Source: an uncultured Clostridia bacterium
Lineage (GTDB): Bacteria; Bacillota; Clostridia; TANB77; CAG-508
DNA: 64,000 nt
Reading direction: 5' to 3'
Assembly (NCBI GenBank): GCA_947626885.1
Contig: CANQTX010000001.1
Coordinates: 30,741-94,740 of the forward strand
In this document: one piece after another, positions 1 through 64,000 of the stretch
How positions within the stretch are numbered: position 1 is the first letter of the stretch
How the letters are laid out: each line of letters begins with the position of its first letter
Made by a program: the position numbers and the translations under genes
The notes under the pieces: model-generated
Database searches by the model: none
The model's input: only the letters and a program-made list of their open reading frames with translations
Told to the model about the DNA's origin: nothing

Positions 1-798
1 ATTCATAATTCTAAGCATTTCATCTGGTTTTATATCATATAATTTCATGACTGTTGGAATAATAGAAGGATCAACATCACCACATCGTGTTCCCATAGGA
101 ACACCTGCCAAAGGCGTTAACCCCATGGTTGTATCTATTGATTTACCATCTTTTATAGCACACAAAGACGCCCCTTGTCCTAAATGGCAACTAATGATAC
201 GTAAATCATTTCTGCCTAACATTTCTGATATTCTCTTTGCAATATATCTGTGAGAAATCCCATGAAATCCATATTTTCTAATTTTATAATCTTCATAATA
301 TTTATAAGGAAGTTGGTAAATAAATGCTTTTTCTTCCATTGTTTGATGAAAAGCTGTATCAAATACTGCTACCATAGGCGTATGAGGTAATAATTTTCTA
401 CACGCTTCAATTCCTGCTAAACCTGCTGGATTATGCAATGGTGCTAAAGTAATATTTTCTTCTATGGCTGCTATTACATCATTATCTATTATCACAGAAT
501 TTTTAAATTTTTCTCCTCCATGAACAATACGATGCCCCACTGCTCCAATTTCATTAAAATCATGAATTACTTGATATTCTTCACTTGTCAGCAGACTTAA
601 TATTTTCTCAATAGCCTCTTCAAAATCTCTTGCAGGATATTCTATAACAGATTTATTTCCTCGTACATTAAAACGAAGAGAAGATCTAGCACCACCAATT
701 CTATCGTAATGTCCTTTCATAATTCTTTCTTTTTTTTCCATATCAATTAATTGACATTTTAATGAAGAACTACCACAATTTAATACTAATACTTTCAT
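1..798 (-). CDS. acetate/propionate kinase family protein, second tandem paralog (partial; C-terminus lies beyond the window start)
   Basis: Absent from the ORF track only because no stop codon falls inside the window. Reverse translation from the ATG at 796-798 reads MKVLVLNCGSSSLKCQLIDM...VGHRIVHGGEKF...LAPLHNPAG...VFDTAFHQTM...IRKYGFHGISHRY...CHLGQGASLCAI. This is colinear with the ackA product next door. A strong SD (aaaaggaggcttt) precedes the ATG. Confidence 0.85.
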   Translation of the reverse strand, partial: MKVLVLNCGSSSLKCQLIDMEKKERIMKGHYDRIGGARSSLRFNVRGNKSVIEYPARDFEEAIEKILSLLTSEEYQVIHDFNEIGAVGHRIVHGGEKFKNSVIIDNDVIAAIEENITLAPLHNPAGLAGIEACRKLLPHTPMVAVFDTAFHQTMEEKAFIYQLPYKYYEDYKIRKYGFHGISHRYIAKRISEMLGRNDLRIISCHLGQGASLCAIKDGKSIDTTMGLTPLAGVPMGTRCGDVDPSIIPTVMKLYDIKPDEMLRIMN

Positions 799-811
799 AA
801 AGCCTCCTTTT

Positions 812-855
812 AAAAATAAAGAGCAACGTAATAACTCGCGATACTACGATGCTCT
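812..855 (-). terminator. possible intrinsic terminator/attenuator between the two kinase genes
   Basis: On the minus strand: agagcaUcg - 18-nt loop - cgUugcucu (9-bp stem with one U-U mismatch), followed by uuauuuuu. It lies 13 nt after the ackA stop. Confidence 0.45.
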
Positions 856-867
856 CCTTAAACTTAT

Positions 868-2070
868 TTATTTTAAACTTTCAACAATATTTTTTGTGTC
901 TCTTGCAATTACCATTTCTTCATCTGTTGGAATAACGTATACTAACACTTGAGAATCATCTGTTGCTATTTTTATTTCTTCTCCTCTAATAGCATTTTTG
1001 TCTAAATCTAGTTTTACTCCCATCCACTCTAAATTTTCGCAAATTTTCTTTCTAATATTTATCTGATTTTCTCCAATACCACCAGTAAATACAATTGCAT
1101 CAATTCCTTTTAATGAAACAGCATATTTTGCAATAAACTGTGCAATTGTTTTGGTAAATAATTCTATAGCAACTTTTGCTTTTGGTTTATCGTCTTCATA
1201 AGAAGCTAATTCTATTTCTCTAAAATCTGGATTTAATCCTGTCATACCGTATAAACCAGATTTTTTATTTAATATACGATTCATTTCCTTTGGAGAATAT
1301 CCTTCTCTTTCCATAATATCTGTTACAACAGATGGATCTAAATCTCCTGAACGTGTTACCATTGCAATACCACCTAATGGAGAAAGTCCCATTGAAGTAT
1401 CAATTGATTTTCCACCATCAATTGCGCAAATAGAGGCACCTTGCCCTAAATGACAAGTAACTATTTTTAAATCTTCTATTGGTTTTCCTATTAGCTTAGC
1501 TGCTCTTTTTGATACATATTGATGTGAAGTTCCGTGAAATCCATATTTTCTAATACGATATTTTTCATAATATTCATAAGGAATTGGATATAAATAATTT
1601 TCTTTAGGCATCGTTTGATGAAATGCAGTATCAAATGTTCCTACCATTGGAACACCTGGCATTTCCTTTTGACAGGCTCTAATTCCTAAAATTCCCGCTG
1701 GATTATGAAGTGGTGCCAAAGATGCACAATCTTCTATTTTTTGAATGACATCTTCATCAATTAAAACAGATTTATTGAAAAGTTCTCCACCATGAACAAC
1801 TCTATGTCCTACTGCATCAATTTCTGATAGTTCTTTGATGACACCATATTCTTCATGTTTCAATTGTGCCAATATAATTTTTAATGCTTCTTCATGATTT
1901 TTTACTGGTTCTTTTATTACGTATTTTTCTCCACCCACTTTATGTGTTAAAAAAGCTTCTTGTTCTCCTATTCTTTCAAAATTTCCTTTTGCTAAAACAG
2001 ATTCATCTTGCATATGAATTAATTGATATTTTAAAGATGAACTTCCACAATTGATTACTAAAATTTTCAT
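868..2070 (-). CDS. ackA: acetate kinase
   Basis: 400-aa ORF with MKILVINCGSSSLKYQL N-terminus and GHRVVHGG, LAPLHNPAG, FDTAFHQTMP and KYGFHGTSHQY motifs. It sits immediately downstream of pta. Confidence 0.95.
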   Translation of the reverse strand: MKILVINCGSSSLKYQLIHMQDESVLAKGNFERIGEQEAFLTHKVGGEKYVIKEPVKNHEEALKIILAQLKHEEYGVIKELSEIDAVGHRVVHGGELFNKSVLIDEDVIQKIEDCASLAPLHNPAGILGIRACQKEMPGVPMVGTFDTAFHQTMPKENYLYPIPYEYYEKYRIRKYGFHGTSHQYVSKRAAKLIGKPIEDLKIVTCHLGQGASICAIDGGKSIDTSMGLSPLGGIAMVTRSGDLDPSVVTDIMEREGYSPKEMNRILNKKSGLYGMTGLNPDFREIELASYEDDKPKAKVAIELFTKTIAQFIAKYAVSLKGIDAIVFTGGIGENQINIRKKICENLEWMGVKLDLDKNAIRGEEIKIATDDSQVLVYVIPTDEEMVIARDTKNIVESLK

Positions 2071-2112
2071 AATTTACTCTTTTCCTTTCCGAGGGACAAT
2101 CTTTCCCTATAT

Positions 2113-3105
2113 TTATTGCGCTTGAACAGCAGTAATAGCAATAACACCTGCAATATCTTCTGCACTACATCCCCTTGATAAGTCGTTTACTGGTCTTGCA
2201 ATTCCTTGACAAATAGGTCCATATGCCTCGGCTTTTGCCAATCTCTGTACAAGTTTATAGCCAATATTTCCTGCATTTAAATCTGGAAAAATTAACGTAT
2301 TGGCACATCCTGCAATATTACTGTTTGGTGCCTTACTTGCCCCAACTTCTGGAACAATAGCAGCATCTAATTGTAATTCTCCATCTACTTTCATAGTAGG
2401 ATAAGTTTCTTTTGCTATTTTGGTTGCTTCAATCACTTTCTCTGTTAATTCAGATTTAGCACTTCCATAACTTGAATAAGAAAGCATTGCTACTTTTGCC
2501 TCTTTTCCTACCAATTGTTCAAAACTTTTACTTGAGGAATATGCTATTTCTGCTAACTCTTCTGCTGTTGGGTTTTGATTTAAACCACAATCCCCAAATA
2601 CAAACACACCTTCATTACCATAAACACAATCTGGTACAACCATTAAGAAGAATGCTGATACAAGTTTTGTTCCTGGTGCCGTTTTTAAGATTTGTAATGC
2701 TGGTCTTAATGTGTCTGAAGTAGAATGAATTGCACCAGATACTAAACCATCTGCTTCTTCCAATTTTACCATCATCATACCAAAATATACTTCATCTTTC
2801 ATAAGTTCTTCTGCTTGTTCTAATGTCATTCCCTTTGCTTTTCTTAATTCATATAAGCTTTCTGCATATCTTTTGCTATTTTCAGATGTTTCTGGGTTAA
2901 TAATAGTAGCTCCAGAAATATCTACTTGATTTTCTTTTGCTATTTTTTGAATCTTCTCTTCGTTACCTATTAAAATAATTTGTGCATATTTTTCTTCTAA
3001 AACTGTTGCAGCTGCTATAATGGTTCTCGCATCAGAAGCTTCTGGTAGTACAATTTTCTTTATTTGTTTTTTTGCTCTTTCTTTCATTCCTTCTATAAAA
3101 TTCAT
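2113..3105 (-). CDS. pta: phosphate acetyltransferase (short, catalytic-domain-only form)
   Basis: 330-aa ORF. N-terminus KKIVLPEASDARTI, plus SGAIHSTSDTLRPALQILKT and FGDCGLNQNPTAEELAEIA, are typical of Pta. SD gaggagg precedes the ATG. Classic pta-ackA pairing. Confidence 0.95.
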   Translation of the reverse strand: MNFIEGMKERAKKQIKKIVLPEASDARTIIAAATVLEEKYAQIILIGNEEKIQKIAKENQVDISGATIINPETSENSKRYAESLYELRKAKGMTLEQAEELMKDEVYFGMMMVKLEEADGLVSGAIHSTSDTLRPALQILKTAPGTKLVSAFFLMVVPDCVYGNEGVFVFGDCGLNQNPTAEELAEIAYSSSKSFEQLVGKEAKVAMLSYSSYGSAKSELTEKVIEATKIAKETYPTMKVDGELQLDAAIVPEVGASKAPNSNIAGCANTLIFPDLNAGNIGYKLVQRLAKAEAYGPICQGIARPVNDLSRGCSAEDIAGVIAITAVQAQ

Positions 3106-3137
3106 TTTTTAATTCCTCCTCATTCTACATCTTAGTC

Positions 3138-3166
3138 ATTATATATAAGTTTCTTAAGAAAGTCAA
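3138..3166 (-). promoter_or_regulatory. sigma-A type promoter for pta-ackA
   Basis: Minus strand reads TTGACT - 17 nt - TATAAT, about 30 nt upstream of the pta ATG. Confidence 0.6.
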
Positions 3167-3275
3167 TTTTAAATTTGAACATTTTAACAAATACTAGATA
3201 AATTTTAAAGCTTATTTTTGAATCGAGTAACATAGAAAATTTTAATAGATGAAATCTTGATTCTCTCACACCATG

Positions 3276-3310
3276 AAAAAGGTTGCTTGCTTTCTTAAGC
3301 ATAGCAACCT
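3276..3310 (-). terminator. intrinsic terminator after the 3360-4340 gene
   Basis: Minus strand: aggttgct(a)tgc - ttaagaaa - gca agcaacct, followed by TTTTT. Confidence 0.7.
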
Positions 3311-3359
3311 GATTTCTAGTGTGTAATTTTTAGATTAAAAAATTTTAATTTAAAATTGT

Positions 3360-4340
3360 TTAGTAAGTCCTATAATGGACTCCCTCACTTCTGTCAATGA
3401 TTCCGGACTTGGTATACAATGTATACCATTGTCCTAAGGCCATTACACCCGATGTAACCTCTCGGTTATAACTATTAGCCGATGAATATATGTTTTCATA
3501 GTAATTCCCAGAGGAATCTATCCAAGCAACAGTTTCCTCTGCATAACTGCTATAAAAAGACTCTACACCCTCTGCCAGCTTTTTTGAGAAAGTGTCTGAT
3601 AAAATATACAGTTTCTTCTCTACAGTTTCATAGGCAAGTACCGAGTGTTCCTCTTCTCCGTAAATATTGTGGATTTTTAACCAAATACCTGGATATGGGG
3701 TCTCTACATCATTGCCTACATTTTCGAATGTGTCAAAATACATATATACTTTTTCATTGATGATCTCTTTTTCTGGACTTTTTTTCGTCCAGTCTATAAG
3801 TATTTCTTGGTGCGTGATGTAATTTATGAATCGCACTTTTTCCTTACCTTCCATTCGGTAGTCGAATACATACTCCGATAATATTTCCTCTTTGCTTTCA
3901 TCAATATCAAGCTTTATAAGCTTATTATTGTTATAGAATAAAAGCTTATTTTCGACAATTGCTATCGGATAGATATTTTTTACCCTTCCGTATTCTATCG
4001 AAAAGGTGGACTCATTCAGGTAGATCCTTTTTATTATTTTTCCAAATTGCCACTGATTGAATGTTCCATCGTCTCCAACCAACACACTATCCTTTAAGTC
4101 CACTATATATTTGGATTCATCAAACCTATATGGAAGATGTATATTTCCCAAAAGGTCTCCCTTGTAATAAATTTGACTTCCTTCCATAGTATAGCCTGAG
4201 GGAATTTCTTTCCCTGAATTTAATATTTCCTGTACATGCTGAAACCGTTCCTTTGGAACAATACCTGACTCGCTTACCGCAAATACTCCTGCTAAAAAGA
4301 GCAAAAATATTGTTATAAGAAGTATTTTTTTAATTTGCAT
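3360..4340 (-). CDS. secreted or membrane-anchored protein of unknown function
   Basis: 326-aa ORF. N-terminal hydrophobic signal/anchor MQIKKILLITIFLLFLAGVFAV; no motif I recognise. It has its own promoter and terminator and a good SD (caggaggaatttt). Parts of the gene are visibly G+C-richer than the surroundings. Confidence 0.75.
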   Translation of the reverse strand: MQIKKILLITIFLLFLAGVFAVSESGIVPKERFQHVQEILNSGKEIPSGYTMEGSQIYYKGDLLGNIHLPYRFDESKYIVDLKDSVLVGDDGTFNQWQFGKIIKRIYLNESTFSIEYGRVKNIYPIAIVENKLLFYNNNKLIKLDIDESKEEILSEYVFDYRMEGKEKVRFINYITHQEILIDWTKKSPEKEIINEKVYMYFDTFENVGNDVETPYPGIWLKIHNIYGEEEHSVLAYETVEKKLYILSDTFSKKLAEGVESFYSSYAEETVAWIDSSGNYYENIYSSANSYNREVTSGVMALGQWYTLYTKSGIIDRSEGVHYRTY

Positions 4341-4448
4341 AAAATTCCTCCTGTTAAATTTTACTTTTTAACCTTCTTCTTACACACTTTTGAATGCAGA
4401 CATCCATGGTAGTCTTTGATGACTATTCAAAAAATCTCATCCACAATG

Positions 4449-4477
4449 AGTATATCATTATTTACATAATTTTTCAA
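4449..4477 (-). promoter_or_regulatory. sigma-A type promoter for the 3360-4340 gene
   Basis: Minus strand reads TTGAAA - 17 nt - TATACT, about 110 nt upstream of the ATG at 4340. Confidence 0.5.
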
Positions 4478-4542
4478 ATACTATTTTCTTAAAACATATT
4501 TTTATCCAATGTATCATTTGATCTTTCTATGCTTAAACTAAC

Positions 4543-5175
4543 CTATTTTTTAGCTTCCCTACAATACTGATTTACTGGACATATTGTACATTTAGGATTT
4601 CTTGCACTACATATATTTCTACCATGCCATACAAAAAGATGATTTACATCATAGTAATATTCTTTCGGAATTTGTTTTAATAAATCCTGTTCTATTTTTT
4701 CTGGATTAGTCTGTTTTGAAAATCCCATTTTATTAGCAATGCGTTTTGCATGTGTATCTACTGCTATTCCTTGAGGATTATGGAAGGCTTCCAACATAAT
4801 GACATTCGCACTTTTCCTTCCTATACCTGGTAAGCTCTGCAATTCTTCCATTGTTTCTGGTACAACACCTTTGAAATTTTCCAACAATTTCTGACTACAT
4901 GCTTTTATATTCTTAGCTTTATTTTTATAAAACCCACATGGATGAATTAATGTTTCTAATTCTTTGATGCTAATCTCTGCTAAAGCTTGAGGTGTATTAT
5001 ATTGTTTAAATAAATCAGGTGTAGTTTTATTAACCCTTTCATCTGTACACTGTGCTGAAAGCATAACCGCTATCATTATTTCAAATGGTGTGGTAAAGTC
5101 TAAACTACAGGTAGCATCTGGATAATACGTTTTTAAGATTTTTATAATTTCTATTGCTTCTTTTTTAGATTTCAT
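4543..5175 (-). CDS. nth: endonuclease III (DNA glycosylase/AP lyase)
   Basis: 210-aa ORF. HhH-GPD motif LPGIGRKSANVIM, catalytic region AVDTHAKRI, and a C-terminal CX6CX2CX5C iron-sulfur cluster loop (CSARNPKCTICPVNQYC). Confidence 0.93.
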   Translation of the reverse strand: MKSKKEAIEIIKILKTYYPDATCSLDFTTPFEIMIAVMLSAQCTDERVNKTTPDLFKQYNTPQALAEISIKELETLIHPCGFYKNKAKNIKACSQKLLENFKGVVPETMEELQSLPGIGRKSANVIMLEAFHNPQGIAVDTHAKRIANKMGFSKQTNPEKIEQDLLKQIPKEYYYDVNHLFVWHGRNICSARNPKCTICPVNQYCREAKK

Positions 5176-5204
5176 TTTTTTCTCCTTGTATAATTGCTCA
5201 ATTA

Positions 5205-5249
5205 TGAAAGAAAACAGCTTAAAAATAGTAAACTATCTTTAAGCTGTTT
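5205..5249 (-). terminator. intrinsic terminator after the 5263-6516 gene
   Basis: Minus strand: aaacagcttaaa - 14-nt loop - tttaagctgttt (12-bp perfect stem), followed by a U-rich tail TCTTTC. Confidence 0.6.
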
Positions 5250-5262
5250 CATGATTTTTATA

Positions 5263-6516
5263 TTATTGTTCCTTAGTAGTTACATTCAATTCTTCTGTTT
5301 TTTTCTTGCTAAATATAGATATAACAATATATCCTAAACCTAGTAACACAGCAATTATTGACAAAATTGAACCTACTATTGGAATATATTCTATTGCCTT
5401 TACCACTAAATAGATAACAGCCGTTCCTATAAATAATGCTACCTTCTGATTTGCTTTTTCTTTTAATGCAACAGATGCTATTACAAATGATGCAACTAAT
5501 TTTGAAACATATATCATACTAATATAAATAAACAATAGTATTATGCCTAATGATAAACCAAATACCTGTGTAAAACAAATCAACGCAATGATCGGACAAA
5601 GTATCAATGTTAAAAGTCCTATTCCTAATGTCTTCAATGTACTTTTAGTTGTAATGGATTTATTTGCTTCTCTTAATTTAGTATTAGCTATTACTAAGAA
5701 AAGAGCAATTACAACAGCTTTTACAATTATAGTTAATATACTTGTTAGAATCGTTTGTAATGAATTGGCTTCCTCCGTTACATTACTCTCTACAAATTTT
5801 GTATAATGCACATCTGCAATATGTGCACTTTGTGGTATGTTCGTTTCTTCACTAGACATATAAGAGAATTTTCCACCTATGATAGTATTATCTGCTATTT
5901 GAATCTGATTTGCTAGCATGGTTAAATTTCTTCCAATTGCTCCCTTGAAAGTAAAATTATCTCCTAAAATATAAGCATTTCTTAAAATATCCGTATCTGT
6001 ATTGAGATTCACCGTACTGCCTAATATATATACATCATTAGCTTGCCCATTAAATACAATATTTTCTGCACCTATGTAAGCTGTTCCATTAATAATCGTA
6101 TTTTCTATATCAATATCATTTGCCATTAAGAATACATTTCCATCAATCATAACATCTGTTAAAGTAATTTTTTCTGCTAACACATAGATATTACCATTAA
6201 CATTTTGTGTTAAATGATATTCTCCTTCTTGTATCTGAAATATGTCGTCGTTGTAAGTGTTATTTGTATTACCAATCTCATTCATTGGATCTTCTGAAAT
6301 TAATGCAATATCACCTTGTACAGCATCTATAACACCATCTCTTAAATACTCCTCACTAATAGGATTAGTAACTTCTGTTGTTATTTCATCTGTATTCATA
6401 TTGGTTTCTTGATTTTCTTCTGTGGCATAACATGCAGAAATCATTCCTGTTGCAATAGTACATACCAACAATACAATAAATATTGTTCTTATCCATGTTT
6501 GTTTTATCAGTCTCAT
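5263..6516 (-). CDS. membrane protein with extracytoplasmic bactofilin-like beta-helix repeats
   Basis: 417-aa ORF. Signal peptide MRLIKQTWIRTIFIVLLVCTIATGMISACYA and an acidic linker. About 170 aa of short beta-strand repeats follow (NVNGNIYVLAEKITLTDVMIDGNVFLMANDIDIENTIINGTAYIGAENIVFNG...), then about 5 hydrophobic helices. Confidence 0.75.
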   Translation of the reverse strand: MRLIKQTWIRTIFIVLLVCTIATGMISACYATEENQETNMNTDEITTEVTNPISEEYLRDGVIDAVQGDIALISEDPMNEIGNTNNTYNDDIFQIQEGEYHLTQNVNGNIYVLAEKITLTDVMIDGNVFLMANDIDIENTIINGTAYIGAENIVFNGQANDVYILGSTVNLNTDTDILRNAYILGDNFTFKGAIGRNLTMLANQIQIADNTIIGGKFSYMSSEETNIPQSAHIADVHYTKFVESNVTEEANSLQTILTSILTIIVKAVVIALFLVIANTKLREANKSITTKSTLKTLGIGLLTLILCPIIALICFTQVFGLSLGIILLFIYISMIYVSKLVASFVIASVALKEKANQKVALFIGTAVIYLVVKAIEYIPIVGSILSIIAVLLGLGYIVISIFSKKKTEELNVTTKEQ

Positions 6517-6608
6517 GTTCTTTTTTATGATATTTTAAAAATATCATATCTCCTTTCTTTATTATTTATATTAGTTACCATGATTATATATTATATCATC
6601 ATGGTATG

Positions 6609-7271
6609 CTAATCCAGTTTTAAATTGGCTACTGATTCTTTAAAATTATCTGAAGATGTAACATAATTACCTGCCACTAAAATATTGGCACCTGCTTCTT
6701 TAACCAACTTCGCTGTTTTATCATTGATTCCACCATCCACTTGTATATCAATATCTATATGATTTTGTGTTACATATTCTTTTAATGCTCTTACTTTTTC
6801 TATTGTACTAGGAATGAGTTTTTGCCCACCTTTACCTGGTACTACTGTCATAACCAAAATCATATGCACATATGGTAAAAAAGGTTTAATAACATCAATA
6901 CTTGTATCAGGACTAATAGCAATACCAACTTTTATATGATTTTCTTTTAACATTTTAATAATAGTTTTAACACGTTCTATATCTTTTACAGCTTCTATAT
7001 GAAAAGTGATTCTATCTGGCTTTAGGCTTAAATATTCTTCAATATGTTGTTCTATATCTTCCACCATAAAATGAATATCCAAAGGAATATTACTAATATG
7101 AGAAATAGTTAACGCATAATTTTTCATGATATCTATTGTATTTTTTTCTACAAATTTTCCATCCATCACATCAATATGAAAATAATTTATTTTAGCTACT
7201 TCCAATTCGTATAATGCATGCACTACATTATCTGTATGCATTGTTAATAAAGAAATCGATATTTCTACCAT
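6609..7271 (-). CDS. rpe: ribulose-phosphate 3-epimerase
   Basis: 220-aa ORF with HIDVMDGKFV, MTVVPGKGGQK and QVDGGIND motifs. Confidence 0.93.
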   Translation of the reverse strand: MVEISISLLTMHTDNVVHALYELEVAKINYFHIDVMDGKFVEKNTIDIMKNYALTISHISNIPLDIHFMVEDIEQHIEEYLSLKPDRITFHIEAVKDIERVKTIIKMLKENHIKVGIAISPDTSIDVIKPFLPYVHMILVMTVVPGKGGQKLIPSTIEKVRALKEYVTQNHIDIDIQVDGGINDKTAKLVKEAGANILVAGNYVTSSDNFKESVANLKLD

Positions 7272-7292
7272 ATACCCCTCACTACAACCATT

Positions 7293-9335
7293 TTATTGTA
7301 CATTAATCGTTTGACTACCTTTATTAAAATCTACTGTCTGCGTAAACTTTGTAACACCATCTACTTTCACCTTTACTTCTTTTACACCTGACGTTGTCCA
7401 AGATTTCGAAATATCCGTTTTGGTTTTTTTATACGATTCGTTCAAAATTGTATCTTCTCCAATTTCTATTACAACTATAGCCTCTTCCACCTCTGGTGTT
7501 TCTGATACTGATACTGTATTACCATTCTCATCTACTGTTGTATTCGTTGTTGGTGCTGGTTCTGTATAGCCTATTAAAGATTTTAAATTAACATTTACCG
7601 TAACAGTTGCTTTGACTGGTTGTTTATTCACTACAATCTCAACTGTTTCTCCTTCTTTTATAACTTTTCCTGCATTAACACTTTGTGAAATAACTACTCC
7701 ATCAGATTTTGAAGCATTTTCTTGATATGTCACATTAACTACAATACCACTATCTGTTAATGTTTTCTTAGCAGCATCTTCTGGCATTCCTAAAACACTA
7801 GGAATTGTTACATCTTTATAAGCACTTCCTTTACTAACTGTTATCTTTACTTCAGTGGCTGCTGTTATTTCTTCTCCTTCTCCTGGGTCTACATCTAACA
7901 CAATATCTGCTTCTACTTTTTCACTATTTTCTTCTATTACTTCATATTTTAATTCTAATGTATCTAATTCTGCTGTTACATCATCAATATTTTTTCCTAC
8001 CATTTTCTTCGGTAAGGTTACTATTTTTTGCCCTTTGCTGATAACTAATGTAATTGCTTTTGTAACATTTACTTTAAAATTGGCTTTATATTCTGGCACT
8101 TGTGATATAACATATCCCTCTTCTACATCGTCACTATATTCTTCTTCAATGGTAATATCTTTAAATCCTAAATTATTTAGTTTTTCAATTGCTTCTTCTT
8201 TTGTCAATGGTTTTTCATTATTATATCCTGCTACATTTGGTACTTCTGCTTCATTGGGTCTTGTTGTATTTAATACAGCAATTGTACCATACATAGCGCC
8301 AAAAAAGAGTAAAATAATAGCAATTATTATCGTGAGTGGTTTTGCCCATTTATGTTTCTTATAAAAAGCTCTTATATTTCCTTCTTTCTTTTCCTCCTCT
8401 TTTGTGGATTTTCTATCTTGATTGCTCTCCCTTTCCAAATCATAAATGGTTGGTACTTTTTGTGTAGGAGAATCTTCTCTTAATTTTTCTAAAACAACAA
8501 AATCTTCATCTGGTTTCTTAAGTGCTAAAGATAAATCTTCTAACATTTGTGTTGCATTTTGATAACGCAAATTAGGATCCTTTTGCATTGCTTTTAAAAT
8601 AATTTTATCTACACTAATAGGAATATTACTATTATATTTTAACGGATCAATTGGCTCTTCTTGAACTTGTTTTAGTGCAACTGATACAGGTGTATCTGCA
8701 TCAAATGGCACCCTACCTGTTAGCATTTCATACATCACTACACCTAAAGAATATAAATCTGATTTAGCATCTGTAAATCCTCCCCTTGCATGCTCTGGAG
8801 AGAAATAATGCACTGATCCGATTGTAGTTCCAAATGCTGTAATTGTTGAATTTGAAACGGCTTTTGCTATACCAAAATCTGTTACTTTGGCAATACCATC
8901 TTCTGTTATAATAATATTATGTGGTTTAATATCTCTATGAATAATATTATGTTTGTGTGCCATTTCTAATGCTGAAGCAATTTGCATCGCAATATTAACA
9001 GACCATTTCCATGAAAGCATACCATCTTCTACAATAATCTCTTTCAATGTTTTACCTTGTATTAATTCCATAACAATATAATACAAATTATCTTCATTAC
9101 AAACATCATAAATAGAAACAATATTAGGATGTGTTAAACTTGCTGCAGATTGTGCTTCTGTATTAAATTTTTTAATAAACTCACTATCTGTTGTAAATTC
9201 ATCTCTTAATACTTTTACTGCTACATATCTATTTAGAACATGACATTTTGCTTTATAAACTGTTGCCATACCGCCATTGCCAATCTTCTCTAAAATTTCA
9301 TATCGATTATTTAACATTTTACCTATTAGATTCAT
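7293..9335 (-). CDS. prkC: PASTA-domain Ser/Thr protein kinase
   Basis: 680-aa ORF. Hanks kinase motifs GNGGMATVYKA, VAVK, HRDIKPHN, DFGIAK and SPE. One TM helix (LTIIIAIILLFFGAMYGTIAVL). Three PASTA-like repeats plus a C-terminal beta-rich extension. Confidence 0.95.
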   Translation of the reverse strand: MNLIGKMLNNRYEILEKIGNGGMATVYKAKCHVLNRYVAVKVLRDEFTTDSEFIKKFNTEAQSAASLTHPNIVSIYDVCNEDNLYYIVMELIQGKTLKEIIVEDGMLSWKWSVNIAMQIASALEMAHKHNIIHRDIKPHNIIITEDGIAKVTDFGIAKAVSNSTITAFGTTIGSVHYFSPEHARGGFTDAKSDLYSLGVVMYEMLTGRVPFDADTPVSVALKQVQEEPIDPLKYNSNIPISVDKIILKAMQKDPNLRYQNATQMLEDLSLALKKPDEDFVVLEKLREDSPTQKVPTIYDLERESNQDRKSTKEEEKKEGNIRAFYKKHKWAKPLTIIIAIILLFFGAMYGTIAVLNTTRPNEAEVPNVAGYNNEKPLTKEEAIEKLNNLGFKDITIEEEYSDDVEEGYVISQVPEYKANFKVNVTKAITLVISKGQKIVTLPKKMVGKNIDDVTAELDTLELKYEVIEENSEKVEADIVLDVDPGEGEEITAATEVKITVSKGSAYKDVTIPSVLGMPEDAAKKTLTDSGIVVNVTYQENASKSDGVVISQSVNAGKVIKEGETVEIVVNKQPVKATVTVNVNLKSLIGYTEPAPTTNTTVDENGNTVSVSETPEVEEAIVVIEIGEDTILNESYKKTKTDISKSWTTSGVKEVKVKVDGVTKFTQTVDFNKGSQTINVQ

Positions 9336-9347
9336 TTTTAACTCTCC

Positions 9348-10106
9348 TTAGTTTTTTTCACTAAATTCAATATTATCAATGATGATTGCTGTTATATTAT
9401 CATATCCACCAAGCTCATTTGCTTTATCTATCAGTGCTTGTGTTGGATTTTCTGGATTATTTAATAATAGCGTATATATTTCTTCATCTTTCACCATATT
9501 CGTTAAACCATCTGAACACATTAATAAGATATCATCTTTTAGGAATCCTTTATATAAAATATCCGGTTCTACAAGTGAGTGACAACCAAGTGCTTTCACT
9601 AACATGTTTTTTTTAGGATGATAATATGCTTCTTCTTTTGTAATTGTTCCTTCTTTTACTAATTTTTCCACATAACTATGATCATTTGTTAATTTACGAA
9701 TAATATTTTTTCGAATACGATATACTCTACTATCTCCTACATGCCCTATAAATACGTTATTATTATATATTATTGAAACATCCAAAGTAGTACCCATATC
9801 ATGCAATTCTTCATTTTCTTGTGCTTTTTCATACACAATCATATTAGCATACTCGATAGCACTGTTAATAAGATGCAATATTTCTTGTTTTTCTTTTTTG
9901 ATATTCTTAAAATTATTAGTGATATACTTTTTAACATTTTCTACTGCTAACGTACTAGCAATTTCTCCACCAGTGTATCCACCCATACCATCGGCTAATA
10001 TAAATAACTTTACCTCATCCTTTTCATCTGATACAAAATATCTGTCCTGGTTCATTTCTCTTGCTTTTCCCGTATCAGATTTTGCTAAGATTCTCACCTG
10101 TATCAC
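9348..10106 (-). CDS. stp: PP2C-family Ser/Thr phosphatase partner of PrkC
   Basis: 252-aa ORF with LADGMGGYTGGEIAS, HVGDSRVY, MCSDGLTN and GGYDNITAIII motifs. Conserved stp-prkC pairing. Confidence 0.93.
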   Translation of the reverse strand: MIQVRILAKSDTGKAREMNQDRYFVSDEKDEVKLFILADGMGGYTGGEIASTLAVENVKKYITNNFKNIKKEKQEILHLINSAIEYANMIVYEKAQENEELHDMGTTLDVSIIYNNNVFIGHVGDSRVYRIRKNIIRKLTNDHSYVEKLVKEGTITKEEAYYHPKKNMLVKALGCHSLVEPDILYKGFLKDDILLMCSDGLTNMVKDEEIYTLLLNNPENPTQALIDKANELGGYDNITAIIIDNIEFSEKN

Positions 10107-10109
10107 CTC

Positions 10110-11156
10110 CTATTCTTTCATATTTTGCTTTCTAAGTTGTCCACAAGCGGCATTTATATCGGTTCCTAATTCTCTTCTAATGGTAGTAATAATACCATGG
10201 TTGTTTAAATAGTCTCTAAATTTTATAATATTCTCATTTGTACTCTTGGTATAAATTCCTTTTTCTATAGGATTAATAGGAATCAAATTGACATGTGCTA
10301 GCATTCCTTTTAGTAAATTCACTAATGCTTTTGCATCTTCTATATTATCATTATTATCTTTTGCTAATGCATATTCAAATGAGATTCTTTTATTAGTTTT
10401 TTTTATATAATACTGGCAAGCTTCCATTAATGTTTCTATTGGATAAGTTTGATTAATCGGCATCATACTACTTCTGATGGAATTACTAGCAGCATGAAGT
10501 GAAATAGAAAGTGTGCATTGTATCTGTTTATCTGCCAATTCATATATTTTAGGAACTATTCCACTCGTAGAAATGCTAATATGCCTTGCTCCAATATGCA
10601 ATCCTTTAGGATGATTGATAATCGCAATGGCTTTCATCAAATGATCAAAATTATCTAACGGTTCTCCAATTCCCATAAAAACAATATTTGAAATAGTAAT
10701 CTTTTCATCTCTCTGGATGGTTAATATCTGCTCTATTATTTCTCCAACTTCCAAATTCCTAACAAAAGGAATCCCTGTAGAAGCACAAAATTTACATCCC
10801 ATTTTGCAACCTATTTGTGATGATACACATATTGTATAACCATGATGGTACTGCATTAATACAGCTTCTATCATATTGTGTTCTTCGTCTTGAACATCTA
10901 ACAAATACTTTTTAGTACCATCAATAGATTCTAATTTATGTACAATTTTAAATAAACCTAATATATAATTTTCTTCTAATCGTCTTCTTAAATCTAAGGA
11001 AAGATTCGTCATTTCTTCAAAACTTGTTACATTATCTTGATATAACCATTTAAATATTTGTTCTGCACGAAAAGGCTTTTCTCCTATAGCCATCATTTCT
11101 TTTTTTAAATCATCTAAATCATAATTTTTGATTGATTTTTTCAAATTTTCCTCCAA
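10110..11156 (-). CDS. rlmN: 23S rRNA (adenine2503-C2)/tRNA methyltransferase, radical SAM
   Basis: 348-aa ORF. FRAEQIFKWLY N-terminus, CX3CX2C radical-SAM motif (GCKMGCKFCAST), and C-terminal DINAACGQL. Conserved rlmN-stp-prkC order. Confidence 0.93.
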   Translation of the reverse strand: MEENLKKSIKNYDLDDLKKEMMAIGEKPFRAEQIFKWLYQDNVTSFEEMTNLSLDLRRRLEENYILGLFKIVHKLESIDGTKKYLLDVQDEEHNMIEAVLMQYHHGYTICVSSQIGCKMGCKFCASTGIPFVRNLEVGEIIEQILTIQRDEKITISNIVFMGIGEPLDNFDHLMKAIAIINHPKGLHIGARHISISTSGIVPKIYELADKQIQCTLSISLHAASNSIRSSMMPINQTYPIETLMEACQYYIKKTNKRISFEYALAKDNNDNIEDAKALVNLLKGMLAHVNLIPINPIEKGIYTKSTNENIIKFRDYLNNHGIITTIRRELGTDINAACGQLRKQNMKE

Positions 11157-11286
11157 TTTGTCTTACCATCTATCAGGTTATTTATATCACAAAACATCTG
11201 CCTTTACAATATTTTTTTAGAATTTATTAAAAGTGAATATGATTCATTTTGTCGATTCGTTTTTCATACAATTGTTTATATTTGTC

Positions 11287-12558
11287 TTATCCAAACTTAG
11301 TTTCTTCACTAGAATATTCTTCTGGTTTTAAACCAACTCTATTTTTCATATATAAAATTAGTACCATTACTACAAATGTAAACATAATCCCTATAACAAT
11401 AATGGCATTGGCTGTATTGGTTATTCTTAATAAGTATGAACCTATAAAACCAATGAGCACTCTAAATATATTTCTGCTAATGCTATTGACTGCATAAATT
11501 TTAGGTAAAATACTTTCATTTGTAAAATTTTGTAAATATCTTGTTGTTAATACTCCATGTACACCTTTTATAAATTGTAACACTATTAAGGTTAAAACAA
11601 TCATACCAATTGATAAAATCATATTCAATTGTAATATTCCTACCAATCCAATTATCCAAATACATAACAAAGTAATTATTAAAATTGTTTTTAAAGATTT
11701 ATTTTTTAATTTATTATGAAAAACTAATTGCCTTTTAGCTCCTATACCAGATGATATGTCTTTAATGGCAGAAATAATAGCTATAACAGTTGCAACTGCT
11801 CCGAGATCTGTTAACAAACTTGTTATACAAGTATTCATTAAACAAAAGATTCCCCAAATAATACCCGAATATAACAATAAAGCTTTTAATCGGTTGGAAT
11901 GTAAAATGAATTGAAAAGAATACACTAAATCCCTGAAATAGTCTTTTATTTTTATATTTTCAGATTTTGATTTTGCTTGTTTTATCTCCTCAAATCCTAA
12001 CGAAATCATACTAGCCATGATAGATATCAAGAAAGATATTATTATGGGAATATAAGGATTTATTTCATATAATATTCCAGCTGTAATAGATGATATAGCT
12101 GAAAAAAAATAATAGTTTTTTAATCCTTTTCCTTCTATCTTTGAATAAATTTCACTTTTCATTGTTGTTTCTGGTATAGAAACATTTAATAAACTCGTAT
12201 CAGATGTATCTTTTAAAGAAAAACCTATTGCATCAAAGAATTGTGCTAAAATAAGTGTACTGATATTCTGACAATTCAAAATGGTAAAAACAAACGCAGC
12301 TAAAAATAAATTAGCCAAAACCGTACACTTTTTATTTCCTAATTTATCAATCAACATAACAGCAGGAATTTGTAAAATCATCATAAATAATGCATAAACA
12401 GATGAACCTAGTACAATATCTGCAGCTGTTAGTCCTTTTACTTCTGTTAAAAACATAAATTCTATAGCATAATAGAAAATATGATCCATTGATAGCATTC
12501 TATATAATGCATAAATTTTCATATTATGTTTTCTCACCTGTGATACTTCTTCTTTCAT
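11287..12558 (-). CDS. MFS-type transporter
   Basis: 423-aa ORF with about 12 hydrophobic segments arranged 6+6 around a charged central loop (EEIKQAKSKSENIKIKDYF). SD gaggag precedes the ATG. Confidence 0.75.
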   Translation of the reverse strand: MKEEVSQVRKHNMKIYALYRMLSMDHIFYYAIEFMFLTEVKGLTAADIVLGSSVYALFMMILQIPAVMLIDKLGNKKCTVLANLFLAAFVFTILNCQNISTLILAQFFDAIGFSLKDTSDTSLLNVSIPETTMKSEIYSKIEGKGLKNYYFFSAISSITAGILYEINPYIPIIISFLISIMASMISLGFEEIKQAKSKSENIKIKDYFRDLVYSFQFILHSNRLKALLLYSGIIWGIFCLMNTCITSLLTDLGAVATVIAIISAIKDISSGIGAKRQLVFHNKLKNKSLKTILIITLLCIWIIGLVGILQLNMILSIGMIVLTLIVLQFIKGVHGVLTTRYLQNFTNESILPKIYAVNSISRNIFRVLIGFIGSYLLRITNTANAIIVIGIMFTFVVMVLILYMKNRVGLKPEEYSSEETKFG

Positions 12559-12712
12559 TTGTGACTCCTCAATTTATAATCTCCTGTATATTTTAAATCA
12601 TAAAATTGTTGCTCATTAGACAAAAATTTACTTATTATACTGATGTTATATCATAAATGCTTTTTTTTGACAATATGTATCTTATTCAAAGCCATTTATC
12701 CTCTTATGATCT

Positions 12713-13600
12713 TCATTTATTGAATAACTTTCTTACAGGAATTTCTATTAGTAATTCCACTTTTCTTATCCCATACAATACCTGAAAAACAATTTCTTGC
12801 CATTGATAAATATGATTATACTGCTTATGATAATACATTTTACTTTGATGAAGTTGTTTTACTTTTTGATAATAATTCATTGCTTTCCCGATGGTTTGAC
12901 TTTCATAATGTATAAATGTTTCACTATTTAAACTGATTATTTTATACTTTTTTTCTTTTAAACGCTTTGCTAAAATATCTTCTTCATAAAATAAAAATAC
13001 GTTTTCATCCAAAAGACCTATTTCTTTTAGCACTTCTGTTTTGATAATAAAAAAAGCTCCTGAAATGGCCTCGACCTCCAATTCTTCTTGTTCAAAGTCT
13101 TCTTTTGTATATTCTCCTTTTCTTAAATATTTATAAAATATTATTTCCAATATTCTTGTAGCATGTATGACATCTAGTCCAAAAGTTCTTATTTTCCATG
13201 CACTTCTTCGAATAGGTTTATTTTCTTTATTAAACATTCTTGGTGCCACCACAGCAACTTCTTGGTAATTTTCAAGTATCTCTAGGCAATGCAAAATAGC
13301 AGTTTCTTCTACTATAATGTCTGGATTCGATATAATCATTGCGTCATATGTTTCTCCTCTTTGTTCTAAATAATGTATACCAAAATTATTGCCATAACCA
13401 TAGCCACCATTTTTTTGAGATTGTATAACAGCTACTTTTTCATTTTCTAGTTGTTTTAATTTTTGAAAAGCACCTGTAGTAGTAGATAAATTATCTACTA
13501 CTACAATTCTATGAATTACATTATACTTTTGTATTTTGTTAACGTACTGTAAAGTTTCTTCCTCATCATTATAATTAACAATAATAGCTGCTACTTTCAT
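12713..13600 (-). CDS. family-2 glycosyltransferase (RfbF/WbbL-like, rhamnosyltransferase-type)
   Basis: 295-aa ORF. AAIIVNYN N-terminus, VVVDNLS, GYGYGNN, and the acceptor-side FLFYEEDIL motif. Confidence 0.88.
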   Translation of the reverse strand: MKVAAIIVNYNDEEETLQYVNKIQKYNVIHRIVVVDNLSTTTGAFQKLKQLENEKVAVIQSQKNGGYGYGNNFGIHYLEQRGETYDAMIISNPDIIVEETAILHCLEILENYQEVAVVAPRMFNKENKPIRRSAWKIRTFGLDVIHATRILEIIFYKYLRKGEYTKEDFEQEELEVEAISGAFFIIKTEVLKEIGLLDENVFLFYEEDILAKRLKEKKYKIISLNSETFIHYESQTIGKAMNYYQKVKQLHQSKMYYHKQYNHIYQWQEIVFQVLYGIRKVELLIEIPVRKLFNK

Positions 13601-13653
13601 GTTATCTCCTATTCAAATTTTTGCTATATGCATTTTTTATAATACTTTTACTT

Positions 13654-15468
13654 TTATTTTTTCTTTAAAATAACACCTGCTTCATTTTGGAATACCAATT
13701 CATATGTATCTGTTGTTTGATAAGTATCTCCTGTAAATAATACAAAATAAGTTTTATCTTTATTTTCCATCCAATCATCAATACTTGTTTCTACTACTGC
13801 TGTTTGTAAATCATTAATAGATTCTCCACCAGATGGTATTCTTGAAATAACATATATCCAAGCTTTACAATTGGTATTCATACCGCCTACTAGCATATTT
13901 TTTAATGTCATTCCTTCAACATCTCCCATAGCTTCTGCTAATTTTACTCTATTGGCATCTACAATACAAGAAGCATTAATATTTTTTACTGTTTGAACAT
14001 TTGTATCATAATAAATTCCTGCCAATTGACCAGCTTTTACATAATCCATTAAACCGGGATATTTCATTTGTACTCTTTCTTCAAATTCCGTAACACTACA
14101 CAATACAATAGCTACAAACATAGTTAAAAAAGATAGCATATATACTTGTAATTCTATATTTTTTGCATCATTACACATAACTTCAATCGCAATATAAACC
14201 AATACAATATACAAAATATAATAAATTTTATAATAATAATAAGATGATACTATTCCAATAGCTAGTCCAATCAATGATAAAAGTGTTTGTCCACCAATCA
14301 TTATCAATGCTATTAACATAGGATGTATTTTTTTTGTTTTGATAGCTCGATAAAGAAATAAAATAACAAATGGTACATAAAACAAGAAATCAACATATAA
14401 TCCTTTATAAATGCCACCTTCAAACCCTATAGCATCTGTTAATTTGTTTTGCGTTTCTACAGTAAAAGTAGGAATCACTAGATATAGAATACCTATCATT
14501 GTTACAACTAATAATAATCCTGTTAAAATCATAGTGTTTTTTTTGAATAATTTATGTGATTTATCTTTATCCAATAGAAAGGCATTTATACAGATAAAAG
14601 CAAACATTGCGGGTACAAATAAACAATAAGAGAAAATAATACCTATTCCTATTATAACTATCAATCCAATCTGTATCCACAAATCTACCTCACCTGTTTG
14701 ATACATTTTTGCTAAATACAACATAGCTGTACAAAAGACAATTGCCACACTTAAATAAGAGAACCCATAAAGTAGACTTGTATAAGGATAAGCAAAAGCA
14801 TACAATATTAAAAATACCATTCCTACACTAAATTGATATTTGGATTGTAATTTATCTATAATTAATAGATAAAAAGCTAATGCATTTAAAGTAAATATAC
14901 CTATTTCAAAATATTTGAATGTGATAAAATCTTTAGCATCTGTCAAAATAGTTTTTACCGTATTCATTAAAATTCCTGTATTGATATAAGCTCCTGGTTG
15001 CATTGTTAGAAAATTATATCCTGTTGTATTATCAATTTTGGAAAGAATCATCATATGATCTGCAAAATTTGTTGCCGCACTGTAATGCATACATCCATCA
15101 ACAGATGCTGTTGCGATGGTTCCATCATAAGGATGATATTGTTTTATACTAGCAAATCCTGCAATTCCTATACAAATAAAAACAGCTATTATATCTCTTT
15201 TTCTTATAAAGTATTTTTGCCTGTCTTTATCTCTAACTATTTTTATGATGCACAATACCATCATTACAACATTAACAATGGATAAACACAGTAAATTAGT
15301 ATAAATACCAATACTACCTAATAATAAACATACTGCAATGTTATACGCTAAATATATTATAATACTAAGAATAATCCATCCTATTAAATTTTGTTTACTT
15401 TCTGATTTCTTCATCCATAAGAAAGCTATGATTAAACTCAAAGTTGTTATCATATACAAAATTCCCAT
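13654..15468 (-). CDS. large polytopic membrane protein, unknown family (candidate GT-C-like transferase/polymerase), paralog of 15543-17633
   Basis: 604-aa ORF with at least 12 hydrophobic helices, then a C-terminal soluble domain of about 140 aa. It shares the MGILY start, SVDGCMHYSAATNFADH, GFSYLSV and FSYCLFVPAMFAF..FKKNT blocks with the next gene. Confidence 0.8.
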   Translation of the reverse strand: MGILYMITTLSLIIAFLWMKKSESKQNLIGWIILSIIIYLAYNIAVCLLLGSIGIYTNLLCLSIVNVVMMVLCIIKIVRDKDRQKYFIRKRDIIAVFICIGIAGFASIKQYHPYDGTIATASVDGCMHYSAATNFADHMMILSKIDNTTGYNFLTMQPGAYINTGILMNTVKTILTDAKDFITFKYFEIGIFTLNALAFYLLIIDKLQSKYQFSVGMVFLILYAFAYPYTSLLYGFSYLSVAIVFCTAMLYLAKMYQTGEVDLWIQIGLIVIIGIGIIFSYCLFVPAMFAFICINAFLLDKDKSHKLFKKNTMILTGLLLVVTMIGILYLVIPTFTVETQNKLTDAIGFEGGIYKGLYVDFLFYVPFVILFLYRAIKTKKIHPMLIALIMIGGQTLLSLIGLAIGIVSSYYYYKIYYILYIVLVYIAIEVMCNDAKNIELQVYMLSFLTMFVAIVLCSVTEFEERVQMKYPGLMDYVKAGQLAGIYYDTNVQTVKNINASCIVDANRVKLAEAMGDVEGMTLKNMLVGGMNTNCKAWIYVISRIPSGGESINDLQTAVVETSIDDWMENKDKTYFVLFTGDTYQTTDTYELVFQNEAGVILKKK

Positions 15469-15542
15469 AACTTTTACCTTTTCTCTTTCTATTTTTCTTA
15501 TTTTTAGATAAATTTACATTGGTTTTTTCACTGCTTATATTA

Positions 15543-17633
15543 TTATACATGATGATTCACTTTAGCAATAAATCCATTTTCATTTTCTAATAAAATTTCA
15601 ATATTTTCATTTTCTCTTACAAGTTCCATTTGTTTTTGATAAAGTTTTAATTTTTCCTGATCCTTTGATACTAATTGCATAATATACTTTTTGCTTGTAT
15701 CTAAAAGTGCATCCTGCACTGTATAAATAGTACTATCTTGCACAAAAATTTCGTATGGTATTGTATCACTCGTAATCTCTGACATAGCCGTTGCCCATAT
15801 TCTTGTATAATACCCATTTGTTATTAATTCTAAGTTATCTGCACTTAAATCTGAAATATGATCTCTTGCATATGTTACTAATTGTATTTCATTGGCATTA
15901 AGATTCTGTTCTAAATCAATTAATTTTCTCTGATCGCAGTTTTCACTATAATACATACCTACTAAATTAGGAAGTGCATGTTTTTGTTCTTCTCCAATGA
16001 CACCTCCAGCTTTTATTAAAACCCAACTACTAACAAATAATCCCCAAATCACAACATAAACCGTTCCCGTTACACGCAATATAGGCATAAACTTAGAGGA
16101 TAGTTTTTCAAACCATTTATCTAGTTTCAGTTTACTAAATATTGCTTTTACATTAATTCTTTTTATCACTTCTCCTAGAGTAATATATAACACTAATATT
16201 ATGTATAAATAAATTTTTACAATAGAAAAAATATCTTTTCCTTTCAATATTAAAATAGGATATAGTAATAATAATAGAATAAAATCTATTCGAAACATTT
16301 TATCATTGACATATTGATTGACAATATCTATTGCCACTATAAAAACAACCATCCAAATAATAAAATACATTTTTAACATATAATATCTTGATACAAATCC
16401 ATATAATCTTCCTAAGCAGATTAGTGCCAAATATCCCATAAGAACCACAGAAAAAACATCCATATAACGTAATTGTTTTTTCTGAATTCTTTTAATTACT
16501 TCTACAGCATAAATTAAAGCAAAAGGAATGTATGGTAAAAAGTTTCGATATTTTTCATTGTAGATTCCTCCCTCTACTTTTAAAGCATCAATTAAATTAG
16601 TTTGTCCTTCAATAAAAAATGTTGGAACAACTAAATATCCAATACCAACAAATGCAATGATCAAAAGCATTATGGTTATGATGCATGTATTTTTCTTAAA
16701 GAATTTACCATACGTTTTTCCCTCTTGTGAAAAATCTTTTAAAAATACATAAATACATATAGCCGCAAAAATAGCTGGCACAAATAAACAATACGAAAAA
16801 GTAAGACCAGTTGCTAACATACCTATTAAGCAAAATATCAATACCGAGTGTACTTTTTCTTCTGTATATAAATACTCTACTACTGTGAGCAACATAGCTA
16901 CCATAGCAATACCAACAGATAAATAAGAGAATCCATATATCCAAGAATTATAAGGATATCCATATATATATAAAGCAAATAAAATAAGACTTGCTACTAA
17001 TCCTCTTTTTGTCTGTATTTTATCCATAAATGCACTGTAAAATGCTAGTCCGCCTAAGAACATAACCATTGTTTCAAAAATTTGATAAATATACACATGA
17101 TGCATATGAGTTATATTATGAATCACATTCATAAAAATGCCATCATTAATATATGCACCTGTTTGCATAACATTAAAATTGAAGAAAGTTTTATCTTCTA
17201 CATGAATAAAAAGCTTTAAATGATCTGCATAATGTTTTGCTGCTCTATAATGAACAGCTGAATCTACTGCATAATGTGTTACATCTCCCTGATATATATA
17301 GATATCTTTTATAAACATTACTGTAAATATTACTAAAATAATACATATACCAACAATATCTATTTTTCTTACAAAATATGCCTGTATTTCTCGAAATTTA
17401 ATACATCGATAGCCTAGTACAATGGAAAAAGCCAAATTTATTCCACATAATAATAGTATATGTGCAGTGATGTTACATAAACCTAACACCATTCCCAAAA
17501 CAATATTATAGGCTAATAAAGAAACTACATAAATCATTAACCATTTTATAAAATTAAGCTTTTTATCTGACTTCTTAAAAGCCATAAAGCTAATTCCTAA
17601 AATTATTAATGTTAAAATATAAAGTATCCCCAT
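15543..17633 (-). CDS. large polytopic membrane protein, unknown family, paralog of 13654-15468
   Basis: 696-aa ORF with the same block order (AVDSAVHYRAAKHYADH, GFSYLSVG, FSYCLFVPAIFAA..FKKNT). It has extra helices and a C-terminal soluble domain of about 170 aa. Confidence 0.8.
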   Translation of the reverse strand: MGILYILTLIILGISFMAFKKSDKKLNFIKWLMIYVVSLLAYNIVLGMVLGLCNITAHILLLCGINLAFSIVLGYRCIKFREIQAYFVRKIDIVGICIILVIFTVMFIKDIYIYQGDVTHYAVDSAVHYRAAKHYADHLKLFIHVEDKTFFNFNVMQTGAYINDGIFMNVIHNITHMHHVYIYQIFETMVMFLGGLAFYSAFMDKIQTKRGLVASLILFALYIYGYPYNSWIYGFSYLSVGIAMVAMLLTVVEYLYTEEKVHSVLIFCLIGMLATGLTFSYCLFVPAIFAAICIYVFLKDFSQEGKTYGKFFKKNTCIITIMLLIIAFVGIGYLVVPTFFIEGQTNLIDALKVEGGIYNEKYRNFLPYIPFALIYAVEVIKRIQKKQLRYMDVFSVVLMGYLALICLGRLYGFVSRYYMLKMYFIIWMVVFIVAIDIVNQYVNDKMFRIDFILLLLLYPILILKGKDIFSIVKIYLYIILVLYITLGEVIKRINVKAIFSKLKLDKWFEKLSSKFMPILRVTGTVYVVIWGLFVSSWVLIKAGGVIGEEQKHALPNLVGMYYSENCDQRKLIDLEQNLNANEIQLVTYARDHISDLSADNLELITNGYYTRIWATAMSEITSDTIPYEIFVQDSTIYTVQDALLDTSKKYIMQLVSKDQEKLKLYQKQMELVRENENIEILLENENGFIAKVNHHV

Positions 17634-17713
17634 AAAATTCTCCTTCTTTTACAACATTTTTATACTCTCTACCATTTTTTATTTTTCATATTTCTTTCAG
17701 TTTTGCTCATATT

Positions 17714-18985
17714 TTATATTTTTAAAGAATGTTCCCTATTTTTAGCGTTGTTTTTTTGTATTTTATGCATAATAACTCTTGTTACAATTCCGTATAAAAC
17801 AAACTGTATAGCCAATGTTACTGTACAAGAAAAAGTAGCTCCATTAATACCAAACTGCTTTACTAATATATTCGATCCTATCCATGCAATTACCATTGAT
17901 ACGATATAAATGACAAATTGTATAAAAGTATGTCTAATCGTTGTTAATACTACCAAATTAATATAAGAAATCGCATAAAAGATGTACGAACCTATAATGA
18001 CGCATAAATTTATTCTGTAAGCTAATAATTCTACACCATAAACTAGTCCTAAAAATTCTGGTCCTAATAAGTAAGCTGCTCCTACTGCAAATACTCCAAA
18101 AGCAATGACGATACATTTAATTTTTAAAGTAATTATATGAAATTGTTTAAAATTTTTTTCCTCATATAATTCTTTTAATTTACTTAAAAATGGCATCACG
18201 ATAAATTGCGTAAATAATGTCATAACAGTTGCCGGCATCATAATATAACCATATATAGCTTGTATGTCTTCTGTTAAAAAACTATCAATTGCATATTTGG
18301 GTGCATTTAAAATATATATTCCTGCAAATGAATTAGCAAATACAAAAAACTCATTTTTTAAAATAGATAACACATTTTCTCGATTAATCTTTTCTGTTTT
18401 ATCTATTAAAATACGACCAATCAATAAATAATCAAATTCAATAAGTACCAATGCATTAACAATAATTAATGCTAGACATGCATAAATTAGGTTATGTGTG
18501 AACCCATCAACAACTAAGAATAACACCACGCCTACCAATCCTTTTATCGTTAAAGATTGACCTGCTTTGTACAAAATACCATTCTTTTGCATAATACCAT
18601 ATAAAATATCTGAAAATGCCTCTATTCCCTTAAAAATGGCTAGTAATATGAATACTTCTGTTTTAAAAGGTGTATATTGTTTTATACTTAAAAATACTAT
18701 TGCACCAATAAGCATAATGCCACAAGTAAGTGCTCTATTGCAAATATAATCTTTATCTGTTATTTTTTCTTCTATATCTGTTACCTGACAAAGTCTTCCT
18801 GAATATAGTGCCAATGTATATAGGATGGTAGAAGTAGCATAAGCAATGGAAAAAATTCCTGCTATCTCTAACCCATTTATTCTTGTAACAATGATTAAGA
18901 AAAATAAAGAATTAAAAGAGTTCCATCCTGTACCCAGTGTATTCCATATAAAATTCTTTAAAAATAATTTTTTATCATTATCCAT
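17714..18985 (-). CDS. MOP/Wzx-type oligosaccharide flippase-like membrane protein
   Basis: 423-aa ORF with about 12 TM segments. The N-terminus FLKNFIWNTLGTGWNSFNSLFFLIIVTRINGLEIAGIFSIAYA follows the Wzx/RfbX pattern. Confidence 0.7.
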   Translation of the reverse strand: MDNDKKLFLKNFIWNTLGTGWNSFNSLFFLIIVTRINGLEIAGIFSIAYATSTILYTLALYSGRLCQVTDIEEKITDKDYICNRALTCGIMLIGAIVFLSIKQYTPFKTEVFILLAIFKGIEAFSDILYGIMQKNGILYKAGQSLTIKGLVGVVLFLVVDGFTHNLIYACLALIIVNALVLIEFDYLLIGRILIDKTEKINRENVLSILKNEFFVFANSFAGIYILNAPKYAIDSFLTEDIQAIYGYIMMPATVMTLFTQFIVMPFLSKLKELYEEKNFKQFHIITLKIKCIVIAFGVFAVGAAYLLGPEFLGLVYGVELLAYRINLCVIIGSYIFYAISYINLVVLTTIRHTFIQFVIYIVSMVIAWIGSNILVKQFGINGATFSCTVTLAIQFVLYGIVTRVIMHKIQKNNAKNREHSLKI

Positions 18986-19016
18986 GAATGATTTCTACTC
19001 CTAATTCATTTATCAT

Positions 19017-19925
19017 TTATAAAATTCCTATCAAAAAAATCACTCGTAACATTAAATCATCTATTGTTCTTCTGCGCAATTTTTTAGGATAACACGCTTT
19101 CTGAACTGCTGTAGAAAAGTGATATGTTTCATTAGAAAATAAATCAATTATTTTCTGATTTTCTGGACTTAATTTTTCATAATATATTGTTTTAAAATTA
19201 ATCATCTGTTTTTTAATATCTTTTATGCCATGATTACATAATAAATTTTTCACTCTCCATAATAATAATTTTATATATCCTTGCCCTTCTGAAGTAGCAT
19301 TAGTCTTCATTCTTCTATATTTTACAGTTGTTACATTATCATATGCTACATTTCCCATACCTATACAAATCAAATATGTCCACCAATCATGAAAAAAGCA
19401 GGTCTTTGGAGGATTTTCTACAATTAAATCTCTTGTCTTTTGATTAATTGTCATAGTCATTCCTTGTGTCACACATTCAAATAATGCATTTCTAAAAGAA
19501 AACTTTCGATTCGTTTCACCATATCCTAATAATTCCATATTTTCATTATAATAATCGGAATTCCCAAAAGCCATATTGGGTTTATTATTGTCTAACTGAT
19601 TTAATGCGTGTACTGCCAATGCAATTTTATTTTCAAGCCAAATATCATCTTGGTCTGCATAAGCATAATAATCCGCTTTTGCTATTTTTAATAATGTAAA
19701 AAAACTTTTAATAAATCCTATATTTTTTCCTTTTATTAAATGAATATTATCATACTTTTTTTGATAGTCCTCTATCATACTAACTGTATCATCTGTAGAA
19801 CCATCATCTCTTACAATTACTTCAATATTTTTATATGTTTGACATAATATAGAATCCATTTGTTCTTTTATAAATTTTGCTCCATTATAAGTAGACATTA
19901 AAATAGCTACTTTTTTTTCTTCCAT
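19017..19925 (-). CDS. family-2 glycosyltransferase
   Basis: 302-aa ORF with VAILMSTYNGAKFIKEQMDSILCQTY, VRDDGSTDDT and ADQDDIW (DXD) motifs. Confidence 0.9.
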   Translation of the reverse strand: MEEKKVAILMSTYNGAKFIKEQMDSILCQTYKNIEVIVRDDGSTDDTVSMIEDYQKKYDNIHLIKGKNIGFIKSFFTLLKIAKADYYAYADQDDIWLENKIALAVHALNQLDNNKPNMAFGNSDYYNENMELLGYGETNRKFSFRNALFECVTQGMTMTINQKTRDLIVENPPKTCFFHDWWTYLICIGMGNVAYDNVTTVKYRRMKTNATSEGQGYIKLLLWRVKNLLCNHGIKDIKKQMINFKTIYYEKLSPENQKIIDLFSNETYHFSTAVQKACYPKKLRRRTIDDLMLRVIFLIGIL

Positions 19926-19986
19926 TTATGTTTCCTTCCCTATCCTCTTTACCAAGTATAGTTACTATGAGTATTGATTTGCCATG

Positions 19987-22113
19987 TTAATTTACACGAA
20001 AAATATACATGCCATCTTCGTAGTACACTTGCTCAAATGTTTTATCAAAATTTTTTTGATTTATATCTTCTTTTGAAAGAATATACTGTACATTCAATTT
20101 TTCTAAATCTTTATAATTTAAGTGAATAGCAATATTATCTGCATATAATAATTCTACTGTTGACTCTGTATCTACTATATCAAAATTAATATGTGCATAT
20201 CGATTATATGTTATCTCATTTTCTTTGGCTTTATCTCCTAAAATTGTTTCAAACATTGCCAAATTAGGATATACATTCGTTGAATTTAATGTACGAATAC
20301 CATTAGCTACTGAATAATCATTTATATACCATCCAGTATCATTAACAACCCAAATTGCTTCTGGATTTTCTTCTCTTATTTCTTGCATCTTTATAGCCAC
20401 TGGTTTCGTATAGAATATATCTGTTGTTCGAATCACAGGATTTACTCTAAGCCCTGTAATCAAAGCAATGGCTATCAATCCATATATTGTATAATTCTTT
20501 ATTTTTTCATTTTGCATATTCAAAATGCCAAAGATAGCCACTAAAAAGATTTCTCCTCCTGCTAATATCTTAAACTTATCAATATATGGGAACCCACACG
20601 TTTTTTTTGCTTGATAAATAATATATATGGTAGCAAAACCTGCTAAATAATAAGTTAATTTCTTGGGAATCCATTTATCATCTAATTGAATGCTTCCCAT
20701 AAGGTAAATTAACATATAAATATTTAATGTTCCTAACGCTATTGTAGCTCTTGGCGCTGTGGCATTAGACATTAATGTTATTTTTGCCAATATCTCTGGA
20801 AATCCATATTTACACCATATTGTTAAAAAAGCACTAGCAACCAATGTTGGTAACCAAAAAGATAAATTTTTTTTATTACGAATCACATACACTAGTCCTA
20901 ATAAAATTGGAATCGGGAAAAAAGATAACATACTAGCATATTCACATGGATTAGGAAAATCTTCAAATGTAAAGAAGATATTATAAAAATACGCATATAA
21001 AGTAAAGGTTCCGCCTCCTGTTTCACATCTATCTCCCGGATAAGCAGTATGACTAACAGCTGCAATAGTATCTTTTGATAACATATACCATCTTCCCAAT
21101 AATAAAACAATGCAAAGAATGGTTAAAATGATAACTGCTATGTCATGTTTTGATATGCGATATCCTTTTTGAAAATTTTGTATTATCATCCAAATAGCAA
21201 TCGCTAAAAATACATAAGCAAATGAGACTTGCCATGCAGGATATAAAACAAATACATAGGCTAAGCATGAAGATATTAGTCCTATAGCACATACATATTT
21301 TTTCCATTTTTTATCTGTATTCATAAAAGTATTTACTAATACCAGTATAATTTGTCCCCAAATTAAAGTATCCATGCAATACCACCATTGCACCGCTGCT
21401 GAAAAAGTAATCACAATGGCACCACATAATGAAAGTTTTTTGTTTTTGTTCGTTAAGATGAGACATAATTCATATGCTCCTAATAGCATAGCGGTTATTC
21501 TTGCATACCAATAGAAACTGAATCCGGCATCATTTCCTAATAACAAGAATGCTAATTGAAAAGGTTTTCCTAACATCAAAATATCATATACAGGACTATT
21601 TACCAACGTAAACATATCTGTTGTTGTACCTCTTAAGGCATTATTAAAATACGAAAATGCGTGATTTCCTTGCGACTGAGACAGTATGTAAGTAGTAGAA
21701 GTAGCCCATTCATCTGTACGAATCATTCTTGCTTTACCTAATAACGTATGATATTTTCTATCATCACAGTTGGGTTGAATTTGACTATTAAAATTAACGA
21801 TAGAAGATCCAGAATATTTAAATATCATAACAAACAACAAAAAGGCACAAGCGATTTTGTACCTATGTTTATGAATCCATTCATACATATCTTTTAATTT
21901 AAAAATAAAATGTAAACCTATAAAAATGAAAATACATGCTACCAACATAATTCGATTTTTAGAAATAAATTCAGGATACCATCTTCTAAAAATGGTATAT
22001 TCACATATGGTCGCCATTACTATTGACATTAAGAACAATAATATCAATTTTATTGTTACAAAATTCTCTTTATTTATTACTTTCTCAAAATATGCTTTTC
22101 CTTTATCTAACAT
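19987..22113 (-). CDS. very large polytopic membrane protein, unknown family (candidate GT-C-like), paralog of 62085-64000
   Basis: 708-aa ORF with about 14 hydrophobic helices and a C-terminal soluble domain of about 150 aa. It shares RTDEW/HSDEY, YPGDRCETGG/YPGKRIETGG, FFPIPILLGL/IFPIPMLIGL and NRYAHI/NRYAHV blocks with the last gene of the window. Confidence 0.8.
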   Translation of the reverse strand: MLDKGKAYFEKVINKENFVTIKLILLFLMSIVMATICEYTIFRRWYPEFISKNRIMLVACIFIFIGLHFIFKLKDMYEWIHKHRYKIACAFLLFVMIFKYSGSSIVNFNSQIQPNCDDRKYHTLLGKARMIRTDEWATSTTYILSQSQGNHAFSYFNNALRGTTTDMFTLVNSPVYDILMLGKPFQLAFLLLGNDAGFSFYWYARITAMLLGAYELCLILTNKNKKLSLCGAIVITFSAAVQWWYCMDTLIWGQIILVLVNTFMNTDKKWKKYVCAIGLISSCLAYVFVLYPAWQVSFAYVFLAIAIWMIIQNFQKGYRISKHDIAVIILTILCIVLLLGRWYMLSKDTIAAVSHTAYPGDRCETGGGTFTLYAYFYNIFFTFEDFPNPCEYASMLSFFPIPILLGLVYVIRNKKNLSFWLPTLVASAFLTIWCKYGFPEILAKITLMSNATAPRATIALGTLNIYMLIYLMGSIQLDDKWIPKKLTYYLAGFATIYIIYQAKKTCGFPYIDKFKILAGGEIFLVAIFGILNMQNEKIKNYTIYGLIAIALITGLRVNPVIRTTDIFYTKPVAIKMQEIREENPEAIWVVNDTGWYINDYSVANGIRTLNSTNVYPNLAMFETILGDKAKENEITYNRYAHINFDIVDTESTVELLYADNIAIHLNYKDLEKLNVQYILSKEDINQKNFDKTFEQVYYEDGMYIFRVN

Positions 22114-22180
22114 TTCTATACTCCATTTTCGAATTTTTCATCATTTCTTACCGTATTTTTCTAATATTTTATTAATATTG

Positions 22181-23221
22181 TTACCATTTCACTTCAATTT
22201 TTAAAACATCTACTAAAAATCGATTCACCCAAATATAGATTATCGGTAAACGCAACTTAAATAATAGATGCACTCCCCAAATACAAATAAATTTTAATCC
22301 CTTTTTAAAACAATGTGATATTTTAAAAAATTGACTATTTCTCCATTCAGCAAAATTCTCATCTAAATATTGCACCACATCTTTTATAACAAGTGACATT
22401 TTTACAGACTTATCATATGAAACCATAAATACCCATGAAATAGCAAGATGTAAGAAAGCCATGGTTGCTAAAACTTCTTTATATGCTTCATATTTACCAA
22501 TTGCTTTAGCATGTTCTTTTGTCACCAATAAATATTTTTTTAAATTTTCAATATCTTGTAAGTTTAAAGAATGAATTTGCGAACTAGAACGCAAATAATA
22601 GTGATACAATACATCTGGTATAAAAGTTAATTTTTGAACACCATCCATATAACTATGAATGAGAAATAATGTATCATTACACCCTCTAAATGGTAAAAAT
22701 TCTAAATGTTTCACTTTTTCTAGTCGATAAATTTTATTCCATAAAGAAGGATTTGCATATACAATAAAATCATCATTCCAATCCACCTGCTTATTGATGG
22801 TACCATATTGTGTCATTTCGGTTGCTACAATTTTTCCTGTATCTAAATCTATTCGATCATATCCACAAAAAGCAATATCTGCATCATTTTCCTTTGCTGC
22901 TTGATACAGTTTCTCTGCCCATGTAACTTCGGGAACATCATCACTATCAATAAACCCTACATATTCTCCTGTGGCATGCTTTAAACCATAAGTACGTGCA
23001 GACCATTCTCCTCCATTTTCTTTATGAAATGTTTTTACTTTATGGGGATATTTTTTCTTATAATCTTCAATAATCTTTGGTGCTGAATCTTTAGAACCAT
23101 CATCAACACAAAGAATTTCTATTTCCTCCAATGTTTGATGAACCAATGCCTCTAAACATCTTGGCACAAATTCTTCTAAATTGTATATTGGCACTACAAT
23201 TGATACTTTTATTGGGTTCAT
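22181..23221 (-). CDS. family-2 glycosyltransferase
   Basis: 346-aa ORF with VSIVVPIYNLEEFVPRCLEALVHQT, CVDDGSKD and FIDSDD motifs. Confidence 0.9.
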   Translation of the reverse strand: MNPIKVSIVVPIYNLEEFVPRCLEALVHQTLEEIEILCVDDGSKDSAPKIIEDYKKKYPHKVKTFHKENGGEWSARTYGLKHATGEYVGFIDSDDVPEVTWAEKLYQAAKENDADIAFCGYDRIDLDTGKIVATEMTQYGTINKQVDWNDDFIVYANPSLWNKIYRLEKVKHLEFLPFRGCNDTLFLIHSYMDGVQKLTFIPDVLYHYYLRSSSQIHSLNLQDIENLKKYLLVTKEHAKAIGKYEAYKEVLATMAFLHLAISWVFMVSYDKSVKMSLVIKDVVQYLDENFAEWRNSQFFKISHCFKKGLKFICIWGVHLLFKLRLPIIYIWVNRFLVDVLKIEVKW

Positions 23222-23224
23222 GAT

Positions 23225-24160
23225 TTATTCCTTTCTGGCTTTTCGTTCTCTTTCGCAATCAATTAATCTCATTTCAAAGGTTTGTTTTGAATTTTTTATA
23301 ATATTATCTAAAGTCATTCCTGAAAAGAAAGATTGTACAGCACATAAGAAAAATAATACACTAATTACCAATGTTGGTATTTTAACAACACCTCTATTCA
23401 GAAAATCAATAAATACTGGTACAAAAAAAGCTAGTCCAATTATTGTTAAAATAAAAGCTAATAAAGTAAAGAATGCCATTGGTTTATAATTTTTATAGAA
23501 TCCAAAAATAGTTTTTAAAACTTTAATACCATCTGGAATTGTGTTCAATTTTGAAGGACTATCTGCCGGCCTATCTCTATAATCAATAATTATATTTTTT
23601 ACTTTCATATTTTTATCTAAACAATGTATTGTCATTTCGGTTTCTAATTCAAACCCTTTAGACATAACAGGAAATGTTTTTACAAATTTATAACTAAAAG
23701 CTCTTAGTCCTGTCATCACATCACGAATATCACTTTTATAAATTCTATTAATTAACGCTCTAACTGTAACATTTCCTATATTATGAAAAGGTCTTTTATT
23801 CTCTGTAAAATAAGTGGAAGAAAGTCTATCTCCTATTACCATATCTACATTTTCTTCTAAAACAGCTTTCACAAATTCTTTAGCAACCTCTGCAGGATAA
23901 GTGTCATCTCCATCTACCATAATATAACATTCAGCATCAATCTCTCTGAACATGGTTCTGATAACATTTCCTTTTCCTTGTCTTGTTTCATATCTTACAA
24001 TTGCTCCTGCCTCTTTGGCAATTTTATCTGTTCCATCTTTAGAATTATTATCATACACATATATAACTGCCTCTGGTAATTCTCTTCTAAAATCTTCTAC
24101 TACCTTTCTTATGGTTTTTGCTTCATTATAACATGGTACTAAGACTGCTACTTTGTCCAT
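23225..24160 (-). CDS. polyprenyl-phosphate glycosyltransferase (GtrB/CsbB/DPM1-like)
   Basis: 311-aa ORF. GT2 core (AVLVPCYNEAKTI, YDNNSKDGT, VDGDDTY) followed by two C-terminal TM helices. This is the architecture of Und-P-sugar synthases. Confidence 0.85.
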   Translation of the reverse strand: MDKVAVLVPCYNEAKTIRKVVEDFRRELPEAVIYVYDNNSKDGTDKIAKEAGAIVRYETRQGKGNVIRTMFREIDAECYIMVDGDDTYPAEVAKEFVKAVLEENVDMVIGDRLSSTYFTENKRPFHNIGNVTVRALINRIYKSDIRDVMTGLRAFSYKFVKTFPVMSKGFELETEMTIHCLDKNMKVKNIIIDYRDRPADSPSKLNTIPDGIKVLKTIFGFYKNYKPMAFFTLLAFILTIIGLAFFVPVFIDFLNRGVVKIPTLVISVLFFLCAVQSFFSGMTLDNIIKNSKQTFEMRLIDCERERKARKE

Positions 24161-24287
24161 ATTCTTGTCTCCTTTTTCTTAACTTTCTTTCATTTTCTCT
24201 CTCTCTATTTTATCCCTTGTTATTTTTTTACAGTCAAACTAGATAACTGTTTTCTTTTACTTTTGTTGTTATGTATTTTATGTTTTA

Positions 24288-24779
24288 TCACAATGATTCT
24301 TTTTTAAAAATAAATAATTTACTAAATACAAAATTTAATATAATAACAACTATATTAGCAATCACTTTCATAATAACATCATTAAAATGAATTATAACAG
24401 CAAAATTCATAAGTCCTATACTAATAGCTTCCGTCACCAATCGACAGCTCACAAAAGATATGATTTCTTTTATAAACGCCTTATGCGTATTCGTTTCACT
24501 TTGAAAAACACATATTTTATTTGTAAAATAAGCAAAAACAACTGCTGCTATAAAAGCAATGATTTCACTCATATTAACTTTTAAAGATTCATTAAATCCT
24601 CTAAATAATATTTGACTACAAAAAATATAAGCTAAAATGTTAACCACAGTAGATAAGGCACCAAAAACAAGATATCGCATTCCCTCTAAATGATTTTCAT
24701 ATATATCTGCTAATTTTCCTAATTTAATTTTCCTTGCTATTTCTAAAAAGAATTTTTCAATTGCTTCCCAGACCTTCAT
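24288..24779 (-). CDS. GtrA-family small membrane protein (putative lipid-linked sugar translocase)
   Basis: 163-aa ORF with 4 TM helices and the YLVFGALSTVVN...FTNKICVF pattern. It is adjacent to the GtrB-like gene. Confidence 0.8.
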   Translation of the reverse strand: MKVWEAIEKFFLEIARKIKLGKLADIYENHLEGMRYLVFGALSTVVNILAYIFCSQILFRGFNESLKVNMSEIIAFIAAVVFAYFTNKICVFQSETNTHKAFIKEIISFVSCRLVTEAISIGLMNFAVIIHFNDVIMKVIANIVVIILNFVFSKLFIFKKESL

Positions 24780-24861
24780 TTTACTCTCCCTAATTTCTTT
24801 TTTAGTCTTTGTATTATTTAAAAAAATAGTTTTTTCTACATTTTCTTCTTTTTTCTTTTCT

Positions 24862-24890
24862 ATTATATATGGTTTCTATAAATTTGTAAA
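24862..24890 (-). promoter_or_regulatory. sigma-A type internal promoter ahead of the gtrA-like gene
   Basis: Minus strand reads TTTACA - 17 nt - TATAAT, about 80 nt upstream of the ATG at 24779. Confidence 0.5.
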
Positions 24891-24956
24891 TATATTTTAT
24901 TACAGTATTATTCTTTATACAACTTCTTTTTTATCTTCCCATTAAAGGTTTTTCTG

Positions 24957-26831
24957 CTACACTTTTTTGGTTGCAATATCAAAATGACAAGTATCTCTCC
25001 TAAAATTAGGATTATAATATGGATCTGATACAGATAACGTTTCTTTCCATATTTCTTGAAATTTGTGGCATTCTTCTTGAAATCTTGCTTCTTGCTTTTT
25101 AGAATATTCATAGCCTCTGGTTTTGGATTCATAATGAATTAATTCAACATAAGGATTATATACAATTCGATAGCCTTTTTCAAGGATTTTTAGACAAAAA
25201 TCTACATCATTCAAAGCGATTTTAAAATTTTTCTCGTCCATAAAACCCACTTCTTCATAAATTTCTTTTCTCGTAAACAAACAAGCTCCTGTAACAGCTG
25301 ATACATTACATGTAGCGGCTTCTCTTCCAAAATAAGCATGCTTACCATATGGTAAATTAACAAGAAGATTGGCTGCTATTCCTGATAAACCATAGGCAAT
25401 TCCTGCATGCTGTATGGTTTTATCTTTATAATATAATCTAGCTCCTACAGCTCCAATTTCAGGATTTTGCGCATATCCTATTAAAATCTCTAGCCAATGC
25501 GGTGTTAAAAGCTTTGTATCATTATTTAATTGTAAAATAAAATCACCATCTGCTTGTTTAACGCCAAAATTAATAATAGCAGAATAGTTAAATTCTGGTT
25601 TATCAGTATTTTGAGATATTTCCTTATTGAAATCATCTTGTTTATCATAAGACATACCTACATAAGAAGGATAATATAAAATTTTTATTTTTTCATTTTG
25701 AGAAAGTGTTTTATAATAATCAAATGTTTCTCTTTTTTCACTATTATTTTCTATTATCAAAACTTCATAGTTTTCATAAGTTGTCAATTTTAAAATAGAA
25801 TCTACACAAGTTTTTAGTAATGCAATATTATCTTTATTAGGAATTAAAATAGATACTTTGGGTGTTCCTTCTATTTCAAAGTCAATTTTATAAATGCCAG
25901 GAACATCTTGTCCCAAAGCAACTTTTCCTTTTTTATTTATTCTTTTTAAATGTTCTTCTACCGCTTGTCTTCCTACTTCACAAGCATAGGGCTTACTATC
26001 TATATGGTGAGCTGTAGAATTTCGATGCATTCTCCAATGATATAAAATTTTGGGAATATGGACTATTTTTTGAGCTTGTTCCGTAGCTCGCAAAATAAAA
26101 TCAAAATCTTGTGCACCATCAAATGCACTTCTCAGCATGCCTACTATATCTATTAATGTTCTCTTTACAACAACAAAATGTGTAATATAATTATGACATG
26201 CTAATGTTTCTGGCGCATAGTCTGGCTTAAAATACGGTTCAAAACGATTCCCTTGTTCATCTATCTTATCCTCATCTGTATAAATAAAATCTACCTCTTT
26301 ATTTTGATGAATACATTTTACAATTTCAAATAATGCTTCTGGAGACAATACATCATCATGATCTAAAAAACCAATATATTCTCCTGTTGCCATGAGAATA
26401 GCAGCATTGGTATTATCTGATATTCCTTTATTCTCCTTTAATAATTGATATTTTATTCTTTTATCTTTTTCATAATATTTTCTAAAAATGGCATTTTCTT
26501 TTTCACTACCATCTGCCAAACATAGTTCCCAATTGGTATAAGTCTGATTTTGTAAAGAAACCACTAATTCCTTAAAAAATTTCTCTGGTGTATGATACAT
26601 AGGAACAACAACACTAATTTTCGGCATAATTTCCAATATGCTTTCTCTTTGTACTTTTAACTCCTCTTCTGTTGGATCATTATATTGCATCCATATTGCA
26701 TATTGTTCCTGATTCGTTAAACGATTTTCTTTTATATGTAATATTCTTTTCAAACATTTTTTTAATGTTATCCAAAAACCATATCTTTGCAAATAATATA
26801 TGACTTTATTAACATTATCTTTTATATTCAT
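24957..26831 (-). CDS. bifunctional-type glycosyltransferase with two GT2 domains (paralog 1 of 3)
   Basis: 624-aa ORF. First GT2 domain: KISVVVPMYHTPEKFF, LADGS, FLDHDD. Second GT2 domain: KVSILIPNKDN, IIENNS, QLNNDT, ALNDVDFCLK. Confidence 0.9.
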   Translation of the reverse strand: MNIKDNVNKVIYYLQRYGFWITLKKCLKRILHIKENRLTNQEQYAIWMQYNDPTEEELKVQRESILEIMPKISVVVPMYHTPEKFFKELVVSLQNQTYTNWELCLADGSEKENAIFRKYYEKDKRIKYQLLKENKGISDNTNAAILMATGEYIGFLDHDDVLSPEALFEIVKCIHQNKEVDFIYTDEDKIDEQGNRFEPYFKPDYAPETLACHNYITHFVVVKRTLIDIVGMLRSAFDGAQDFDFILRATEQAQKIVHIPKILYHWRMHRNSTAHHIDSKPYACEVGRQAVEEHLKRINKKGKVALGQDVPGIYKIDFEIEGTPKVSILIPNKDNIALLKTCVDSILKLTTYENYEVLIIENNSEKRETFDYYKTLSQNEKIKILYYPSYVGMSYDKQDDFNKEISQNTDKPEFNYSAIINFGVKQADGDFILQLNNDTKLLTPHWLEILIGYAQNPEIGAVGARLYYKDKTIQHAGIAYGLSGIAANLLVNLPYGKHAYFGREAATCNVSAVTGACLFTRKEIYEEVGFMDEKNFKIALNDVDFCLKILEKGYRIVYNPYVELIHYESKTRGYEYSKKQEARFQEECHKFQEIWKETLSVSDPYYNPNFRRDTCHFDIATKKV

Positions 26832-26908
26832 AAAAATTAATCACTTTCTTTATTACTTGGATTCTCTAATAAATTAACGCTTCTCTATAAAACCTTGCTT
26901 TATACTTG

Positions 26909-28819
26909 TTATTTCTCATAGTTTACTTTACATTTCTTCATATGGTACACTTCTGTATCTAAACTTAAATTAATATTATAATAAGGATCTCCTTCATCTA
27001 AAAAATCTCGCCAACGATTAGCAAATGTTTCTATTTCTCCTTGAAATCTTTTAATTTTAGCAGGTGTATCTTCTTGTCCTCTCGATTTTGATTCATAATG
27101 CCAAAATTCAATATAAGGATTATATACAATTAAATAACCTTTTTCCCTAATTTTAAGGCAAAAATCAACATCATTAAAAGCTACTGCTAATGTTTCATTC
27201 ATATAACCTACTTCTTCATAAATCTTTCTAGGATTCATCATACATGCAGCTGTTACAGCACTTAGATTTTCAATCATACTTTCTTTTGCAAAATAAGCAT
27301 GTGTATCTTTAGGTATACTTTTAAATCGATTACCAGCAATTCCACCAAGTCCCACAATAATACCTGCATGTTGAATGGTTTCATCTGGATAATATAATTT
27401 TACACCGACACCTCCTACATCTTCTCTTTGTGCAAAACCTAACATTAATTCTATCCAATTGGGTGTTATTAGTTCTGTGTCATTATTCAGTTGAATAATA
27501 TACTCTCCTTCGGAATGTTTCACACCACAATTAATAATAGCAGAATAATTAAACCCTTGTTTTATTTTTCTCGCATGTTCTTTCGTATAGGCTATATTGC
27601 ATTGTAACTTATCTTGTATCATTTTTCCCGTATTATAATTCACTATTTTTATATTACGATTCTGTAATAATGTTTGATAATAAGCAAATATTTCTTCTGT
27701 TTCGCTATTATTTTCTACTATTATAATTTCATAATTTGTATAAGTGGTTTTTGCCAAAATTGACTGAATACATACTGTTAAAATATCCTTTCCATCTTTA
27801 TTGGGAATAACGATAGAAACTTTTGGGGTTCCTATAACAGCATAATCAATTCTATAAATTCCTTCAACAGCACCTTCCGAAACAGTGCCTTCTAATCCCA
27901 CTCTTTTTAAATGATCTTCTATGGCTTTTTTTCCACTTTCAAAAGCATAATTTTTAGCATGACTATTTAATTGCGCTGTAGAATTTTTATGTACTCTCCA
28001 ATGATACAATATTCTTGGGATATGTTTTATTTTTGAAACATCTGTTATTTCTGCCATTCTTAAAAAAATATCATAATCTTGTGCACCATCATAATCTGTT
28101 CTAAAACCACCTAATGTTTCCATTAATTCTTTTTGGAATATACTAAAATGGCAAATATAATTTTGACTTCTTAACGTATCTGGTGCAAAATCTGGCTTAA
28201 AATAGGCATCATAACGATTTCCCTTTTCATCAATTTTATCTTCATCCGAATACAAAAAAGCAACATCTGGGAATTGATTAATACACTTGACCACTTCATA
28301 CAGAGCATATTCTGACAAAATATCATCATGATCCAATAAAGCAATATACTCTCCTGTTGCCATTGCAATAGCGGCATTGGTATTGCCTGCTATTCCTCTA
28401 TTTTCTTTTAATAATTGATATTTTATTCTTTCATCCTTTTCATAATATTTTCTAAAAACAACATTTTCCTCTTCACTACCATCTGCTAGACATAATTCCC
28501 AATTGGTATAAGTTTGATTTTGTACAGAAGTCACTAATGCCTTAAAAAATTTCTCCGGTGTATGATACATAGGAACAACAATACTAATTTTTGGCATTAA
28601 TGGAAATGTTTTCTTTTTCTGCATAGCCAATTCCACATTTCCTACTTCATTGGCATATATCCAATCACCATAATCACCATATTGCGGATCTTTTTCTCCT
28701 GTTATCCATCTTTTTATTTTAATACATCCTACTTTCAGGCATTTTCGAATTGTTTTTAAAAAACCATATTTTCCTAAATAAAATTTTACTTGATTATAAA
28801 TGTTTTTTATTGGACTCAT
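26909..28819 (-). CDS. bifunctional-type glycosyltransferase with two GT2 domains (paralog 2 of 3)
   Basis: 636-aa ORF with the same motif order as 24957-26831. About five of six residues are identical by eye across a 90-aa stretch of the first domain. Confidence 0.9.
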   Translation of the reverse strand: MSPIKNIYNQVKFYLGKYGFLKTIRKCLKVGCIKIKRWITGEKDPQYGDYGDWIYANEVGNVELAMQKKKTFPLMPKISIVVPMYHTPEKFFKALVTSVQNQTYTNWELCLADGSEEENVVFRKYYEKDERIKYQLLKENRGIAGNTNAAIAMATGEYIALLDHDDILSEYALYEVVKCINQFPDVAFLYSDEDKIDEKGNRYDAYFKPDFAPDTLRSQNYICHFSIFQKELMETLGGFRTDYDGAQDYDIFLRMAEITDVSKIKHIPRILYHWRVHKNSTAQLNSHAKNYAFESGKKAIEDHLKRVGLEGTVSEGAVEGIYRIDYAVIGTPKVSIVIPNKDGKDILTVCIQSILAKTTYTNYEIIIVENNSETEEIFAYYQTLLQNRNIKIVNYNTGKMIQDKLQCNIAYTKEHARKIKQGFNYSAIINCGVKHSEGEYIIQLNNDTELITPNWIELMLGFAQREDVGGVGVKLYYPDETIQHAGIIVGLGGIAGNRFKSIPKDTHAYFAKESMIENLSAVTAACMMNPRKIYEEVGYMNETLAVAFNDVDFCLKIREKGYLIVYNPYIEFWHYESKSRGQEDTPAKIKRFQGEIETFANRWRDFLDEGDPYYNINLSLDTEVYHMKKCKVNYEK

Positions 28820-28890
28820 GTATACTCCTTTTATAAGGTTTTATTGCATTACACAATACTTTCAATACTTTCATTACTTTATTTACTATA

Positions 28891-31227
28891 CTATATTTCA
28901 TAAATTGCTTTATCAATTCTAATTAAACAATTATTCGATATTGGACTAAAATTAATATTATAATAAGGATCTGGTTTTGCTAATACGCTGTGCCACTTTT
29001 TCTTAAAAGCTTGTACCTCTCTCTTGTAAGCAAAAATATCTTCATCTTCTATTGTTTCTCTTTCATCTGATATATCTCTATCATTCATTTGTACATATGG
29101 TGTATAAACATTAAGATATCCCTTCTCTCTTAATTTAAGTGAAAAATCTACTTCATTAATTTTTTCAAAATGAATCTCTTCACTCATACCTTGCACTTCT
29201 TCAAAAACTTCTTTTCGATACATCCTACATAAGCTAGATATACAACTCATATTAGAAACAAATTTATCCTTTGCACGATACCCATTATAATTTCCTCTAT
29301 ATAGATATTCCGCAAATTCACCGATACCATAAACAATTCCCGCATGCTTAATGGTTCCATTGGGATAATTTACTTTTACACCTACACATCCAACATCTTC
29401 TCTTTGCGCAATACCTATCATACTTTCTAACCATTCCGGTGTTACCACTCTTTCATGCCTATCCAACTCGACAATAAATTGTCCATCTACATGTTTTACT
29501 GCAAAATTCATTAATTGAGAATAATTTGCTTTTTCAAAATCACAATTCGCTATTTCTGTTTCACTCACTTGACCATTAATCATATCTTGTACAGTTATGG
29601 TATTATTAGAAAACGTTTGATCTGCATAATGCCACACTTTTATATTGGCATGCTTCTCTAATTGCTTATAAAAGGTAAGTGTTTCTTTATTATCAGTGGC
29701 ATTGTCAATAACATCAATTTCAAAATTATCATAGGTTGTTTTTTCTAAAATTGTTTTAATACATTCTTGCAAATGTATAATATCATCTGTATTAACAATA
29801 ACAATGTTCACTTTAGGATGATTTTTCACAGAATAATTTACTGTATAAATTCCATAATATTCTTTGTGTCGTTTAGCAATAGCTTTTATTCCCATTCTAT
29901 CTAAATGATGTTGAACCGCTTTAGCACCTGCTTCATATGCATATAGTTTTGCTTCTGAATTTCCTGCAGTTGATCCAGGATGGATTCTCCAATGGTACAA
30001 GACTTTAGGAATATGGTAAATCTCATTTGCTTTTGCCAATTCTGTAGCTCGCAATATAATATCAAAATCTTGTGCACCATCATAATCACTTCTAAATCCT
30101 TCTAATTGATCCATTAATTCTTTTTTGAAGATACTAAAATGACAAATGTAATTTCCTCCTAATAAAAAATCGGGAGAATAATCAGGTTTAAAATGTGGAT
30201 CATATCTTGGCTTATCAATCGCCTCTATTTTATCTTCATCTGTATAAATAAATCTCACTTCAGGATGAACATTAATACAATTTACAACTTCATATAAAGC
30301 ATTCAATGGCAACAAATCATCATGATCTAATAAAGCAATATAATCACCTGTTGCAAGTTTTAACGCTTCATTAGAATTCCCAGAAATGCCCTTGTTTTCG
30401 CCAATAAAAGTATACTTGATTCTTTTATCTTTCGCACACATACTTTCTATTTCTGTAAGCCTCTCTGGACTCCCATCTGCTAAACATAATTCCCAATTGG
30501 TATAAGTTTGATAATATACCGTAAACAGTAACTCTCTAAAAAATTTAGTTGGTGTATTATATAAAGGAATAATAATACTAATTTTAGGTTTTATAGTAAA
30601 GTGCTTTGAAGCTTCCTGTTGTTCTTTGATATCCGCCAAAGAACAATCATTTAACTTTCCCCAAAATTCATAGGGATCTGAATCCGATTGTAAAATAGCA
30701 TTTTCTATTTGTTCTCTTCTTTTTTTCCATATCTTCTCTAATACTAGCCAATATTCTGCTGTTTCTTCATCCGTAGCATTTCTTATATTTTGTACTCTTA
30801 AAATTTCTTTTTTCTCTGCACGTTTTTTATCAATTTTCTCTCTTCTTCTAGTTCCAAGAGGACAAAATCGATCTAATAAACTAAGACCATTACCAAAATT
30901 TAAAATATGAATGATTCTCCTGATTTTACTAACAATTTTCCAAGAAGTCGTATTTGCCATTGCTCTTACTTCATTTGCATAGTCAACAACTTTTGCTCTA
31001 GCATCCTCTAATTCTAAATGCAAATCATGATTCTGTTTTTCTAATTGTTCTACACTTTCCTGAAGAGCAAACGCTTGCTTTTTATAAATTTCTCTTTGTC
31101 TATTTTGTTTTTGTAACTGTTTTTCTAGATTTCCTATAGTTAAATAATGTCTAAAGAAAATATCATGCACTTCATAATCAAATGTTCTATCTCTTAAATC
31201 TTTTTCTAATAATTCAAATAAATCCAC
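28891..31227 (-). CDS. double-GT2 glycosyltransferase with an N-terminal coiled-coil extension of about 185 aa (paralog 3 of 3)
   Basis: 778-aa ORF. Residues about 30-90 are heptad-like (NLEKQLQKQNRQREIYKKQAFALQESVEQLEKQNHDLHLELEDARAKV). The same double GT2 core follows (KISIIIPLYNTP, LADGS, LLDHDD; KVNIVIVN, IDNAT, EVDFSLK). Confidence 0.9.
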   Translation of the reverse strand: MDLFELLEKDLRDRTFDYEVHDIFFRHYLTIGNLEKQLQKQNRQREIYKKQAFALQESVEQLEKQNHDLHLELEDARAKVVDYANEVRAMANTTSWKIVSKIRRIIHILNFGNGLSLLDRFCPLGTRRREKIDKKRAEKKEILRVQNIRNATDEETAEYWLVLEKIWKKRREQIENAILQSDSDPYEFWGKLNDCSLADIKEQQEASKHFTIKPKISIIIPLYNTPTKFFRELLFTVYYQTYTNWELCLADGSPERLTEIESMCAKDKRIKYTFIGENKGISGNSNEALKLATGDYIALLDHDDLLPLNALYEVVNCINVHPEVRFIYTDEDKIEAIDKPRYDPHFKPDYSPDFLLGGNYICHFSIFKKELMDQLEGFRSDYDGAQDFDIILRATELAKANEIYHIPKVLYHWRIHPGSTAGNSEAKLYAYEAGAKAVQHHLDRMGIKAIAKRHKEYYGIYTVNYSVKNHPKVNIVIVNTDDIIHLQECIKTILEKTTYDNFEIDVIDNATDNKETLTFYKQLEKHANIKVWHYADQTFSNNTITVQDMINGQVSETEIANCDFEKANYSQLMNFAVKHVDGQFIVELDRHERVVTPEWLESMIGIAQREDVGCVGVKVNYPNGTIKHAGIVYGIGEFAEYLYRGNYNGYRAKDKFVSNMSCISSLCRMYRKEVFEEVQGMSEEIHFEKINEVDFSLKLREKGYLNVYTPYVQMNDRDISDERETIEDEDIFAYKREVQAFKKKWHSVLAKPDPYYNINFSPISNNCLIRIDKAIYEI

Positions 31228-32443
31228 ATATTCCCAAATTCCGAAAAGCTTTTAATAAAGACTCTTTTCCCAGTTTTTCTAAACAATTTGTGGTATTTAA
31301 TAATGCCCTATAATAAATATACTCTACCGGAATATTATATTCTATCCACTCTTGATCAAATACTTTTAGGTTTCCCTCTATATAAAAACAATTCTTAGGA
31401 ATTAAATCAATAAATCCCCTTCTCAAAAAATGCAAACTTTTCAATTTTTCTGGATGATACATTTGAATACATTTTTTTATGGTGAATAGTTGCTCTTTTT
31501 CCTTATGATATGTATCTTTTCTTTGGGTAATCATTGCTTTTTCTTTTTGAATGTCCTTTATTAAGTCTTCATAAGTACAAGTATCTTTATTTAACACCTC
31601 TTTTAAAATTTGAAACTTCTCCATAAACTCTTCTATGGTACTTGTTTCTGAAAGTACAATATCAAATCGTTTATGCTTAATAAACTGACTGATAATTTGA
31701 CCATCTTTTTTATTTTCAATAACATCAATTCCCATTTGTCTGAGCTCTTGTATATTTCTTTCCATTTGCTCCATATGGTTCTGTGCTTGTTTATCAGCTA
31801 CTTTTTTAATAACAACATCTTCTTTAATTAATGTCATCATACGATATTCGGGTTTTCGATAATTAGTAAATGCCACATATTTGATATCTGTATTAATTGG
31901 TTTTTGTGATACTTCTATAAAAAACGAATTGGCAAATTGATTAACATATGTCTTATCTTCTTTTAACAACTGTTGATAAACATCATTCTCATTAAGATGT
32001 ATAATTGTATTTTGAGGATATACCGCAAAATTCCTTGTTATATCTTCCTCCGTTAAACTATAGTCTTCACTATAAATTAAATTAGCCATTTCAAAATTAG
32101 GAAAAACATAATAGAATTTTGTAAAATGCAATTGATTTTGCTCAAAAAGAGATAGCAACGTATTTTTACTAATATCTTTTTCCAAAGCATTTGTAGTATT
32201 CCAATTTTTTAAACCAAATTGATTATCTATAGCAATTAATATTTTACCATCCTCTTTGATATAATTTTTAGCAAGTAACAATTTTTGTTCAAATTCTGAT
32301 GAATATTTCCCTATTATTGTTATATAATCATATTGTTTGTCTAATTTTTCGTAACCATTTTCTATATGAAAAATAGAAGCATTCTCTTTAAAAGGATACC
32401 ATAATAAAATATTTTTTTTAAATTCCAACAATCTTGCTTCCAT
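31214..32443 (-). CDS. two-lobed protein: degenerate methyltransferase-like N-lobe plus protein-kinase/APH-like C-lobe (WbdD-like candidate chain terminator)
   Basis: The ORF track starts at a GTG (32467). The ATG at 32441-32443 has an SD (gaaagga) 7 nt upstream, so I place the start there. The 3' end overlaps the next gene start by 14 nt. See findings for motifs. Confidence 0.75.
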   Translation of the reverse strand: MEARLLEFKKNILLWYPFKENASIFHIENGYEKLDKQYDYITIIGKYSSEFEQKLLLAKNYIKEDGKILIAIDNQFGLKNWNTTNALEKDISKNTLLSLFEQNQLHFTKFYYVFPNFEMANLIYSEDYSLTEEDITRNFAVYPQNTIIHLNENDVYQQLLKEDKTYVNQFANSFFIEVSQKPINTDIKYVAFTNYRKPEYRMMTLIKEDVVIKKVADKQAQNHMEQMERNIQELRQMGIDVIENKKDGQIISQFIKHKRFDIVLSETSTIEEFMEKFQILKEVLNKDTCTYEDLIKDIQKEKAMITQRKDTYHKEKEQLFTIKKCIQMYHPEKLKSLHFLRRGFIDLIPKNCFYIEGNLKVFDQEWIEYNIPVEYIYYRALLNTTNCLEKLGKESLLKAFRNLGICGFI

Positions 32444-32501
32444 GAAAAATTCCTTTCTTTTAGACACATTCTTACATTCTTTACATCTTCTATTGATATC
32501 T

Positions 32502-33797
32502 TTAAATTTTACGTACTGTAATATGAGAATCTAACCTTACTATACCAACTGTATTTTTAGTTGTAATAACTTCTATTAACAAAGCATCATATTTTCTACT
32601 TAAAACTTCTAGTTCTCCTTTTAGATTAAATCTTGTACAACTAAAAGATAATGTATATTTTCCAACAGCTATTGGTAATTTTTGTTTAAATTCTGCAATA
32701 ACAATATCGCCTTTTTTGAAATTTCCTGTTAACACCTTTTCAATCTCTGAATTGGTACCAGCTATATCATTTCCATTAAAATCTTTTACTGTCATTGTAA
32801 ATATTGGATCTTTAACATCTTTATAAAACTTTACTTTCGATTTTAAAATAATCGTATCAGCGTTATCAAAAACATTAATAGCATTTCCCTCTAAATCAAA
32901 CATTCCATAGTCAATTACTTCAGCGTCCTTATTACCATACTCAATAATATTAGGATTTTGATTAAATTTTTCTTTCCAAGTTTCAGAATCATCCATTTTG
33001 ATAGAAATTTCCTCTAATTGCTTATCTAGTTGTTCTTCTCTTTGGACATCTTCAGGACTTAATCCTACAATAATCTTTTTATAACGATTCACTCCATCTT
33101 TAACAGAACCATCAAAAGTTTTTCTACCATTTTCGATAATAATAGCTCTATTACAATTTTTCAAAACATCTGTCACATTATGTGTAACAAATATAATTGT
33201 TTTACCACTATTTTTAAATTGTTCAAACTTTTTAAAACATTTTAATTGAAATGCCATATCTCCTACAGATAGTACCTCATCTACAATTAAAATATCTGGA
33301 TTAACATTAATTGCACAAGCAAATGCCAAACGAGCAAACATACCTGAAGAATATGTTTTAACAGGTTGATATAAATGATCTCCTATGTCTGCAAAATCAA
33401 TAATTTCTTGCTCTTTTTCTTTAATTTCCGCATCTGTTAGTCCCATAACTTGTCCATGTTGATAAATATTCTCTATTCCGGTTAAATCTGGATTAAACGC
33501 AGCTCCTAATTCTAATAAAGAACTTATTTTTCCATTCACTTCAATTTCCCCAGAAGTCGGACTCACAACTCCCGTAATCATTTTTAATAAAGTAGATTTT
33601 CCGGCACCATTCTTTCCTAAAATTCCTAATACTTCTCCTCTTCGAATTTCAACATTAAAATGATCCATCGCTCTAAACGTACCATGTTTCTTATAGCCTG
33701 GAACAATCGCCTCTAATAATCGGTCCTTTTTCCTATCAAACATCTTATATTCTTTAACTAAATTGGTTATTTTAATGACTACATCATTATCCTTCAT
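32502..33797 (-). CDS. polysaccharide ABC exporter ATP-binding protein, Wzt/TagH type, with a C-terminal extension domain
   Basis: Walker A GKNGAGKST, signature YSSGM, Walker B ILIVDEVLSVGD, plus a beta-rich C-terminal domain of about 150 aa. I place the start at the ATG at 33795-33797 (MKDNDVVIKITNL, SD gagagg 7 nt upstream). The 25 extra codons in the ORF track are encoded by a hairpin arm. Confidence 0.9.
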   Translation of the reverse strand: MKDNDVVIKITNLVKEYKMFDRKKDRLLEAIVPGYKKHGTFRAMDHFNVEIRRGEVLGILGKNGAGKSTLLKMITGVVSPTSGEIEVNGKISSLLELGAAFNPDLTGIENIYQHGQVMGLTDAEIKEKEQEIIDFADIGDHLYQPVKTYSSGMFARLAFACAINVNPDILIVDEVLSVGDMAFQLKCFKKFEQFKNSGKTIIFVTHNVTDVLKNCNRAIIIENGRKTFDGSVKDGVNRYKKIIVGLSPEDVQREEQLDKQLEEISIKMDDSETWKEKFNQNPNIIEYGNKDAEVIDYGMFDLEGNAINVFDNADTIILKSKVKFYKDVKDPIFTMTVKDFNGNDIAGTNSEIEKVLTGNFKKGDIVIAEFKQKLPIAVGKYTLSFSCTRFNLKGELEVLSRKYDALLIEVITTKNTVGIVRLDSHITVRKI

Positions 33798-33819
33798 ATT
33801 ATATCCTCTCTGTTCCTTT

Positions 33820-33950
33820 TGTCCTTTTAGGAACGTTAGTTTTTGGACATTTATGACCCAATAGGGACACATGTTATTGGATGAGAAAAAATTTTATATT
33901 CGTATAAAATTGGACTAAAATGTCCAAAAACTAACGTCCCTAAAAGGACA
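33820..33950 (-). repeat. 131-nt element: 32-nt inverted repeat arms (33820-33851 and 33919-33950) around a 67-nt loop
   Basis: 31 of 32 positions are complementary. The single exception is a G-U wobble on the minus (sense) transcript but an A-C mismatch on the plus strand. It overlaps the stop codon of the GT2 gene and ends 22 nt before the wzt start codon (about 9 nt before its SD). Confidence 0.85.
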
Positions 33951-34923
33951 AAAGAGATACTTTCTTTTTTATGTTAAATAATATTCTAGCTACTATAGGT
34001 ATGTTTAAAATTATAAAATTCTCCATTTTATAATTCCATGTTTCGTATTGATACAATTTAAAAAACAATTTCCAATTCTTTACATTTAAATATTGTTTTT
34101 TTTCCAAATGTTCAAAATATTGCAAACTTTGTCTATTAAGAATTCTAATTTTTTCTTCTTTAAATTTTTCTTCTTGTTGTATAAAAACTGAAAAATGTTG
34201 CTTTTTTACTTCTATAAATAAATTTCTCATTTCATCAAAATTAGAAATTTTATCTGATTTTCTTTTAGAACCAATATGATTGTTTTTATGTTGTCTATAT
34301 TGAATTAAAGGTTCTTCTAAATAAGCTATTTTTCCTTCTTGACTCGCTATTAATGCTATCCAATAATCATGCAACACATATTTACTACTGTGAGGTAATG
34401 GTAAAGCCTTGGTAATAATTTCTTTTTTACAAAGCATGGTACAACCAGTTATAAAATTATTTAAGTACAAACTTTCAAAATGATTATACTGTTTTATTTT
34501 ATGATACAATCCTTTAAATCTCCAATATGATGGTTCAATTATGTGTAGATCACTATCTACAATTTCTAAATCTGTATAAACAAGTTCTGCGTTTGTTTCT
34601 TTTATTTTTTCTATGGATTTTTCTATTTTCTCCTTTTTCCATATATCATCTTGATCACAAAACATAAACCATGGACTCTCCACTTTCTGGAGTAAAAATT
34701 CAAAGTTCTTAATAACACCCATATTTTTTTCTTGATAAAAATAATAAATTCTACTGTCTTTTTGTGCGTAATTCTCTATAATACTTCTCGTATTATCAGA
34801 AGATTTATCATCAGAAATAAGTAGTCTAAAATCCATATAAGTTTGACTTAAAATACTCTCAATCTGCTCTGCCAAATATTTTTCGCCATTATATGTTGCC
34901 ATTATAATATCAACTTTTGCCAT
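33940..34923 (-). CDS. family-2 glycosyltransferase
   Basis: VDIIMATYNGEKYLAEQIESILSQTY, SDDKSSDNT and CDQDDIW motifs. I place the start at the ATG at 34921-34923 (MAKVDII, SD agaaagg). The upstream ATG in the ORF track has no SD. Confidence 0.88.
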   Translation of the reverse strand: MAKVDIIMATYNGEKYLAEQIESILSQTYMDFRLLISDDKSSDNTRSIIENYAQKDSRIYYFYQEKNMGVIKNFEFLLQKVESPWFMFCDQDDIWKKEKIEKSIEKIKETNAELVYTDLEIVDSDLHIIEPSYWRFKGLYHKIKQYNHFESLYLNNFITGCTMLCKKEIITKALPLPHSSKYVLHDYWIALIASQEGKIAYLEEPLIQYRQHKNNHIGSKRKSDKISNFDEMRNLFIEVKKQHFSVFIQQEEKFKEEKIRILNRQSLQYFEHLEKKQYLNVKNWKLFFKLYQYETWNYKMENFIILNIPIVARILFNIKKKVSLLSF

Positions 34924-34977
34924 GAAATTTACCTTTCTTTTATTGCTCTCTTTTTGGTTAGCCATACGTGTTTTTTG

Positions 34978-35781
34978 TTACAATACATCTGCAAAGTCTT
35001 TTCTTGTCTTTTTAAATACGGCATTTCCCCATAGGAATAATAAAATGGTAATAACCCAAAAAATAATAGAATACATACCGTAATTTTCTGTAATAATTGT
35101 TGAATCCTTCATAAAAGCTTGTCGAAATCCTTCTACTAAATATGTAAATGGAAATGCTTTAAAAAACTTTCTCCAAGCATCTGAAAGCATAGTTAAATTC
35201 CAAATAATAGGAGTAAACCACATAAATAATTGCATAAGAATATTTAACAATTGTGCAAAGTCTGGTACAACTGTGGTTAAAGCCGATGTAAATCTTGTTA
35301 ATGCAATAATAAATGTTAAAGCACAAAATAAAATATATACTACTGTTAGGAAATTCGGGATATAACGAAAGATAGAAGCTACAACAATGGCTATACAAAT
35401 TAAAAATATTCCTATAAAACTGGAAGATATGATTGATATAATAGGAATAATATCTACCGGAAAAACAACCTTTTTTACTAAATAACTATAATTTCTAATA
35501 GAATTACTTGCTGTAAGAATAGCATCACTACAGAATAACCACATTGCCATTCCTGGTAAAAACCATACAACATAAGGGTACTCTCCATTACTATTGGATT
35601 TTAAGATGTATTGAAATACAATTACATAGGTTAACATAAATACAAATGGCTGTGCAAACCCCCAGATTGTACCAAGCCCTGTACCAGCAAATCGGTTTCT
35701 AAAATCGTTCTTTCCTAATTGCATTGTTAATTTTCTGTTTTTGAAAAGTATTTTTAAAAATTCCATTCTTCTACTTAACAT
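34978..35781 (-). CDS. polysaccharide ABC exporter permease, Wzm/TagG type (ABC-2)
   Basis: 267-aa ORF with 6 TM helices and the ABC-2 N-terminal pattern LGKNDFRNRFAGTGLGTIWGFAQPF. The exact start is uncertain (no clear SD). Confidence 0.88.
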   Translation of the reverse strand: MLSRRMEFLKILFKNRKLTMQLGKNDFRNRFAGTGLGTIWGFAQPFVFMLTYVIVFQYILKSNSNGEYPYVVWFLPGMAMWLFCSDAILTASNSIRNYSYLVKKVVFPVDIIPIISIISSSFIGIFLICIAIVVASIFRYIPNFLTVVYILFCALTFIIALTRFTSALTTVVPDFAQLLNILMQLFMWFTPIIWNLTMLSDAWRKFFKAFPFTYLVEGFRQAFMKDSTIITENYGMYSIIFWVITILLFLWGNAVFKKTRKDFADVL

Positions 35782-35885
35782 TAGTTTTTTAAACTAACAT
35801 TTCCTTATATATTTAGGTTTTTAAAAGGACTACCTATAAACCTTTCTCTATTCTTTATTCATTTTTTGCATAAATTTCTTGCGTT

Positions 35886-35914
35886 ATTATATCATTTTAT
35901 CCTATTGATTTCAA
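35886..35914 (-). promoter_or_regulatory. sigma-A type promoter heading the ABC-exporter module
   Basis: Minus strand reads TTGAAA - 17 nt - TATAAT, about 100 nt upstream of wzm and directly after a terminator. Confidence 0.6.
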
Positions 35915-35954
35915 TGCTTTATTGTGTCCAAATTGTAAATTTTGTGTGCCTTAT

Positions 35955-36000
35955 GCAAAAAAGCACAGATATCATTTTTCTTAAAATCAAATCTATGCTT
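35955..36000 (-). terminator. intrinsic terminator after the TagF-like gene
   Basis: Minus strand: aagcauagau - 20-nt loop - aucugugcuu (10 bp including one U-G wobble on the sense strand), followed by UUUUUU. Confidence 0.55.
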
Positions 36001-36014
36001 TTATGGTGATGATT

Positions 36015-37181
36015 TTAGGTTTCCATCTTTTCTTTTATAATATCTACAATTATCCTAGAGGCATTCTCATTTTCTACAAACCCCATTTTATCGATAAAAG
36101 ATTTTGTTTTTTGTAGAAATGTTTCTTCTGAAAAATGGCGAATATTGTTGATTAATTCCTCACTGGTTAATGCTATTGATTCTGAAAAATCCTTCCAATC
36201 AAAATAAAACTTTCTTTCACTTTTTTTATAATTTTCTAAATCTTTTGCTAATAGAAAGGTTGGTTTATTTAATCTTAAAAAAGTAAATATAATACCTGAA
36301 TAATCAGATATCAATACATCTGATATGGCAATTAATTCCTGCATATCGGGATATAACGTAGCATTTAATATTCGTTCATTATAGGTAATTTCCTTACTTT
36401 CAGCTTGTACAATAGGATGTAATCTGATTAGTAAAACAAACTTACCTCCAAATTTTTTTTCTAATTCATCACAACACTTCTGATAATCAAATGTATATAC
36501 TGATAAATCGGACTGATTTCTAAAAGTAGGTGCATACAATGCAATTTTATAATGATTATCTATATGAAAATACTGATAAACTTTATGTTTTATTGCTTCT
36601 GTAGGATGAAAAATAATATCATTTCTTGGAATACCACATTTTAATATTTTTCCATCATACCAAAAAGCATTTCGAAATAAATGTTCCTGAAAGGTATTAC
36701 TAGTAAACATTAAGTCTGTTCTTTTGGCATCTTGTTTTGCCGCTTTTACATATTCAGGACTTAAACTATCTTCTGCATCAGCTTCTATGTATTTATTAGG
36801 TAATTCTCCGTGCCAAGTTTGAATATAAAATTGATTCTTCTTTTTTCTAATGCCATTACCAACTCTAACATTATCTATCCAAATTTTAGCAGTGGCTAAT
36901 TCCCAAAAAGCTTTTATACTACCAATTTTCACTTTTCTTATTTGGTGCGGTATTTCCTCTTCTAGATTGTTTACGAGCCATACCATATCACAATCAATTC
37001 CTTGCTTTATGATTTCTTCTGCTATATATTTAGGATTACAACCATATCCTTTGCCTGAAAAATTATCAAAAACAATTTTATTATTTCTTACCCTACCAAA
37101 TAAGTAACATATATTTTTTATTATATATTTTCCCAAACCATATAAATCCGCTTGCAGTTTTTTTATTTTTTCTACAATCAT
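36015..37181 (-). CDS. CDP-glycerol glycerophosphotransferase family protein (TagB/TagF-like)
   Basis: 388-aa ORF with YIQTWHGELPNK, LYAPTFRN and ISDYSGIIF motifs characteristic of the TagB/TagF family. Confidence 0.88.
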   Translation of the reverse strand: MIVEKIKKLQADLYGLGKYIIKNICYLFGRVRNNKIVFDNFSGKGYGCNPKYIAEEIIKQGIDCDMVWLVNNLEEEIPHQIRKVKIGSIKAFWELATAKIWIDNVRVGNGIRKKKNQFYIQTWHGELPNKYIEADAEDSLSPEYVKAAKQDAKRTDLMFTSNTFQEHLFRNAFWYDGKILKCGIPRNDIIFHPTEAIKHKVYQYFHIDNHYKIALYAPTFRNQSDLSVYTFDYQKCCDELEKKFGGKFVLLIRLHPIVQAESKEITYNERILNATLYPDMQELIAISDVLISDYSGIIFTFLRLNKPTFLLAKDLENYKKSERKFYFDWKDFSESIALTSEELINNIRHFSEETFLQKTKSFIDKMGFVENENASRIIVDIIKEKMET

Positions 37182-37228
37182 GCTCTACTCCTAATATCAG
37201 TCAATTTTTTCTATAGGTTTATTATATT

Positions 37229-37654
37229 TTATTCATCAAACTCATTACAAAAAGCAATAAACTTATCTCTTAGTTTGGTAGATGAAACATTTTTGGTATA
37301 TGGAAAATAAATAATTTTAATTCCTTCTTCAGCAAATTCTTTTTCGTATTGGTTCCATTTATCTGTATGATACCAATCATCTCCTACAAACATAATCGAT
37401 GCACCTAGCTTTTTACACATTGTTAATTTGTCCATATCGTATTGTGGTACAGCTGCATCTACATATTTACATGACCTTACAATTTCTATTCTTTCCTCAA
37501 AAGGAATGATAGCATTTTTTCCTTTGTAAGAAACTAATTCGTCTACTGTAACACCTACAATTAGCTTATCACACATTCCTTTTGCATTTTTAAATAAATT
37601 TAAGTGTCCCATATGAAATAAATCATATACACCTGCCGTATACCCTATTTTCAT
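37229..37654 (-). CDS. tagD: glycerol-3-phosphate cytidylyltransferase
   Basis: 141-aa ORF. GYTAGVYDLFHMGHLNLFKNAK (HXGH nucleotidyltransferase motif), with the size and C-terminal VSSTKLR motif typical of TagD/TarD. Confidence 0.92.
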   Translation of the reverse strand: MKIGYTAGVYDLFHMGHLNLFKNAKGMCDKLIVGVTVDELVSYKGKNAIIPFEERIEIVRSCKYVDAAVPQYDMDKLTMCKKLGASIMFVGDDWYHTDKWNQYEKEFAEEGIKIIYFPYTKNVSSTKLRDKFIAFCNEFDE

Positions 37655-37699
37655 GAATTTTTCTCCTTTCTATCTTCTTTATATAGTATCACACATGCT

Positions 37700-38905
37700 T
37701 TATATTTTTTTTCTATAATAATTGTATATCTTTTCTATATCTTCTATTTTTCCATTTCCCTGTATCGGAAATTCACCGTAAGTTTTAATATATTTGTATA
37801 AATACCAAAGTACTTTATATTTATTATACATTCTATAATAATTTCTATTATATTTTATACGATACTGATGATCTTTCGCATATCTGAGTGTATTATCATT
37901 CAATGTTATAATAAACGGTCCTGCTCCATATAATACAGGAAATAACGAAATATGACAATCTAAATACGTTACATCTAAATGTCTTATTTCATCTATTAAG
38001 AATTGGTGTCTATTTACTCTTATGGTCTTATTGATAATTAAGAGTTTTGTTTCATCATTAGCAAATAATAAATTATGTGGTAATGTACCACTAATGGCAG
38101 CTACTACATTACTTTTTTTCATAATTTGTATTTGTTGCTTCACAGTATATTTTTCTGGTGCTATAATTTTAAAGCCATTGTGTTGCAACCACTTTTCAAT
38201 TGATTTTTCTCCTATTTCTTTTTTATTAGCTGTTTTTAAATGCTGTCTAGAAAAATATACTTTATCATAAGGTACTTCTGTATCTTCTACATTCTCTTTT
38301 ATAGTATCAAATATAAATTTATATTCCTTTGTATAATATTTCCCAGGATATAAAGCACTTTCGGGTATAATAATTTTTTTAAATTTTGTTGGTTGATGAA
38401 TGCTTATTAAGTTTTCTTTCGCAATTCCTAGTAAATTTAAAAATTCTAAATAATGTCCCGAAATTTGATTGTTTTTTCCTTTCTCAACAATATAAGCAAT
38501 TTTTACATTTTCTTTTTCTTGTAATTTTTGGATAACATACCATAATCTACTAACTACATCTATTAAAAAATGCCCCCAATGTGCGATAAAAAAATTCATA
38601 TATATTACAGTTTCATCCCTTTTTATTAATGCCTTTTCCTCAATATCATATTTTCCTCTTACTCTATCATTCATATGAAATGCAACTTGCGCAGATGCTT
38701 CTACATAGTTTCCCTTGCTATCTACTACACCACCGCTACCCCATAATGTACCATAAGGGTTACTCTTTGTATTTACAGGAAGTAACACACCTTCTTCTAT
38801 TTCTAAGACAGCTAATTGTTTATCCACATAATATTGTTTTTGTGCTAATGCTTCATATTCTTCTCTAGCAATATCATCCATATATTCAAAATGATATTTT
38901 TTCAT
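37700..38905 (-). CDS. GT61 (DUF563) family glycosyltransferase
   Basis: The HWGHFLIDVVSRLWY motif and overall size fit the family. I place the start at the ATG at 38903-38905 (MKKYHFEY, SD aggaagga upstream). Confidence 0.8.
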   Translation of the reverse strand: MKKYHFEYMDDIAREEYEALAQKQYYVDKQLAVLEIEEGVLLPVNTKSNPYGTLWGSGGVVDSKGNYVEASAQVAFHMNDRVRGKYDIEEKALIKRDETVIYMNFFIAHWGHFLIDVVSRLWYVIQKLQEKENVKIAYIVEKGKNNQISGHYLEFLNLLGIAKENLISIHQPTKFKKIIIPESALYPGKYYTKEYKFIFDTIKENVEDTEVPYDKVYFSRQHLKTANKKEIGEKSIEKWLQHNGFKIIAPEKYTVKQQIQIMKKSNVVAAISGTLPHNLLFANDETKLLIINKTIRVNRHQFLIDEIRHLDVTYLDCHISLFPVLYGAGPFIITLNDNTLRYAKDHQYRIKYNRNYYRMYNKYKVLWYLYKYIKTYGEFPIQGNGKIEDIEKIYNYYRKKI

Positions 38906-38956
38906 AATTTTTGTATTCCTTCCTAACAACATCTACTCAAATAACAATTTATTTTT

Positions 38957-40420
38957 TTAGATATTATTTTTTTTCTCTTTTTTATGAGACTTTTGAATAT
39001 AGTCTAATACCGTATAAAACTCATCAATCTTCCACAAATAAGATAGTCCAAAGTATACAATGATACCAACCATAATTTGTAATATAATGGTTACCATAGC
39101 CGTTAGATGCAAATACGTAATGCTATAAGCTACGATTCCCATAATAACTGCTATAACAAAGCATTGTAATAAGTCCTTCATTTGTTCTTTATACCCATAA
39201 TTCATGAGTTTTCTATTAGGATATATATTTACCATAATTGCTACAATTGTATATAATACTGCAGAATAAGCTATTGCTAAAACACTAATTCGCATTGTTA
39301 GTAATAATAAAATTAAGCCAAAGATTTTCTTAATCACTTCCATTTTTAAGAAGATATCTCCTCTGCCTAAAGCTTTAATTGCTTGATTATTGGCTGTAGA
39401 AATTGGCATTGCCATTTGTGTTAAACAACTAATTTGCATAAATGGAACAGCTAACAACCACTTGTCTGTTAATAACAATTGTATTAATGGTTTTGCAATT
39501 ACCAATAATCCTATCATCATAGGAAAAATGATATATGAACTAATGCGAATGGCTTTTCTTGTTAATTGTTTTACTTGTTCTTTTTTATCATTTACATTGG
39601 AGATTGCTGGAAATAAAACACTTCCAATTGTAACATCTATATTGGTAATAATCAAGTCTGGAAATTGATTTCCCCTTTTATAATATGCTAAGTCTTCTGA
39701 AGTATATATCCTTCCAATGATCAATGATCGTAACTCACCATAACCTACACTAATAAATTCAGCAAGAGTTACCTTTGTACCATATTGCATCATACGTTTT
39801 GCACTTTCTGCTGAAAATAATGCTTTTGGTCTCCAAGGAACCGTTATCCATAAAACCATGGTATCCACAATTGAATTAACCAGATATTGTACAACTAAAG
39901 CCCAAACACCACAGCCTTTACAAGCCATTAAAATTCCTATTCCTCCAGAAAGTATGGTTCCTATAATAGTAGAAAAGAAAAACTTTTTAAAAATTAAATG
40001 TCTTGACACATAAGCATGTTGTATCGAATTCACTGCTGTTATAGGCAATTTTAGTGCTAAAATTCTTAATACAAAAGACAAATCTTCATTTTTATAAAAT
40101 TTTGCAATGTATGGTGCACTGATAAATAATACCATATAAAGAAAAATAGAAACAACTAAACTACAGTAAAACATAGTAGAAAAATCTTCTTCATTGGCTT
40201 CTTTTTTTTGAATTAAAGCAGAGCTAAAACCACTTGTTACAAATACATTGGCTAGGGTTATAAATACCAAAACCATTGAAACAATTCCATAATCTTCTGG
40301 CATTAGAATACGTGCCAAAACAATTGTTACAATGAAAGAAACTCCTTGAGCACAAATTCTTTCTGCAAATTTCCAAAATAAACTTGATACTACTTGTTTT
40401 TTTATATTTTTTTCTTCCAT
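38957..40420 (-). CDS. Wzx-type oligosaccharide-repeat-unit flippase (MOP superfamily)
   Basis: 487-aa ORF with about 14 TM segments. The N-terminus SSLFWKFAERICAQGVSFIVTIVLARILMPEDYGIVSMV is typical of polysaccharide-biosynthesis flippases. Confidence 0.88.
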   Translation of the reverse strand: MEEKNIKKQVVSSLFWKFAERICAQGVSFIVTIVLARILMPEDYGIVSMVLVFITLANVFVTSGFSSALIQKKEANEEDFSTMFYCSLVVSIFLYMVLFISAPYIAKFYKNEDLSFVLRILALKLPITAVNSIQHAYVSRHLIFKKFFFSTIIGTILSGGIGILMACKGCGVWALVVQYLVNSIVDTMVLWITVPWRPKALFSAESAKRMMQYGTKVTLAEFISVGYGELRSLIIGRIYTSEDLAYYKRGNQFPDLIITNIDVTIGSVLFPAISNVNDKKEQVKQLTRKAIRISSYIIFPMMIGLLVIAKPLIQLLLTDKWLLAVPFMQISCLTQMAMPISTANNQAIKALGRGDIFLKMEVIKKIFGLILLLLTMRISVLAIAYSAVLYTIVAIMVNIYPNRKLMNYGYKEQMKDLLQCFVIAVIMGIVAYSITYLHLTAMVTIILQIMVGIIVYFGLSYLWKIDEFYTVLDYIQKSHKKEKKNNI

Positions 40421-40458
40421 ATATTATATATTCCTCTTATCTTTTCCTTTTTCTCTCA

Positions 40459-41436
40459 CTACATGCTTCTTCTTATATGATTTTTTATTTTTAGTAAAAA
40501 GTTTAACAGGTTAGGAAATCTTCTAAATAACTTATATTTTAACTTTGTTGTTTTAGCAATAGGTAATTTCATAAAGTCTGGATAATTTCTCTTAAATTTT
40601 TCTAACAACTTTTTCTGTTCCAAAGATGCATGTTTCATATGTTTTTTTATTAATCCATAGTAAGTAATCAATATATAAGCATATAGATCTAAACTTTTTT
40701 GATATAATTGTTTATCTTTTTCCTTAAAAAATGCCATTCTTTCTTCAAGCGCTATAATATAGTCTAATCTCTTTTTATCAAATGTTTTATACATAATACT
40801 ATTAGGGTTTTGCCTGTAATAATATAAAATTGCATTAGATATTACAATTTTATTATTAGCAGCCCAAAATAACTGATAGGTTGTAAATTCATCTTCATGA
40901 ATTTTTCCTTTAGGAAATTGAATATTATTGAAAAGTCTTTTTTTATATAATTTATTCCAAACAACTACAGTATTGATATACTCATCACCATATAATCTCT
41001 CTACCATCTCTTTATTATGAATTACTTCTTCCACAGGTTCTTCTGGCTTTATGGCGGTAATATCATGAAAAAATCTTGTATATGCACATTGTGCTATATC
41101 TGCCCCATATGTCTTACACAAATGATATAAATATTCTATAAATTTTTTATCAACACAGTCATCAGAATCAATAAAACAAATATATTCTCCTGTAGCATAT
41201 TGAATTCCCGTATTTCTAGCATCGCTTAATCCTCCGTTTTCTTTATGAATGACCTTAATTCTGTGATCTTTTTTAGCATACCACTCACAAATTTCTCCAC
41301 ATCTATCTGTTGATCCATCATCGACCAAAATAATCTCCAAATGTTTATAAGTTTGACAAATAATACTATCAATACATTCTTTTAAATATTTTTCTACTTG
41401 ATAAATTGGTACTACAACTGTTATTAAAGTTTCTAT
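40459..41436 (-). CDS. family-2 glycosyltransferase whose conserved N-terminus has no canonical start codon (ATA start or start-codon loss)
   Basis: The ORF track starts at an internal TTG (41340, MEIILVDDGS). The same frame stays open 32 codons further upstream and encodes the canonical GT-A start IETLITVVVPIYQVEKYLKECIDSIICQTYKH. An SD (agagg) lies 9 nt before an ATA at 41434-41436. There is no ATG/GTG/TTG between the upstream stop and 41340. Confidence 0.7.
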   Translation of the reverse strand: METLITVVVPIYQVEKYLKECIDSIICQTYKHLEIILVDDGSTDRCGEICEWYAKKDHRIKVIHKENGGLSDARNTGIQYATGEYICFIDSDDCVDKKFIEYLYHLCKTYGADIAQCAYTRFFHDITAIKPEEPVEEVIHNKEMVERLYGDEYINTVVVWNKLYKKRLFNNIQFPKGKIHEDEFTTYQLFWAANNKIVISNAILYYYRQNPNSIMYKTFDKKRLDYIIALEERMAFFKEKDKQLYQKSLDLYAYILITYYGLIKKHMKHASLEQKKLLEKFKRNYPDFMKLPIAKTTKLKYKLFRRFPNLLNFLLKIKNHIRRSM

Positions 41437-41491
41437 TTTCTTTTACCTCTCAATAAAATATTTTCTCATTTTATACGTTTTTTCAGTTAAT

Positions 41492-41521
41492 ATTGTACGA
41501 TAACCCATTACTTTTTGTCAA
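41492..41521 (-). promoter_or_regulatory. near-consensus sigma-A promoter directly upstream of the ATA-start GT2 gene
   Basis: Minus strand reads TTGACA - 18 nt - TACAAT. Confidence 0.6.
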
Positions 41522-41547
41522 CTTTCTTTTCTATCAAGCAAATATTT

Positions 41548-42549
41548 TCATGCTTTATTGTAAAAAAAACTTTGCTGCTTTTTATCCTTTATTAATTTTA
41601 AACGTCCATATCCTAATGGAGCATAAGCAAGTATACATAACTTTATTTTTTGGAATATAGAGTAATGGTGCTGATGCATTGCTTGATACATATATTGATT
41701 TCTTTTTTTTAGTAATTGCTTTTTTTCTTTCTGAAATGTTATTTTATCAAAATAATAGCAATAATAATAATACGTCATAATATAGGAAATATAGTCAAAT
41801 AAAATAGTATTTTTAGTATCATAATCACAGATACCTATATAAGGGATAATCTCTTCAAACGCTTTGATAATGGAAAAATACTTTTCACTCTCAAAAAAAT
41901 GTGATACACTGCTTTCTCTTTGCACATAATAGTATAAATAAGCTGTTTTATCAAAATATACTTTAGAAACATTGCTGGATATTTTCACTAAAAAAACAAG
42001 GTCTTCCATCATATGAATTTCTTCGTTAAGTCTTATGGAACCAATACATTCTCTTTTTATCAATTTATTGACTAAATATCCTCTATACCACTCTTCTCCA
42101 AAAAGCATACCAATAAATTGTGATTGATTTAATACAGTTTCACATTTTTTTTCTATTACATGTGGTGATACCACAGCATGTTTTATAAAATTCACATTAC
42201 AAATGGCTATGTCATAATCGTCTCTTTTTATATAATGATATAACGTTTCTATCATATTTAATTCTATATAATCATCTGCATCGATAAAATGAATATAAGA
42301 ACCTGATGCAATATTTAAAGCTACATTTCTCGCACTAGATACCCCACCATTTTTTTTGTGAACAACTTTTATTCTATGATCTTTTTCCGCATATAAGTCA
42401 CAGATTTTTCCTGATGCATCCGTGGAACCATCATCTACTAATAGGATTTCTAATTTTTTATACGTTTGATTTATAATAGAATCTAAACATTTTTCAAGGT
42501 ATTGTTCTACGTTATATACAGGAACAATAATGGTTATTAAATCTTCCAT
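41548..42549 (-). CDS. family-2 glycosyltransferase
   Basis: 333-aa ORF with ITIIVPVYNVEQYLEKCLDSIINQTY, VDDGSTD and FIDADD motifs. Confidence 0.9.
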   Translation of the reverse strand: MEDLITIIVPVYNVEQYLEKCLDSIINQTYKKLEILLVDDGSTDASGKICDLYAEKDHRIKVVHKKNGGVSSARNVALNIASGSYIHFIDADDYIELNMIETLYHYIKRDDYDIAICNVNFIKHAVVSPHVIEKKCETVLNQSQFIGMLFGEEWYRGYLVNKLIKRECIGSIRLNEEIHMMEDLVFLVKISSNVSKVYFDKTAYLYYYVQRESSVSHFFESEKYFSIIKAFEEIIPYIGICDYDTKNTILFDYISYIMTYYYYCYYFDKITFQKEKKQLLKKRNQYMYQAMHQHHYSIFQKIKLCILAYAPLGYGRLKLIKDKKQQSFFYNKA

Positions 42550-42576
42550 ATGTATTTCCGTTAGTATTATTCTAAT

Positions 42577-43359
42577 CTAACATAATTCCTTTCTTTTATA
42601 AACTGTATATGTATTGGTTTTTCCTAATATTTCAAAACCATAGTCCTCCATATTCTCCGTAAGAGACGTTTCATTTCTAAAAACAATATAATTTGTTCCA
42701 TGCTTTTCACTATCTTCCATAATTTCTGCAACCGCTCCTCTCTGTAAGGCTGATACCATTGGTTCGTTTGCATAAGTATGTGGGTTTCTAGCATATCGTA
42801 ATATAATATCTGAATTATATTGTCTAATATAAGCTACAATCGTTTCTGGTACCAATGCTACTTTCTTTTCACATGAATCTTCTGAAATCATTGTAGCTAT
42901 TTCTAACGCCTCCTGAGGTAATTTGTACCAATTCGTAGCTACTTCAAAATTATCTGTATTGAAAACCACTTTTCCACTAAGAATAATAATAACACATATG
43001 GCTACCCCTATAAATGCTTTTTGCCAAAAAATTTTTCCCTTTGTTTTTACTTCTTCTGGCTCTTTCTTTTCTGTTATCCATTTCACGGCTACATAAGGTA
43101 CAGTAATAGCAATAGGAAACATCCAAAACATCCTCCAATAGACACCTCCTGAAAAAATTGGCTCTAATATTTTATAAACGAGCGGATTAAAAATAATAAC
43201 TGCTAAAATAATCGTACCATATAAAAATATTCTTATGGTTTTATTCTGTTTTTCTTTTATCAAAATATAGATTAGTGAAATTAAAAATAATATCATATAT
43301 GCGCCATTACCAAAATATTGTATATACATATCTTTTATATTCATGATTATTTCTTTCAT
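42577..43359 (-). CDS. membrane protein (about 4 TM) with a C-terminal soluble domain of about 130 aa, unknown function
   Basis: 260-aa ORF. An SD (gaggagggac) lies upstream of the ATG. No family motif recognised. Confidence 0.7.
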   Translation of the reverse strand: MKEIIMNIKDMYIQYFGNGAYMILFLISLIYILIKEKQNKTIRIFLYGTIILAVIIFNPLVYKILEPIFSGGVYWRMFWMFPIAITVPYVAVKWITEKKEPEEVKTKGKIFWQKAFIGVAICVIIILSGKVVFNTDNFEVATNWYKLPQEALEIATMISEDSCEKKVALVPETIVAYIRQYNSDIILRYARNPHTYANEPMVSALQRGAVAEIMEDSEKHGTNYIVFRNETSLTENMEDYGFEILGKTNTYTVYKRKELC

Positions 43360-43402
43360 TGTCTAGCTTTGTCCCTCCTCTCTTCCATAGTAAACTTCTT
43401 TT

Positions 43403-44449
43403 TTATTGTAGAAATAAATAAACAATACCACATATAACACATGGTATGCATGGTATGAAATATTTGAATAAATAATGTATTTTTCTATCTCTTATAACAT
43501 ACACCATTATAAGACTCATTAAAGTAATCGGTGCTAATGGTACACCCATAGAAGAAACAAGACATGCAGAAATCATCACTAGTAATAACACACAAAAATC
43601 TAGAATAGAATGATCCTCCTCCATGGTTGTAATAACAAAATACCATATCAGCGGAATAATAATATTGGCTAAAAATGCTTTGCCTTGCCATATTCTTAAA
43701 AATAATACAGAAAATGTCGTTCTCCTAGAATAATTACCAAATGTATACAATACTATTAAAACGAATAAAAATAACATAACTTGTTTTTTATTTTGATTGA
43801 ATAGTTTATTAGCAATTAATCCAAACACCATATATGTCATAGGAATAAATACTACGGGAAAAATGGTATGTGCTACAATGGCTGGGTGTATTTGAAGAAA
43901 CTGCGATATAGTTGCTAAATATAAGGAAAAAGGAGCTAGAACATATCTGGCTTGCCATCCCCATCCATATCCTGTAGAAGGATTAATTTTACTAATCGTA
44001 TTACTAGCAATTGATGTTGTAGCATTACCTACAAAAAAAGCATCATCATCATCTACATGCATATACCTAAACACAATAATTACTTGTAATAAAATTAATA
44101 CTACAACCAATATAGTAGACAGAGGCATTTTTTTTATGGTCTGTATATTCGTTTTAAAAAATATTTTTAAATTCTTACGATTTAATATGATTGATATAAT
44201 AGATAATAGTAATAAAATTATCTCATAAACAGATACCAAAGTAGTAAATTTACATTGTAAAAATGTCATGGGAATTGCTAATATTTCAAAAATAGCAAAC
44301 GCTATACAATAGCCTACTAGAAATAATAGAATACTATTATTTTTTTCTTGTGGTTTTCCATATCCATATAACATTCCTAGAACAGTGGGTATGAGAACTA
44401 ACCACACTACACATAGCACAAGTTTTATTATCATCTTTAAACACTCCAT
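43403..44449 (-). CDS. polytopic membrane protein (about 10 TM), candidate Wzy-type polymerase or GT-C-like enzyme
   Basis: 348-aa ORF. An acidic loop motif YMHVDDDDAFFVGNATT follows an early helix bundle. No family motif recognised. The start could instead be the ATG five codons downstream. Confidence 0.7.
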   Translation of the reverse strand: MECLKMIIKLVLCVVWLVLIPTVLGMLYGYGKPQEKNNSILLFLVGYCIAFAIFEILAIPMTFLQCKFTTLVSVYEIILLLLSIISIILNRKNLKIFFKTNIQTIKKMPLSTILVVVLILLQVIIVFRYMHVDDDDAFFVGNATTSIASNTISKINPSTGYGWGWQARYVLAPFSLYLATISQFLQIHPAIVAHTIFPVVFIPMTYMVFGLIANKLFNQNKKQVMLFLFVLIVLYTFGNYSRRTTFSVLFLRIWQGKAFLANIIIPLIWYFVITTMEEDHSILDFCVLLLVMISACLVSSMGVPLAPITLMSLIMVYVIRDRKIHYLFKYFIPCIPCVICGIVYLFLQ

Positions 44450-44469
44450 TTCTTATTTGCTTCTTATAT

Positions 44470-45405
44470 CTATCCATATACCATTATCATAAATACAACT
44501 TTTCTTAACATATTTCTTATGGTATTGCATTTTATATTTTCTAATACCTTTCTTTCTCTTATCTGTTTTTGATATTCCTTTCTATCTTTTCCCTTTAAGC
44601 TTTTCATACCCATACATGCTGCTGTTGCTACATATTCTAGACAAGTTTCTTTTGCTTGTTTGGATACATATTCCATATTTTCTAATGTCTTAACAATATT
44701 ATCATAATGTGCTAATTTGTCATTAGCTTTTTTATATGCATTCTCATAAGATGTATTTGTCATAATACTATTTTCTCTTATCACATAATAATAATATGGA
44801 TAGGATAATATAGTAGTTTTTTTTGCTTTTAACATTGCAATTAATATAATAGCAAAATCTTCATGCAATTTTCCTTCTGGAAACACAAAATGATTTTCTT
44901 GCCAATATTGTCTTTTTATACAGTATGCCCAAACAGGATCTATACAAATTTTCTTGTTCCTTAAATATATTAGTAGATCCTCTCCCAATAAATCTTGTGA
45001 CACAATTTTCTCTATTTCTAATATTTTCTCTTTTTCATTTACTCTCTTACAAGGTATTTTTATCATTTCTAAATTAGAATTTATCTGTATTTTTTGATAT
45101 AGTGATGCTAATAAATCTTTATCTATATAATCATCTGCATCTACAAAAATCAGATAATCACCTTTTGCCTTTTTAATGCCATAATTTCTAGCTTTTGAAG
45201 GTCCTCCATTTGGTATCTGATATGTTTGAAACTGTTCAGGATAACGCGTAACAAATTCATCAATAATTGCTTGAGAATTATCTAGTGTCCCATCATTAAT
45301 TATAATAACTTCAAAATTTTGAAAGGTCTGATTTTCAATACTCTGTAAACATTTTCGAACATACTGCTCTACATTATATACAGGAATAATAATACTAAAT
45401 TTCAT
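44470..45405 (-). CDS. family-2 glycosyltransferase
   Basis: FSIIIPVYNVEQYVRKCLQSIENQTF, INDGTLDNS and FVDADD motifs. I place the start at the ATG at 45403-45405 (SD aggaga). The ORF-track TTG start 14 codons upstream looks spurious. Confidence 0.9.
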   Translation of the reverse strand: MKFSIIIPVYNVEQYVRKCLQSIENQTFQNFEVIIINDGTLDNSQAIIDEFVTRYPEQFQTYQIPNGGPSKARNYGIKKAKGDYLIFVDADDYIDKDLLASLYQKIQINSNLEMIKIPCKRVNEKEKILEIEKIVSQDLLGEDLLIYLRNKKICIDPVWAYCIKRQYWQENHFVFPEGKLHEDFAIILIAMLKAKKTTILSYPYYYYVIRENSIMTNTSYENAYKKANDKLAHYDNIVKTLENMEYVSKQAKETCLEYVATAACMGMKSLKGKDRKEYQKQIRERKVLENIKCNTIRNMLRKVVFMIMVYG

Positions 45406-45542
45406 GATTTCTCCTAACCATTTAAATCTATTTCTATTTGATACCAATTTTTATATACTAGGGTATATTTCCAAAAATAAAATGATATGGACATACGCCA
45501 TGCACATTACGTATAATAAACATAACAATAAAATAAAACACA

Positions 45543-45585
45543 TACCATAATATAGTAAAGAAAAATTTTTTACTATCATATGGTA
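45543..45585 (-). terminator. possible intrinsic terminator inside the GT2 gene array
   Basis: 17-nt arms with 15/17 complementary around a 9-nt loop, followed on the minus strand by a U-rich stretch (ugugUUUUaUUUUaUU). Confidence 0.4.
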
Positions 45586-45651
45586 GTATTTAATATACGT
45601 AAAATAATCCGTTCTAACAGCATATCTAAAAGTTGCTAATGCAATTTGCTT

Positions 45652-46629
45652 TTACATGTTTTTTTTGATAAATTCTTTCATATGTATTACTAATTTCAAT
45701 AACAATATATGTTTTTCGCGCGCTAATTTGATACAAATTTGTTGAAATTTTGTCATATAAGAAATAACTGTATTTTCATACAAATGAGGATATTTTTTTT
45801 CACAAATCGTAATATGTTCTATCAATTGTTTATTCGTTTTTTTTAATTTCACTAAAGTAATAAGATTTGCATAAAAATATTCTTTAAGAAAAATCGCTTC
45901 TACTACTACTGGATATCTCGTTATCAGTTGTTTCTCTACAAAAGCTACTGCTTGGCTAGAATTTTCTAAAGATAAAGTTTGTTTTGTATGCATAATAGAA
46001 TTTTCATTCATAACATAATGATACAAAGCTTTATTATAATAATAAATTTTTTCACAATAAGACATTGCTATCTTGTTAAATACCATATCTTCACATCTTT
46101 TAAGATTGGGAAATCTAATGGCTTCATTTTTTATTATTGTTGATAAATACACTTTACACCATGTACTACCTGTACTATGTATCATGGCATTTTCTTTGGA
46201 TATGATACCATCTTCTGTTTTTAAGTAAGATTTTTGATAAATATTACGATGATTTTTAGTTTCAAAGTAATAATCAAAAATAATACATTCTGGTTTTTCT
46301 TTGTCAATAATATTGGCCAATTGCGCCAATGTATTTTCTTCAAAATAATCGTCTGCATCTAAAAAAGTAATGTAATTTCCCACTGCATTATCTATTCCTC
46401 TATTTCTAGAAAGGCCTTGCCCTAAATTTGTTTCATTTTTTATAATTTTCATCGAAAATAGGGCCGTTTTTTGGTACATTATTAACTCTTCTAATAAATT
46501 ATCATTTGATTGGTCTTCTATAAAAATTGCCTCGAAATCTTTTAATGTTTGCTTTTCTAAAGATCGCAAACATCTTTCCATTTGATTAAAATGATTAAAA
46601 CACGGAATAATAATTGAAAATTTCGGCAT
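45652..46629 (-). CDS. family-2 glycosyltransferase
   Basis: 325-aa ORF with FSIIIPCFNHFNQMERCLRSLEKQT, EDQSNDN and FLDADD motifs. Confidence 0.88.
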   Translation of the reverse strand: MPKFSIIIPCFNHFNQMERCLRSLEKQTLKDFEAIFIEDQSNDNLLEELIMYQKTALFSMKIIKNETNLGQGLSRNRGIDNAVGNYITFLDADDYFEENTLAQLANIIDKEKPECIIFDYYFETKNHRNIYQKSYLKTEDGIISKENAMIHSTGSTWCKVYLSTIIKNEAIRFPNLKRCEDMVFNKIAMSYCEKIYYYNKALYHYVMNENSIMHTKQTLSLENSSQAVAFVEKQLITRYPVVVEAIFLKEYFYANLITLVKLKKTNKQLIEHITICEKKYPHLYENTVISYMTKFQQICIKLAREKHILLLKLVIHMKEFIKKNM

Positions 46630-46638
46630 ACTTTTCTC

Positions 46639-47487
46639 CTATTTATGAAATTTTTTCTTTTTCGGTACATGACTTCTTCTAGCAAAATGTTGATAAATAA
46701 ATCCTCTTAAACTATTCGGACAAACAACCTGTACAATAAAACGGACTAACATGTTATATAAATACTGTGGCACTGTGGTAATGTGATTTTGTAACATATA
46801 TTTTTGTGTAGAAGCTGTTATTTTAAAGTATGCAATACCACCTCTTCTTTGGTACATTTCTCTTCCTACTCTAGCATAAACAAGTACTTCATCCAAATTC
46901 TTAAATTTACAATGATGCAAATACATACGTAACCATAAATAATAATCTTCATTCGATTGCCATTTCATATAGCTACCACATTTTTCAACATCCTCTTTTT
47001 TAAACATAACCGTCATGTGGTTTAAAGGACATCTAAATTTCATATATTTACAAATTTCTTTGTGTTCTAGAGGTACTTCTCGTATGCCAACTTTATTTTC
47101 TACAGCATCAATAAATTCTTGTATATATCCTCCTACAACACTTAATGTTTCATCTGCTTCAAATGCTTGTAATTGCTTTTCAAACCTGTTTAAAACACAA
47201 ATATCATCTGCATCCATTCGCGCTACCAATGGATAAGAACATTGTTTCAACCCCTCTCTCAATGCTATTCCTAGCCCTTGATTTTCCTCCAACTTAACAA
47301 TTTTTAGCGTAGGCTCATTTTTTATGTACATATCAATTATTTGCTTTATATCTTTCGGAATAAATCCGTCAATAACTAATACAATTTCATTTGGTTTCAT
47401 AGTTTGATAAAGAATACTATCCAAAGATTGTCTTAAATATTCTGGATGGTCATTTTTATAAACTGACATTAAAACCGAAAATTTCAT
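46639..47487 (-). CDS. family-2 glycosyltransferase
   Basis: 282-aa ORF with FSVLMSVYKNDHPEYLRQSLDSILYQT, VIDGFIP and RMDADD motifs. Its start codon overlaps the upstream stop codon (TAATG). Confidence 0.88.
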   Translation of the reverse strand: MKFSVLMSVYKNDHPEYLRQSLDSILYQTMKPNEIVLVIDGFIPKDIKQIIDMYIKNEPTLKIVKLEENQGLGIALREGLKQCSYPLVARMDADDICVLNRFEKQLQAFEADETLSVVGGYIQEFIDAVENKVGIREVPLEHKEICKYMKFRCPLNHMTVMFKKEDVEKCGSYMKWQSNEDYYLWLRMYLHHCKFKNLDEVLVYARVGREMYQRRGGIAYFKITASTQKYMLQNHITTVPQYLYNMLVRFIVQVVCPNSLRGFIYQHFARRSHVPKKKKFHK

Positions 47488-48173
47488 TATTTTTCCTCCG
47501 CTTTTAGTAATGCTATCGCTTCTTTTTGTTTAACTTCATATTCTTTCTGTGTAATTTGTTTTGTGCGCAATAAATAATCTCCTAAGTCTTCCGCTGTTGC
47601 TAAGTTGATAGCTGAAATGTCTTTTTGGGCTAACACCTTTGTTATTGTTAAACCAAGAATTTTCATATCGTTTAAAAAAGTTATATTTTCTATATATGCT
47701 AAATCATATCCCAATTTCTCTTCCCATGATATAGCATTTCTACCATTTATTTGTGCTAGTCCCGTTAACCCTTGTTTCACAGAGTGTCTCTTTTTTTGTT
47801 CTTCTGTCATAAATACCAAATCTTTTACTAACTGCGGTCTTGGTCCTACTAAACTCATATCTCCCTTTAGAACATTCCATAATTCAGGTAATTCATCTAA
47901 ACTCGTACTTCTTAGAAATCTTCCCAACTTTGTTAAACGTAACTCATCCGATAATAATTCTCCATTTTCATCTCTTTCATCTGTCATGGTACGAAACTTA
48001 TATAAAGTAAAAATACGATTATCTTTTCCTGGTCTTTTTTGTTTAAAAAGTATAGGACTACCTAATTTTATTTTAATGAAAATTGCCAATAAGAGATACA
48101 CAGGAGCCAATATCATCATGGTAAAAATACTCATCAAGCAATCTAGTATTCTCTTTCCATATTTTTGATACAT
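47487..48173 (-). CDS. small monotopic undecaprenyl-phosphate sugar-phosphate transferase (PglC/WbaP-C-terminal family; initiating enzyme)
   Basis: 228-aa ORF with a single N-terminal hydrophobic hairpin, and PILFKQKRPGK, YKFRTM and LDELPELWNVLKGDMSLVGPRP motifs. Confidence 0.9.
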   Translation of the reverse strand: MYQKYGKRILDCLMSIFTMMILAPVYLLLAIFIKIKLGSPILFKQKRPGKDNRIFTLYKFRTMTDERDENGELLSDELRLTKLGRFLRSTSLDELPELWNVLKGDMSLVGPRPQLVKDLVFMTEEQKKRHSVKQGLTGLAQINGRNAISWEEKLGYDLAYIENITFLNDMKILGLTITKVLAQKDISAINLATAEDLGDYLLRTKQITQKEYEVKQKEAIALLKAEEK

Positions 48174-48183
48174 AACTCTATCC

Positions 48184-49320
48184 TCATTTATTAAAACATG
48201 TTTTTATGATTTGAATTATTCGCTCCATGTCTTCTTCTGTATTTTTTGTATCTGATGGTAAGCATACACCTCTTGTGAATAAATCTTCGGATACACTTTT
48301 TTCTGTTGCATCATTATGTTGAAAAAAAGCATATGGTTTCATAAGTGGTTGTAAATGCATTGGTTTCCAAACCAATCTTGCTTCTATATTTTCTTTCTCT
48401 AAAGCATTAACTACTTCTAATGGCTTTACTCTTGCTTCTTTTTTAATTGTCATAACAGATAACCAGTAATTTGATTGTACCTCTTTACTTTCTGTTAACA
48501 TCTCGATTTCTGGAAGATCTTCAAAAGCTTTTTGATAGATTTCAAAAATTTTTCTCTTCTGTCTGATTCTCTCTTCTAGCACTTTAAGTTGCCCTCTTCC
48601 GATACCTGCCAATACATTACTCATTCTATAATTATATCCTATTTGTGAATGTTCATAATATGGTGCTGGATCTTTGGCTTGTGTTGACCAAAATCTTACC
48701 TTTTCCAGCATTTCAGTATGATGAGAAATAAGCATACCACCACTTGTGGTCGTGATAATTTTATTACCGTTAAAGGAAAGCGCACCAAGTTCTCCAAAAG
48801 TACCTGTTAATTTTCCTCGATACGTTGTTCCTAAACTTTCTGCAGCATCTTCTAATACTGGCACTTGATGTTGCTTGCAAATTTTCATAATTTCTTCTAA
48901 ATTACCAACCTGACCATATAAATGTACTAAAATAACCGCTTTCGGTTGATATTTTTTAAATGCTTTTTGTAGCGCTATAGGACTCATATTCCAAGTGTCT
49001 GGTTCAGAATCAATCAGTACCGGAATAGCATTTAAATATATAATAGGATTTACACTGGCTACAAAGGTAAGATCTGAAACAAAAACAATATCACCTTTAC
49101 CAACATTAAGTGCTTTTAATCCTAAATGAATTGCTGCAGTTCCACTAGACAATGCTACTGCTGCATTGATATTCATATACTGTTTCATTTCTATTTCTAA
49201 TTGATTGATATTTTCTCCTACAGTAGATAACCAATTGGTTTGAAATGCTTCTTCTATAAATTGTTTCTCATAACCTTCTTTTGACATATGTGGCGATGCT
49301 AAATATATTTTTTTCTTCAT
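48184..49320 (-). CDS. DegT/DnrJ/EryC1-family PLP-dependent sugar aminotransferase (PglE-like)
   Basis: 378-aa ORF with SSGTAAIHLGLKAL and SFNGNKIITT (PLP lysine) motifs and a YNYRMSNVLAGIG block. Confidence 0.9.
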   Translation of the reverse strand: MKKKIYLASPHMSKEGYEKQFIEEAFQTNWLSTVGENINQLEIEMKQYMNINAAVALSSGTAAIHLGLKALNVGKGDIVFVSDLTFVASVNPIIYLNAIPVLIDSEPDTWNMSPIALQKAFKKYQPKAVILVHLYGQVGNLEEIMKICKQHQVPVLEDAAESLGTTYRGKLTGTFGELGALSFNGNKIITTTSGGMLISHHTEMLEKVRFWSTQAKDPAPYYEHSQIGYNYRMSNVLAGIGRGQLKVLEERIRQKRKIFEIYQKAFEDLPEIEMLTESKEVQSNYWLSVMTIKKEARVKPLEVVNALEKENIEARLVWKPMHLQPLMKPYAFFQHNDATEKSVSEDLFTRGVCLPSDTKNTEEDMERIIQIIKTCFNK

Positions 49321-49326
49321 AGATAC

Positions 49327-51207
49327 CTACGATTGTCCTCCTTTTGCATTATATGTAGGGACTACTTGTTTCATTATTTTTTCTAATTCCTGTTTATCAA
49401 CATGTTCTTTTTCTGTTAATTGCTGTAATATGGCTATTTTTTTATCTATATCACTAATACTTATACCAATTGGTTCAGCTATAAAAATTTTTTCATGACT
49501 TGTCTTTTCTAATTCTTCTTCCTGCATGGTTAGTTCTTCATAAAGTTTTTCTCCTGGTCTTAATCCTATTATCTTAATTTCGATATCCTTATTGGGTATT
49601 AATCCAGAAAGTTTAATTAGTGTTTCTGCTAAATCATAAATTTTTACAGGTTTTCCCATGTCTAAAACAAATATTTCTCCACCTTTAGCATAAGTACTTG
49701 CCTGTAAGATTAATCCAATAGCTTCCGGTATTGTCATAAAAAATCTTGTAATATCTTTATGTGTTACAGTAACTGGCCCCCCCTCCAAAATTTGTTGTTT
49801 AAACAATGGAACAACAGAACCATTACTCTCTAGCACATTACCAAATCTAACAGCCACAAATTCCGTTTTACTAATTCTATCTTTTGCTTGTACCATCATT
49901 TCACAAATCCTTTTAGTGGCTCCCATAATACTTGTTGGGTTAACTGCTTTATCTGTTGAAATAAGAACAAAACGTTTTACTTGATATTTATCACAAATAT
50001 TAATTACATGATAAGTACCTAGTACATTATTCTTTATTGCTTCTAATGGACTGTGTTCCATTAATGGAACATGTTTATGTGCTGCAGCATGAAACACTAA
50101 ATAAGGATGATAAGTAGAGAAAATTTCTTCCAAACATTTTTCATCTTTTACACTACCTACAATTGCTTCTATTTTCATCTCTGGGTATTGAGATTTTATT
50201 TCTAATTCAATATGATATAAACTATTTTCATAAATGTCTAACATAATCAATTTTTCAGGTTGGTATTGTACAATTTGCCTACAAAGCTCTGAACCAATAG
50301 AACCGCCACTACCAGTTACTAATATTGTTTTATTTTTAATCAGGTTTTCAATATTATGATTATCTAATGCTATGGTATCTCTTCCTAAAATATCTTCTAT
50401 TTCTACATCTCTTAAATTATCTAACAAATTTTTACCTTTAATAATTTCTTTCATGCCTGGTAAAATTCTGACTTTTGCCTTTGTTTGTTGACAAATATTT
50501 AAGATTTCTTTTTTGTTTTTATTATCAATTCTAGCAATAGAAAAAAATATAACATCTACATTCTGTTTTTCACAAATTTTAATAATATCATTTCTATTTC
50601 CAATAATTTTAACGCCTGCTACAACCAAATTCAGTCTTTTTTTGTTATCATCTATAATACCAACAATATTATATTTTTCTTTTAAATTTGCATTAATTGT
50701 TTTTATAATCTCATGCGCTGCATTTCCTGCACCAATAATAAGTAAATTTTTTCTTTCTGTCTCGTTAATGGTAGGAATTCCTTTATTTACTATATCTGCT
50801 ACTAAAATATATCTTATAATAATTCTATAAGATACCATCATTAAACCAATGAAAATACCCGCTAAAATATTTAACTTTGTAGAAGCAGTTCCTAAGTGAA
50901 ATATGGCATCTAATATGGATACTAATATAGAGGAAATTAAACAAAATATAATGTAACATACATAATCTCTTCCCTCTTCATAACGAATAATATGATGATA
51001 AATTTTTGTTATGCGAAATATAACTTGATATACAACAGCAGATGTTATTGTTGTTATAAACAATCGTTTCACATAATAGGCATTAAAATTGAAAACAGAA
51101 TCTGTTATCAAAACAGTTCCTAAATAATATGCAATAGCAATACAAAAGATGTCCACAATAGATAAAATAAAATTTCGATATCTACTAAGTCTTTTAATAA
51201 TTTCCAA
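49327..51207 (-). CDS. membrane-anchored UDP-N-acetylglucosamine 4,6-dehydratase (CapD/PglF/WbpM family)
   Basis: 626-aa ORF. Four N-terminal TM helices, then an SDR core with VTGSGGSIGSEL, AAAHKHVP and STDKAVNPTSIMGATKR motifs. Confidence 0.9.
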   Translation of the reverse strand: MEIIKRLSRYRNFILSIVDIFCIAIAYYLGTVLITDSVFNFNAYYVKRLFITTITSAVVYQVIFRITKIYHHIIRYEEGRDYVCYIIFCLISSILVSILDAIFHLGTASTKLNILAGIFIGLMMVSYRIIIRYILVADIVNKGIPTINETERKNLLIIGAGNAAHEIIKTINANLKEKYNIVGIIDDNKKRLNLVVAGVKIIGNRNDIIKICEKQNVDVIFFSIARIDNKNKKEILNICQQTKAKVRILPGMKEIIKGKNLLDNLRDVEIEDILGRDTIALDNHNIENLIKNKTILVTGSGGSIGSELCRQIVQYQPEKLIMLDIYENSLYHIELEIKSQYPEMKIEAIVGSVKDEKCLEEIFSTYHPYLVFHAAAHKHVPLMEHSPLEAIKNNVLGTYHVINICDKYQVKRFVLISTDKAVNPTSIMGATKRICEMMVQAKDRISKTEFVAVRFGNVLESNGSVVPLFKQQILEGGPVTVTHKDITRFFMTIPEAIGLILQASTYAKGGEIFVLDMGKPVKIYDLAETLIKLSGLIPNKDIEIKIIGLRPGEKLYEELTMQEEELEKTSHEKIFIAEPIGISISDIDKKIAILQQLTEKEHVDKQELEKIMKQVVPTYNAKGGQS

Positions 51208-51319
51208 TAATAATTCCTCTTTGCTTTTATTTTTATTCTATTTATTTTATCATTATATATCTTTTTTTTCAAGTAAAATTTATGGTCCCATGATAGAATC
51301 TTATCCCATATTTCAATAT

Positions 51320-51353
51320 AAAAAACTTCTATAAAAATTTATAGAAGTTTTTT
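51320..51353 (-). terminator. intrinsic terminator after ChW gene 1
   Basis: Minus strand: aaaaaacttctataaatttttatagaagtttttt, i.e. an aacttctata/tatagaagtt stem followed by a U-run. Confidence 0.75.
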
Positions 51354-51401
51354 ATGATTTCTTTTTAAGTGCAACCTATTTTTAGTAATTTTAATATTTA
51401 T

Positions 51402-53117
51402 TTATCGATAGCGTGCTTCATAAGTCTTTTCAAAGTCTTTTGCTTCTACTTTAATGGCACCATTTTCTGTAAGTTTACTATCATCAACTTTTACACCTGT
51501 TGCTTTGTCATACCAACCATCAAATTGATAGCCATTTTTTGGCTTAGGCGCTTCTACAGTAATGTGTCCTTTTTCATACACCTCAGCTCTATAACAGGTA
51601 TAAATGATATTGGAACCATTTTGATAGGGTTGAGATTTTTCTATGTCCGTCACAAAATAAACTATACATAAACTAGAAGTACCCTTTGGTATAGATTCTC
51701 CACATACAGTACATTTACCTTGTTCATTCCAAGTATGGCCTGCTCCTACTTTATCAATTTCCTGTGTTGTCTGAATTTTTTGACAAATAAGACATTGTTT
51801 TCTTTTAAAACTATTTTTGCAAGGCGTTGCTGCTGTAGGCGCTATATATTGCCATTCATGATTTTTCTTAGGGATTATTTTTGAAGGGATTTCAACGCCA
51901 CAATAGATACATTGCATTGTTTCCGTTCTACCATATGTTTCACAAGTTGCTTCTATGCCATCTTTTTTTCCGACATACTCATGATTTAACATTGGTATTT
52001 CTGTTACATCACTGATATTACCACATCTTGTACAATGTTTTGATTTGCTGCCATTTTCTGTACATGTTGCTTTTTTATCGATGGTATATCCTTCATTTTC
52101 TTGCGTATAAATATGCCCTAAAGCTGGTTTTCCTGCTTCTTCTTTTACAGAATTATCTATTAAACCACACATCGTACAAGCATAAACAATTTTTCCATTT
52201 TCTGTACATGTTGGCTCTATTTCTACTTTTTCATATCGATGTTCTTTTAATTGAGGAACATAACGAAACCATTCCTGTTTACAAACAGTACATTGTGTAA
52301 TATTAGTTCTTCCAAATTTTTGACAAGTAGCCTCTTCATCTGGCAATTGAATAATGGTATGTACACCATTGGCTGGAATTATTTCTGTTTCTACTTTATT
52401 GCAAATAGAACATTTTCTGATTTTTTCACCACTTTCAACACATGTTGCTTGTTTGGTAATTTCCCAGTCACCAAAAATATGTGTTATGTGTTCTGTTGGC
52501 ACTAATACTATTTGAAGTGCTTCCATTCTTTTACCTTGCCATCTAGTACCAGCAAAATTTCCATCCGTTGGTTCTTCTGTTGTTACCATAGAGAAATCTC
52601 CTGCTTTCACCCAATTCATCCAGCCATATCCTTGCGAATGAGCACGATACCATAATTCATATCCATTAAGGCCTTCCACTGCAATTTGAAAAGCTTCCAT
52701 TCTCTTGGATTGATACATGGTACCAGCATAAGTACCTTCTGCTGGTTCTCCTGAAACTTGAACTTTTTGAGCATCTACCCAGTCCATCCATCCTTCTTTT
52801 TGAACATGAGCGCGATATTTTAATGTTATACCTTCTGGAACAACAATTTGAAGAGCCTCCATTCTTTTGGCTTGCCATCTTGTTCCAACAAACATTGCAT
52901 CCGCTGGTTCTTTTTCTGTTAGAGTCTCACTACTTTGTGTATTAATCCAATTCATCCAACCTTCTTTTTGAACGTGAGCACGACAAGTGATTTGTGGTTT
53001 ACTTATGACATCTTCACTAGCATATACCATTACTGGTAACATAATAGAAAACATCATAATAGTAATTAATCCTAGAATAAAACCGTGTAAACTTTTTTTG
53101 CAAAAATTTAACTCCAT
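51402..53117 (-). CDS. secreted protein: signal peptide, 3 ChW repeats, about 6 four-Cys modules, C-terminal Listeria-Bacteroides-type repeat
   Basis: 571-aa ORF with signal peptide ...MLPVMVYASED. ChW consensus YRAHVQKEGWMNW...GTRWQAKRMEALQI occurs three times. CX4GX5-6CX2C modules follow. The tail contains NGYQFDGWYD. Confidence 0.9.
   Translation of the reverse strand: MELNFCKKSLHGFILGLITIMMFSIMLPVMVYASEDVISKPQITCRAHVQKEGWMNWINTQSSETLTEKEPADAMFVGTRWQAKRMEALQIVVPEGITLKYRAHVQKEGWMDWVDAQKVQVSGEPAEGTYAGTMYQSKRMEAFQIAVEGLNGYELWYRAHSQGYGWMNWVKAGDFSMVTTEEPTDGNFAGTRWQGKRMEALQIVLVPTEHITHIFGDWEITKQATCVESGEKIRKCSICNKVETEIIPANGVHTIIQLPDEEATCQKFGRTNITQCTVCKQEWFRYVPQLKEHRYEKVEIEPTCTENGKIVYACTMCGLIDNSVKEEAGKPALGHIYTQENEGYTIDKKATCTENGSKSKHCTRCGNISDVTEIPMLNHEYVGKKDGIEATCETYGRTETMQCIYCGVEIPSKIIPKKNHEWQYIAPTAATPCKNSFKRKQCLICQKIQTTQEIDKVGAGHTWNEQGKCTVCGESIPKGTSSLCIVYFVTDIEKSQPYQNGSNIIYTCYRAEVYEKGHITVEAPKPKNGYQFDGWYDKATGVKVDDSKLTENGAIKVEAKDFEKTYEARYR
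52500..52991 (-). repeat. coding region for the triple ChW repeat of gene 1 (residues about 43-206)
   Basis: Three tandem 51-59-aa units, each with YRAH-x-Q...GW-x-W...(A/V)GT-x4-KR-x-EA-x-QI. Confidence 0.85.
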
Positions 53118-53181
53118 GCCTTTTCCTCCTTTGCATATCTTATCTTATACTTTAAGTCTTTTCAAACCCTCTTACATTATC

Positions 53182-53210
53182 AGTATAGCACGTTTTAGCA
53201 CTATAAGCAA
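53182..53210 (-). promoter_or_regulatory. sigma-A promoter of ChW gene 1 (extended -10)
   Basis: Minus strand reads TTGCTT - 17 nt (ending TGC) - TATACT. It is homologous to the promoter of ChW gene 2. Confidence 0.6.
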
Positions 53211-53276
53211 TGCATTCTACAATCTAATTCAGCATAAAACTTCAAACATGAAAAAAACTTTTATTATCTTAATTTT

Positions 53277-53310
53277 AAAAATTCCAGTGATTTCTTTCAC
53301 TGGAATTTTT
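53277..53310 (-). terminator. intrinsic terminator after ChW gene 2
   Basis: 10-bp perfect stem attccagtga/tcactggaat with a 6-nt loop, followed by a U-run on the minus strand. Confidence 0.75.
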
Positions 53311-53331
53311 ATACTTTTTTATTATACTCGA

Positions 53332-55479
53332 TTATTCTACTATTATATTCATTTTTACTTTTGCTTGTTCTAAAGCTTGTTGTACTGCTTCTGTATCTTC
53401 TAAGTCAGCAATAGTTAGTACACCTTCTGCAAAGGCATTGACTAAATCTGATGCACTTGCTGGATGCGCTTTTAATAAGTCATTCCAATAATTCTGTAAA
53501 TCGCTAATAGCATCCTTTTTTGCATTAAATACCGTTTCAACATCTTCCAATGCCTTCATTGCTGCATCAGTAGCTTCTTCTACTTCTTCTTTAGTTTCTG
53601 CTGCAGTAATTGTCGCATCAACAGTTGTTTTTATTTCATCTATTTTTTTATTAGTAGCATTTTTTAGTGGGTCTGACCCTGCCTTGTCTGTTTTTTCCTT
53701 TAGTGCTGTAACGTTTTCGTTTATTTCATTTTTCGCATTATCTTTAATATCAGGTAACACTACTTTATCCATTTTTTCTTTTGCTTCTTTTACTACTGTT
53801 TCTACTTCTTCTGGTGTTGCTGCTTTATTGATTGCATCTATTGCATCTGACAAGATTGGTCCAAACTGTTGTAATTTGTCTTCTCCATCTTTGTTAGGAT
53901 ATTGTTCTTGAAGGTCAAGCCAATACACTTGTATTTCATCTGATCCTGCTTTTTGCATATCAAATATAGCTTTTGCCTGTTCCATAGTTTCTGTTGCTTT
54001 CTTTACTGCTACTTCTATTTCCTCTGGTGTTGTTGCTTCATTAAGTACTTTCTCTGCTTCTGCTTTTGCTGCTTCTATTTTTTCTTTTAATGATGTTTGT
54101 AGAGGTGTATTTTTATTATCTTCATCTTGAATTCTACTGTCTTTTTTTATACTATCATACGTATCTTTTAAAGTAGCTGTTCCTAGTTCTTTTGCTTCAG
54201 AAAAAATTTGCTCATCAGATTTAATAGCTTCAAGTGCAGCATTTGCATCTGCTAGTGTTTGCTCTACTACTTCTATTGTTTCTGCATTTTCAATAGCATC
54301 ACACCATGAATTTAACATTTCTTCTAATGCATCAAAATCAAATGTTCCGCTATTTACTTTTTGAATCCATGCATCTTGAAATTTATTAATGGCATTGCTC
54401 TTGGCTTCTCTTAAAGCTTTCTCTGCTGCTTCTCTTTCTGCTATTTCAGTATCTGTTTCAATAGCATCCATTGCTACTTTAGCATCTTCGATTACTTTTG
54501 CTACTTCTTCTGGTGTTGTTGCTTTATCAAGTGCATCTAATGCATTAACTAATTCTGCTTCTAATGCATCACCATTTTTTTCGCATTGTGGCATTAATTC
54601 ATTAATATAATTCACTAAATCTTCCATTGCTTGATTTTTTACATCTATTAACACTTTCGTGTTATTTGGAATTGCATCTACTTTTGCTTTTGCTGCTTCT
54701 AATGCAGATTGAACATCTTCAAAAGAAGTAGCATCTTTGATAATTTTCTCTCCTTCAGTAATAGCGTTATTATAAGCTTCCGCACTGAAAGAATAGTCCT
54801 CTGGATTATGATATCCATTTAATGTTTCAATTGCTTTTTGTTTTGCTTCATCTAAAAGATTCACTAAAACAATTTGAAAAGCTTCCATTCTTTTTGATTG
54901 ATACATGGTGCCGGCATAAGTACCTTCTGCTGGCTCTCCATTTCCGATGGTAGCTACATCAATTGCTTTTACCCAGTCCATCCATCCTTCTTTCTGAACA
55001 TGAGCACGGTATCTTAACTCATAACCTTCTGGAATACCTTCAACAGCAATTTGAAGTGCCTCCATTCTCTTAGCTTGATACATAGTACCAGCGTAAGTAC
55101 CTTCTGTTGGTTCCCCTGAAACTTGATTTTTTTGAGCGTCTACCCAGTCCATCCATCCTTCTTTTTGAACATGAGCACGATATTTTAATGTTATACCTTC
55201 TGGAACAACAATTTGAAGTGCTTCCATTCTTTTGGCTTGCCATCTTGTTCCAACAAACATTCCATCCGCTGGTTCTTTTACTAGCGCTTCATTACTTCCT
55301 GTCTCAACCCAATTCATCCATCCTTCTTTTTGAACATGAGCGCGACAAGTGATTTGTGGTTTACTTATGACATCTTCATTAGCATATACCATTACTGGTG
55401 ACATAATAGAAAATATCACAGCAACTATTAATCCTACTATAAACACATGTAAACCTTTCTTATAAAAATTTAATTCCAT
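53332..55479 (-). CDS. secreted protein: signal peptide, 3 ChW repeats, long array of alpha-helical repeat modules
   Basis: 715-aa ORF. The N-terminal 146 aa are nearly identical to gene 1. About 500 aa of Ala/Glu/Lys-rich helical repeats follow, with a recurring A-T-T-P-E-E-V-x2-V-x3-K-x2-M motif. Confidence 0.9.
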   Translation of the reverse strand: MELNFYKKGLHVFIVGLIVAVIFSIMSPVMVYANEDVISKPQITCRAHVQKEGWMNWVETGSNEALVKEPADGMFVGTRWQAKRMEALQIVVPEGITLKYRAHVQKEGWMDWVDAQKNQVSGEPTEGTYAGTMYQAKRMEALQIAVEGIPEGYELRYRAHVQKEGWMDWVKAIDVATIGNGEPAEGTYAGTMYQSKRMEAFQIVLVNLLDEAKQKAIETLNGYHNPEDYSFSAEAYNNAITEGEKIIKDATSFEDVQSALEAAKAKVDAIPNNTKVLIDVKNQAMEDLVNYINELMPQCEKNGDALEAELVNALDALDKATTPEEVAKVIEDAKVAMDAIETDTEIAEREAAEKALREAKSNAINKFQDAWIQKVNSGTFDFDALEEMLNSWCDAIENAETIEVVEQTLADANAALEAIKSDEQIFSEAKELGTATLKDTYDSIKKDSRIQDEDNKNTPLQTSLKEKIEAAKAEAEKVLNEATTPEEIEVAVKKATETMEQAKAIFDMQKAGSDEIQVYWLDLQEQYPNKDGEDKLQQFGPILSDAIDAINKAATPEEVETVVKEAKEKMDKVVLPDIKDNAKNEINENVTALKEKTDKAGSDPLKNATNKKIDEIKTTVDATITAAETKEEVEEATDAAMKALEDVETVFNAKKDAISDLQNYWNDLLKAHPASASDLVNAFAEGVLTIADLEDTEAVQQALEQAKVKMNIIVE
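54862..55353 (-). repeat. coding region for the triple ChW repeat of gene 2 (residues about 43-206)
   Basis: Three tandem units with the YRAHVQKEGWM-x-W core. Confidence 0.85.
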
Positions 55480-55545
55480 GCATTTTTCCTCCTTTGCATA
55501 TTTAATCTTATACTTTTAAGTTTTTTCAAACTTTCTTACATTACC

Positions 55546-55574
55546 AGTATAGCACGTTTTTATATCGTAGGCAA
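55546..55574 (-). promoter_or_regulatory. sigma-A promoter of ChW gene 2 (extended -10)
   Basis: Minus strand reads TTGCCT - 17 nt (ending TGC) - TATACT. Confidence 0.6.
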
Positions 55575-55657
55575 TGTATTTTTCAATCTAATTTAGCATA
55601 AGTCATGCTATTGAGAAGGAAAATATAAGAAACTTTTATATGTTTTGTCATTTATGC

Positions 55658-55690
55658 AAAAAAATACCAGTGAAATCACTGGTATTTTTT
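55658..55690 (-). terminator. intrinsic terminator after ChW gene 3
   Basis: Stem taccagtg/cactggta with a 4-nt loop, flanked by an A-run and a U-run. Confidence 0.75.
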
Positions 55691-55708
55691 CTATACTATA
55701 CTATTTTA

Positions 55709-58207
55709 TTATTTTACTGCAGCTTCATAAACATTAATCATCTCTTCAAGAGTTGTAGCATTGTTTATTTCTCTCCTTGCAGTTTCTTTTACAGAAGCTT
55801 CTTTATCAACAAGTGCCACATCATTAATTAATGTAATTAATTCTGTTTTCAAAGCTTTTCTTAATTCACTTAATAAAGTAGCTTCTTTTGTTTCATAATC
55901 AGCCCAAGAATTAGCTGAATCCATAGTAGCTGATACTTTGTCTAGTATAGGACTTATAGTAGTAAGTGTTTTGTAAGCTCCACCTTTACCATCTTTTAGA
56001 ATTTCTTTGTTTAATGCAGTTACTTCTGCAAGTTCATTAAATTTAGTAGTCATTCTTCCTCTTGCAAATTCTATGTTATATAAATTAGCTTGAGAAGTAA
56101 AATTACTAATTAAAGTTTTTAAAGCATCTTCACTTGTATATGTGCTTGAATCACTACTATCATCAAGAGCTTTTGATAAATTAGCTTTAGTTGTTTCAAG
56201 AGCTTCATATGCTGATTTTGATAAAACTTTATCTGTATCAACTTTTGCAACTAAATTTTCATATTTACCTAATAATTCTAATAAATATACTCTTAATGCT
56301 TCATAAATATTTTTCTTTTGATCGTTACGTATAGCCAATAATTCATCAGCAGTTTCAATTGTATCAATCTTTGCTATTTCTGCATCAATTGTATCTTGAA
56401 TAGCAGTAATATATTTTTCTGTTGATTCTTCTGCTGTTGTGCTTTGTAATGTTGTATCTGCTATTGTTGCTACATATTTATTAATTTCTCTTCTTGAGTT
56501 ACATGCTGAACGACATACTTGTTTTACAGTTGCTATATTGGCTTTAGCAGTCGTTAAAGCCGTTTCAACTTCTCCTTCCGTTGTAGCACTTTCAATTGTT
56601 TCATAAGCTGCTGTTAATGCATTTTGTAATCTCTCTGTTTCAGCATCTGTATATTCAGGTCCATAATCTTGTTTTACTGATTTAACTGCATTTATATACT
56701 CAGTAACAAGATCATCTATTTTTTCCATTTTAGCATTCCCAGCTAACCAAGATTTTTCATAATCCGCTTTTACAACTGTTTCTGCATTTGCAGCTTGCGT
56801 TTCTGAAAATATTTTTTCTAATTCAGCTTTAGCTTCTGCTATCACTTCTTCTTCAGCATCTGTTAGCTCTTCTACTGCACTAATATACGTATCATTATTT
56901 GTTACAAGTATTTGATCCCATTTTGCTTTATAATTAGCTAATTCATATAAGTCATCTATAGCACTTTCAGCTGTTTCTACTGCTGAACTAACTCCATCAG
57001 TATCTTCTGCAGCATTAATAGCTTCTTGTGCATCAGAAACTACTTTAGCTACTTCTGCTTGTATAGCTTCATCTAATGTCACACCTTCCTCAAGTGGATT
57101 TTCTGTAGACTCATATGATGCAACTTCTTCAACTGCTTCAGTTTTAGCTTTCATTAAATTATATTCAGCTTCTGTTAATCTTCCATTAACAGCATCCTCA
57201 TATAATTCAATTACATCAGCTACATCTGTTGATGTTGCTATTGCATTACGCACAGTATTATATTGTTCTTCTGTTAATATTAATCCACTATGTGCTCCAT
57301 CATCATATAATTTCTTTAAATTCTCTGCTGCATAATCTTGCGCTGTTGCTAATAAATTTCCTTTTGCATCTTTTACAATTGTTTCAGCTTCTTTTATTGT
57401 TTCTGCTTGTGCTAAATCTGATTGTGCTTTATCTATAACATCTTTAAATTTAGATAATTCAGCATATTTTGTATATGAACCTATTTCATATCCATTTAAT
57501 TTAGAATCATTTGCTAACCACTCATTAAAACTGTCTACTACTTCTTCTACTGTTTGTGGTCCAGCTGGTGTTACTTTTACTAATGCAATTTGGATTCCTT
57601 CTACTCTTTTTGCTAATCCCTCTGTTCCTGCATATGTTCCTTCTACTGGGTCAGCTGATGTTACAGTAGATAAATCTCCTGCTTTTACCCAGTTCATCCA
57701 TCCATATCCTGATCCTTGAACATGTGCTCTATACCATAATTCGTATCCGTCTAATCCTTCTACTGCGATTTGGATTCCTTCTACTCTTTTATATAGTCCT
57801 TCTGTTCCTACATAAGTTCCTTCTGCTGGGTTTCCTGCTGGCATTGTGTTTCCTGCTGTTACCCAGTCCATCCATCCATATCCTTGCCCTTGTACGTGTG
57901 CTCTATATTTTAATGTTACACCTTCTGGTACTGCAATTTGGATTCCTTCTACTCTTTTATATAGTCCTTCTGTTCCTGCATAAGTTCCTTCTGCTGGGTC
58001 TGTAGCTACTATATCACTTACTGAGCTTACTACTCCTGGTTTTTCCCATCCATATCCTTGCCCTTGTACATGTGCTCGATATGTAATTATTGGTGCATTT
58101 GTTTCATCAGCTTGTACAATATTTGGTATTATCGCAGTTATTCCCATCATCGTCACTACACTAATTAAAATAATGCACATGGTTTTTCTTAAAAATTTAC
58201 TGTACAT
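55709..58207 (-). CDS. secreted protein: signal peptide, 3 ChW repeats (QGQGYGW variant), long array of alpha-helical repeat modules
   Basis: 832-aa ORF with signal peptide ...IIPNIVQADE. YRAHVQGQGYGW...AGTEGLYKRVEGIQIA occurs three times. About 620 aa of helical repeats follow. Confidence 0.9.
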   Translation of the reverse strand: MYSKFLRKTMCIILISVVTMMGITAIIPNIVQADETNAPIITYRAHVQGQGYGWEKPGVVSSVSDIVATDPAEGTYAGTEGLYKRVEGIQIAVPEGVTLKYRAHVQGQGYGWMDWVTAGNTMPAGNPAEGTYVGTEGLYKRVEGIQIAVEGLDGYELWYRAHVQGSGYGWMNWVKAGDLSTVTSADPVEGTYAGTEGLAKRVEGIQIALVKVTPAGPQTVEEVVDSFNEWLANDSKLNGYEIGSYTKYAELSKFKDVIDKAQSDLAQAETIKEAETIVKDAKGNLLATAQDYAAENLKKLYDDGAHSGLILTEEQYNTVRNAIATSTDVADVIELYEDAVNGRLTEAEYNLMKAKTEAVEEVASYESTENPLEEGVTLDEAIQAEVAKVVSDAQEAINAAEDTDGVSSAVETAESAIDDLYELANYKAKWDQILVTNNDTYISAVEELTDAEEEVIAEAKAELEKIFSETQAANAETVVKADYEKSWLAGNAKMEKIDDLVTEYINAVKSVKQDYGPEYTDAETERLQNALTAAYETIESATTEGEVETALTTAKANIATVKQVCRSACNSRREINKYVATIADTTLQSTTAEESTEKYITAIQDTIDAEIAKIDTIETADELLAIRNDQKKNIYEALRVYLLELLGKYENLVAKVDTDKVLSKSAYEALETTKANLSKALDDSSDSSTYTSEDALKTLISNFTSQANLYNIEFARGRMTTKFNELAEVTALNKEILKDGKGGAYKTLTTISPILDKVSATMDSANSWADYETKEATLLSELRKALKTELITLINDVALVDKEASVKETARREINNATTLEEMINVYEAAVK
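57578..58087 (-). repeat. coding region for the triple ChW repeat of gene 3 (residues about 41-210)
   Basis: Three tandem 53-61-aa units. The DNA of units 1 and 2 is visibly near-identical (ggattccttctactcttttatatagtccttctgttcc recurs). Confidence 0.85.
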
Positions 58208-58242
58208 AAATTTTCCCCCTTCTTTAAAATTATTACAGTAAT

Positions 58243-58272
58243 ATTATAGCACCATTACCAAATATTGGTCAA
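58243..58272 (-). promoter_or_regulatory. sigma-A promoter of ChW gene 3 (extended -10)
   Basis: Minus strand reads TTGACC - 18 nt (ending TGC) - TATAAT. Confidence 0.65.
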
Positions 58273-58446
58273 TGGATTTTCTAACCTGTTTAAGGTTAAA
58301 CCAAGGAATTTTACTTCCAATTTTTTCCAATTTTTAAAAAGCGTAGAAAATACTATGATACAGGTTATTTCACGGCAATATTAGAATCTATTTTTCCTAT
58401 AAAAAAATAAAAATTTTATACACTAAATTGGCATATGATATGAATC

Positions 58447-58487
58447 AAAAATCAGCGAAAATTTAAAACAAATTTTCGCTGATTTTA
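58447..58487 (-). terminator. intrinsic terminator after the rfb operon
   Basis: 16-bp perfect stem aaatcagcgaaaattt/aaattttcgctgattt with a 5-nt loop, followed by a U-run on the minus strand. Confidence 0.8.
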
Positions 58488-58512
58488 GGTTATATTTTCT
58501 TTTTTAATTGGC

Positions 58513-59487
58513 CTACACATTTTCTAAATATTCAGGATGTGCTAAATACCAGTCGATAGTCTTAACAATACCATCTTTAAACATCGTTTTAGGTGCCCAC
58601 CCAAATTCATTTTTTAATTTTGTTGGGTCAATGGCATAACGATAATCATGTCCCTTTCTATCTTCTACAAATGAAATTAGGCTTTCAGGCTTTTCCAGTC
58701 TTGCTAATATTAATTTAACAATTTCAATATTTCTTTTTTCATTATGTCCTCCAATATTATATCGCTCACCTTTTTTCCCTTGATGTAGAACAATATCTAT
58801 TGCTTCACAATGGTCTTCTACATATAACCAATCTCTAATGTTTAATCCTTCTCCATATACAGGTAGTGGCTTATCTTGAAGTGCTAAAGAAATCATATGT
58901 GGAATTAATTTTTCATGATGTTGATATGGTCCATAATTATTAGAACAATTTGTTACGCAAATATTCATTTTGTAAGTTTCTGCATATGCAAAAGCAATTA
59001 AATCTGATGAAGCTTTAGAAGCAGAATAAGGACTATTAGGTTGAATAGGAGAAGTTTCTGTAAAATATCCTTCTTCTCCTAATGTTCCATATACTTCATC
59101 TGTTGAAATATGTACAAAACGATTTGGGCTGCCTTCTCCCCAATACTGTTTGGCAGCTTCCAACAAAGTGTGTGTACCAACGACATTCGTTTGTGTGAAA
59201 ATAAAAGGATTTTTTATACTATTATCTACATGAGACTCTGCAGCAAAGTGAACAATCGCATCTATATCATATTTTTTATATGTTGCCAATACAAAATCAA
59301 AATCACAAATATCTCCTTGTACAAATGTAATTTTATCTTTAATAGCATCTAAATTATGTAAATTTCCCGCATATGTTAATTTATCAAATACAATAATATG
59401 ATATTTTCCTTCATATTTTTTTACCATAAGCTCTGCAAAATTGGCTCCTATAAATCCTGCAGCACCTGTTACTAAAATGTTCTTCAT
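58513..59487 (-). CDS. rfbB: dTDP-glucose 4,6-dehydratase
   Basis: 324-aa ORF with ILVTGAAGFIGANF, the YSASKASSD catalytic triad region and FVHISTDEVYG. Confidence 0.95.
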   Translation of the reverse strand: MKNILVTGAAGFIGANFAELMVKKYEGKYHIIVFDKLTYAGNLHNLDAIKDKITFVQGDICDFDFVLATYKKYDIDAIVHFAAESHVDNSIKNPFIFTQTNVVGTHTLLEAAKQYWGEGSPNRFVHISTDEVYGTLGEEGYFTETSPIQPNSPYSASKASSDLIAFAYAETYKMNICVTNCSNNYGPYQHHEKLIPHMISLALQDKPLPVYGEGLNIRDWLYVEDHCEAIDIVLHQGKKGERYNIGGHNEKRNIEIVKLILARLEKPESLISFVEDRKGHDYRYAIDPTKLKNEFGWAPKTMFKDGIVKTIDWYLAHPEYLENV

Positions 59488-59543
59488 TTCTTTTTTTCTC
59501 CTTTAAAACTTTTTGGTTTCACTCATTTTATCTTATCAAAATC

Positions 59544-60128
59544 TTATGATAAATTTTGAAACAAGTCCGTATCTTTTAATTCTTTTAAACTAGGCCATAA
59601 TGCATCTTTCTCAGAAGTTATATATTCTTCTGGTTTCATTCCTGGTACTTCTGGCCAAACAATACCAATTTCTTCATCATTCCACTTTAGACCACCCTCT
59701 GCCTCATGATTATAAATATCATCACACTTGTAGGTAAATTCTGCTTCATCACTTAGTACTAAAAATCCATGTGCAAATCCTTTAGGTATCATAAACATTC
59801 TTTTATTTTCTTCTGAGATAATCACACCTTCCCATTTTCCATATGTTTTACTGCCTGGTCTTAAATCAACTGCTACATCAAATACTTCTCCTTTTAAGCA
59901 TCTTACTAATTTTGCCTGCGTATTTTCTTTTTGAAAATGTAATCCTCTTAATACACCTTTTTTAGATTTTGATTGATTATCTTGTACAAAATCATTTGTA
60001 ATACCTATTGCTTCAAATTCTGGTTTACTATAGGTTTCCATAAAATAACCTCTATTATCTCCAAAAACAGTTGGTTCAATAATATATACGCCTTCAATAG
60101 ATGTATCTATTCTTTTAAATTTTCCCAT
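59544..60128 (-). CDS. rfbC: dTDP-4-dehydrorhamnose 3,5-epimerase
   Basis: FGDNRGYFMETY, RGLHFQ and PKGFAHGF motifs. I place the start at the ATG at 60126-60128 (MGKFKRIDT, SD gaggaa). The ORF-track 5' extension overlaps rfbA. Confidence 0.93.
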   Translation of the reverse strand: MGKFKRIDTSIEGVYIIEPTVFGDNRGYFMETYSKPEFEAIGITNDFVQDNQSKSKKGVLRGLHFQKENTQAKLVRCLKGEVFDVAVDLRPGSKTYGKWEGVIISEENKRMFMIPKGFAHGFLVLSDEAEFTYKCDDIYNHEAEGGLKWNDEEIGIVWPEVPGMKPEEYITSEKDALWPSLKELKDTDLFQNLS

Positions 60129-60153
60129 AATCAAATTCCTCACTCTTTCTTTT

Positions 60154-61074
60154 TTATTGACCTGCATCAAACAAATCACTTTCATATATGGCTTTATATT
60201 GTTTAAAATCTTGTTCAATAATCTTCTTTAAATATTTTCCATATTCTGTTTTTTTGTATTTTTCGGCTTCTTCTAATACTTGTTCTTTACTAATCCATTC
60301 ATTATGATAAGCAATTTCCTCTAAACAAGCAATTTGTACACCTTGCCTTAGTTCAATAGCTTTTACAAAATCTGCTGCATCAGACAATCTATCTGGTGAA
60401 CCCGTATCAAACCAAGCATAACCATTTCCTAAAGGAATTACTTGCAATTTTCCTTGCTGCATATATACTTTATTAACATCGGTAATTTCTAATTCTCCTC
60501 TTTCTGAAGGTTGAATAGATTTTGCAATTTCTATTACGGTATTGTCATAAAAATAAATTCCTGGTACTGCAAAATTTGATTTAGGCACTCTAGGTTTCTC
60601 TTCAATTGACAATGCTTTTCCTTCACTATCGATTTCTACTACACCATAAGAAGTGGGATCTGCCACTTGATATCCAAAAATAATACCGCCTTCTTTTAAA
60701 TGGCTCGCTGCTTTTAATACTCTTTCAATTCTAGAACCATAAATCATGTTATCTCCTAAAATTAAGGCAACATTATCATCACCAATAAAGTCTTCTCCTA
60801 AAATAAAAGCATCTGCTAATCCTACTGGCTTCTCCTGAATTTTATAAGTAAATTTCATGCCTAATTTAGCACCGCTTCCTAATAAATTTTCAAAAGCTGG
60901 TAAGTGAGTTGGTGTTGAAATAATGAGTACCTCTTTAATTCCTGCCATCATTAGTGTAGATAAAGGATAGTATATCATTGGTTTATCATATACGGGTAAC
61001 ATCTGTTTTGACACTGCTAATGTTACTGGATACAGTCTTGTAGCACTTCCGCCTGCTAAGATAATTCCTTTCAT
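60154..61074 (-). CDS. rfbA: glucose-1-phosphate thymidylyltransferase
   Basis: 306-aa ORF with MKGIILAGGSATRLYPVT, SKQMLPVYDKPMIYYPLS and LGDNMIYG motifs. Confidence 0.95.
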   Translation of the reverse strand: MKGIILAGGSATRLYPVTLAVSKQMLPVYDKPMIYYPLSTLMMAGIKEVLIISTPTHLPAFENLLGSGAKLGMKFTYKIQEKPVGLADAFILGEDFIGDDNVALILGDNMIYGSRIERVLKAASHLKEGGIIFGYQVADPTSYGVVEIDSEGKALSIEEKPRVPKSNFAVPGIYFYDNTVIEIAKSIQPSERGELEITDVNKVYMQQGKLQVIPLGNGYAWFDTGSPDRLSDAADFVKAIELRQGVQIACLEEIAYHNEWISKEQVLEEAEKYKKTEYGKYLKKIIEQDFKQYKAIYESDLFDAGQ

Positions 61075-61114
61075 ATTTTATTCCTCCTACTTTTATTTTT
61101 ACATACAATTTATA

Positions 61115-61981
61115 TTACATATTTTTTAATTCTTCTTTTAAATACTTCTCTAATGCTACTTCATAAGAATCCGGATAAATTCCTACAGAATGTAATTTTT
61201 CTTTAGATAATTGACTATTCGTTGGTCTATCGCTAGATTGCGGATACATTTGCTTATATTCTTGTGAAGTAATCGCTTTTACCTTTGTTGCAATATGAGC
61301 TATTTCAAAAATTTTTCTTGTAAATGCACACCATGTTGTAAATCCTTCGTTGGTAGAATGATAAATACCATATTCTGGTTCTTTTTCCATAATAGCTTCT
61401 ATAATTTCACATAATGTTGTGGTTGATGTAGGACTTCCATGTTGATCATCTACAACACTAATTTCTTCTTTTTCTTTAGATAATTTTAACATGGTTTTTA
61501 CAAAATTTTTACCACCTAGCCCATATAACCATGCAGTTCTTAAAATATAGTACTTTTCTGCCTTTTTTGCATTTTCTTCTCCCACTAATTTGGTTCTACC
61601 ATAAGCACTAACAGGATTTGGCATCATATCTTCCGTGTAAATTTTTTCTACTGATAAATTTCCTGGAAAAACATAATCTGTACTAATATGAATCAATGTT
61701 GCATCTTCCTGCTTAGCAGCTTCTGCAATATTAGCTACCGCTGTTCCATTAACAGATAACGCTAAATCTTCATGCGTTTCACAACCATCTACATTAGTAT
61801 AAGCTGCACAATTGATAATATAATCTGGTTTTACTTCTTTTGCTTTTGCTAAAACAGCTTCTTTGTTGCATATATCTAATGTTTCTATGGTGGTTCCTTC
61901 TACATCATATATTTTTTCTAGTCGCTCTTTTAGTTCTCCACCAAGCATTCCATCCGCTCCAATTAACAATACTTTCTTCAT
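61115..61981 (-). CDS. rfbD: dTDP-4-dehydrorhamnose reductase
   Basis: 288-aa ORF with VLLIGADGMLG, NCAAYTNVD, ISTDYVF and YGRTKLVGE motifs. Confidence 0.93.
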   Translation of the reverse strand: MKKVLLIGADGMLGGELKERLEKIYDVEGTTIETLDICNKEAVLAKAKEVKPDYIINCAAYTNVDGCETHEDLALSVNGTAVANIAEAAKQEDATLIHISTDYVFPGNLSVEKIYTEDMMPNPVSAYGRTKLVGEENAKKAEKYYILRTAWLYGLGGKNFVKTMLKLSKEKEEISVVDDQHGSPTSTTTLCEIIEAIMEKEPEYGIYHSTNEGFTTWCAFTRKIFEIAHIATKVKAITSQEYKQMYPQSSDRPTNSQLSKEKLHSVGIYPDSYEVALEKYLKEELKNM

Positions 61982-62019
61982 TTCTGATATCCTTTCTCTT
62001 TTTTACTTTCGATACGCAC

Positions 62020-62047
62020 ATTATATCACAGCCTATAGAATTGTCAA
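62020..62047 (-). promoter_or_regulatory. near-consensus sigma-A promoter of the rfbDACB operon
   Basis: Minus strand reads TTGACA - 16 nt (ending TGA) - TATAAT, about 35 nt upstream of the rfbD ATG. Confidence 0.65.
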
Positions 62048-62084
62048 AGTTTTTTACACACTTTCCATATTGAACACAAAACTT

Positions 62085-64000
62085 TCACAAATCTGAAACA
62101 ATTTCATAAATATAAATGCTATCTTGTAGATTATCTTCTAATTCAATTGGTTTCTCCATGTGATTGCTATATACTTCTTTTAATTTTATTCCTTTTTGCT
62201 CTAGTTCTTCTTGTTTATGATAAGAAATCATATACTGTACATGAAGTTCTTGTAGTTTTTCTGCTGTTACGTGTAATTCTATTTTATCTTTATCAATTAA
62301 TATAACATCATTTTGGGTATCTAATGTCATTTGCACATGTGCATAACGATTCCAAATAGTTTCTTTTTCTTGATACATTTCTTCTCCCAAAACTGTTTTC
62401 AATAAATCTGTATAAGGATATATATTTGTTGCATTAATGGTTTTGGCACCATTTGCCATTGCATAGTTGGCTACTACCATCATAGTATCTTCACTCATCC
62501 ATAATGCTTCTTTATCTTGGCTTACAATATCTTGTATTTTTTTTGCCAATTTTGTTTCTGTAATACTGCTAATTCCTTTTGTAATAGGATGCACAAATAC
62601 AGATCCACTCAGTGTTAAAATAATCATTATCCCCAATAAAGCATATTTATATCTTTTATCTTCGAAATTTAAAAATAAAAAGGTTAGCACGCATAAAATT
62701 CCTGCAAAAAGTAAAATAAATCCTTTAGAAGAAACCTTTTCGGGTAATGCTAAAAATGGTACTATACACATTACTATCACACTAATTCGGATTTTCGCTT
62801 TCATAGTAAAAAATTCCTTTTCCAGATGTGATATCCAATATAAAAAAATATATATATTCACAAATCCCACAGCAACTGCCATTCTTTCAACTGGAACAAA
62901 TCTTAAAAGCGTTATATTGGCTACTGTTTCTGGAATAGGTAACATGCAAAATACTGTTTCTAATACAGCCACCATTACGGTAGGTAATAAAAATGAAAGA
63001 TGCTCCTGCTTTTGGTAAAGACAGTATAAGCCTATCAACATAGGAATAGGAAATATAGAAATAATATTTGCCATAGCATAATTATCATTTGTTTGAATGA
63101 AAGGTAATAGAAAATTATATAAGTAGCTAAATAAATTCGAAAACCCTTTTCCCCCTGTTTCGATTCTCTTTCCTGGATAAATCATATTAGCAATTATGTT
63201 TAATGTATCTTTTGATAAGTGATAATATCTAAAGCAAAGCACTCCTACTATTGCTATACAACCAATCGCCATTAATCCGTCTTTTAAATTTATTTGATAT
63301 ATTGTACGATTTTTAATGATAATCCAAATTGCTAGCGCTACAAAGATATATCCAAAACTTACCATATAGGCAGGATAAAAAGTAAAAATATAAGAAAGTA
63401 CTGCCCAACTAATTCCTATTATAGATATAAAACGTACTTTAAAAGATTTGGCTGTCATCCATCGATTTAATAATATCACCGCTAATTGTCCAAAAATAAG
63501 AATATCTAAAAAAGCATTAGTAAACCACCATTGACATGCTCCAGAAAAAGCTATGAGAATAGTACCACATACAGATATGCCTTTTTTTCCATCTGTTAGT
63601 AACATACAAAATTCAAAACTAACTAATAGCAAAGCTATCCAACGTAAATTCCACCAAAATGCAAGTCCCATACCACTACTTAAAAAATAATATCCTATAT
63701 TAAATATCTTTCCAATAGAAAGAATATCTTTTACAGGTGGATGTACCACAGAAAATACATCTGTTGGTATTCCTCTTATTTGACGATTCATATATGCAAA
63801 GTGATTGCTTTTTTGAGAGATGGCTAATAATGTTTCTAAAGCATATTCATCAGAATGAATACCTCTAGCAATACCCCATATTGTATTATCTTTTTCTGGC
63901 TCTAGTACCCAATAACTTAAAGCACCATTCGATGAACCTGAATATTGTAACAATGTAAACACTATAATACATACTGCTCCTATGGGATAACGATATCGAA
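62085..64000 (-). CDS. very large polytopic membrane protein, paralog of 19987-22113 (partial; N-terminus beyond the window end)
   Basis: The ORF track starts at an internal GTG (63962). The frame stays open to the window edge, and the extra residues (..RYRYPIGAVCIIVFTLLQYSGSS) align with HRYKIACAFLLFVMIFKYSGSS of the paralog. The true start is therefore outside the window. Confidence 0.8.
   Translation of the reverse strand, partial: RYRYPIGAVCIIVFTLLQYSGSSNGALSYWVLEPEKDNTIWGIARGIHSDEYALETLLAISQKSNHFAYMNRQIRGIPTDVFSVVHPPVKDILSIGKIFNIGYYFLSSGMGLAFWWNLRWIALLLVSFEFCMLLTDGKKGISVCGTILIAFSGACQWWFTNAFLDILIFGQLAVILLNRWMTAKSFKVRFISIIGISWAVLSYIFTFYPAYMVSFGYIFVALAIWIIIKNRTIYQINLKDGLMAIGCIAIVGVLCFRYYHLSKDTLNIIANMIYPGKRIETGGKGFSNLFSYLYNFLLPFIQTNDNYAMANIISIFPIPMLIGLYCLYQKQEHLSFLLPTVMVAVLETVFCMLPIPETVANITLLRFVPVERMAVAVGFVNIYIFLYWISHLEKEFFTMKAKIRISVIVMCIVPFLALPEKVSSKGFILLFAGILCVLTFLFLNFEDKRYKYALLGIMIILTLSGSVFVHPITKGISSITETKLAKKIQDIVSQDKEALWMSEDTMMVVANYAMANGAKTINATNIYPYTDLLKTVLGEEMYQEKETIWNRYAHVQMTLDTQNDVILIDKDKIELHVTAEKLQELHVQYMISYHKQEELEQKGIKLKEVYSNHMEKPIELEDNLQDSIYIYEIVSDL

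Follow-up and report, generated by a model that had tools for sequence, protein, structure and literature searches.

The window analysed was a 64,000-nucleotide stretch of DNA from an uncultured gut Clostridia bacterium; among named organisms, Candidatus Scatovivens is closest to it. The open reading frames named in an earlier, sequence-only reading were all present where that reading had placed them, on the minus strand, and the other genes described below for the cassette, the backbone pathway and dTDP-rhamnose synthesis lie on that strand too. The window held the dTDP-rhamnose synthesis genes rmlB, rmlC, rmlA and rmlD (58513-61981; Pfam) and an ABC-transporter-dependent backbone pathway (24957-35781; Pfam) encoding three double-GT2 enzymes, an unknown 417-aa protein, Wzt with a Wzt_C domain, a GT2 and Wzm, whose product is likely the acceptor polymer discussed below. 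A Bac_transf enzyme (47487-48173) and three ChW-repeat proteins (51402-58207) were also encoded in the locus. Five polytopic proteins were designated A (13654-15468), B (15543-17633), C (19987-22113), D (43403-44449) and E (62085 to beyond 64000). A, B and C belong to a cassette in the order GtrA-GtrB-GT2-C-GT2-Wzx-B-A-GT2-rlmN that was syntenic in dozens of gut Clostridia MAGs (55-80% identity); the folds, motifs, synteny and family relationships of its proteins were computed here.

The product of 23225-24160 (311 aa) was predicted to be a GtrB/AglJ-type polyprenyl-phosphate hexose synthase. By hydropathy, two hydrophobic helices (residues ~233-251 and ~257-282) followed its GT2 core, an architecture unique to this gene within the window. 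Its best curated match was full length and to AglJ (NCBIfam TIGR04182; E = 7e-66), at 222 bits, under the equivalog cut-off of 325 bits. AglJ is known from archaeal S-layer N-glycosylation. Other NCBIfam matches were to dolichyl-phosphate hexose transferase and PpgS, and a PDB sequence search returned dolichol-phosphate mannose synthase (5mlz; E = 1e-8). Residues 83-87 read DGDDT where one would expect DxDxQ, proposed as the hallmark motif of polyprenyl-phosphate GT2s (PMC10821137), a departure that speaks against the model given below. A small GtrA-family membrane protein, a putative Und-P-sugar flippase, was encoded at 24288-24779 (Pfam GtrA_DPMS_TM; E = 8e-18), and in most related loci the GtrA gene was directly upstream of the GtrB-like gene. 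These matches, and the two C-terminal helices, agreed with the earlier assignment of the pair to the Und-P-sugar synthase type and the GtrA family.

Hydropathy agreed that A to E are polytopic. Sequence comparison reduced what had been taken as five separate candidates to three families, A/B, C/E and D: A and B were paralogues (37% identity over 425 aa; E = 2e-85), as were C and E (35% identity; E = 2e-118). The five genes are real, and each family had many conserved homologues. Pfam assigned C and E to DUF7657 plus DUF7654 and D to DUF6077, and the A/B family was without any Pfam model; the description of these proteins as new families thus held for A and B, outside Pfam, but not for C, E and D, already Pfam DUFs. 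Among window open reading frames of at least 120 aa, there was no match to PMT, PMT_2, YfhO, DUF2142 or other named GT-C Pfam families, as the sequence-only reading had also stated.

The AF2 models of C (pLDDT 84.3, pTM 0.85) and B (pLDDT 86.9, pTM 0.88) were built from shallow alignments (47 and 56 sequences). A fold search with both models, which the earlier reading had proposed, gave credible PDB neighbours that were exclusively GT-C enzymes, with TM-scores of 0.33-0.45, high rmsd and E of 1e-4 to 1e-2 by Foldseek. Matches of C were led by ArnT (5ezm/5f15; E = 2e-4, prob 1.0), AftA and AftD, and the remainder had prob ~0.1, save two more AftD (mutant) entries. The best 11 matches of B were all GT-C enzymes: DPY19 (7zlg), STT3 (8b6l_I), AglB (3waj/3wak), AftA, Pmt4, PglB and Pmt1/2. 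Sequence similarity to the solved GT-C enzymes was undetectable. Mapping of conserved Asp and Glu residues, proposed as a further check, found that the first large outside loop carries an invariant acidic motif in every family; in the models of C and B a short helix bears this motif, and the positive-inside pattern puts the loop concerned outside the membrane. From their modelled folds, C and B are predicted to be GT-C-fold glycosyltransferases, with A and E assigned to the same fold through their clear paralogy, as the sequence-only reading had supposed for the large polytopic proteins.

Protein C combined a DUF7657 transmembrane core with a DUF7654 C-terminal soluble domain. Its D134 was kept in 40/40 and E135 in 39/40 DUF7657 members across phyla (Clostridia, Negativicutes, Elusimicrobia, Gastranaerophilales, Brachyspira; window 21709-21714). 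Of 32 distant loci, 8 had a GtrB orthologue as the immediate neighbour of the DUF7657 gene and 5 more had a PpgS/AglJ-like short GT2 there; at about half of the distant loci, a synthase was not found within 10 kb. Polyprenyl-phosphate sugar synthases recurred beside relatives of the candidates in unrelated genomes, which supports the proposed coupling to a lipid-sugar synthase, and in distant taxa the DUF7657-GtrB pair occurred alone, without A/B or Wzx2. Protein E (Pfam E = 2.5e-84 and 2.5e-29 for the two domains) was cut at its N-terminus by the window end, with the frame open to base 64000 and ~90 residues absent; its DE motif was at 63846-63851. It was encoded beside the rml genes, 38 kb from GtrB/GtrA, and its upstream neighbourhood lies beyond the window.

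The family of B comprised 715 representative clusters. D124 (window 17262-17264) and H128 (17250-17252) of B were invariant in 62 diverse A/B members, and A shared the motif (15097-15099 and 15085-15087) and followed B in tandem in ~30 related loci. Remote profile matches linked A/B to the DUF7657 transmembrane core (prob 84%) and to the outside-loop motif of DUF2142 (prob 71%). A WWDxG-type oligosaccharyltransferase motif was not found in the sequence of A or B.

The earlier reading had passed over four genes interleaved with A, B and C, three for cytoplasmic GT2s and one for a flippase of Wzx type. The GT2s were encoded at 22181-23221 (346 aa; Pfam Glycos_transf_2, E = 1.5e-36), 19017-19925 (302 aa; Glycos_transf_2, E = 6e-24) and, as the final cassette gene, 12713-13600 (295 aa; Pfam GT2, E = 7.5e-9), the last weakly rhamnosyltransferase-like (NCBIfam subfamily E = 3e-11, under cut-off). 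All three had orthologues in a variant cassette, L104 (68% identity for 22181-23221), in which GtrB was 79% identical and a DUF2142 protein stood in the place of C; DUF2142 is the GT-C family of lactococcal WpsJ/WpsI (PMC12599335, PMC10821137). The product of 17714-18985 was a divergent Wzx-type (MOP) flippase, Wzx2, with ~12-14 transmembrane helices and a weak Polysacc_synt match (E = 0.002); 7 of 12 members of its family matched Polysacc_synt (best E = 1e-10). Wzx2 genes adjoined short GT2s of the PpgS/GacI-like Und-P-sugar-synthase type in distant loci (L053, L055, L056, L117, L118). Locus L120 offers an independent example: after a GT2 gene of GtrB architecture come genes for a PMT_2 protein, for two unknown proteins with 10 TM helices and for two A/B members. 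No WpsB/GacJ-like activator or WpsH-like co-polymerase was recognised in the cassette.

Protein D (Pfam E = 8e-101) probably has a GT-C-like catalytic core, judging from a profile alignment (hhalign) to the A/B N-terminal core (broad A/B profile; prob 83.5%, E = 8e-6, 315 collinear columns) that put its invariant D135 onto D124 of A/B. It was encoded 19 kb from the donor pair, inside a separate Bac_transf (PGT)/Wzx cluster, and its relatives directly followed PGT genes, a position that suggests substrates linked to Und-PP. Most candidates had been described as carrying a soluble domain; D was without one of its own, which the next gene supplies (42577-43359, also on the minus strand; 260 aa, three transmembrane helices and a ~130-aa soluble domain). 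A homologue of this partner lay right after every DUF6077 gene examined (L085, with two tandem pairs, L086 and L087). The partner had sub-threshold matches only and no Pfam family, and its similarity to the A/B C-terminus was not significant. D and its partner would form a related, probably two-subunit GT-C-like enzyme that serves the PGT/Wzx1 cluster as polymerase or ligase, and not the GtrB donor.

The favoured model, with a probability of about 0.55 as a whole, takes 12713-24779 for a conserved module of extracytoplasmic glycosylation, or side-chain addition, within a locus for a rhamnose-containing wall polysaccharide. We infer its donor, acceptor and division of labour among enzymes as follows. 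The GtrB/AglJ-like enzyme would put a hexose on undecaprenyl phosphate at the cytoplasmic face, GtrA would flip the Und-P-sugar outward, and C would move the sugar to the wall polymer, with Asp134-Glu135 of the first large outside loop as catalytic base. In parallel, the three cytoplasmic GT2s probably lengthen a lipid-linked primer to an oligosaccharide, although their substrate could be Und-P-hexose or the backbone polymer. The divergent Wzx-type flippase would export this oligosaccharide, and B and A (Asp124, His128) may act as its polymerases, as ligases that join it to the ABC-pathway backbone, or as both. This arrangement of flippase and GT-C enzymes mirrors WpsG/WpsI/WpsJ in the lactococcal polysaccharide pellicle (PSP). 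Protein E would be a second DUF7657 enzyme, with a donor not assignable from the window. The GT2s and Wzx in the conserved cassette fit a PSP-like oligosaccharide side chain better than five single-sugar transfers, and a PSP-like side-chain module is the likeliest function.

Wzx flippases classically act on Und-PP-linked units. This would suit a reading, unlikely on balance, in which Und-PP-linked repeat units are the substrate of B and A (and D), acting as Wzy-like polymerases or ligases, and C alone uses the GtrB product, with Bac_transf (47487-48173) or a TagO/WecA homologue beyond the window as initiator and the Wzx-type protein as flippase. The cassette has no second initiator, the DUF7657-GtrB pair can occur without A/B and Wzx2, and PGT genes precede DUF6077 genes, as this reading would have it. 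Yet Wzx2-family genes recur by PpgS/GacI-like synthases, not by PGT genes, and the structural neighbours of B are GT-C enzymes that use Und-P/Dol-P or Dol-PP, with no WaaL, Wzy or SEDS protein among the matches listed for B; Pfam gave no matches to Wzy_C or O-antigen_lig. Also improbable is a reading in which all five proteins draw on one Und-P-monosaccharide that GtrB makes and GtrA flips, each of them adding this sugar at a different position or to a different polymer. The single gene of GtrB architecture, the succession of one such gene and five polytopic genes in L120, and the precedents of GttA (one GT-A enzyme for two GT-C enzymes in Listeria) and of CflA (a flippase common to three systems) (PMC8035078) speak for it. 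A single donor leaves the three interleaved GT2s and the conserved Wzx-type flippase unexplained, however, and a donor gene for E, which is 38 kb away, could lie upstream beyond the window. The sequence-only suggestion that one donor may feed several transferases is not supported as a claim on all five, with D in a PGT/Wzx setting and its relatives placed after PGT genes.

Protein glycosylation, in which the AglJ-like synthase and GT2s build a lipid-linked glycan and surface proteins (e.g. the ChW proteins of the locus) receive it from B and/or A, is quite improbable, even with DPY19, STT3, AglB, Pmt4 and PglB as the best structural neighbours of B, AglJ as the curated family nearest to the synthase, and protein O-glycosylation by GtrB plus a GT-C enzyme in streptococci (PMC11092751). 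A and B are without the WWDxG-type motif, neither the ChW proteins nor the PASTA kinase had Ser/Thr-rich disordered tracts, the cassette is set within a rhamnose/ABC-transporter polysaccharide locus, and L104 swaps in DUF2142, a family tied to polysaccharide side chains. That the proteins are non-enzymes (transporters or scaffolds), their GT-C likeness an artefact of large helical bundles, would accord with the TM-scores and rmsd and is very improbable against prob 1.0 for GT-C versus ~0.1 for every transporter match in two independent models, invariant acidic/His residues in the outside loop, linkage to lipid-sugar synthases and the distant profile similarity to the DUF2142 motif.

The side-chain module proposed here resembles lactococcal Rha-CWPS PSP (WpsA/B, WpsC-F, Wzx-type WpsG, WpsI/WpsH and WpsJ; PMC10821137, PMC12599335) in its rhamnose-polymer locus, where the backbone pathway uses an ABC transporter and a separate module holds a polyprenyl-monophosphate sugar synthase, several cytoplasmic GTs, a Wzx-type flippase and more than one outside GT-C enzyme, and in a natural variant (L104) with the WpsJ/WpsI family for C. 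It differs in its host (Clostridia, not Lactobacillales), in a GtrB/AglJ-type synthase with its own transmembrane helices instead of WpsA plus the WpsB activator, in a GtrA gene within the cassette, in DUF7657 and a family without Pfam model as GT-C enzymes instead of DUF2142, and in having no recognisable WpsH-like co-polymerase. Synthase, GtrA flippase and GT-C genes are clustered as in the three-component systems (GtrA/GtrB/Gtr* of Shigella phages, CsbB/GtcA/YfhO, GtlA/GtlB, CsdAB/CD/EF with CflA; PMC8035078, PMC11127046), and the DUF7657-GtrB pair alone in distant phyla is like a classical Gtr pair. In contrast to those systems, no GT-C enzyme here is a YfhO, PMT_2 or Glucos_trans_II protein, two additional N-terminal transmembrane helices precede the canonical first in C, which ends in a conserved DUF7654 domain, and further genes of the cassette encode GT2s, a Wzx and two more GT-C enzymes.

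GacI, GacJ, GacK and GacL form a four-component system for GlcNAc decoration of group A carbohydrate. In it, a GT-C enzyme decorates a rhamnan with an Und-P-linked sugar delivered by a Wzx-type flippase. Similarly, a GacI-like short GT2 and Wzx2 are present in distant loci of the A/B and DUF7657 families; in contrast to the Gac system, a GacJ-like activator was not recognised here. In the Haloferax pathway (AglJ, AglG/I/E, AglR, AglB/AglS), AglJ starts an oligosaccharide on polyprenyl monophosphate; GT2s lengthen it, and export by a flippase and transfer by a GT-C enzyme follow. The synthase is closest to AglJ among curated families, at its sub-cut-off score, but the setting here is a bacterial wall polysaccharide and there is no AglB/STT3 homologue. 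GacL is annotated PMT_2 (PMC8035078), unlike A, B and C, which match no PMT_2 model. The predicted overall fold is that of ArnT (5ezm), AftA (8if8), AftD (6w98), DPY19 (7zlg), STT3/AglB/PglB and Pmt4, and, as in these solved GT-C enzymes, a short helix of the first extracytoplasmic loop bears an acidic residue; in contrast to them, the catalytic loop follows transmembrane helix three (C) or four (B, D), not the first, and the WWDxG motif is absent. The mechanism is already known, and what would be new is a further example of it with, on the predicted folds, GT-C enzymes of uncharacterised families.

All genes discussed were encoded on the minus strand of the window, which had a G+C content of about 28%. 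Pfam and NCBIfam annotation revealed a single, very large cell-envelope glycan locus between housekeeping genes. The left flank carried ackA/pta, rpe and an rlmN-PP2C-PASTA kinase operon. In transcription order, the locus started with gene E (62085 to beyond 64000; DUF7657 plus DUF7654), which exited the window at its right end, followed by rmlD, rmlA, rmlC and rmlB, three ChW-repeat surface proteins (51402-58207), and a PGT/Wzx cluster composed of a PglF-like dehydratase, an aminotransferase, a Bac_transf initiator, five GT2, gene D (43403-44449; DUF6077), a Pfam-less 260-aa protein and a Polysacc_synt_3 flippase (Wzx1). Genes for GT61, TagD-like and TagF-like proteins came next, and then an ABC-transporter pathway (Wzm, a GT2, Wzt with a Wzt_C domain, an unknown 417-aa protein and three double-GT2 enzymes). 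The locus ended with a cassette encoding GtrA, a GtrB-like synthase, a GT2, C (19987-22113), a GT2, a divergent Wzx-like flippase (Wzx2; 17714-18985), B (15543-17633), A (13654-15468) and a GT2. The open reading frames listed by the sequence-only reading were all found, and their coordinates were exact.

The ChW-repeat proteins were thus encoded inside a polysaccharide locus, and the wall polymer of the locus may be a ligand of their repeats. The 417-aa protein of the ABC-transporter pathway (31214-32467) was soluble and without a Pfam match; its gene adjoined that of the Wzt ATPase with the Wzt_C glycan-binding domain, and its start was overlapped by the 3' end of the upstream 778-aa double-GT2 gene. 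Such a placement would suit an enzyme that terminates or caps the chains of this pathway. The rlmN-PP2C phosphatase-PASTA kinase operon (7293-11156) directly bounded the glycan locus, and the junction was conserved in related genomes (loci L002-L004 and L104). An MFS gene (11287-12558) was present in the window and absent from these four loci, and is therefore an insertion relative to them. Two acetate kinase genes stood in tandem (868-2070, and a paralogue starting at 798 and exiting the left end; 56% identity); an additional B-like gene at this end, as found in locus L108, was rejected, as the reading frame there was the acetate kinase fragment. Between the endonuclease III and rpe genes, 5263-6516 encoded a 417-aa protein with about six TM helices and no Pfam match, and an unrelated 584-aa protein with 11 TM helices occupied this position in L104.

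The five polytopic candidates fell into three families, with A and B 37% identical, C and E 35% identical, and D apart. Pfam domains of unknown function already cover C and E (DUF7657 plus DUF7654) and D (DUF6077); A and B had no Pfam model, nor did any of ten distant A/B relatives. None of the five proteins matched PMT, PMT_2, YfhO, DUF2142, ArnT-type or other named GT-C families in Pfam (E up to 10), and no open reading frame of at least 120 aa in the window matched a named GT-C Pfam family, as had been noticed from the sequence alone. Sequence and profile searches of PDB chains with A, B, C and D returned nothing relevant. Full-text literature search found no paper on DUF7657, DUF7654 or DUF6077.

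Structure models were obtained for C (pLDDT 84.3, pTM 0.85, alignment of 47 sequences) and B (pLDDT 86.9, pTM 0.88, alignment of 56 sequences), and were compared by Foldseek with 350,000 PDB chains. For C, credible neighbours were limited to ArnT (5ezm/5f15, E 2e-4), AftA and AftD, at a probability of 1.0; later matches were two more AftD (mutant) entries (0.75-0.82), and all others were transporters at about 0.1. The best eleven matches of B were all GT-C enzymes (DPY19, STT3, AglB, AftA, Pmt4, PglB and Pmt1/2; probability 0.89-1.0). The TM-scores of C and B against GT-C structures were modest (0.33-0.45), as is expected between different GT-C families. The Foldseek listings for B and C contained no WaaL or Wzy entry, and A, B and D had no Pfam match to Wzy_C, O-antigen_lig or O-ag_pol. 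Since the C and B models matched GT-C enzymes, the GT-C fold anticipated by the sequence-only reading held for the C/E and A/B families, and folds unrelated to GT-C were not obtained for either. Membership of the GT-C superfamily was thus indicated by model for C and B, by paralogy for A and E, and for D through an hhalign link to A/B only.

The expected acidic motif was present in the three families. In the C model, three helices were followed by a long loop (98-183) containing a short helix that began with D134-E135; D134 was conserved in 40/40 and E135 in 39/40 family members, drawn from Clostridia, Lachnospiraceae, Selenomonadaceae, Megasphaera, Elusimicrobia, Gastranaerophilales and Brachyspira. 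Equally conserved were YPAWQ, YPGxR and, in the C-terminal DUF7654 domain, NRYxH. In the B model, four helices preceded the equivalent loop, the first helix of which carried D124 and H128, both invariant in 62 A/B members sharing only 20-30% identity. In DUF6077, D135 was invariant, and D133 and D136 were conserved at 90% or more. From charge distribution and model helices, the motif loops of C and B were inferred to lie outside the membrane. The C, A/B and DUF6077 families therefore had the conserved acidic residue in the first large extracytoplasmic loop that characterizes GT-C enzymes. The catalytic loop follows the first helix in ArnT and PglB and extra N-terminal helices in C and B, a small architectural difference.

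With narrow alignments, hhalign showed no relationship among the three families. With broad alignments, the DUF7657 TM core aligned with A/B (probability 84%, E 8e-6, 236 columns), the 'pDE..H' loop of DUF2142 aligned with the 'tD..vHY' loop of A/B (71%), and DUF6077 aligned with the first 340 residues of A/B (83.5%, E 8e-6, 315 collinear columns), the invariant D135 of DUF6077 falling on D124. These three links were suggestive of a remote kinship, in agreement with the predicted folds. Overall, DUF7657/DUF7654, DUF6077 and the Pfam-less A/B family are probably GT-C-fold glycosyltransferases, with named candidate catalytic residues.

The GtrB/GtrA assignment proposed from sequence was supported. 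The 311-aa GtrB-like protein (23225-24160) matched the AglJ model TIGR04182 over its entire length (E 7e-66), scoring 222 bits, below the equivalog cut-off of 325 bits; it also matched dolichyl-phosphate hexose transferase and PpgS models and, in the PDB, dolichol-phosphate mannose synthase (5mlz). Its C-terminus had two hydrophobic TM helices, as in Gtr-type synthases, and it was the sole protein of the window with the GT2 plus C-terminal TM architecture. The DxDxQ motif, proposed as a hallmark of polyprenyl-phosphate GT2s (PMC10821137), was partly kept as DGDDT. The adjacent gene (24288-24779) encoded a GtrA_DPMS_TM protein. As in Gtr-type systems, GtrA and a GT-C gene were clustered with the synthase, C being one gene downstream of it, and the arrangement was conserved.

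In eight related loci (L027, L028, L029, L030, L035, L042, L046 and L050; at about 6-9 kb in each), the GtrB-like gene consisted of two overlapping reading frames of about 210 aa (GT2 core) and 121 aa (TM helices), with the same break point; this may be a genuine split, a case of recoding, or a frameshift or pseudogene common to these loci. In L019, a natural GtrA_DPMS_TM and DUF2142 fusion of 685 aa (4791-6848), a flippase-type module joined to a GT-C-type module, was directly upstream of the GtrB orthologue. Long 'GtrA' matches of an iterated GtrA profile proved to be DUF2142 proteins drawn in through this kind of fusion. In L104, a 139-aa EamA-like small membrane protein (1406-1825) occupied the GtrA position and may be a non-orthologous substitute for the flippase, recalling ArnE/F.

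The closest relatives were gut MAGs labelled Candidatus Scatovivens or uncultured Clostridia, and the cassette GtrA-GtrB-GT2-C-GT2-Wzx-B-A-GT2-rlmN was syntenic in dozens of them, at 55-80% protein identity. Among 32 distant loci, whose DUF7657 protein shared no more than 43% identity with C, a GtrB orthologue adjoined the DUF7657 gene in 8 (L058, L060, L061, L073, L075, L076, L078 and L081); in a further 5, the DUF7657 gene was adjoined by a GT2 of 232-242 aa without TM helices, whose best curated matches were PpgS, AglJ and dolichyl-phosphate hexose transferase. Relatives of A/B were sought in metagenomes with a profile from 12 sequences. Distant A/B loci L117 and L118 combined a short PpgS/AglJ-like GT2 with a Wzx2-family flippase and a DUF2142 protein, and L120 contained rmlACB, a GT2 with two C-terminal TM helices, PMT_2, a pair of unknown 10-TM proteins and two consecutive A/B genes. 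A Polysacc_synt match was found in 7/12 members of the Wzx2 family. The most telling linkage was that of L104, a variant of the cassette from a related organism, followed by rlmN-PP2C-PASTA kinase, in which GtrB was 79% identical, all three GT2 and Wzx2 were kept, a DUF2142 protein replaced C, and only one A/B gene was present. WpsJ and WpsI of lactococci, GT-C enzymes with proposed roles in the attachment and polymerisation of the polysaccharide pellicle (PSP), are members of DUF2142 (PMC12599335, PMC10821137).

A GH25 muramidase and a ChW-like 171-aa reading frame (5236-6706) were located between a GT2 gene and Wzx2 in L104. Second B-like and C-like copies occurred beside a DUF6056 polytopic protein next to ackA in L108 (10001-15912) and L110 (4778-10802). 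No GtrB gene was nearby, so B- and C-like enzymes can be encoded away from the donor synthase.

D was a wholly membrane-embedded protein of 348 aa with an HVDDDD motif in the loop after the fourth helix. A homologue of 42577-43359, whose product of about 260 aa combines three TM helices with a soluble domain and has no Pfam model, was directly 3' of every DUF6077 gene examined (42577-44449 in the window, 8249-11824 in L085 as two tandem pairs, 10001-11917 in L086, and 10001-11987 in L087). The two genes appear to constitute an obligate module and may encode a split GT-C-like enzyme; a review has speculated that small GT-C enzymes might depend on an additional protein for acceptor binding (PMC8035078). 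A Bac_transf initiator gene immediately preceded the pair in L086 and L087, and D was the sole polytopic protein besides Wzx1 in the PGT/Wzx1 cluster of the window. Based on this constant adjacency, position and solitary occurrence, D and its partner were read as a putative two-subunit GT-C-like polymerase/ligase for the Und-PP pathway, and not as a GtrB client. A resemblance of the partner to A/B was not counted as evidence for a split A/B-like protein, as the match was weak and confined to the last 45 residues (probability 9%).

The best-supported picture was a composite of two branches. In the first, the GtrB-like synthase, GtrA and C would perform classical three-component glycosylation, a reading based on the recurrent GtrB-DUF7657 pair. 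In the second, resembling PSP synthesis, three GT2 would assemble an oligosaccharide side chain, the Wzx-type flippase would export it, and B and A, dividing roles between them, would polymerise it or attach it to the backbone that the neighbouring ABC-transporter pathway produces. By analogy with lactococci and the archaeal AglJ pathway, the oligosaccharide may be primed by the same Und-P-hexose. The GT-C candidates, genomically linked to GtrB/PpgS-like synthases, would use a polyprenyl-phosphate-linked sugar donor and transfer the sugar outside the membrane. One synthase serving several GT-C enzymes has a precedent in GttA (PMC8035078). The suggestion that a single donor feeds all five transferases was unsupported for D and E. 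D was assigned to the PGT/Wzx1 Und-PP cluster. No orthologue of E was among the fetched loci.

Alternatively, the cassette could be the bacterial equivalent of the Agl pathway of archaea and glycosylate proteins instead of polysaccharide: the AglJ-like enzyme would initiate an oligosaccharide on undecaprenyl monophosphate, GT2s would extend it, the Wzx-type flippase would flip it, and B and/or A would form a new class of oligosaccharyltransferase acting on surface proteins such as the locus-encoded ChW-repeat proteins, DUF6077 and its 260-aa partner being separately a split GT-C enzyme with catalytic and acceptor-binding subunits. DPY19, STT3, AglB, Pmt4 and PglB, the best structural neighbours of the B model, would agree with such a function, but Ser/Thr-rich tracts, a sign of protein O-glycosylation, were looked for in the ChW proteins and the PASTA kinase and none was found, and this explanation was considered improbable.

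The composite of two branches resembled lactococcal PSP synthesis in combining a Wzx-type flippase, cytoplasmic glycosyltransferases and at least two GT-C enzymes beside an ABC-transporter rhamnan pathway (in the window, Wzx2, three GT2, C/B/A, Wzm/Wzt and rml). It differed in that the PSP system has a TM-less GT2, WpsA, with a small activator, WpsB, whereas the synthase of the window carries its own TM helices, and in that the DUF2142 GT-C enzymes of PSP were absent from the window, although DUF2142 replaces C in L104. Functionally, Gtr, CsbB/YfhO, GacIJKL and Wps/Csd follow the same multi-component extracytoplasmic scheme, but the GT-C proteins described here were outside the sequence families used in those systems. 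Pfam-less GT-C enzymes adjoining GtrB-type genes are already known (GltB, YkoS and CsdB; PMC8035078), and new GT-C families are still being founded, such as GT136 (PMC11127046). The scheme is known and the GT-C sequence families differ, which is useful for annotation and makes them a good target for enzymology, but is unsurprising to a specialist.

These results offer an initial basis for assigning functions to three uncharacterised membrane-protein families, of which DUF7657/DUF7654 is spread over Clostridia, Negativicutes, Elusimicrobia, Gastranaerophilales and Brachyspira, and A/B comprises about 700 representative clusters. After characterisation, any of the three could become the basis of a new CAZy family, following the example of GT136. 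Surface glycans of this kind are typically phage receptors and immune determinants. The results indicate that the dual-pathway logic known from lactococci and streptococci also underlies the synthesis of decorated rhamnose-type wall polysaccharides in uncultured gut Clostridia of low GC content, with other enzymes for the steps outside the membrane.

Follow-up and report, generated by a model that had tools for sequence, protein, structure and literature searches.

The locus examined here raises the question of what is made by an ORF of 409 aa (31214..32443 in the ORF list; all features below are on the minus strand) in the window, the whole stretch of 64,000 nucleotides that was analysed. A sequence-only reading had called the product unannotatable, had described it as a methyltransferase-like lobe followed by a kinase-like lobe, and had proposed that it is a WbdD-type terminator of glycan chains. 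We confirmed that the ORF is genuine and that every sequence feature in that reading is present. By sequence reading, an AGGA Shine-Dalgarno sequence (32451..32454) lies 7 nt 5' of the ATG at 32443, the position to which the starts of the homologues correspond; an alternative GTG start at 32467 lacks such a sequence. The protein matched no entry in Pfam or NCBIfam and its sequence matches in the PDB were noise, so that unannotatable was an accurate description. An identical protein is encoded in five metagenome contigs.

As had been claimed, the ORF follows a wzt gene with a cap-reader-type domain. The gene (32502..33872) encodes an ABC ATPase (Pfam ABC_tran, E 1.8e-23) with a C-terminal carbohydrate-binding Wzt_C domain at residues 311-447 (E 1.5e-33). 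A Wzm ABC-2 permease is encoded at 34978..35781 (Pfam ABC2_membrane, E 6e-17), and Rml genes are also found within the window. Among 80 related loci, a family member stands beside a Wzt_C gene in 72, a Wzm gene in 66 and double-GT2 genes in 79.

Folds of the two lobes

The C-lobe (residues 169-400, 31244..31939) was predicted to adopt a protein-kinase-like fold of the APH/choline-kinase type, as judged from an AlphaFold2 domain model, Foldseek and sequence alignment. The model of the C-lobe alone had a pLDDT of 90.3, and its best 50 Foldseek matches were all APH, Cph, MPH, LicA, Rio2 or homoserine kinase (probability ~1.0, TMq 0.27-0.47), thus bearing out the proposed kinase-like nature of this lobe. 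WbdD was not among these 50. The Lys, Asp, Asn and Asp residues previously put forward as catalytic proved to be invariant or nearly so in an alignment of 85 homologues: K213, in the sequence VVIKK, and D346 and N351, in FIDLIPKN (D-x4-N), are invariant, and D363, in FDQEW, is at least 90% conserved. A conserved His, H223, occupies the helix expected to bear the alpha-C Glu. In its helical part the lobe is extended by about 22 residues, KDIQKEKAMITQRKDTYHKEKEQ (31490..31558), that are specific to the window; the 16 homologues in the alignment all lack them, the relative P0121 shows a gap of 23 residues, and pLDDT there falls to 73-84. We consider that the C-lobe probably is a kinase acting on a glycan terminus; the most likely function of the protein is to write, by its kinase alone, a terminal phosphate cap onto a wall glycan.

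The N-lobe (residues 1-168, 31940..32443) has a class I SAM-methyltransferase fold, based on alignment, the Pfam domains of homologues and Foldseek. The AlphaFold2 model of the whole protein (pLDDT 90.9) retrieved the methyltransferase structures 3dli, 3cc8 and 2p7i along with APH-type kinases, so that structure prediction and fold search recovered both proposed lobes; the longest alignment among the Foldseek matches listed for this whole model was with WbdD (4azs, 367 columns). The suspicion that the N-lobe is degenerate and has lost its Gly-rich SAM loop was also correct. A segment of about 55 residues from motif I to beta3 is missing, leaving a gap where homologues in alignment A1 carry ILEIGxNxGEIT, and it is in those homologues that Pfam methyltransferase domains were found. 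Because this segment is missing, the N-lobe would be a pseudo-methyltransferase.

A gene split after the kinase lobe

The sequence-only reading had treated the 409-aa ORF as a complete, stand-alone gene. This view did not hold when the downstream ORF and the relatives were considered. The downstream ORF (778 aa, 28891..31227, GTG start) contains, in order, a post-kinase helix, a coiled coil, an amphipathic motif, a linker and the modules GT2a and GT2b. The 1149-aa relative P0121 spans both window ORFs collinearly: its residues 1-398 are 48% identical to the 409-aa protein and its residues 404-1149 are 64% identical to the 778-aa protein over 774 aligned positions. Two further relatives, L008 and L009, have a single ORF of 1137 and 1136 aa, respectively, at the same position, and a split after the kinase lobe was found in none of the 80 genomic homologues.

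Comparison of frames with the fused relatives placed the lesion in a zone at 31244..31253, where TTATTAAAAGCTTTTCGG carries one extra nucleotide, inserted either in its run of A (31250-31253) or in its run of T (31244-31247). In frame A the sequence is ..ESLLKAFRNLGICGFI and then a stop, in frame B it is KLFGIWEYVDLFELLEKDL directly after a stop, and the fused relatives have ..EELLRKFGLLDYVDLFEELEKEL. Removal of one base at the junction gives a gap-free match to these relatives. Beyond the lesion, codon counts and alignments delimit an out-of-frame tail of nine codons, RNLGICGFI, followed by a TGA stop (31214..31243); the tail starts with CGG and has no counterpart in any homologue aligned. 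We found no second lesion in either half. The first agrees with the family at 43 of the 49 highly conserved columns, the deviations being conservative or due to the deletion or the frameshift, and the second aligns with P0121 from end to end. Taken together, it is very likely that the two ORFs are the 5' and 3' parts of one ORF6(O7)-type gene split by a frameshift. The 14-nt overlap between them (31214-31227) is present as reported, but its interpretation as translational coupling did not stand: read in the other frame, the overlap specifies sequence that the family conserves and, by this comparison, it appears to be the scar of the 1-nt insertion and not a designed coupling. The split also occurs in five independent assemblies besides the window, with a junction identical base for base. 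Since all contigs carrying it are at least 99.98% identical, the lesion may be recent, without selection having acted on it.

The coiled coil that had been noticed in the downstream glycosyltransferase was borne out. Residues ~28-92 of the 778-aa ORF (30952..31146), the putative ruler, show a strong hydrophobic heptad a/d pattern, residues 40-100 contain neither Pro nor Gly, and there is a weak Pfam long-coiled-coil match to residues 30-89. Every complete homologue has such a region, whereas the 409-aa protein has none of its own. It is followed by TSWKIVSKIRRIIHILNF (30895..30948), a conserved NSxSWKI..LR motif identified by alignment, which helix calculation describes as a cationic amphipathic helix (hydrophobic moment 1.47, net charge +4) and which we regard as a candidate anchor to the membrane or to a partner. 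The family also includes stand-alone members of 500-620 aa, beside which the polymerase is a protein of its own. In these the motif forms the extreme C-terminus, and the C-terminus of one of them, P0002, is 51% identical to residues 1-107 of the 778-aa ORF (E 2e-26). The polymerase part consists of two GT2 modules (GT2a, residues 213-465; GT2b, residues 466-778; 28894..30591; Pfam Glycos_transf_2, E 1.6e-33). The intact form in relatives is thus one polypeptide of about 1140-1190 aa with the order methyltransferase-fold lobe, APH/choline-kinase-like lobe, coiled coil of about 65 residues, cationic amphipathic motif and two GT2 modules, and the SAM-binding segment is lost from the methyltransferase-fold lobe in the subfamily of the window protein.

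Relationship to known chain terminators

Since these comparisons make the 409-aa ORF the 5' part of what was one terminator-ruler-polymerase ORF, its architecture appears to be that of ORF6(O7) and WbbB, with the terminator fused to the polymerase, and not that of WbdD, where the terminator is separate. ORF6(O7) from Klebsiella pneumoniae is a methyltransferase-kinase/coiled-coil/GT2-GT2 terminator-polymerase that has been demonstrated to phosphorylate the glycan terminus, and its D441A variant neither phosphorylates in vitro nor supports export in vivo (Kelly et al., J Biol Chem 2024, PMC11231755). Our family HMM matched ORF6(O7)-N with 96 bits (E 8e-26, Z = 1e6). In a directed test, the ORF6 HMM matched the window protein with 24.9 bits (E 4e-10), aligning collinearly from residue 34 onward. 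With hhalign, the family matched ORF6(O7) beyond the methyltransferase core with a probability of 91% (E 1e-6) and weakly when only the kinase lobe was used (19%, E 1e-3); the post-methyltransferase region alone did not reach significance against ORF6(O7) at Z = 1e6. In the published alignment, taken from OCR text and ending at the D-x4-N motif, FIDLIPKN corresponds to GFIDAVPQN, which holds the catalytic D441.

The reconstructed window gene has the module order of ORF6(O7) and shares with it PDYK(L/M)P, ANSF(L/F)I, RKxxYxxxT and FIDxxPxN. The kinase lobes of both are APH/AmiN-like and not Src-like, and the GT2 modules are homologous and collinear (GT2a, 36% identity, E 2e-22; GT2b, 27%, E 5e-15). 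Both have orthologues with and without fused glycosyltransferases, and both adjoin Wzm and Wzt. On the other hand, ORF6(O7) proteins occur in proteobacterial or cyanobacterial hosts and the window protein in a Gram-positive gut Clostridium. The window gene is frameshift-split, its coiled coil spans only some 65 residues, and its family has no room for the Ig-like CBM that ORF6(O7) carries between kinase and coiled coil. Moreover, its methyltransferase lobe lacks motif I, because of which no methyl transfer is expected.

WbdD from E. coli O9a and K. pneumoniae O3 likewise combines an N-terminal methyltransferase fold with a kinase fold and a coiled-coil ruler, caps the non-reducing end and is coupled to a CBM-bearing Wzt (PMC3482155), and the stand-alone family members share its arrangement. 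However, the WbdD kinase is Src-like, and WbdD is bifunctional whereas the window protein lacks the SAM loop. Membership in the WbdD family was rejected, as the family profile retrieved no WbdD sequence from the PDB, nor did the C-lobe among its best 50 structural matches. The proposed role as a chain terminator is retained as the best reading. WbbB from Raoultella terrigena and K. pneumoniae O12 also unites terminator, ruler and polymerase in one polypeptide (discussed in PMC11231755), as do P0121, L008 and L009, but its terminator is a beta-Kdo glycosyltransferase and not a kinase.

A clostridial comparison is offered by the S-layer glycan locus of Clostridium difficile SLCT-11 (Ox247; orf10-orf12), which encodes a rhamnose-rich, ABC-exported glycan and a Wzt with a Wzt_C-like domain (PMC6254364). 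Its glycan terminates in 2,3-cyclophospho-Rha (PMC6254364), a precedent for phosphate capping of a glycan that a clostridium exports by an ABC transporter. This glycan is linked to the S-layer protein, unlike the wall glycan considered here, and no kinase was assigned in that study (PMC6254364). By annotation alone, orf10, located beside wzt and labelled 'AdoMet_MTase / glycosyltransferase' (PMC6254364), resembles the present family. Such a label would be expected if a protein of this family had kept its methyltransferase lobe intact and its glycosyltransferases fused.

Proposed mechanism and competing explanations

Taking these results into account, we lean towards the view that the 409-aa ORF encodes the first 400 residues of a terminator-ruler-polymerase of the ORF6(O7) type, whose gene has been cut by a 1-base insertion, that the mechanism is phosphate capping, and that both pieces are still made. 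In the intact protein, the GT2 modules would work at the membrane, lengthening a wall glycan that is linked to undecaprenyl and probably contains rhamnose, and the coiled coil would set a fixed distance between the kinase and the membrane. A chain reaching the kinase would receive a phosphate from ATP on its non-reducing terminal sugar, with D346 presumably acting as catalytic base and N351 and D363 as metal ligands. This phosphate would stop further extension and may also be the tag that Wzt_C of the adjacent ABC transporter requires for export. With motif I missing from the methyltransferase lobe, the predicted cap is phosphate and not methyl-phosphate. In the source strain, the 409-aa kinase piece would be detached from the ruler. 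Both pieces are most likely still made, the second by ribosomes that terminate on the first and reinitiate at the GTG, which lies 14 nt before the stop. Capping may then be uncoupled from the ruler and control of chain length looser, which is the weakest step of the proposal. That the split allele still functions as two pieces is a tentative view, held at slightly less than even confidence.

Rather unlikely, yet to be taken seriously, is that the frameshift is a recent inactivating one. The 409-aa fragment would then be inactive through misfolding or want of an anchor, translation of the downstream coiled-coil glycosyltransferase would be poor or nil, and the polymer would be absent or altered. 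None of 80 homologous loci shares the split, the contigs bearing it are essentially clonal, the lesion is a 1-nt homopolymer insertion, and the GTG restart codon has only a weak GGGAA upstream. In addition, part of the coiled coil is required for kinase folding and trimerisation in WbdD (PMC3482155) and for proper kinase folding/oligomerisation in ORF6(O7), where it is retained for activity (PMC11231755), so that the 409-aa fragment may be inactive. The locus may also tolerate the loss, because two paralogous double-GT2 genes lie downstream. Against this, neither half has acquired further damage, the strain was recovered from five samples, and a polymer that lacks a cap and stalls at a CBM-gated exporter usually does harm; such arguments speak only weakly against a very young null. 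If ribosomes shifted by +1 at UUU-CGG, with tRNA-Phe moving from UUU to UUC during a pause over CGG in the A site, some full-length protein would be made along with free kinase. Slippage of this kind in the P site at a 'hungry' codon is well established (prfB, Ty1, AGG-AGG), and CGG, the rarest codon in the window (2 of 19,096 codons, one at 31243), stands directly 3' of TTT at the shift point, with a +1 product, ..LLKAFGIWEYVDLF.., that is gap-free against intact relatives. Nevertheless, we consider such recoding improbable: a rare codon is expected by chance after frame loss, no Shine-Dalgarno-like stimulator lies upstream of the shift point, no stable RNA structure was found at the site (z = +1.0), and none of the relatives conserves the arrangement.

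It is very improbable that the kinase lobe acts on another substrate, such as a small molecule, as in APH and choline kinases, or a lipid-linked intermediate. Its nearest folds are indeed antibiotic and choline kinases, but in relatives the lobe forms one protein together with ruler and polymerase, and it is linked almost constantly to Wzt with Wzt_C and homologous to a demonstrated phosphorylator of glycan termini. An autonomous WbdD homologue with a purposeful translational coupling to a separate coiled-coil glycosyltransferase would account for the order of the lobes, the long 4azs alignment and the overlap itself. We give this very little credence, given the absence of a sequence relationship to WbdD in the profile search, the failure of the kinase lobe to retrieve it, the missing coiled coil and the family sequence encoded by the overlap in the other frame; it is contradicted by P0121 covering both ORFs and by the gap-free junction after removal of one base. 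That the extra base is an assembly or sequencing error, the gene being intact in the organism, is hardly credible. The site is a short homopolymer, and the metagenome contigs have a coverage of about 2.6-2.9x, as read from the cov_ values in their names. However, five independent assemblies and the window agree at the junction, and runs of A4 and T4 are not error-prone in short-read chemistry.

The presence of kinase, ruler and polymerase in one protein has so far been proven by experiment in Klebsiella only. The family described here, in which we favour phosphate capping, is common in uncultured gut Clostridia, where it nearly always adjoins Wzm and Wzt with Wzt_C.

A methyltransferase-like lobe without its SAM loop and a kinase-like lobe

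Concerning the minus-strand ORF at 32443..31214 (409 aa), the sequence-only reading had described an unannotatable two-lobed protein and proposed a chain terminator resembling WbdD, the enzyme that terminates the O9a polymer of E. coli. The ORF was present in our ORF list, and the proposed ATG start was right. An AGGA Shine-Dalgarno sequence lies 7 nt 5' of the ATG, and homologues start at equivalent positions; a longer GTG start at 32467, which has no Shine-Dalgarno sequence, was rejected. "Unannotatable" was also a fair label, because the protein belongs to no Pfam or NCBIfam family and the PDB sequence search gave only noise. The Pfam scan returned sub-threshold noise (Sigma70_r1_1, A2M_bMG2), the NCBIfam scan returned no family, and the PDB sequence matches were de novo TIM barrels aligned to a low-complexity helical stretch.

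Large protein databases contained 147 close relatives, and an exhaustive scan of cluster representatives gave 1165 relatives at E <= 1e-3. The relatives are mostly 500-620 aa in length, and many harbour Pfam class I SAM-methyltransferase domains. In the alignments, the family begins with an N-terminal extension and a methyltransferase domain containing motif I (ILEIGxNxGEIT), continues with a conserved second domain and a coiled coil, and ends with a C-terminal NSxSWKI..LR motif. The target differs in that ~55 residues including motif I are absent, as in many relatives, and in that it ends immediately after the second domain. A genome scan confirmed 193 relatives. The best 80 of these, from species-representative genomes, were used for a locus survey, and all were from Clostridia-type genomes.

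The AlphaFold2 model of the target, based on an 85-sequence alignment, displayed two lobes with good confidence (pLDDT 90.9, pTM 0.88). When the whole model was compared with the PDB using Foldseek, the top 50 matches were all either phosphotransferases of the APH, capreomycin, macrolide or choline kinase type or class I SAM methyltransferases. With the C-lobe alone (residues 169-400, model pLDDT 90.3), the top 50 matches were all kinase-like phosphotransferases (probability ~1.0, TMq 0.27-0.47), and APH, choline kinase, MPH and Rio2 were retrieved. The call of a methyltransferase-like lobe followed by a kinase-like lobe thus passed the fold search, and the catalytic residues named from the sequence were found to be conserved. 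Among the 85 sequences, K213, D346 and N351 are invariant, and D363-Q-E-W is retained in at least 90%. The D-to-N and N-to-D spacings of the target, 5 and 12 residues, are those of APH enzymes. An insertion of ~22 residues in the kinase lobe (KDIQKEKAMITQRKDTYHKEKEQ, 31490-31558, minus strand) is absent in all aligned homologues, and the model confidence is lower there.

The N-lobe (residues 1-168) has lost the SAM loop. In the motif I region, the ~55-residue gap of the target stands against ILEIGxNxGEIT in intact relatives and VLEIGAGCGAIT in ORF6(O7), the methyltransferase-kinase terminator/polymerase of K. pneumoniae O7; the SAM-binding Gly-rich loop of ORF6(O7) (G91, G93; E/DxGxGxG) is therefore missing. 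A recognisable motif I was absent by regex in about 52 of the 80 loci (best 80 of 193), including nearly all GT-fused forms, so that a "kinase-only" subclass seems common.

Relationship to WbdD and ORF6(O7)

Homology to WbdD was not borne out. When a profile built from 17 family members was run against the complete set of PDB sequences (E <= 10), the matches were exclusively generic methyltransferases, with neither WbdD nor a kinase of any sort among them. In the whole-model Foldseek search, WbdD (4azs) gave the longest alignment among the matches listed (367 columns) with low scores (E 2e-3, TM 0.22), and neither WbdD nor Src-type kinases were among the top 50 matches to the C-lobe. The kinase of WbdD is a eukaryotic (Src-like) protein kinase, whereas the matches to the target C-lobe are of the APH/choline-kinase type. 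In WbdD, moreover, the terminator is a protein on its own that bears a C-terminal coiled coil and recruits a separate polymerase. In contrast, the target has no coiled coil and its closest relatives are fused to the polymerase; more distant family members display the WbdD arrangement.

ORF6(O7) consists of an N-terminal methyltransferase, a kinase domain, an Ig-like CBM, a coiled coil and two GT2 modules (Kelly et al. 2024, PMC11231755). Its kinase, 223 residues and previously unannotated, has the APH-like AmiN as its nearest structure and was described as quite different from that of WbdD (PMC11231755). The product is a methyl-phosphate on the terminal rhamnose, and the D441A mutation abolished phosphorylation and export (PMC11231755). 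This type of terminator was recognised only in 2024, from proteobacteria and cyanobacteria, and orthologues "either end after the coiled-coil or continue into GTs" (PMC11231755). D441 lies in GFIDAVPQNII (D441A primer, SI Fig. 9, PMC11231755) and the target has GFIDLIPKNCF, FIDxxPxN with the catalytic Asp being common to both. PDYK(L/M)P, ANSF(L/F)I and RKxxYxxxT are further motifs shared by ORF6(O7) and the clostridial family.

For quantitative comparison, six published ORF6(O7)-type sequences were transcribed, giving a partial alignment with noisy OCR that ends at D-x4-N. The clostridial family HMM recognised Kp ORF6(O7)-N with 96.4 bits (E 8e-26, Z = 1e6), and the ORF6 HMM recognised the target with 24.9 bits (E 4e-10 in a directed test), collinear over residues 34-306. 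Beyond the methyltransferase core, profile-profile comparison (hhalign) of the two families from PDYK onward gave a probability of 91% (E 1e-6). The post-methyltransferase region alone was not significant against ORF6(O7) at Z = 1e6, and the hhalign match of the kinase lobe alone was weak (probability 19%, E 1e-3), with the OCR alignment stopping at D-x4-N. The downstream GT, a 778-aa coiled-coil double-GT2 ORF (28891..31227, minus strand), aligned collinearly by BLASTP with both GT2a (residues 766-1140; 36% identity, E 2e-22) and GT2b (residues 1141-1414; 27% identity, E 5e-15) of ORF6(O7). With this sequence support at both ends, the reconstructed gene of the window follows the module order of ORF6(O7) except for the CBM. 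ORF6(O7) carries the Ig-like CBM between kinase and coiled coil, whereas the target and its intact relatives have none; here the heptad region starts ~30 residues past the end of the kinase lobe (~residue 400).

The mechanism class is therefore already known and does not represent a new kind of system. What is new is the occurrence of an ORF6(O7)-type terminator in Gram-positive gut Clostridia, no Gram-positive description having been found in the literature searched, together with a widespread subclass whose methyltransferase lobe is vestigial.

The second GT2 module of the downstream GT, whose Pfam support is below threshold, has LDRHE at residues ~589-591 (29455-29463, minus strand), and the same DRH is found in P0121, a single-chain relative of 1149 aa. 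The counterpart is LNNDT in the two paralogues of this GT in the window and LNDDT in ORF6(O7), where it is the mutagenised NxD metal site. DRH may be a DxH variant or may mark an inactive module. Three long family members (P0185, P0202 and P0251) have the terminator fused to WbsX and/or RgpF (rhamnan synthesis) domains rather than to GT2 pairs, indicating that the terminator-ruler cassette has been combined with different polymerase types.

A terminator-polymerase gene split by a frameshift

The 14-nt overlap between the target and the downstream GT had been taken as translational coupling. Comparison of the junction frames with intact relatives revealed that it is the scar of a 1-nt insertion. 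Frame A of the window reads ..ESLLKAFRNLGICGFI* and the +1 frame *KLFGIWEYVDLFELLEKDLRD.. (asterisks, stop codons), whereas intact relatives read ..EELLRKFGLLDYVDLFEELEKELRD..; if a single base is taken out of the A run (31250-31253) or of the T run (31244-31247), the frame becomes gap-free again. Out-of-frame reading begins with CGG, a codon used only twice among the 19,096 codons of the window. P0121, the closest cluster representative, is 48% identical to the target over its residues 1-398, and its residues 404-1149 align end to end with the downstream GT (64% identity, 774 aligned positions). In the two closest genomic relatives, L008 and L009 from uncultured Clostridium MAGs, this position is occupied by one ORF, of 1137 and 1136 aa, respectively. 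In addition, the C-terminus of P0002, the closest stand-alone relative, matches the N-terminus of the downstream GT (51% identity, E 2e-26). The coiled coil that follows the kinase is thus on the same polypeptide in P0121, L008, L009 and P0002, whereas in the window it is on the next ORF, in the +1 frame. The fusion of the terminator to a coiled coil and two GT2 modules is ancestral. In the reconstructed protein of the split gene, DLFELLEKDLRD is a helix.

Complete genes in the best 80 of the 193 related loci were either stand-alone (~480-630 aa) or fused (~900-1270 aa), and none was split in the manner of the target. The identical split was present in five metagenome contigs. Because these are 99.98-100% identical to the window, the split is reproducible but has no evolutionary depth. 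A search of JGI metagenomes with a junction pattern allowing A3/A4 and T3/T4 gave zero matches of any kind, intact or alternative. The split is most simply a mutation, and a naturally split allele of an ORF6(O7)-type gene is new.

In terms of sequence, both halves of the split gene have no other lesion. Of 49 highly conserved columns, 43 are preserved in the target; where it deviates, the change is conservative or can be attributed to the deletion or the frameshift. An in-frame GTG lies 14 nt 5' of the stop, so that termination-reinitiation could yield the coiled-coil GT. A free 409-aa kinase would be without the first post-kinase helix, which drives trimerisation in WbdD (PMC3482155) and was kept in ORF6(O7) in order to ensure folding (PMC11231755). 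We lean towards an allele that provides two expressed pieces, with capping uncoupled from the ruler, and consider a recent null allele nearly as likely. A further reading invokes recoding, in which low-efficiency +1 slippage at UUU-CGG would set the ratio of free kinase to the full-length kinase-ruler-polymerase, the latter carrying the junction peptide LLKAFGIWEYVDLF. If so, translation would tune terminator:polymerase stoichiometry and with it glycan chain length. No codon in the window is rarer than CGG, but UUU-CGG has no visible stimulator and there is no RNA structure able to stimulate frameshifting (z = +1.0), and we regard recoding as very improbable. For annotation, the junction carries a warning that an overlap of 14 nt and a GTG restart can be the mark left by a frameshift.

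The wall-glycan locus and the predicted cap

The upstream neighbour had been read as a Wzt with a cap-reader domain, and Pfam agreed, identifying an ABC ATPase with Wzt_C (E 1.5e-33); the Wzm neighbour matched ABC2_membrane (E 6e-17). Among the best 80 of the 193 related loci, 72 have an adjacent homologous Wzt_C, 66 have Wzm and 79 have a double-GT2 gene, the exceptions being mostly on short contigs. The terminator gene is thus linked to a CBM-bearing exporter. Loss of motif I did not co-vary with the type of Wzt_C, as both motif classes hold both identity classes (40-48% and 57-74%). Identity between the window (28891-35781) and the five loci L008, L009, L006, L025 and L034 is 63-89% for Wzm, the Wzt NBD and Wzt_C, 25-52% for the terminator lobes and coiled coil, and 35-39% for GT2b; against L008, Wzt_C is 89% and the kinase lobe 45% identical. 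In these sequences, conservation of the Wzt_C reader domain far exceeds that of the putative writer. Decay of the terminator specific to the window was rejected; terminator, coiled coil and GT2b outpace Wzm/Wzt in all pairwise comparisons, making the faster divergence a property of the family.

All genes in the window are on the minus strand, with a G+C content of ~26-34%. A second, Wzx-type set (36015-49320) adjoins the ABC module and contains a Polysacc_synt_3 (Wzx-like) flippase, several of the many GT2 genes of the region, DUF6077 (found in the syntenic locus L006 too), an initiating Bac_transf, DegT and Polysacc_synt_2. This set and the ABC module are separated by TagD-like and TagF-like genes and a GT61, an arrangement that suggests a two-part wall polysaccharide decorated with glycerol-phosphate. 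A GtrA-like gene (24288-24779), a GT2 with a hydrophobic C-terminal stretch (23225-24160) and a 708-aa DUF7657/DUF7654 protein (19987-22113) form a cluster (19987-24779) that looks like a three-component extracytoplasmic glycosylation system for the polymer. Three consecutive large ORFs (604, 696 and 423 aa; 13654-18985) in the glycan region had no Pfam match at E <= 1e-5. Genes for dTDP-rhamnose (58513-61981), encoding RmlB-like dehydratase, RmlA-like nucleotidyltransferase and RmlD-like reductase, support a rhamnose-containing polymer, and a 224-aa ORF (59544-60218) may be RmlC. Adjoining the glycan locus are three tandem ChW-repeat (clostridial hydrophobic W) proteins of 571, 715 and 832 aa (51402-58207), candidate wall-glycan-binding surface proteins. 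A conserved housekeeping block of a PrkC-like PASTA Ser/Thr kinase, a PP2C phosphatase and an RlmN-like radical-SAM gene (7293-11156) places the region on a chromosome, in a Gram-positive, and the ChW proteins, TagF-like gene and PASTA kinase fit a Clostridium-type organism.

Based on homology to ORF6(O7) and analogy to WbdD (PMC3482155), the GT2 modules would elongate a lipid-linked glycan, probably with rhamnose. The heptad region of ~65 residues and the cationic amphipathic TSWKIVSKIRRIIHILNF motif that follows it would fix the membrane-to-kinase distance. The kinase would then phosphorylate the terminal sugar, which would both stop extension and make the ligand for Wzt_C. ATP-dependent phosphorylation of the non-reducing end is the predicted activity of the clostridial family by this analogy, and since motif I is gone, the cap is expected to be phosphate rather than methyl-phosphate.

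In Gram-negative O antigens, ABC export with coupled chain termination is a well-understood process; capping and length measurement of Gram-positive wall and S-layer glycans are largely without assigned enzymes. Kinase terminators of the ORF6(O7) type are common among uncultured gut Clostridia, nearly always in a Wzm/Wzt(Wzt_C)/double-GT2 module, and were found in stand-alone, GT-fused and, in the window, frameshift-split forms. For annotation and for Gram-positive glycan biology, this provides a name and a testable activity for a family not covered by Pfam or NCBIfam outside the methyltransferase core, along with the prediction of a naturally occurring "kinase-only" subclass whose methyltransferase lobe would be scaffold only. 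The S-layer glycan of C. difficile SLCT-11 has a terminal 2,3-cyclophospho-rhamnose, and its exporter is a Wzm/Wzt pair with a Wzt_C-like domain; orf10, beside wzt, is annotated only as "AdoMet_MTase / glycosyltransferase", with no kinase assigned (PMC6254364). It may be that a large clade of terminators from gut Clostridia, those whose methyltransferase lobe is vestigial, writes a phosphate cap in plain or cyclic form; this would account for the cyclophospho-rhamnose of SLCT-11. The family, compared with orf10 by annotation alone, is a candidate for the enzyme that adds the phosphate cap to the C. difficile S-layer glycan.

Follow-up and report, generated by a model that had tools for sequence, protein, structure and literature searches.

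The coiled coil of a clostridial double-GT2 open reading frame probably lies inside a putative terminator–ruler–polymerase gene split by a one-base frameshift

Introduction

Polymerase, ruler, and terminator have already been described on one polypeptide, in WbbB of Klebsiella pneumoniae O12 and in ORF6 of K. pneumoniae O7 (PMC11231755). ORF6, which has been characterized experimentally, is laid out as methyltransferase–kinase–carbohydrate-binding module (CBM)–coiled coil–GT2–GT2 (J Biol Chem 2024, PMC11231755). WbbB, known from K. pneumoniae O12 and Raoultella terrigena, carries a terminator at one end and two polymerizing glycosyltransferases (GTs) at the C terminus, with a coiled-coil ruler between them (Williams et al. 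2017, as summarized in PMC11231755). In WbdD of Escherichia coli O9a and K. pneumoniae O3 the coil is the ruler (Hagelueken et al. 2015, as summarized in PMC11231755), and both oligomerization and kinase activity depend on a helix adjacent to the kinase (PMC3482155). WsaE of Geobacillus stearothermophilus NRS 2004/3a, which belongs to an S-layer glycan system and is encoded next to wzm/wzt, joins an N-terminal methyltransferase terminator to two rhamnosyltransferase GT domains (PMC2943079). For Gram-positive wall polysaccharides that depend on an ABC transporter, chain-length setting and termination are largely unresolved, and reviews of rhamnan systems state that there is no experimental evidence on either (PMC9574508).

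Here we describe a locus in a 64,000-nucleotide stretch of DNA (the whole analyzed stretch is called the window), in which a first-pass annotation had proposed that one of three paralogous double-GT2 proteins carries an N-terminal coiled coil that might act as a ruler or scaffold. We found that this open reading frame (ORF) and the one upstream of it are halves of a single gene cut by a frameshift, and we put at about three in four the probability that positions 30673-31227 are the internal linker of one multi-module enzyme of ~1183 aa (32443..28891, minus strand). The apparent N-terminal extension, and with it the apparent new wiring, are products of the frameshift.

Results

Organization of the locus

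The 778-aa ORF (28891-31227, minus strand) is one of three double-GT2 ORFs of 778, 636, and 624 aa, each with two GT2 modules, for which a three-way alignment gave identities of 44% and 41%. Its first 144-145 residues have no counterpart in the paralogs, in agreement with the roughly 145 extra residues first reported (~144 in our alignment), and from residue ~145 onward the region is common to both. The two shorter proteins are, judging from their sequence, probably additional polymerase modules. They match the TIGR01556 rhamnosyltransferase model weakly, and rmlBCAD genes lie within the window. In most related loci a double-GT2 gene comes after the fused gene described below.

The window also encodes a Wzm-type permease beside a Wzt with a C-terminal CBM, which is the arrangement of ABC-transporter-dependent, terminator-coupled export. 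Comparison of ribosome-binding sites makes the ATG at 33797 the probable start of Wzt, a gene that is syntenic in ~20 related loci. The same order, wzm–GT2–wzt(CBM)–gene–double-GT2–gtrA, recurs in related Clostridia loci. The window as a whole has a low GC content and encodes ChW proteins, giving it a Clostridia-like character. Coordinates of all features are collected in Table 1.

Table 1. Positions of features in the window, all on the minus strand
Feature	Position	Strand	Details
Second GT2 module	28894..29817	minus	Pfam PF13641 and PF13632, weak; paralog alignment
First GT2 module	29863..30582	minus	Pfam PF00535, E=1.6e-33; DHDD motif at 30316-30330
Conserved loop (LSLLDRFCPLGTRRRE) and basic helical hairpin	30703..30900	minus	Links putative ruler to GT modules; AF2 helices 532-556 and 559-580
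Cationic amphipathic "SWK" helix (TSWKIVSKIRRIIHIL)	30901..30948	minus	Conserved; AF2 helix 499-514
Coiled-coil spacer	30955..31176	minus	Residues 18-91 of the 778-aa ORF; single 74-residue predicted helix; ~110 A if fully helical
Junction-straddling helix	31183..31227	minus	Fused residues 403-420, residues 1-15 of the 778-aa ORF; AF2 helix 403-420, block pLDDT 91-93
Stop codon (TGA) of the upstream 409-aa ORF	31214-31216	minus	
GTG of the downstream 778-aa ORF	31225-31227	minus	
Frameshift site	31233..31247	minus	One extra base in a T4 run (31244-31247) or a G3 run (31233-31235); spanning sequence AAAGCUUUUCGGAAU
APH/choline-kinase-like domain, putative chain-terminating kinase	31238..31858	minus	Residues ~196-402 of the 409-aa ORF
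Methyltransferase-like remnant	31859..32443	minus	Residues 1-195 of the 409-aa ORF; class I methyltransferase fold without the SAM-binding half
Wzt-type ABC ATPase with C-terminal CBM	32502..33872	minus	PF00005 and PF14524 (Wzt_C), E=1.5e-33
Wzm-type ABC-2 permease	34978..35781	minus	PF01061; 73-84% identical and syntenic in related loci
Two double-GT2 paralogs lacking the extension	24957..28819	minus	636 aa at 26909-28819; 624 aa at 24957-26831

A one-base insertion in the gene

Searches of the window with fused homologs (tblastn) each returned two abutting matches, one in frame -1 (32443..31244) and one in frame -2 (31245..28906). Homology to full-length relatives extends in frame upstream of the GTG that opens the 778-aa ORF, and in the other frame it likewise continues out of the upstream ORF. 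Deleting one G joins the 409-aa and 778-aa ORFs into a single ORF of 1183 aa; the extra base itself most likely sits in the T4 run. The GTG at 31227 is not a native N terminus, and the ORF start is an artefact of the one-base insertion, which makes the coil look like an N-terminal extension of a GT because it cuts the gene in two. The Shine-Dalgarno sequence of this GTG is weak and badly spaced (-4.2 kcal/mol, ~3 nt spacing, versus -5.9 to -9.0 for neighboring genes). The 409-aa and 778-aa ORFs are best annotated as one disrupted gene.

The short homopolymer runs at the site are compatible with a sequencing or assembly error in an organism whose 1183-aa gene is intact, but we find this explanation scarcely credible. 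The identical junction is present in five other assemblies (four are ENA metagenome assemblies, and the fifth is a Logan assembly made from a public run). Each is at least 99.98% identical to the window and has both ORFs otherwise intact. Because these assemblies share the junction, the frameshift is genuine and a real allele. A search across the window for further frameshifts, as a sign of error-prone assembly, gave none that was convincing.

The junction might also be read as a programmed +1 site, GCU-UUU-CGG-A, at which, with the ribosome paused on CGG, tRNA-Phe would shift from UUU to UUC, giving a 409-aa fragment and some 1183-aa enzyme. Known +1 sites, for example those of Ty1 and prfB, likewise combine a slippery codon with a rare one, and the CGG at 31241-31243, directly after UUU, is one of two CGG among the 19,458 codons of the window. 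The +1 reading yields KAFGIWEYVDLF, which matches KFGLLDYVDLF of the homologs, and the allele is stable across assemblies. However, a T inserted into TTC-GGA creates UUU-CGG automatically, so that the rare codon is expected from plain mutation. The frameshift occurs in no homolog, hence there is no sign of conservation, and no Shine-Dalgarno-like stimulator is visible upstream. We regard recoding as very unlikely.

Distribution of the coil among homologs

A single fused protein is encoded by 72 homologs. The full-length homologs are 1108-1290 aa long, with alignments that span 99-100% of the 778-aa ORF, and the 409-aa ORF aligns with their N-terminal halves; kinase and coil share one ORF in 21 of 24 related Clostridia loci. 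Where the terminator stands alone, the coil and the SWK helix that follows it stay on the terminator in 115 of 118 relatives. These stand-alone proteins end ~20 residues past the SWK motif, and none of the 118 ends where the 409-aa ORF does. The claim that the coil belongs to the GT and not to the terminator is therefore not supported: the coil is covalently on the terminator in the fused homologs, and since nearly all stand-alone relatives keep the two together, "coil on GT" is not a designed rewiring. Queried with the 215-residue extension, phmmer retrieved just 10 proteins from 1.84 billion representatives; most of these were fragments or had been found before, and the search was uninformative on other architectures. 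The exact 778-aa product, looked up among contig records, gave no match.

These comparisons also bear on whether the split gene works as a two-protein system, in which a 409-aa terminator would reassemble with a coil-bearing 778-aa polymerase restarted at the GTG, leaving the ruler on the GT. The gene is interrupted where a helix (fused residues 403-420) begins that runs on from the kinase-like domain with high confidence in the full-length AlphaFold2 (AF2) model, and this junction helix, like the coil and the SWK helix, is retained by 115 of the 118 stand-alone terminators. Without the equivalent helix, WbdD no longer trimerizes and its kinase is impaired (PMC3482155). Two features of the junction do fit such a system, namely a 14-nt overlap of GTG and TGA, a geometry compatible with translational coupling, and the recurrence of the allele, with no other disruption of either ORF, in five other assemblies. 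The weak, misplaced Shine-Dalgarno sequence argues the other way, and the other assemblies are so close to the window (at least 99.98% identity) that they hold no evidence of selection after the split. Natural precedents exist in at least one related locus (L064), which encodes a stand-alone coil–SWK–GT2–GT2 protein that has a promoter-like sequence of its own and a strong ribosome-binding site, and in a second (L028), where the modules are spread differently among proteins. On balance a two-protein system seems to us improbable.

We are equally doubtful that the frameshift is a maintained allele of either kind, that is, one in which +1 slippage at UUU-CGG sets a ratio of terminator-only fragment to full-length enzyme, or one in which the halves reassemble in trans and the polymerase donates the last helix of the kinase domain. 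If it were maintained, translation would determine the terminator-to-polymerase stoichiometry. This stoichiometry sets chain length in E. coli O9a.

Length and periodicity of the coil

The heptad-like helix first placed at about residues 30-90 is present. A crude heptad scan, used as the coiled-coil prediction, found one unbroken register from I31 to M90 of the 778-aa ORF, with a maximum of 9.25 versus 6.2 +/- 0.9 in shuffles. The AF2 model of the frameshift-corrected protein has one 74-residue helix at 423-496, equivalent to residues 18-91 of the 778-aa ORF, with a pLDDT of 51-72 in this monomer model; such low values are expected when a coil is modeled as a monomer. Taken by itself, the window sequence shows only a modest hydrophobic periodicity of 3.5 residues (shuffle p ~0.1). 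The family-level hydrophobic spectrum peaks at exactly 3.50 with a power of 8.4, against a median of 0.6 and 2.1 at 3.60. Profile comparison gave weak matches to the coils of keratin, Smc, and liprin.

Across the 72 fused homologs the coil segment alone varies about twofold, from 74 to 155 residues. Lengths of 85, 92, 99, 106, 113, 120, 127, 134, and 155 account for 53 of the 72 sequences, and the clustering modulo 7 is significant (p ~2e-4). The flanks are constant: the kinase DQEW motif lies 43 residues from F409 in 69 of 72 homologs, and the SWK motif lies ~116-121 residues from the first GT2. Because heptad-stepped variation is confined to the coil, we suggest that the coil is a spacer under diversifying length pressure, and its length pattern fits a spacer or ruler role. 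The analogy with WbdD and WbbB drawn in the first-pass annotation survives in part, since we find a coil spacer between terminator-like and GT modules, a CBM-bearing Wzt, and heptad-step lengths, but the idea that a coil on the GT wires the same principle differently does not.

Oligomerization is a general role of coiled coils. This coil has a very high content of E, K, Q, and R and polar residues at several core positions (Q41, R45, N66), and it could instead hold the GT complex together, as a scaffold for oligomerization or membrane tethering or as a single stable alpha-helix, and measure no chain length. A scaffold of this kind is in our view unlikely, as a single alpha-helix needs no multiples of seven and the heptad steps are strictly within the coil. 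In addition, the terminator is always at the coil end distal to the GT modules in the homologs, as it is where a ruler role has been demonstrated (PMC11231755). A single alpha-helix domain was also considered in its own right and is disfavored by the hydrophobic core at the a/d positions, by the periodicity of 3.50, and by indels that come in multiples of seven.

The SWK helix and the GT2 modules

The TSWKIVSKIRRI segment and the second basic helical stretch, both noted earlier as following the coil, are predicted to be helical (AF2 helices at residues 94-109 and 127-175 of the 778-aa ORF, the latter forming the basic hairpin). The first of these, the SWK helix, has a net charge of +4, an invariant W96, and a hydrophobic moment (0.51) unmatched elsewhere in the extension. 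By analogy with known systems it is a candidate for anchoring the putative ruler, by its membrane-proximal end, to the membrane surface. Searching with a profile built from the SWK-linker alignment returned a single fragment. In the loop and hairpin region, alignment shows D, P, G, and R to be invariant.

The first GT2 module matched domain 2 of the chondroitin polymerase K4CP in a sequence search of the PDB. The active-site signature of the second has diverged, with DRHER and NDRDI in place of the NNDTE and HYESK of the paralogs.

The putative terminator half

No Pfam or NCBIfam model matched the 409-aa product, and its identity is based solely on an AF2 model (pLDDT 87.7) and Foldseek. The model matched the SAM methyltransferases 2p7h and 3cc8. 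The glycine-rich SAM loop of an N-terminal class I methyltransferase is absent, though the fold is present: the beta1-beta3 half has been deleted (11 residues versus 57 in intact family members), and motif I reads HIENGYEK, not the EIGxGFGE kept by about one-third of family members. The kinase domain had its best Foldseek matches in capreomycin phosphotransferase (7f0a), APH(2'') (3hav), and LicA (4r7b), with E ~1e-4 and a probability of 1.0. K213, D346, N351, and D363-Q-E-W are invariant among 38 aligned homologs, and we take the D-x4-N...D spacing to be that of protein-kinase-like enzymes. Sequence searches of PDB chains with the 409-aa product, a fused homolog, and the family profile found no WbdD or other terminator, only GT2s, generic methyltransferases, and weak coiled-coil proteins. 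WbdD was absent both from the PDB sequence searches (E<=10) and from the top 50 Foldseek matches. As the methyltransferase-like domain is without its SAM-binding half, the cap chemistry of the putative kinase appears to differ from that of characterized systems; with the methyltransferase motif gone, a phosphate is the probable cap.

Discussion

Proposed mechanism

By analogy with WbdD, WbbB, and ORF6 of K. pneumoniae O7, the frameshift-corrected enzyme would run from a methyltransferase-like remnant and an APH-type kinase (the putative terminator) through the 74-residue coiled coil, the SWK helix, and the hairpin to two GT2 modules (the putative polymerase). The GT2 modules and the two double-GT2 paralogs would extend an undecaprenyl-linked glycan, probably containing rhamnose, at the membrane. 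The SWK helix would hold the base of the coil, presumably oligomeric, at the membrane. The capped chain would then be recognized by the CBM of Wzt and exported by Wzm/Wzt.

Loss of the methyltransferase motif in most of the clostridial family would predict that a Gram-positive wall polysaccharide is capped by phosphate alone. The family to which the locus belongs is a large one of gut Clostridia, its terminator–ruler–polymerase layout is the one proven in Klebsiella, and it forms a natural coil-length series with whole-heptad differences, from ~56 to 137 helical residues. It includes fused, unbundled, and methyltransferase-less natural variants and could serve as a comparative test set for the ruler model beyond Gram-negative O antigens.

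Comparison with characterized systems

The dual GT-A polymerases K4CP (2z86/2z87) and PmHS2 (8vh7/8vh8) share the GT2-GT2 unit (E=1e-25 by sequence, E ~1e-20 by fold with Foldseek), but they belong to capsule pathways and have neither a terminator nor a ruler. WsaE, like the frameshift-corrected enzyme of the window, joins a terminator to two GT domains in one protein of a Gram-positive, ABC-transporter-dependent system. Its cap is a 2-O-methyl group; in the window enzyme the methyltransferase motif is gone. Nothing relevant came from searching the literature for a WsaE coiled coil. WbdD has a methyltransferase, a kinase, a coiled coil, and, at its C terminus, a membrane-associated helix, which is the layout of the 115 stand-alone relatives. 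It differs in being separate from the polymerase WbdA and in having a eukaryotic-protein-kinase-like kinase. WbbB shares the single polypeptide with a terminator, a middle ruler, and a C-terminal GT pair, but its terminator is a GT99 beta-Kdo glycosyltransferase, in contrast to the methyltransferase-like and kinase-like terminator here, and the GT families differ.

Judged by its published description, ORF6 of K. pneumoniae O7 has the same module order on one polypeptide as the fused homologs. Its features recur here as a predicted aminoglycoside-kinase-like domain with the catalytic Asp, a central coil between terminator and polymerase, and two C-terminal GT2 modules. In both, the kinase is missed by sequence profiles and recognized solely through its aminoglycoside-kinase-like fold, extra GT modules are on separate proteins, and wzm/wzt and rml genes are linked. 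The window enzyme differs in coming from a Gram-positive, Clostridia-type genome and in having no Ig-like CBM between kinase and coil (there is no beta domain in the model, and the spacing is 43 residues). Further differences are the deleted SAM-binding half of the methyltransferase, the conserved SWK amphipathic helix after the coil, and the frameshift that splits a gene encoding one polypeptide in its fused relatives. Corrected for that frameshift, the gene is an ordinary addition to the known terminator–ruler–polymerase system and not a new wiring of it.

A single gene divided by a frameshift

The 778-aa open reading frame (ORF), a double-GT2 protein with an N-terminal coiled-coil extension, is half of one gene, and the 409-aa ORF directly upstream is the other half. 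The best relatives covering 99-100% of the 778-aa ORF are 1108-1290 aa long, not ~780 aa; some full-length relatives carry N-terminal Pfam methyltransferase domains, and their N-terminal 400 residues align to the upstream ORF. Every full-length homolog gave two abutting tblastn matches in the window; for the homologous protein P0002, residues 1-398 fell in frame -1 (32443..31244) and residues 398-1149 in frame -2 (31245..28906). The upstream ORF ends in ...LLKAFRNLGICGFI*, the other frame at the junction encodes LFGIWEYVDLFELLEK, and homologs have LLRKFGLLDYVDLFEELEK. A one-base deletion, made here by removing a G from the GGG run at 31233-31235, yields a single ORF of 1183 aa. The extra base could equally be a T of the TTTT run (31244-31247), a placement that the tblastn match boundaries favour. 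A one-off sequencing error is unlikely, since four ENA metagenome assemblies and one Logan assembly share the exact 409-aa product, the 14-nt ORF overlap and an identical junction string. These five assemblies are 99.98-100% identical to the window across 1.6-6.4 kb, and such near-identity makes them uninformative on selection since the split.

By separating the kinase domain from the helix and coil after it, the frameshift should part the terminator, the putative chain-capping half, from the ruler, and it probably impairs the terminator unless function is rescued. Restoration by reinitiation at the downstream start and reassembly of the halves has a low probability; the GTG "start" of the 778-aa ORF has a Shine-Dalgarno of -4.2 kcal/mol at a spacing of ~3 nt, weak and badly spaced compared with neighbouring genes. 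Also improbable is rescue through +1 slippage at UUU-CGG, created by the frameshift at 31241-31247 (minus strand). Formally, this sequence is built like a "hungry codon" site for +1 slippage, and +1 reading there gives KAFGIWEYVD, which matches homologs; CGG accounts for 2 of 19,458 codons in the window, one of them at 31241-31243, and a rare CGG at the junction is expected of out-of-frame sequence.

The upstream half carries a predicted kinase domain and a methyltransferase-like remnant

The 409-aa product had no matches to sequence profiles. Its AlphaFold2 model (pLDDT 87.7, pTM 0.85) matches kinases that act on aminoglycosides, capreomycin, macrolides and choline (7f0a, 3hav, 4r7b; E ~1e-4, probability 1.0) and, in its N-terminal part, the class I SAM methyltransferases 2p7h and 3cc8. 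K213, D346, N351 and D363-Q-E-W (DQEW) are invariant across the alignment of homologs, and the kinase residues are spaced D-x4-N...D, as is usual in protein-kinase-like enzymes. Only a remnant of the methyltransferase (31859-32443, minus strand) is left, with HIENGYEK as motif I and 11 residues in place of the SAM-binding half (57 residues in members retaining EIGxGFGE). About one-third of family members keep EIGxGFGE, and roughly two-thirds of the 72 fused homologs, which carry the content of both ORFs as a single protein, lack the glycine-rich loop. Together, the lost methyltransferase motif and the invariant kinase residues predict phosphate-only capping in much of the Clostridial family.

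A heptad-stepped coil between fixed units

The three double-GT2 proteins of the cluster align across their entire GT regions (44% and 41% identity), and this alignment leaves ~144 additional N-terminal residues in the 778-aa protein, in agreement with the ~145 of the first-pass annotation. The heptad-like helix it had placed at ~30-90 was recovered by a simple heptad scan as a single unbroken register from I31 to M90 (score 9.25 vs 6.2 ± 0.9 for shuffles), and AlphaFold2 models residues 18-91 as one 74-residue helix. Directly after it the model has a helix across TSWKIVSKIRRIIHIL (residues 94-109, the SWK helix) followed by a basic helical hairpin (residues 127-175); this bears out the SWK segment and second basic helical stretch originally described. 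The SWK helix has the top hydrophobic moment in the extension (0.51) and a net charge of +4. Periodicity in the window sequence alone is modestly significant (p ~0.1 by shuffling). The family-level hydrophobicity spectrum peaks at exactly 3.50 residues (power 8.4; median 0.6) and reaches 2.1 at 3.60, the signature of a heptad repeat rather than of a plain amphipathic helix.

In the corrected full-length model, helix 403-420 spans the frameshift junction (pLDDT 91-93) and extends the kinase domain without a break. For the long helix 423-496 the pLDDT is 51-72, a range to be expected for a coil in a monomer prediction. K4CP and PmHS2, both dual-GT-A polymerases, are matches for the GT2-GT2 unit. 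Within the second GT2 module, the 778-aa protein and the fused relatives closest to it have DRHER (29446-29469, minus strand) where paralogs and more distant fused homologs have NNDTE, and NDRDI (29059-29088, minus strand) in place of HYESK; these changes suggest that the metal or donor site is altered, or that the activity has changed.

Among the 72 fused homologs, DQEW lies 43 residues from the linker start in 69, and the first GT2 lies a nearly constant ~116 residues from the invariant tryptophan of SWK. The segment between these fixed flanks measures 85, 92, 99, 106, 113, 120, 127, 134 or 155 residues in 53 of the 72, and a second series, shifted by 3-4 residues, comprises 74, 88, 95, 102 and 130. 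Nine of the 19 distinct lengths share one residue class modulo 7 (p ~2e-4), the best of the moduli 2-12 tested. The window segment is 92 residues vs 85 in its nearest relatives (57-64% identity), exactly one additional heptad (~IGNLEKQ, 31117-31137, minus strand). Set between two catalytic units that are themselves fixed, the coil varies ~2-fold in length and does so by whole heptads alone; judged from sequence, it behaves like a length-tunable spacer.

Position of the coil in relatives

The first-pass annotation had proposed a ruler in a different wiring, with the coil on the GT rather than on the terminator. A heptad-stepped spacer between fixed units makes the ruler principle plausible; the different wiring is not supported, as it reflects one frameshift-cut gene. 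Searching with the 409-aa product yielded 118 stand-alone relatives (~480-620 aa), and in 115 of them the terminator keeps its coil, with 122-163 residues after DQEW (junction helix, coil and SWK helix) and a C-terminus ~20 residues past SWK. The window product stops 44 residues after DQEW, and the other short tails have 51 (on a short contig) and 93 residues. Kinase and coil lie within one ORF in 21 of 24 related loci, all from species-representative Clostridia gut MAGs, with the same synteny as the window: wzm–GT2–wzt(CBM)–gene–double-GT2–gtrA–GT2–GT2.

Two variants indicate that module distribution is flexible. In a Clostridiaceae MAG (L028, 2386-8514) the system is unbundled into a 369-aa methyltransferase–short coil–SWK terminator with an intact GAGMGA motif, a 481-aa methyltransferase-like–kinase–coil terminator and separate GT2-GT2 proteins, so that one locus has two different terminators. 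At L064 (367-2541), P0063 is a natural stand-alone coil–SWK–GT2–GT2 protein of 724 aa and the only clear natural case of a coil on the GT; its gene has a TTGAAA-17-TATAAT promoter-like sequence and a strong GGGGGAG ribosome-binding site, wzm is next, and the short contig has neither a kinase nor a methyltransferase upstream. The window break falls at a position matched by no natural variant, inside a confidently folded element.

Genomic setting and proposed mechanism

The window has a G+C content of ~29%, and its minus strand carries essentially every gene. The 778-aa ORF is situated within an ABC-transporter-dependent glycan cluster.

Features of the window, with the ABC-transporter-dependent cluster in transcription order
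Feature	Position	Strand	Remark
TagD-like cytidylyltransferase	37229-37654	-	
TagB/F-like CDP-glycerol glycerophosphotransferase	36015-37181	-	directly upstream of wzm
Wzm permease	34978-35781	-	
GT2	33940-34965	-	
Wzt ATPase	32502-33872	-	C-terminal Wzt_C carbohydrate-binding module (CBM)
409/417-aa ORF	31214-32443/32467	-	no family match
778-aa ORF	28891-31227	-	
Two more double-GT2 ORFs		-	636 and 624 aa; after 778-aa ORF
GtrA, two additional GT2s, DUF7657 membrane protein		-	after double-GT2 ORFs; GtrA, one GT2 and DUF7657 itemised in next rows
GtrA-like flippase	24288-24779	-	
GT2 near GtrA	23225-24160	-	
Large DUF7657/DUF7654 membrane proteins	19987-22113; 62085-63962	-	latter is second copy
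rmlB	58513-59487	-	
rmlC	59544-60218	-	
rmlA	60154-61074	-	
rmlD	61115-61981	-	
Three large ChW-repeat (clostridial hydrophobic W) proteins	51402-58207	-	adjoin glycan loci
Second glycan cluster	37700-51207	-	Wzx-dependent; adjoins first
MOP flippase	38957-40420	-	second cluster
Several GT2s, DUF6077	within 37700-51207	-	second cluster
PglC-like sugar transferase	47487-48173	-	second cluster
DegT aminotransferase	48184-49320	-	second cluster
Polysacc_synt_2 dehydratase	49327-51207	-	second cluster
PASTA-domain Ser/Thr kinase, PP2C phosphatase, RlmN-like radical SAM enzyme	7293-11156	-	conserved Firmicute cluster
Acetate kinase, phosphotransacetylase	868-3105		

The GtrA-like flippase, GT2 and DUF7657/DUF7654 proteins look like a three-component system for extracytoplasmic side-chain sugar addition, and in many related loci the same genes come after the fused gene. 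Given the TagD- and TagB/F-like genes, for which no counterpart lies within 8 kb in related loci, glycerol phosphate may be part of a linkage unit or a decoration. The complete dTDP-L-rhamnose pathway (58513-61981), upstream of the cluster in the direction of transcription, is consistent with the GT2 modules possibly making a rhamnose-containing polymer. Together with the ChW-repeat proteins, which likewise lie upstream and are presumably wall-associated surface proteins, it points to a Clostridia-type organism.

We infer that the GT2 modules, together with the two double-GT2 paralogs, would extend a lipid-linked glycan at the membrane, where the SWK helix would anchor the base of an oligomeric coil ~110 Å long. 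The kinase at its far end would reach, and then cap, only chains past a threshold length, probably with a bare phosphate given the lost methyltransferase motif; the Wzt CBM would read the cap and Wzm/Wzt would export the chain.

The main value of this analysis is the corrected annotation of a split gene. The gut Clostridia also provide a natural heptad-length series against which the ruler model could be tested for wall polysaccharides of Gram-positive bacteria, whose chain termination is described as unsettled (PMC9574508).

Comparison with known systems

ORF6 of the K. pneumoniae O7 system, described in 2024, is ordered methyltransferase–kinase–CBM–coiled coil–GT2–GT2; sequence annotation had missed the kinase, which was found via resemblance to the aminoglycoside-type kinase AmiN, and biochemistry and mutagenesis showed that ORF6 caps rhamnan with (methyl)phosphate (PMC11231755). 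Its authors regard a coiled-coil protein with a terminator at the distal end as the hallmark of such systems, among whose proteins the polymerase modules are variably spread (PMC11231755). The window gene departs from ORF6 in three features, having no SAM motif, no CBM and no single polypeptide. WbdD is a trimeric methyltransferase–kinase–coil protein whose post-kinase helix is required for oligomerisation and kinase activity (PMC3482155); it has no detectable sequence similarity to the window protein, and the 115 stand-alone relatives of the 409-aa product share its layout of catalytic domains, coil and C-terminal membrane-proximal helix. WbbB, as cited in PMC11231755, is a single chain with a terminator, a ruler and a polymerase, and WsaE of the Gram-positive Geobacillus has a terminating methyltransferase and two rhamnosyltransferase domains (PMC2943079). 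By analogy, the window gene may function like these systems; it is a Gram-positive, methyltransferase-degenerate, frameshift-split addition to an already known terminator–ruler–polymerase kind.
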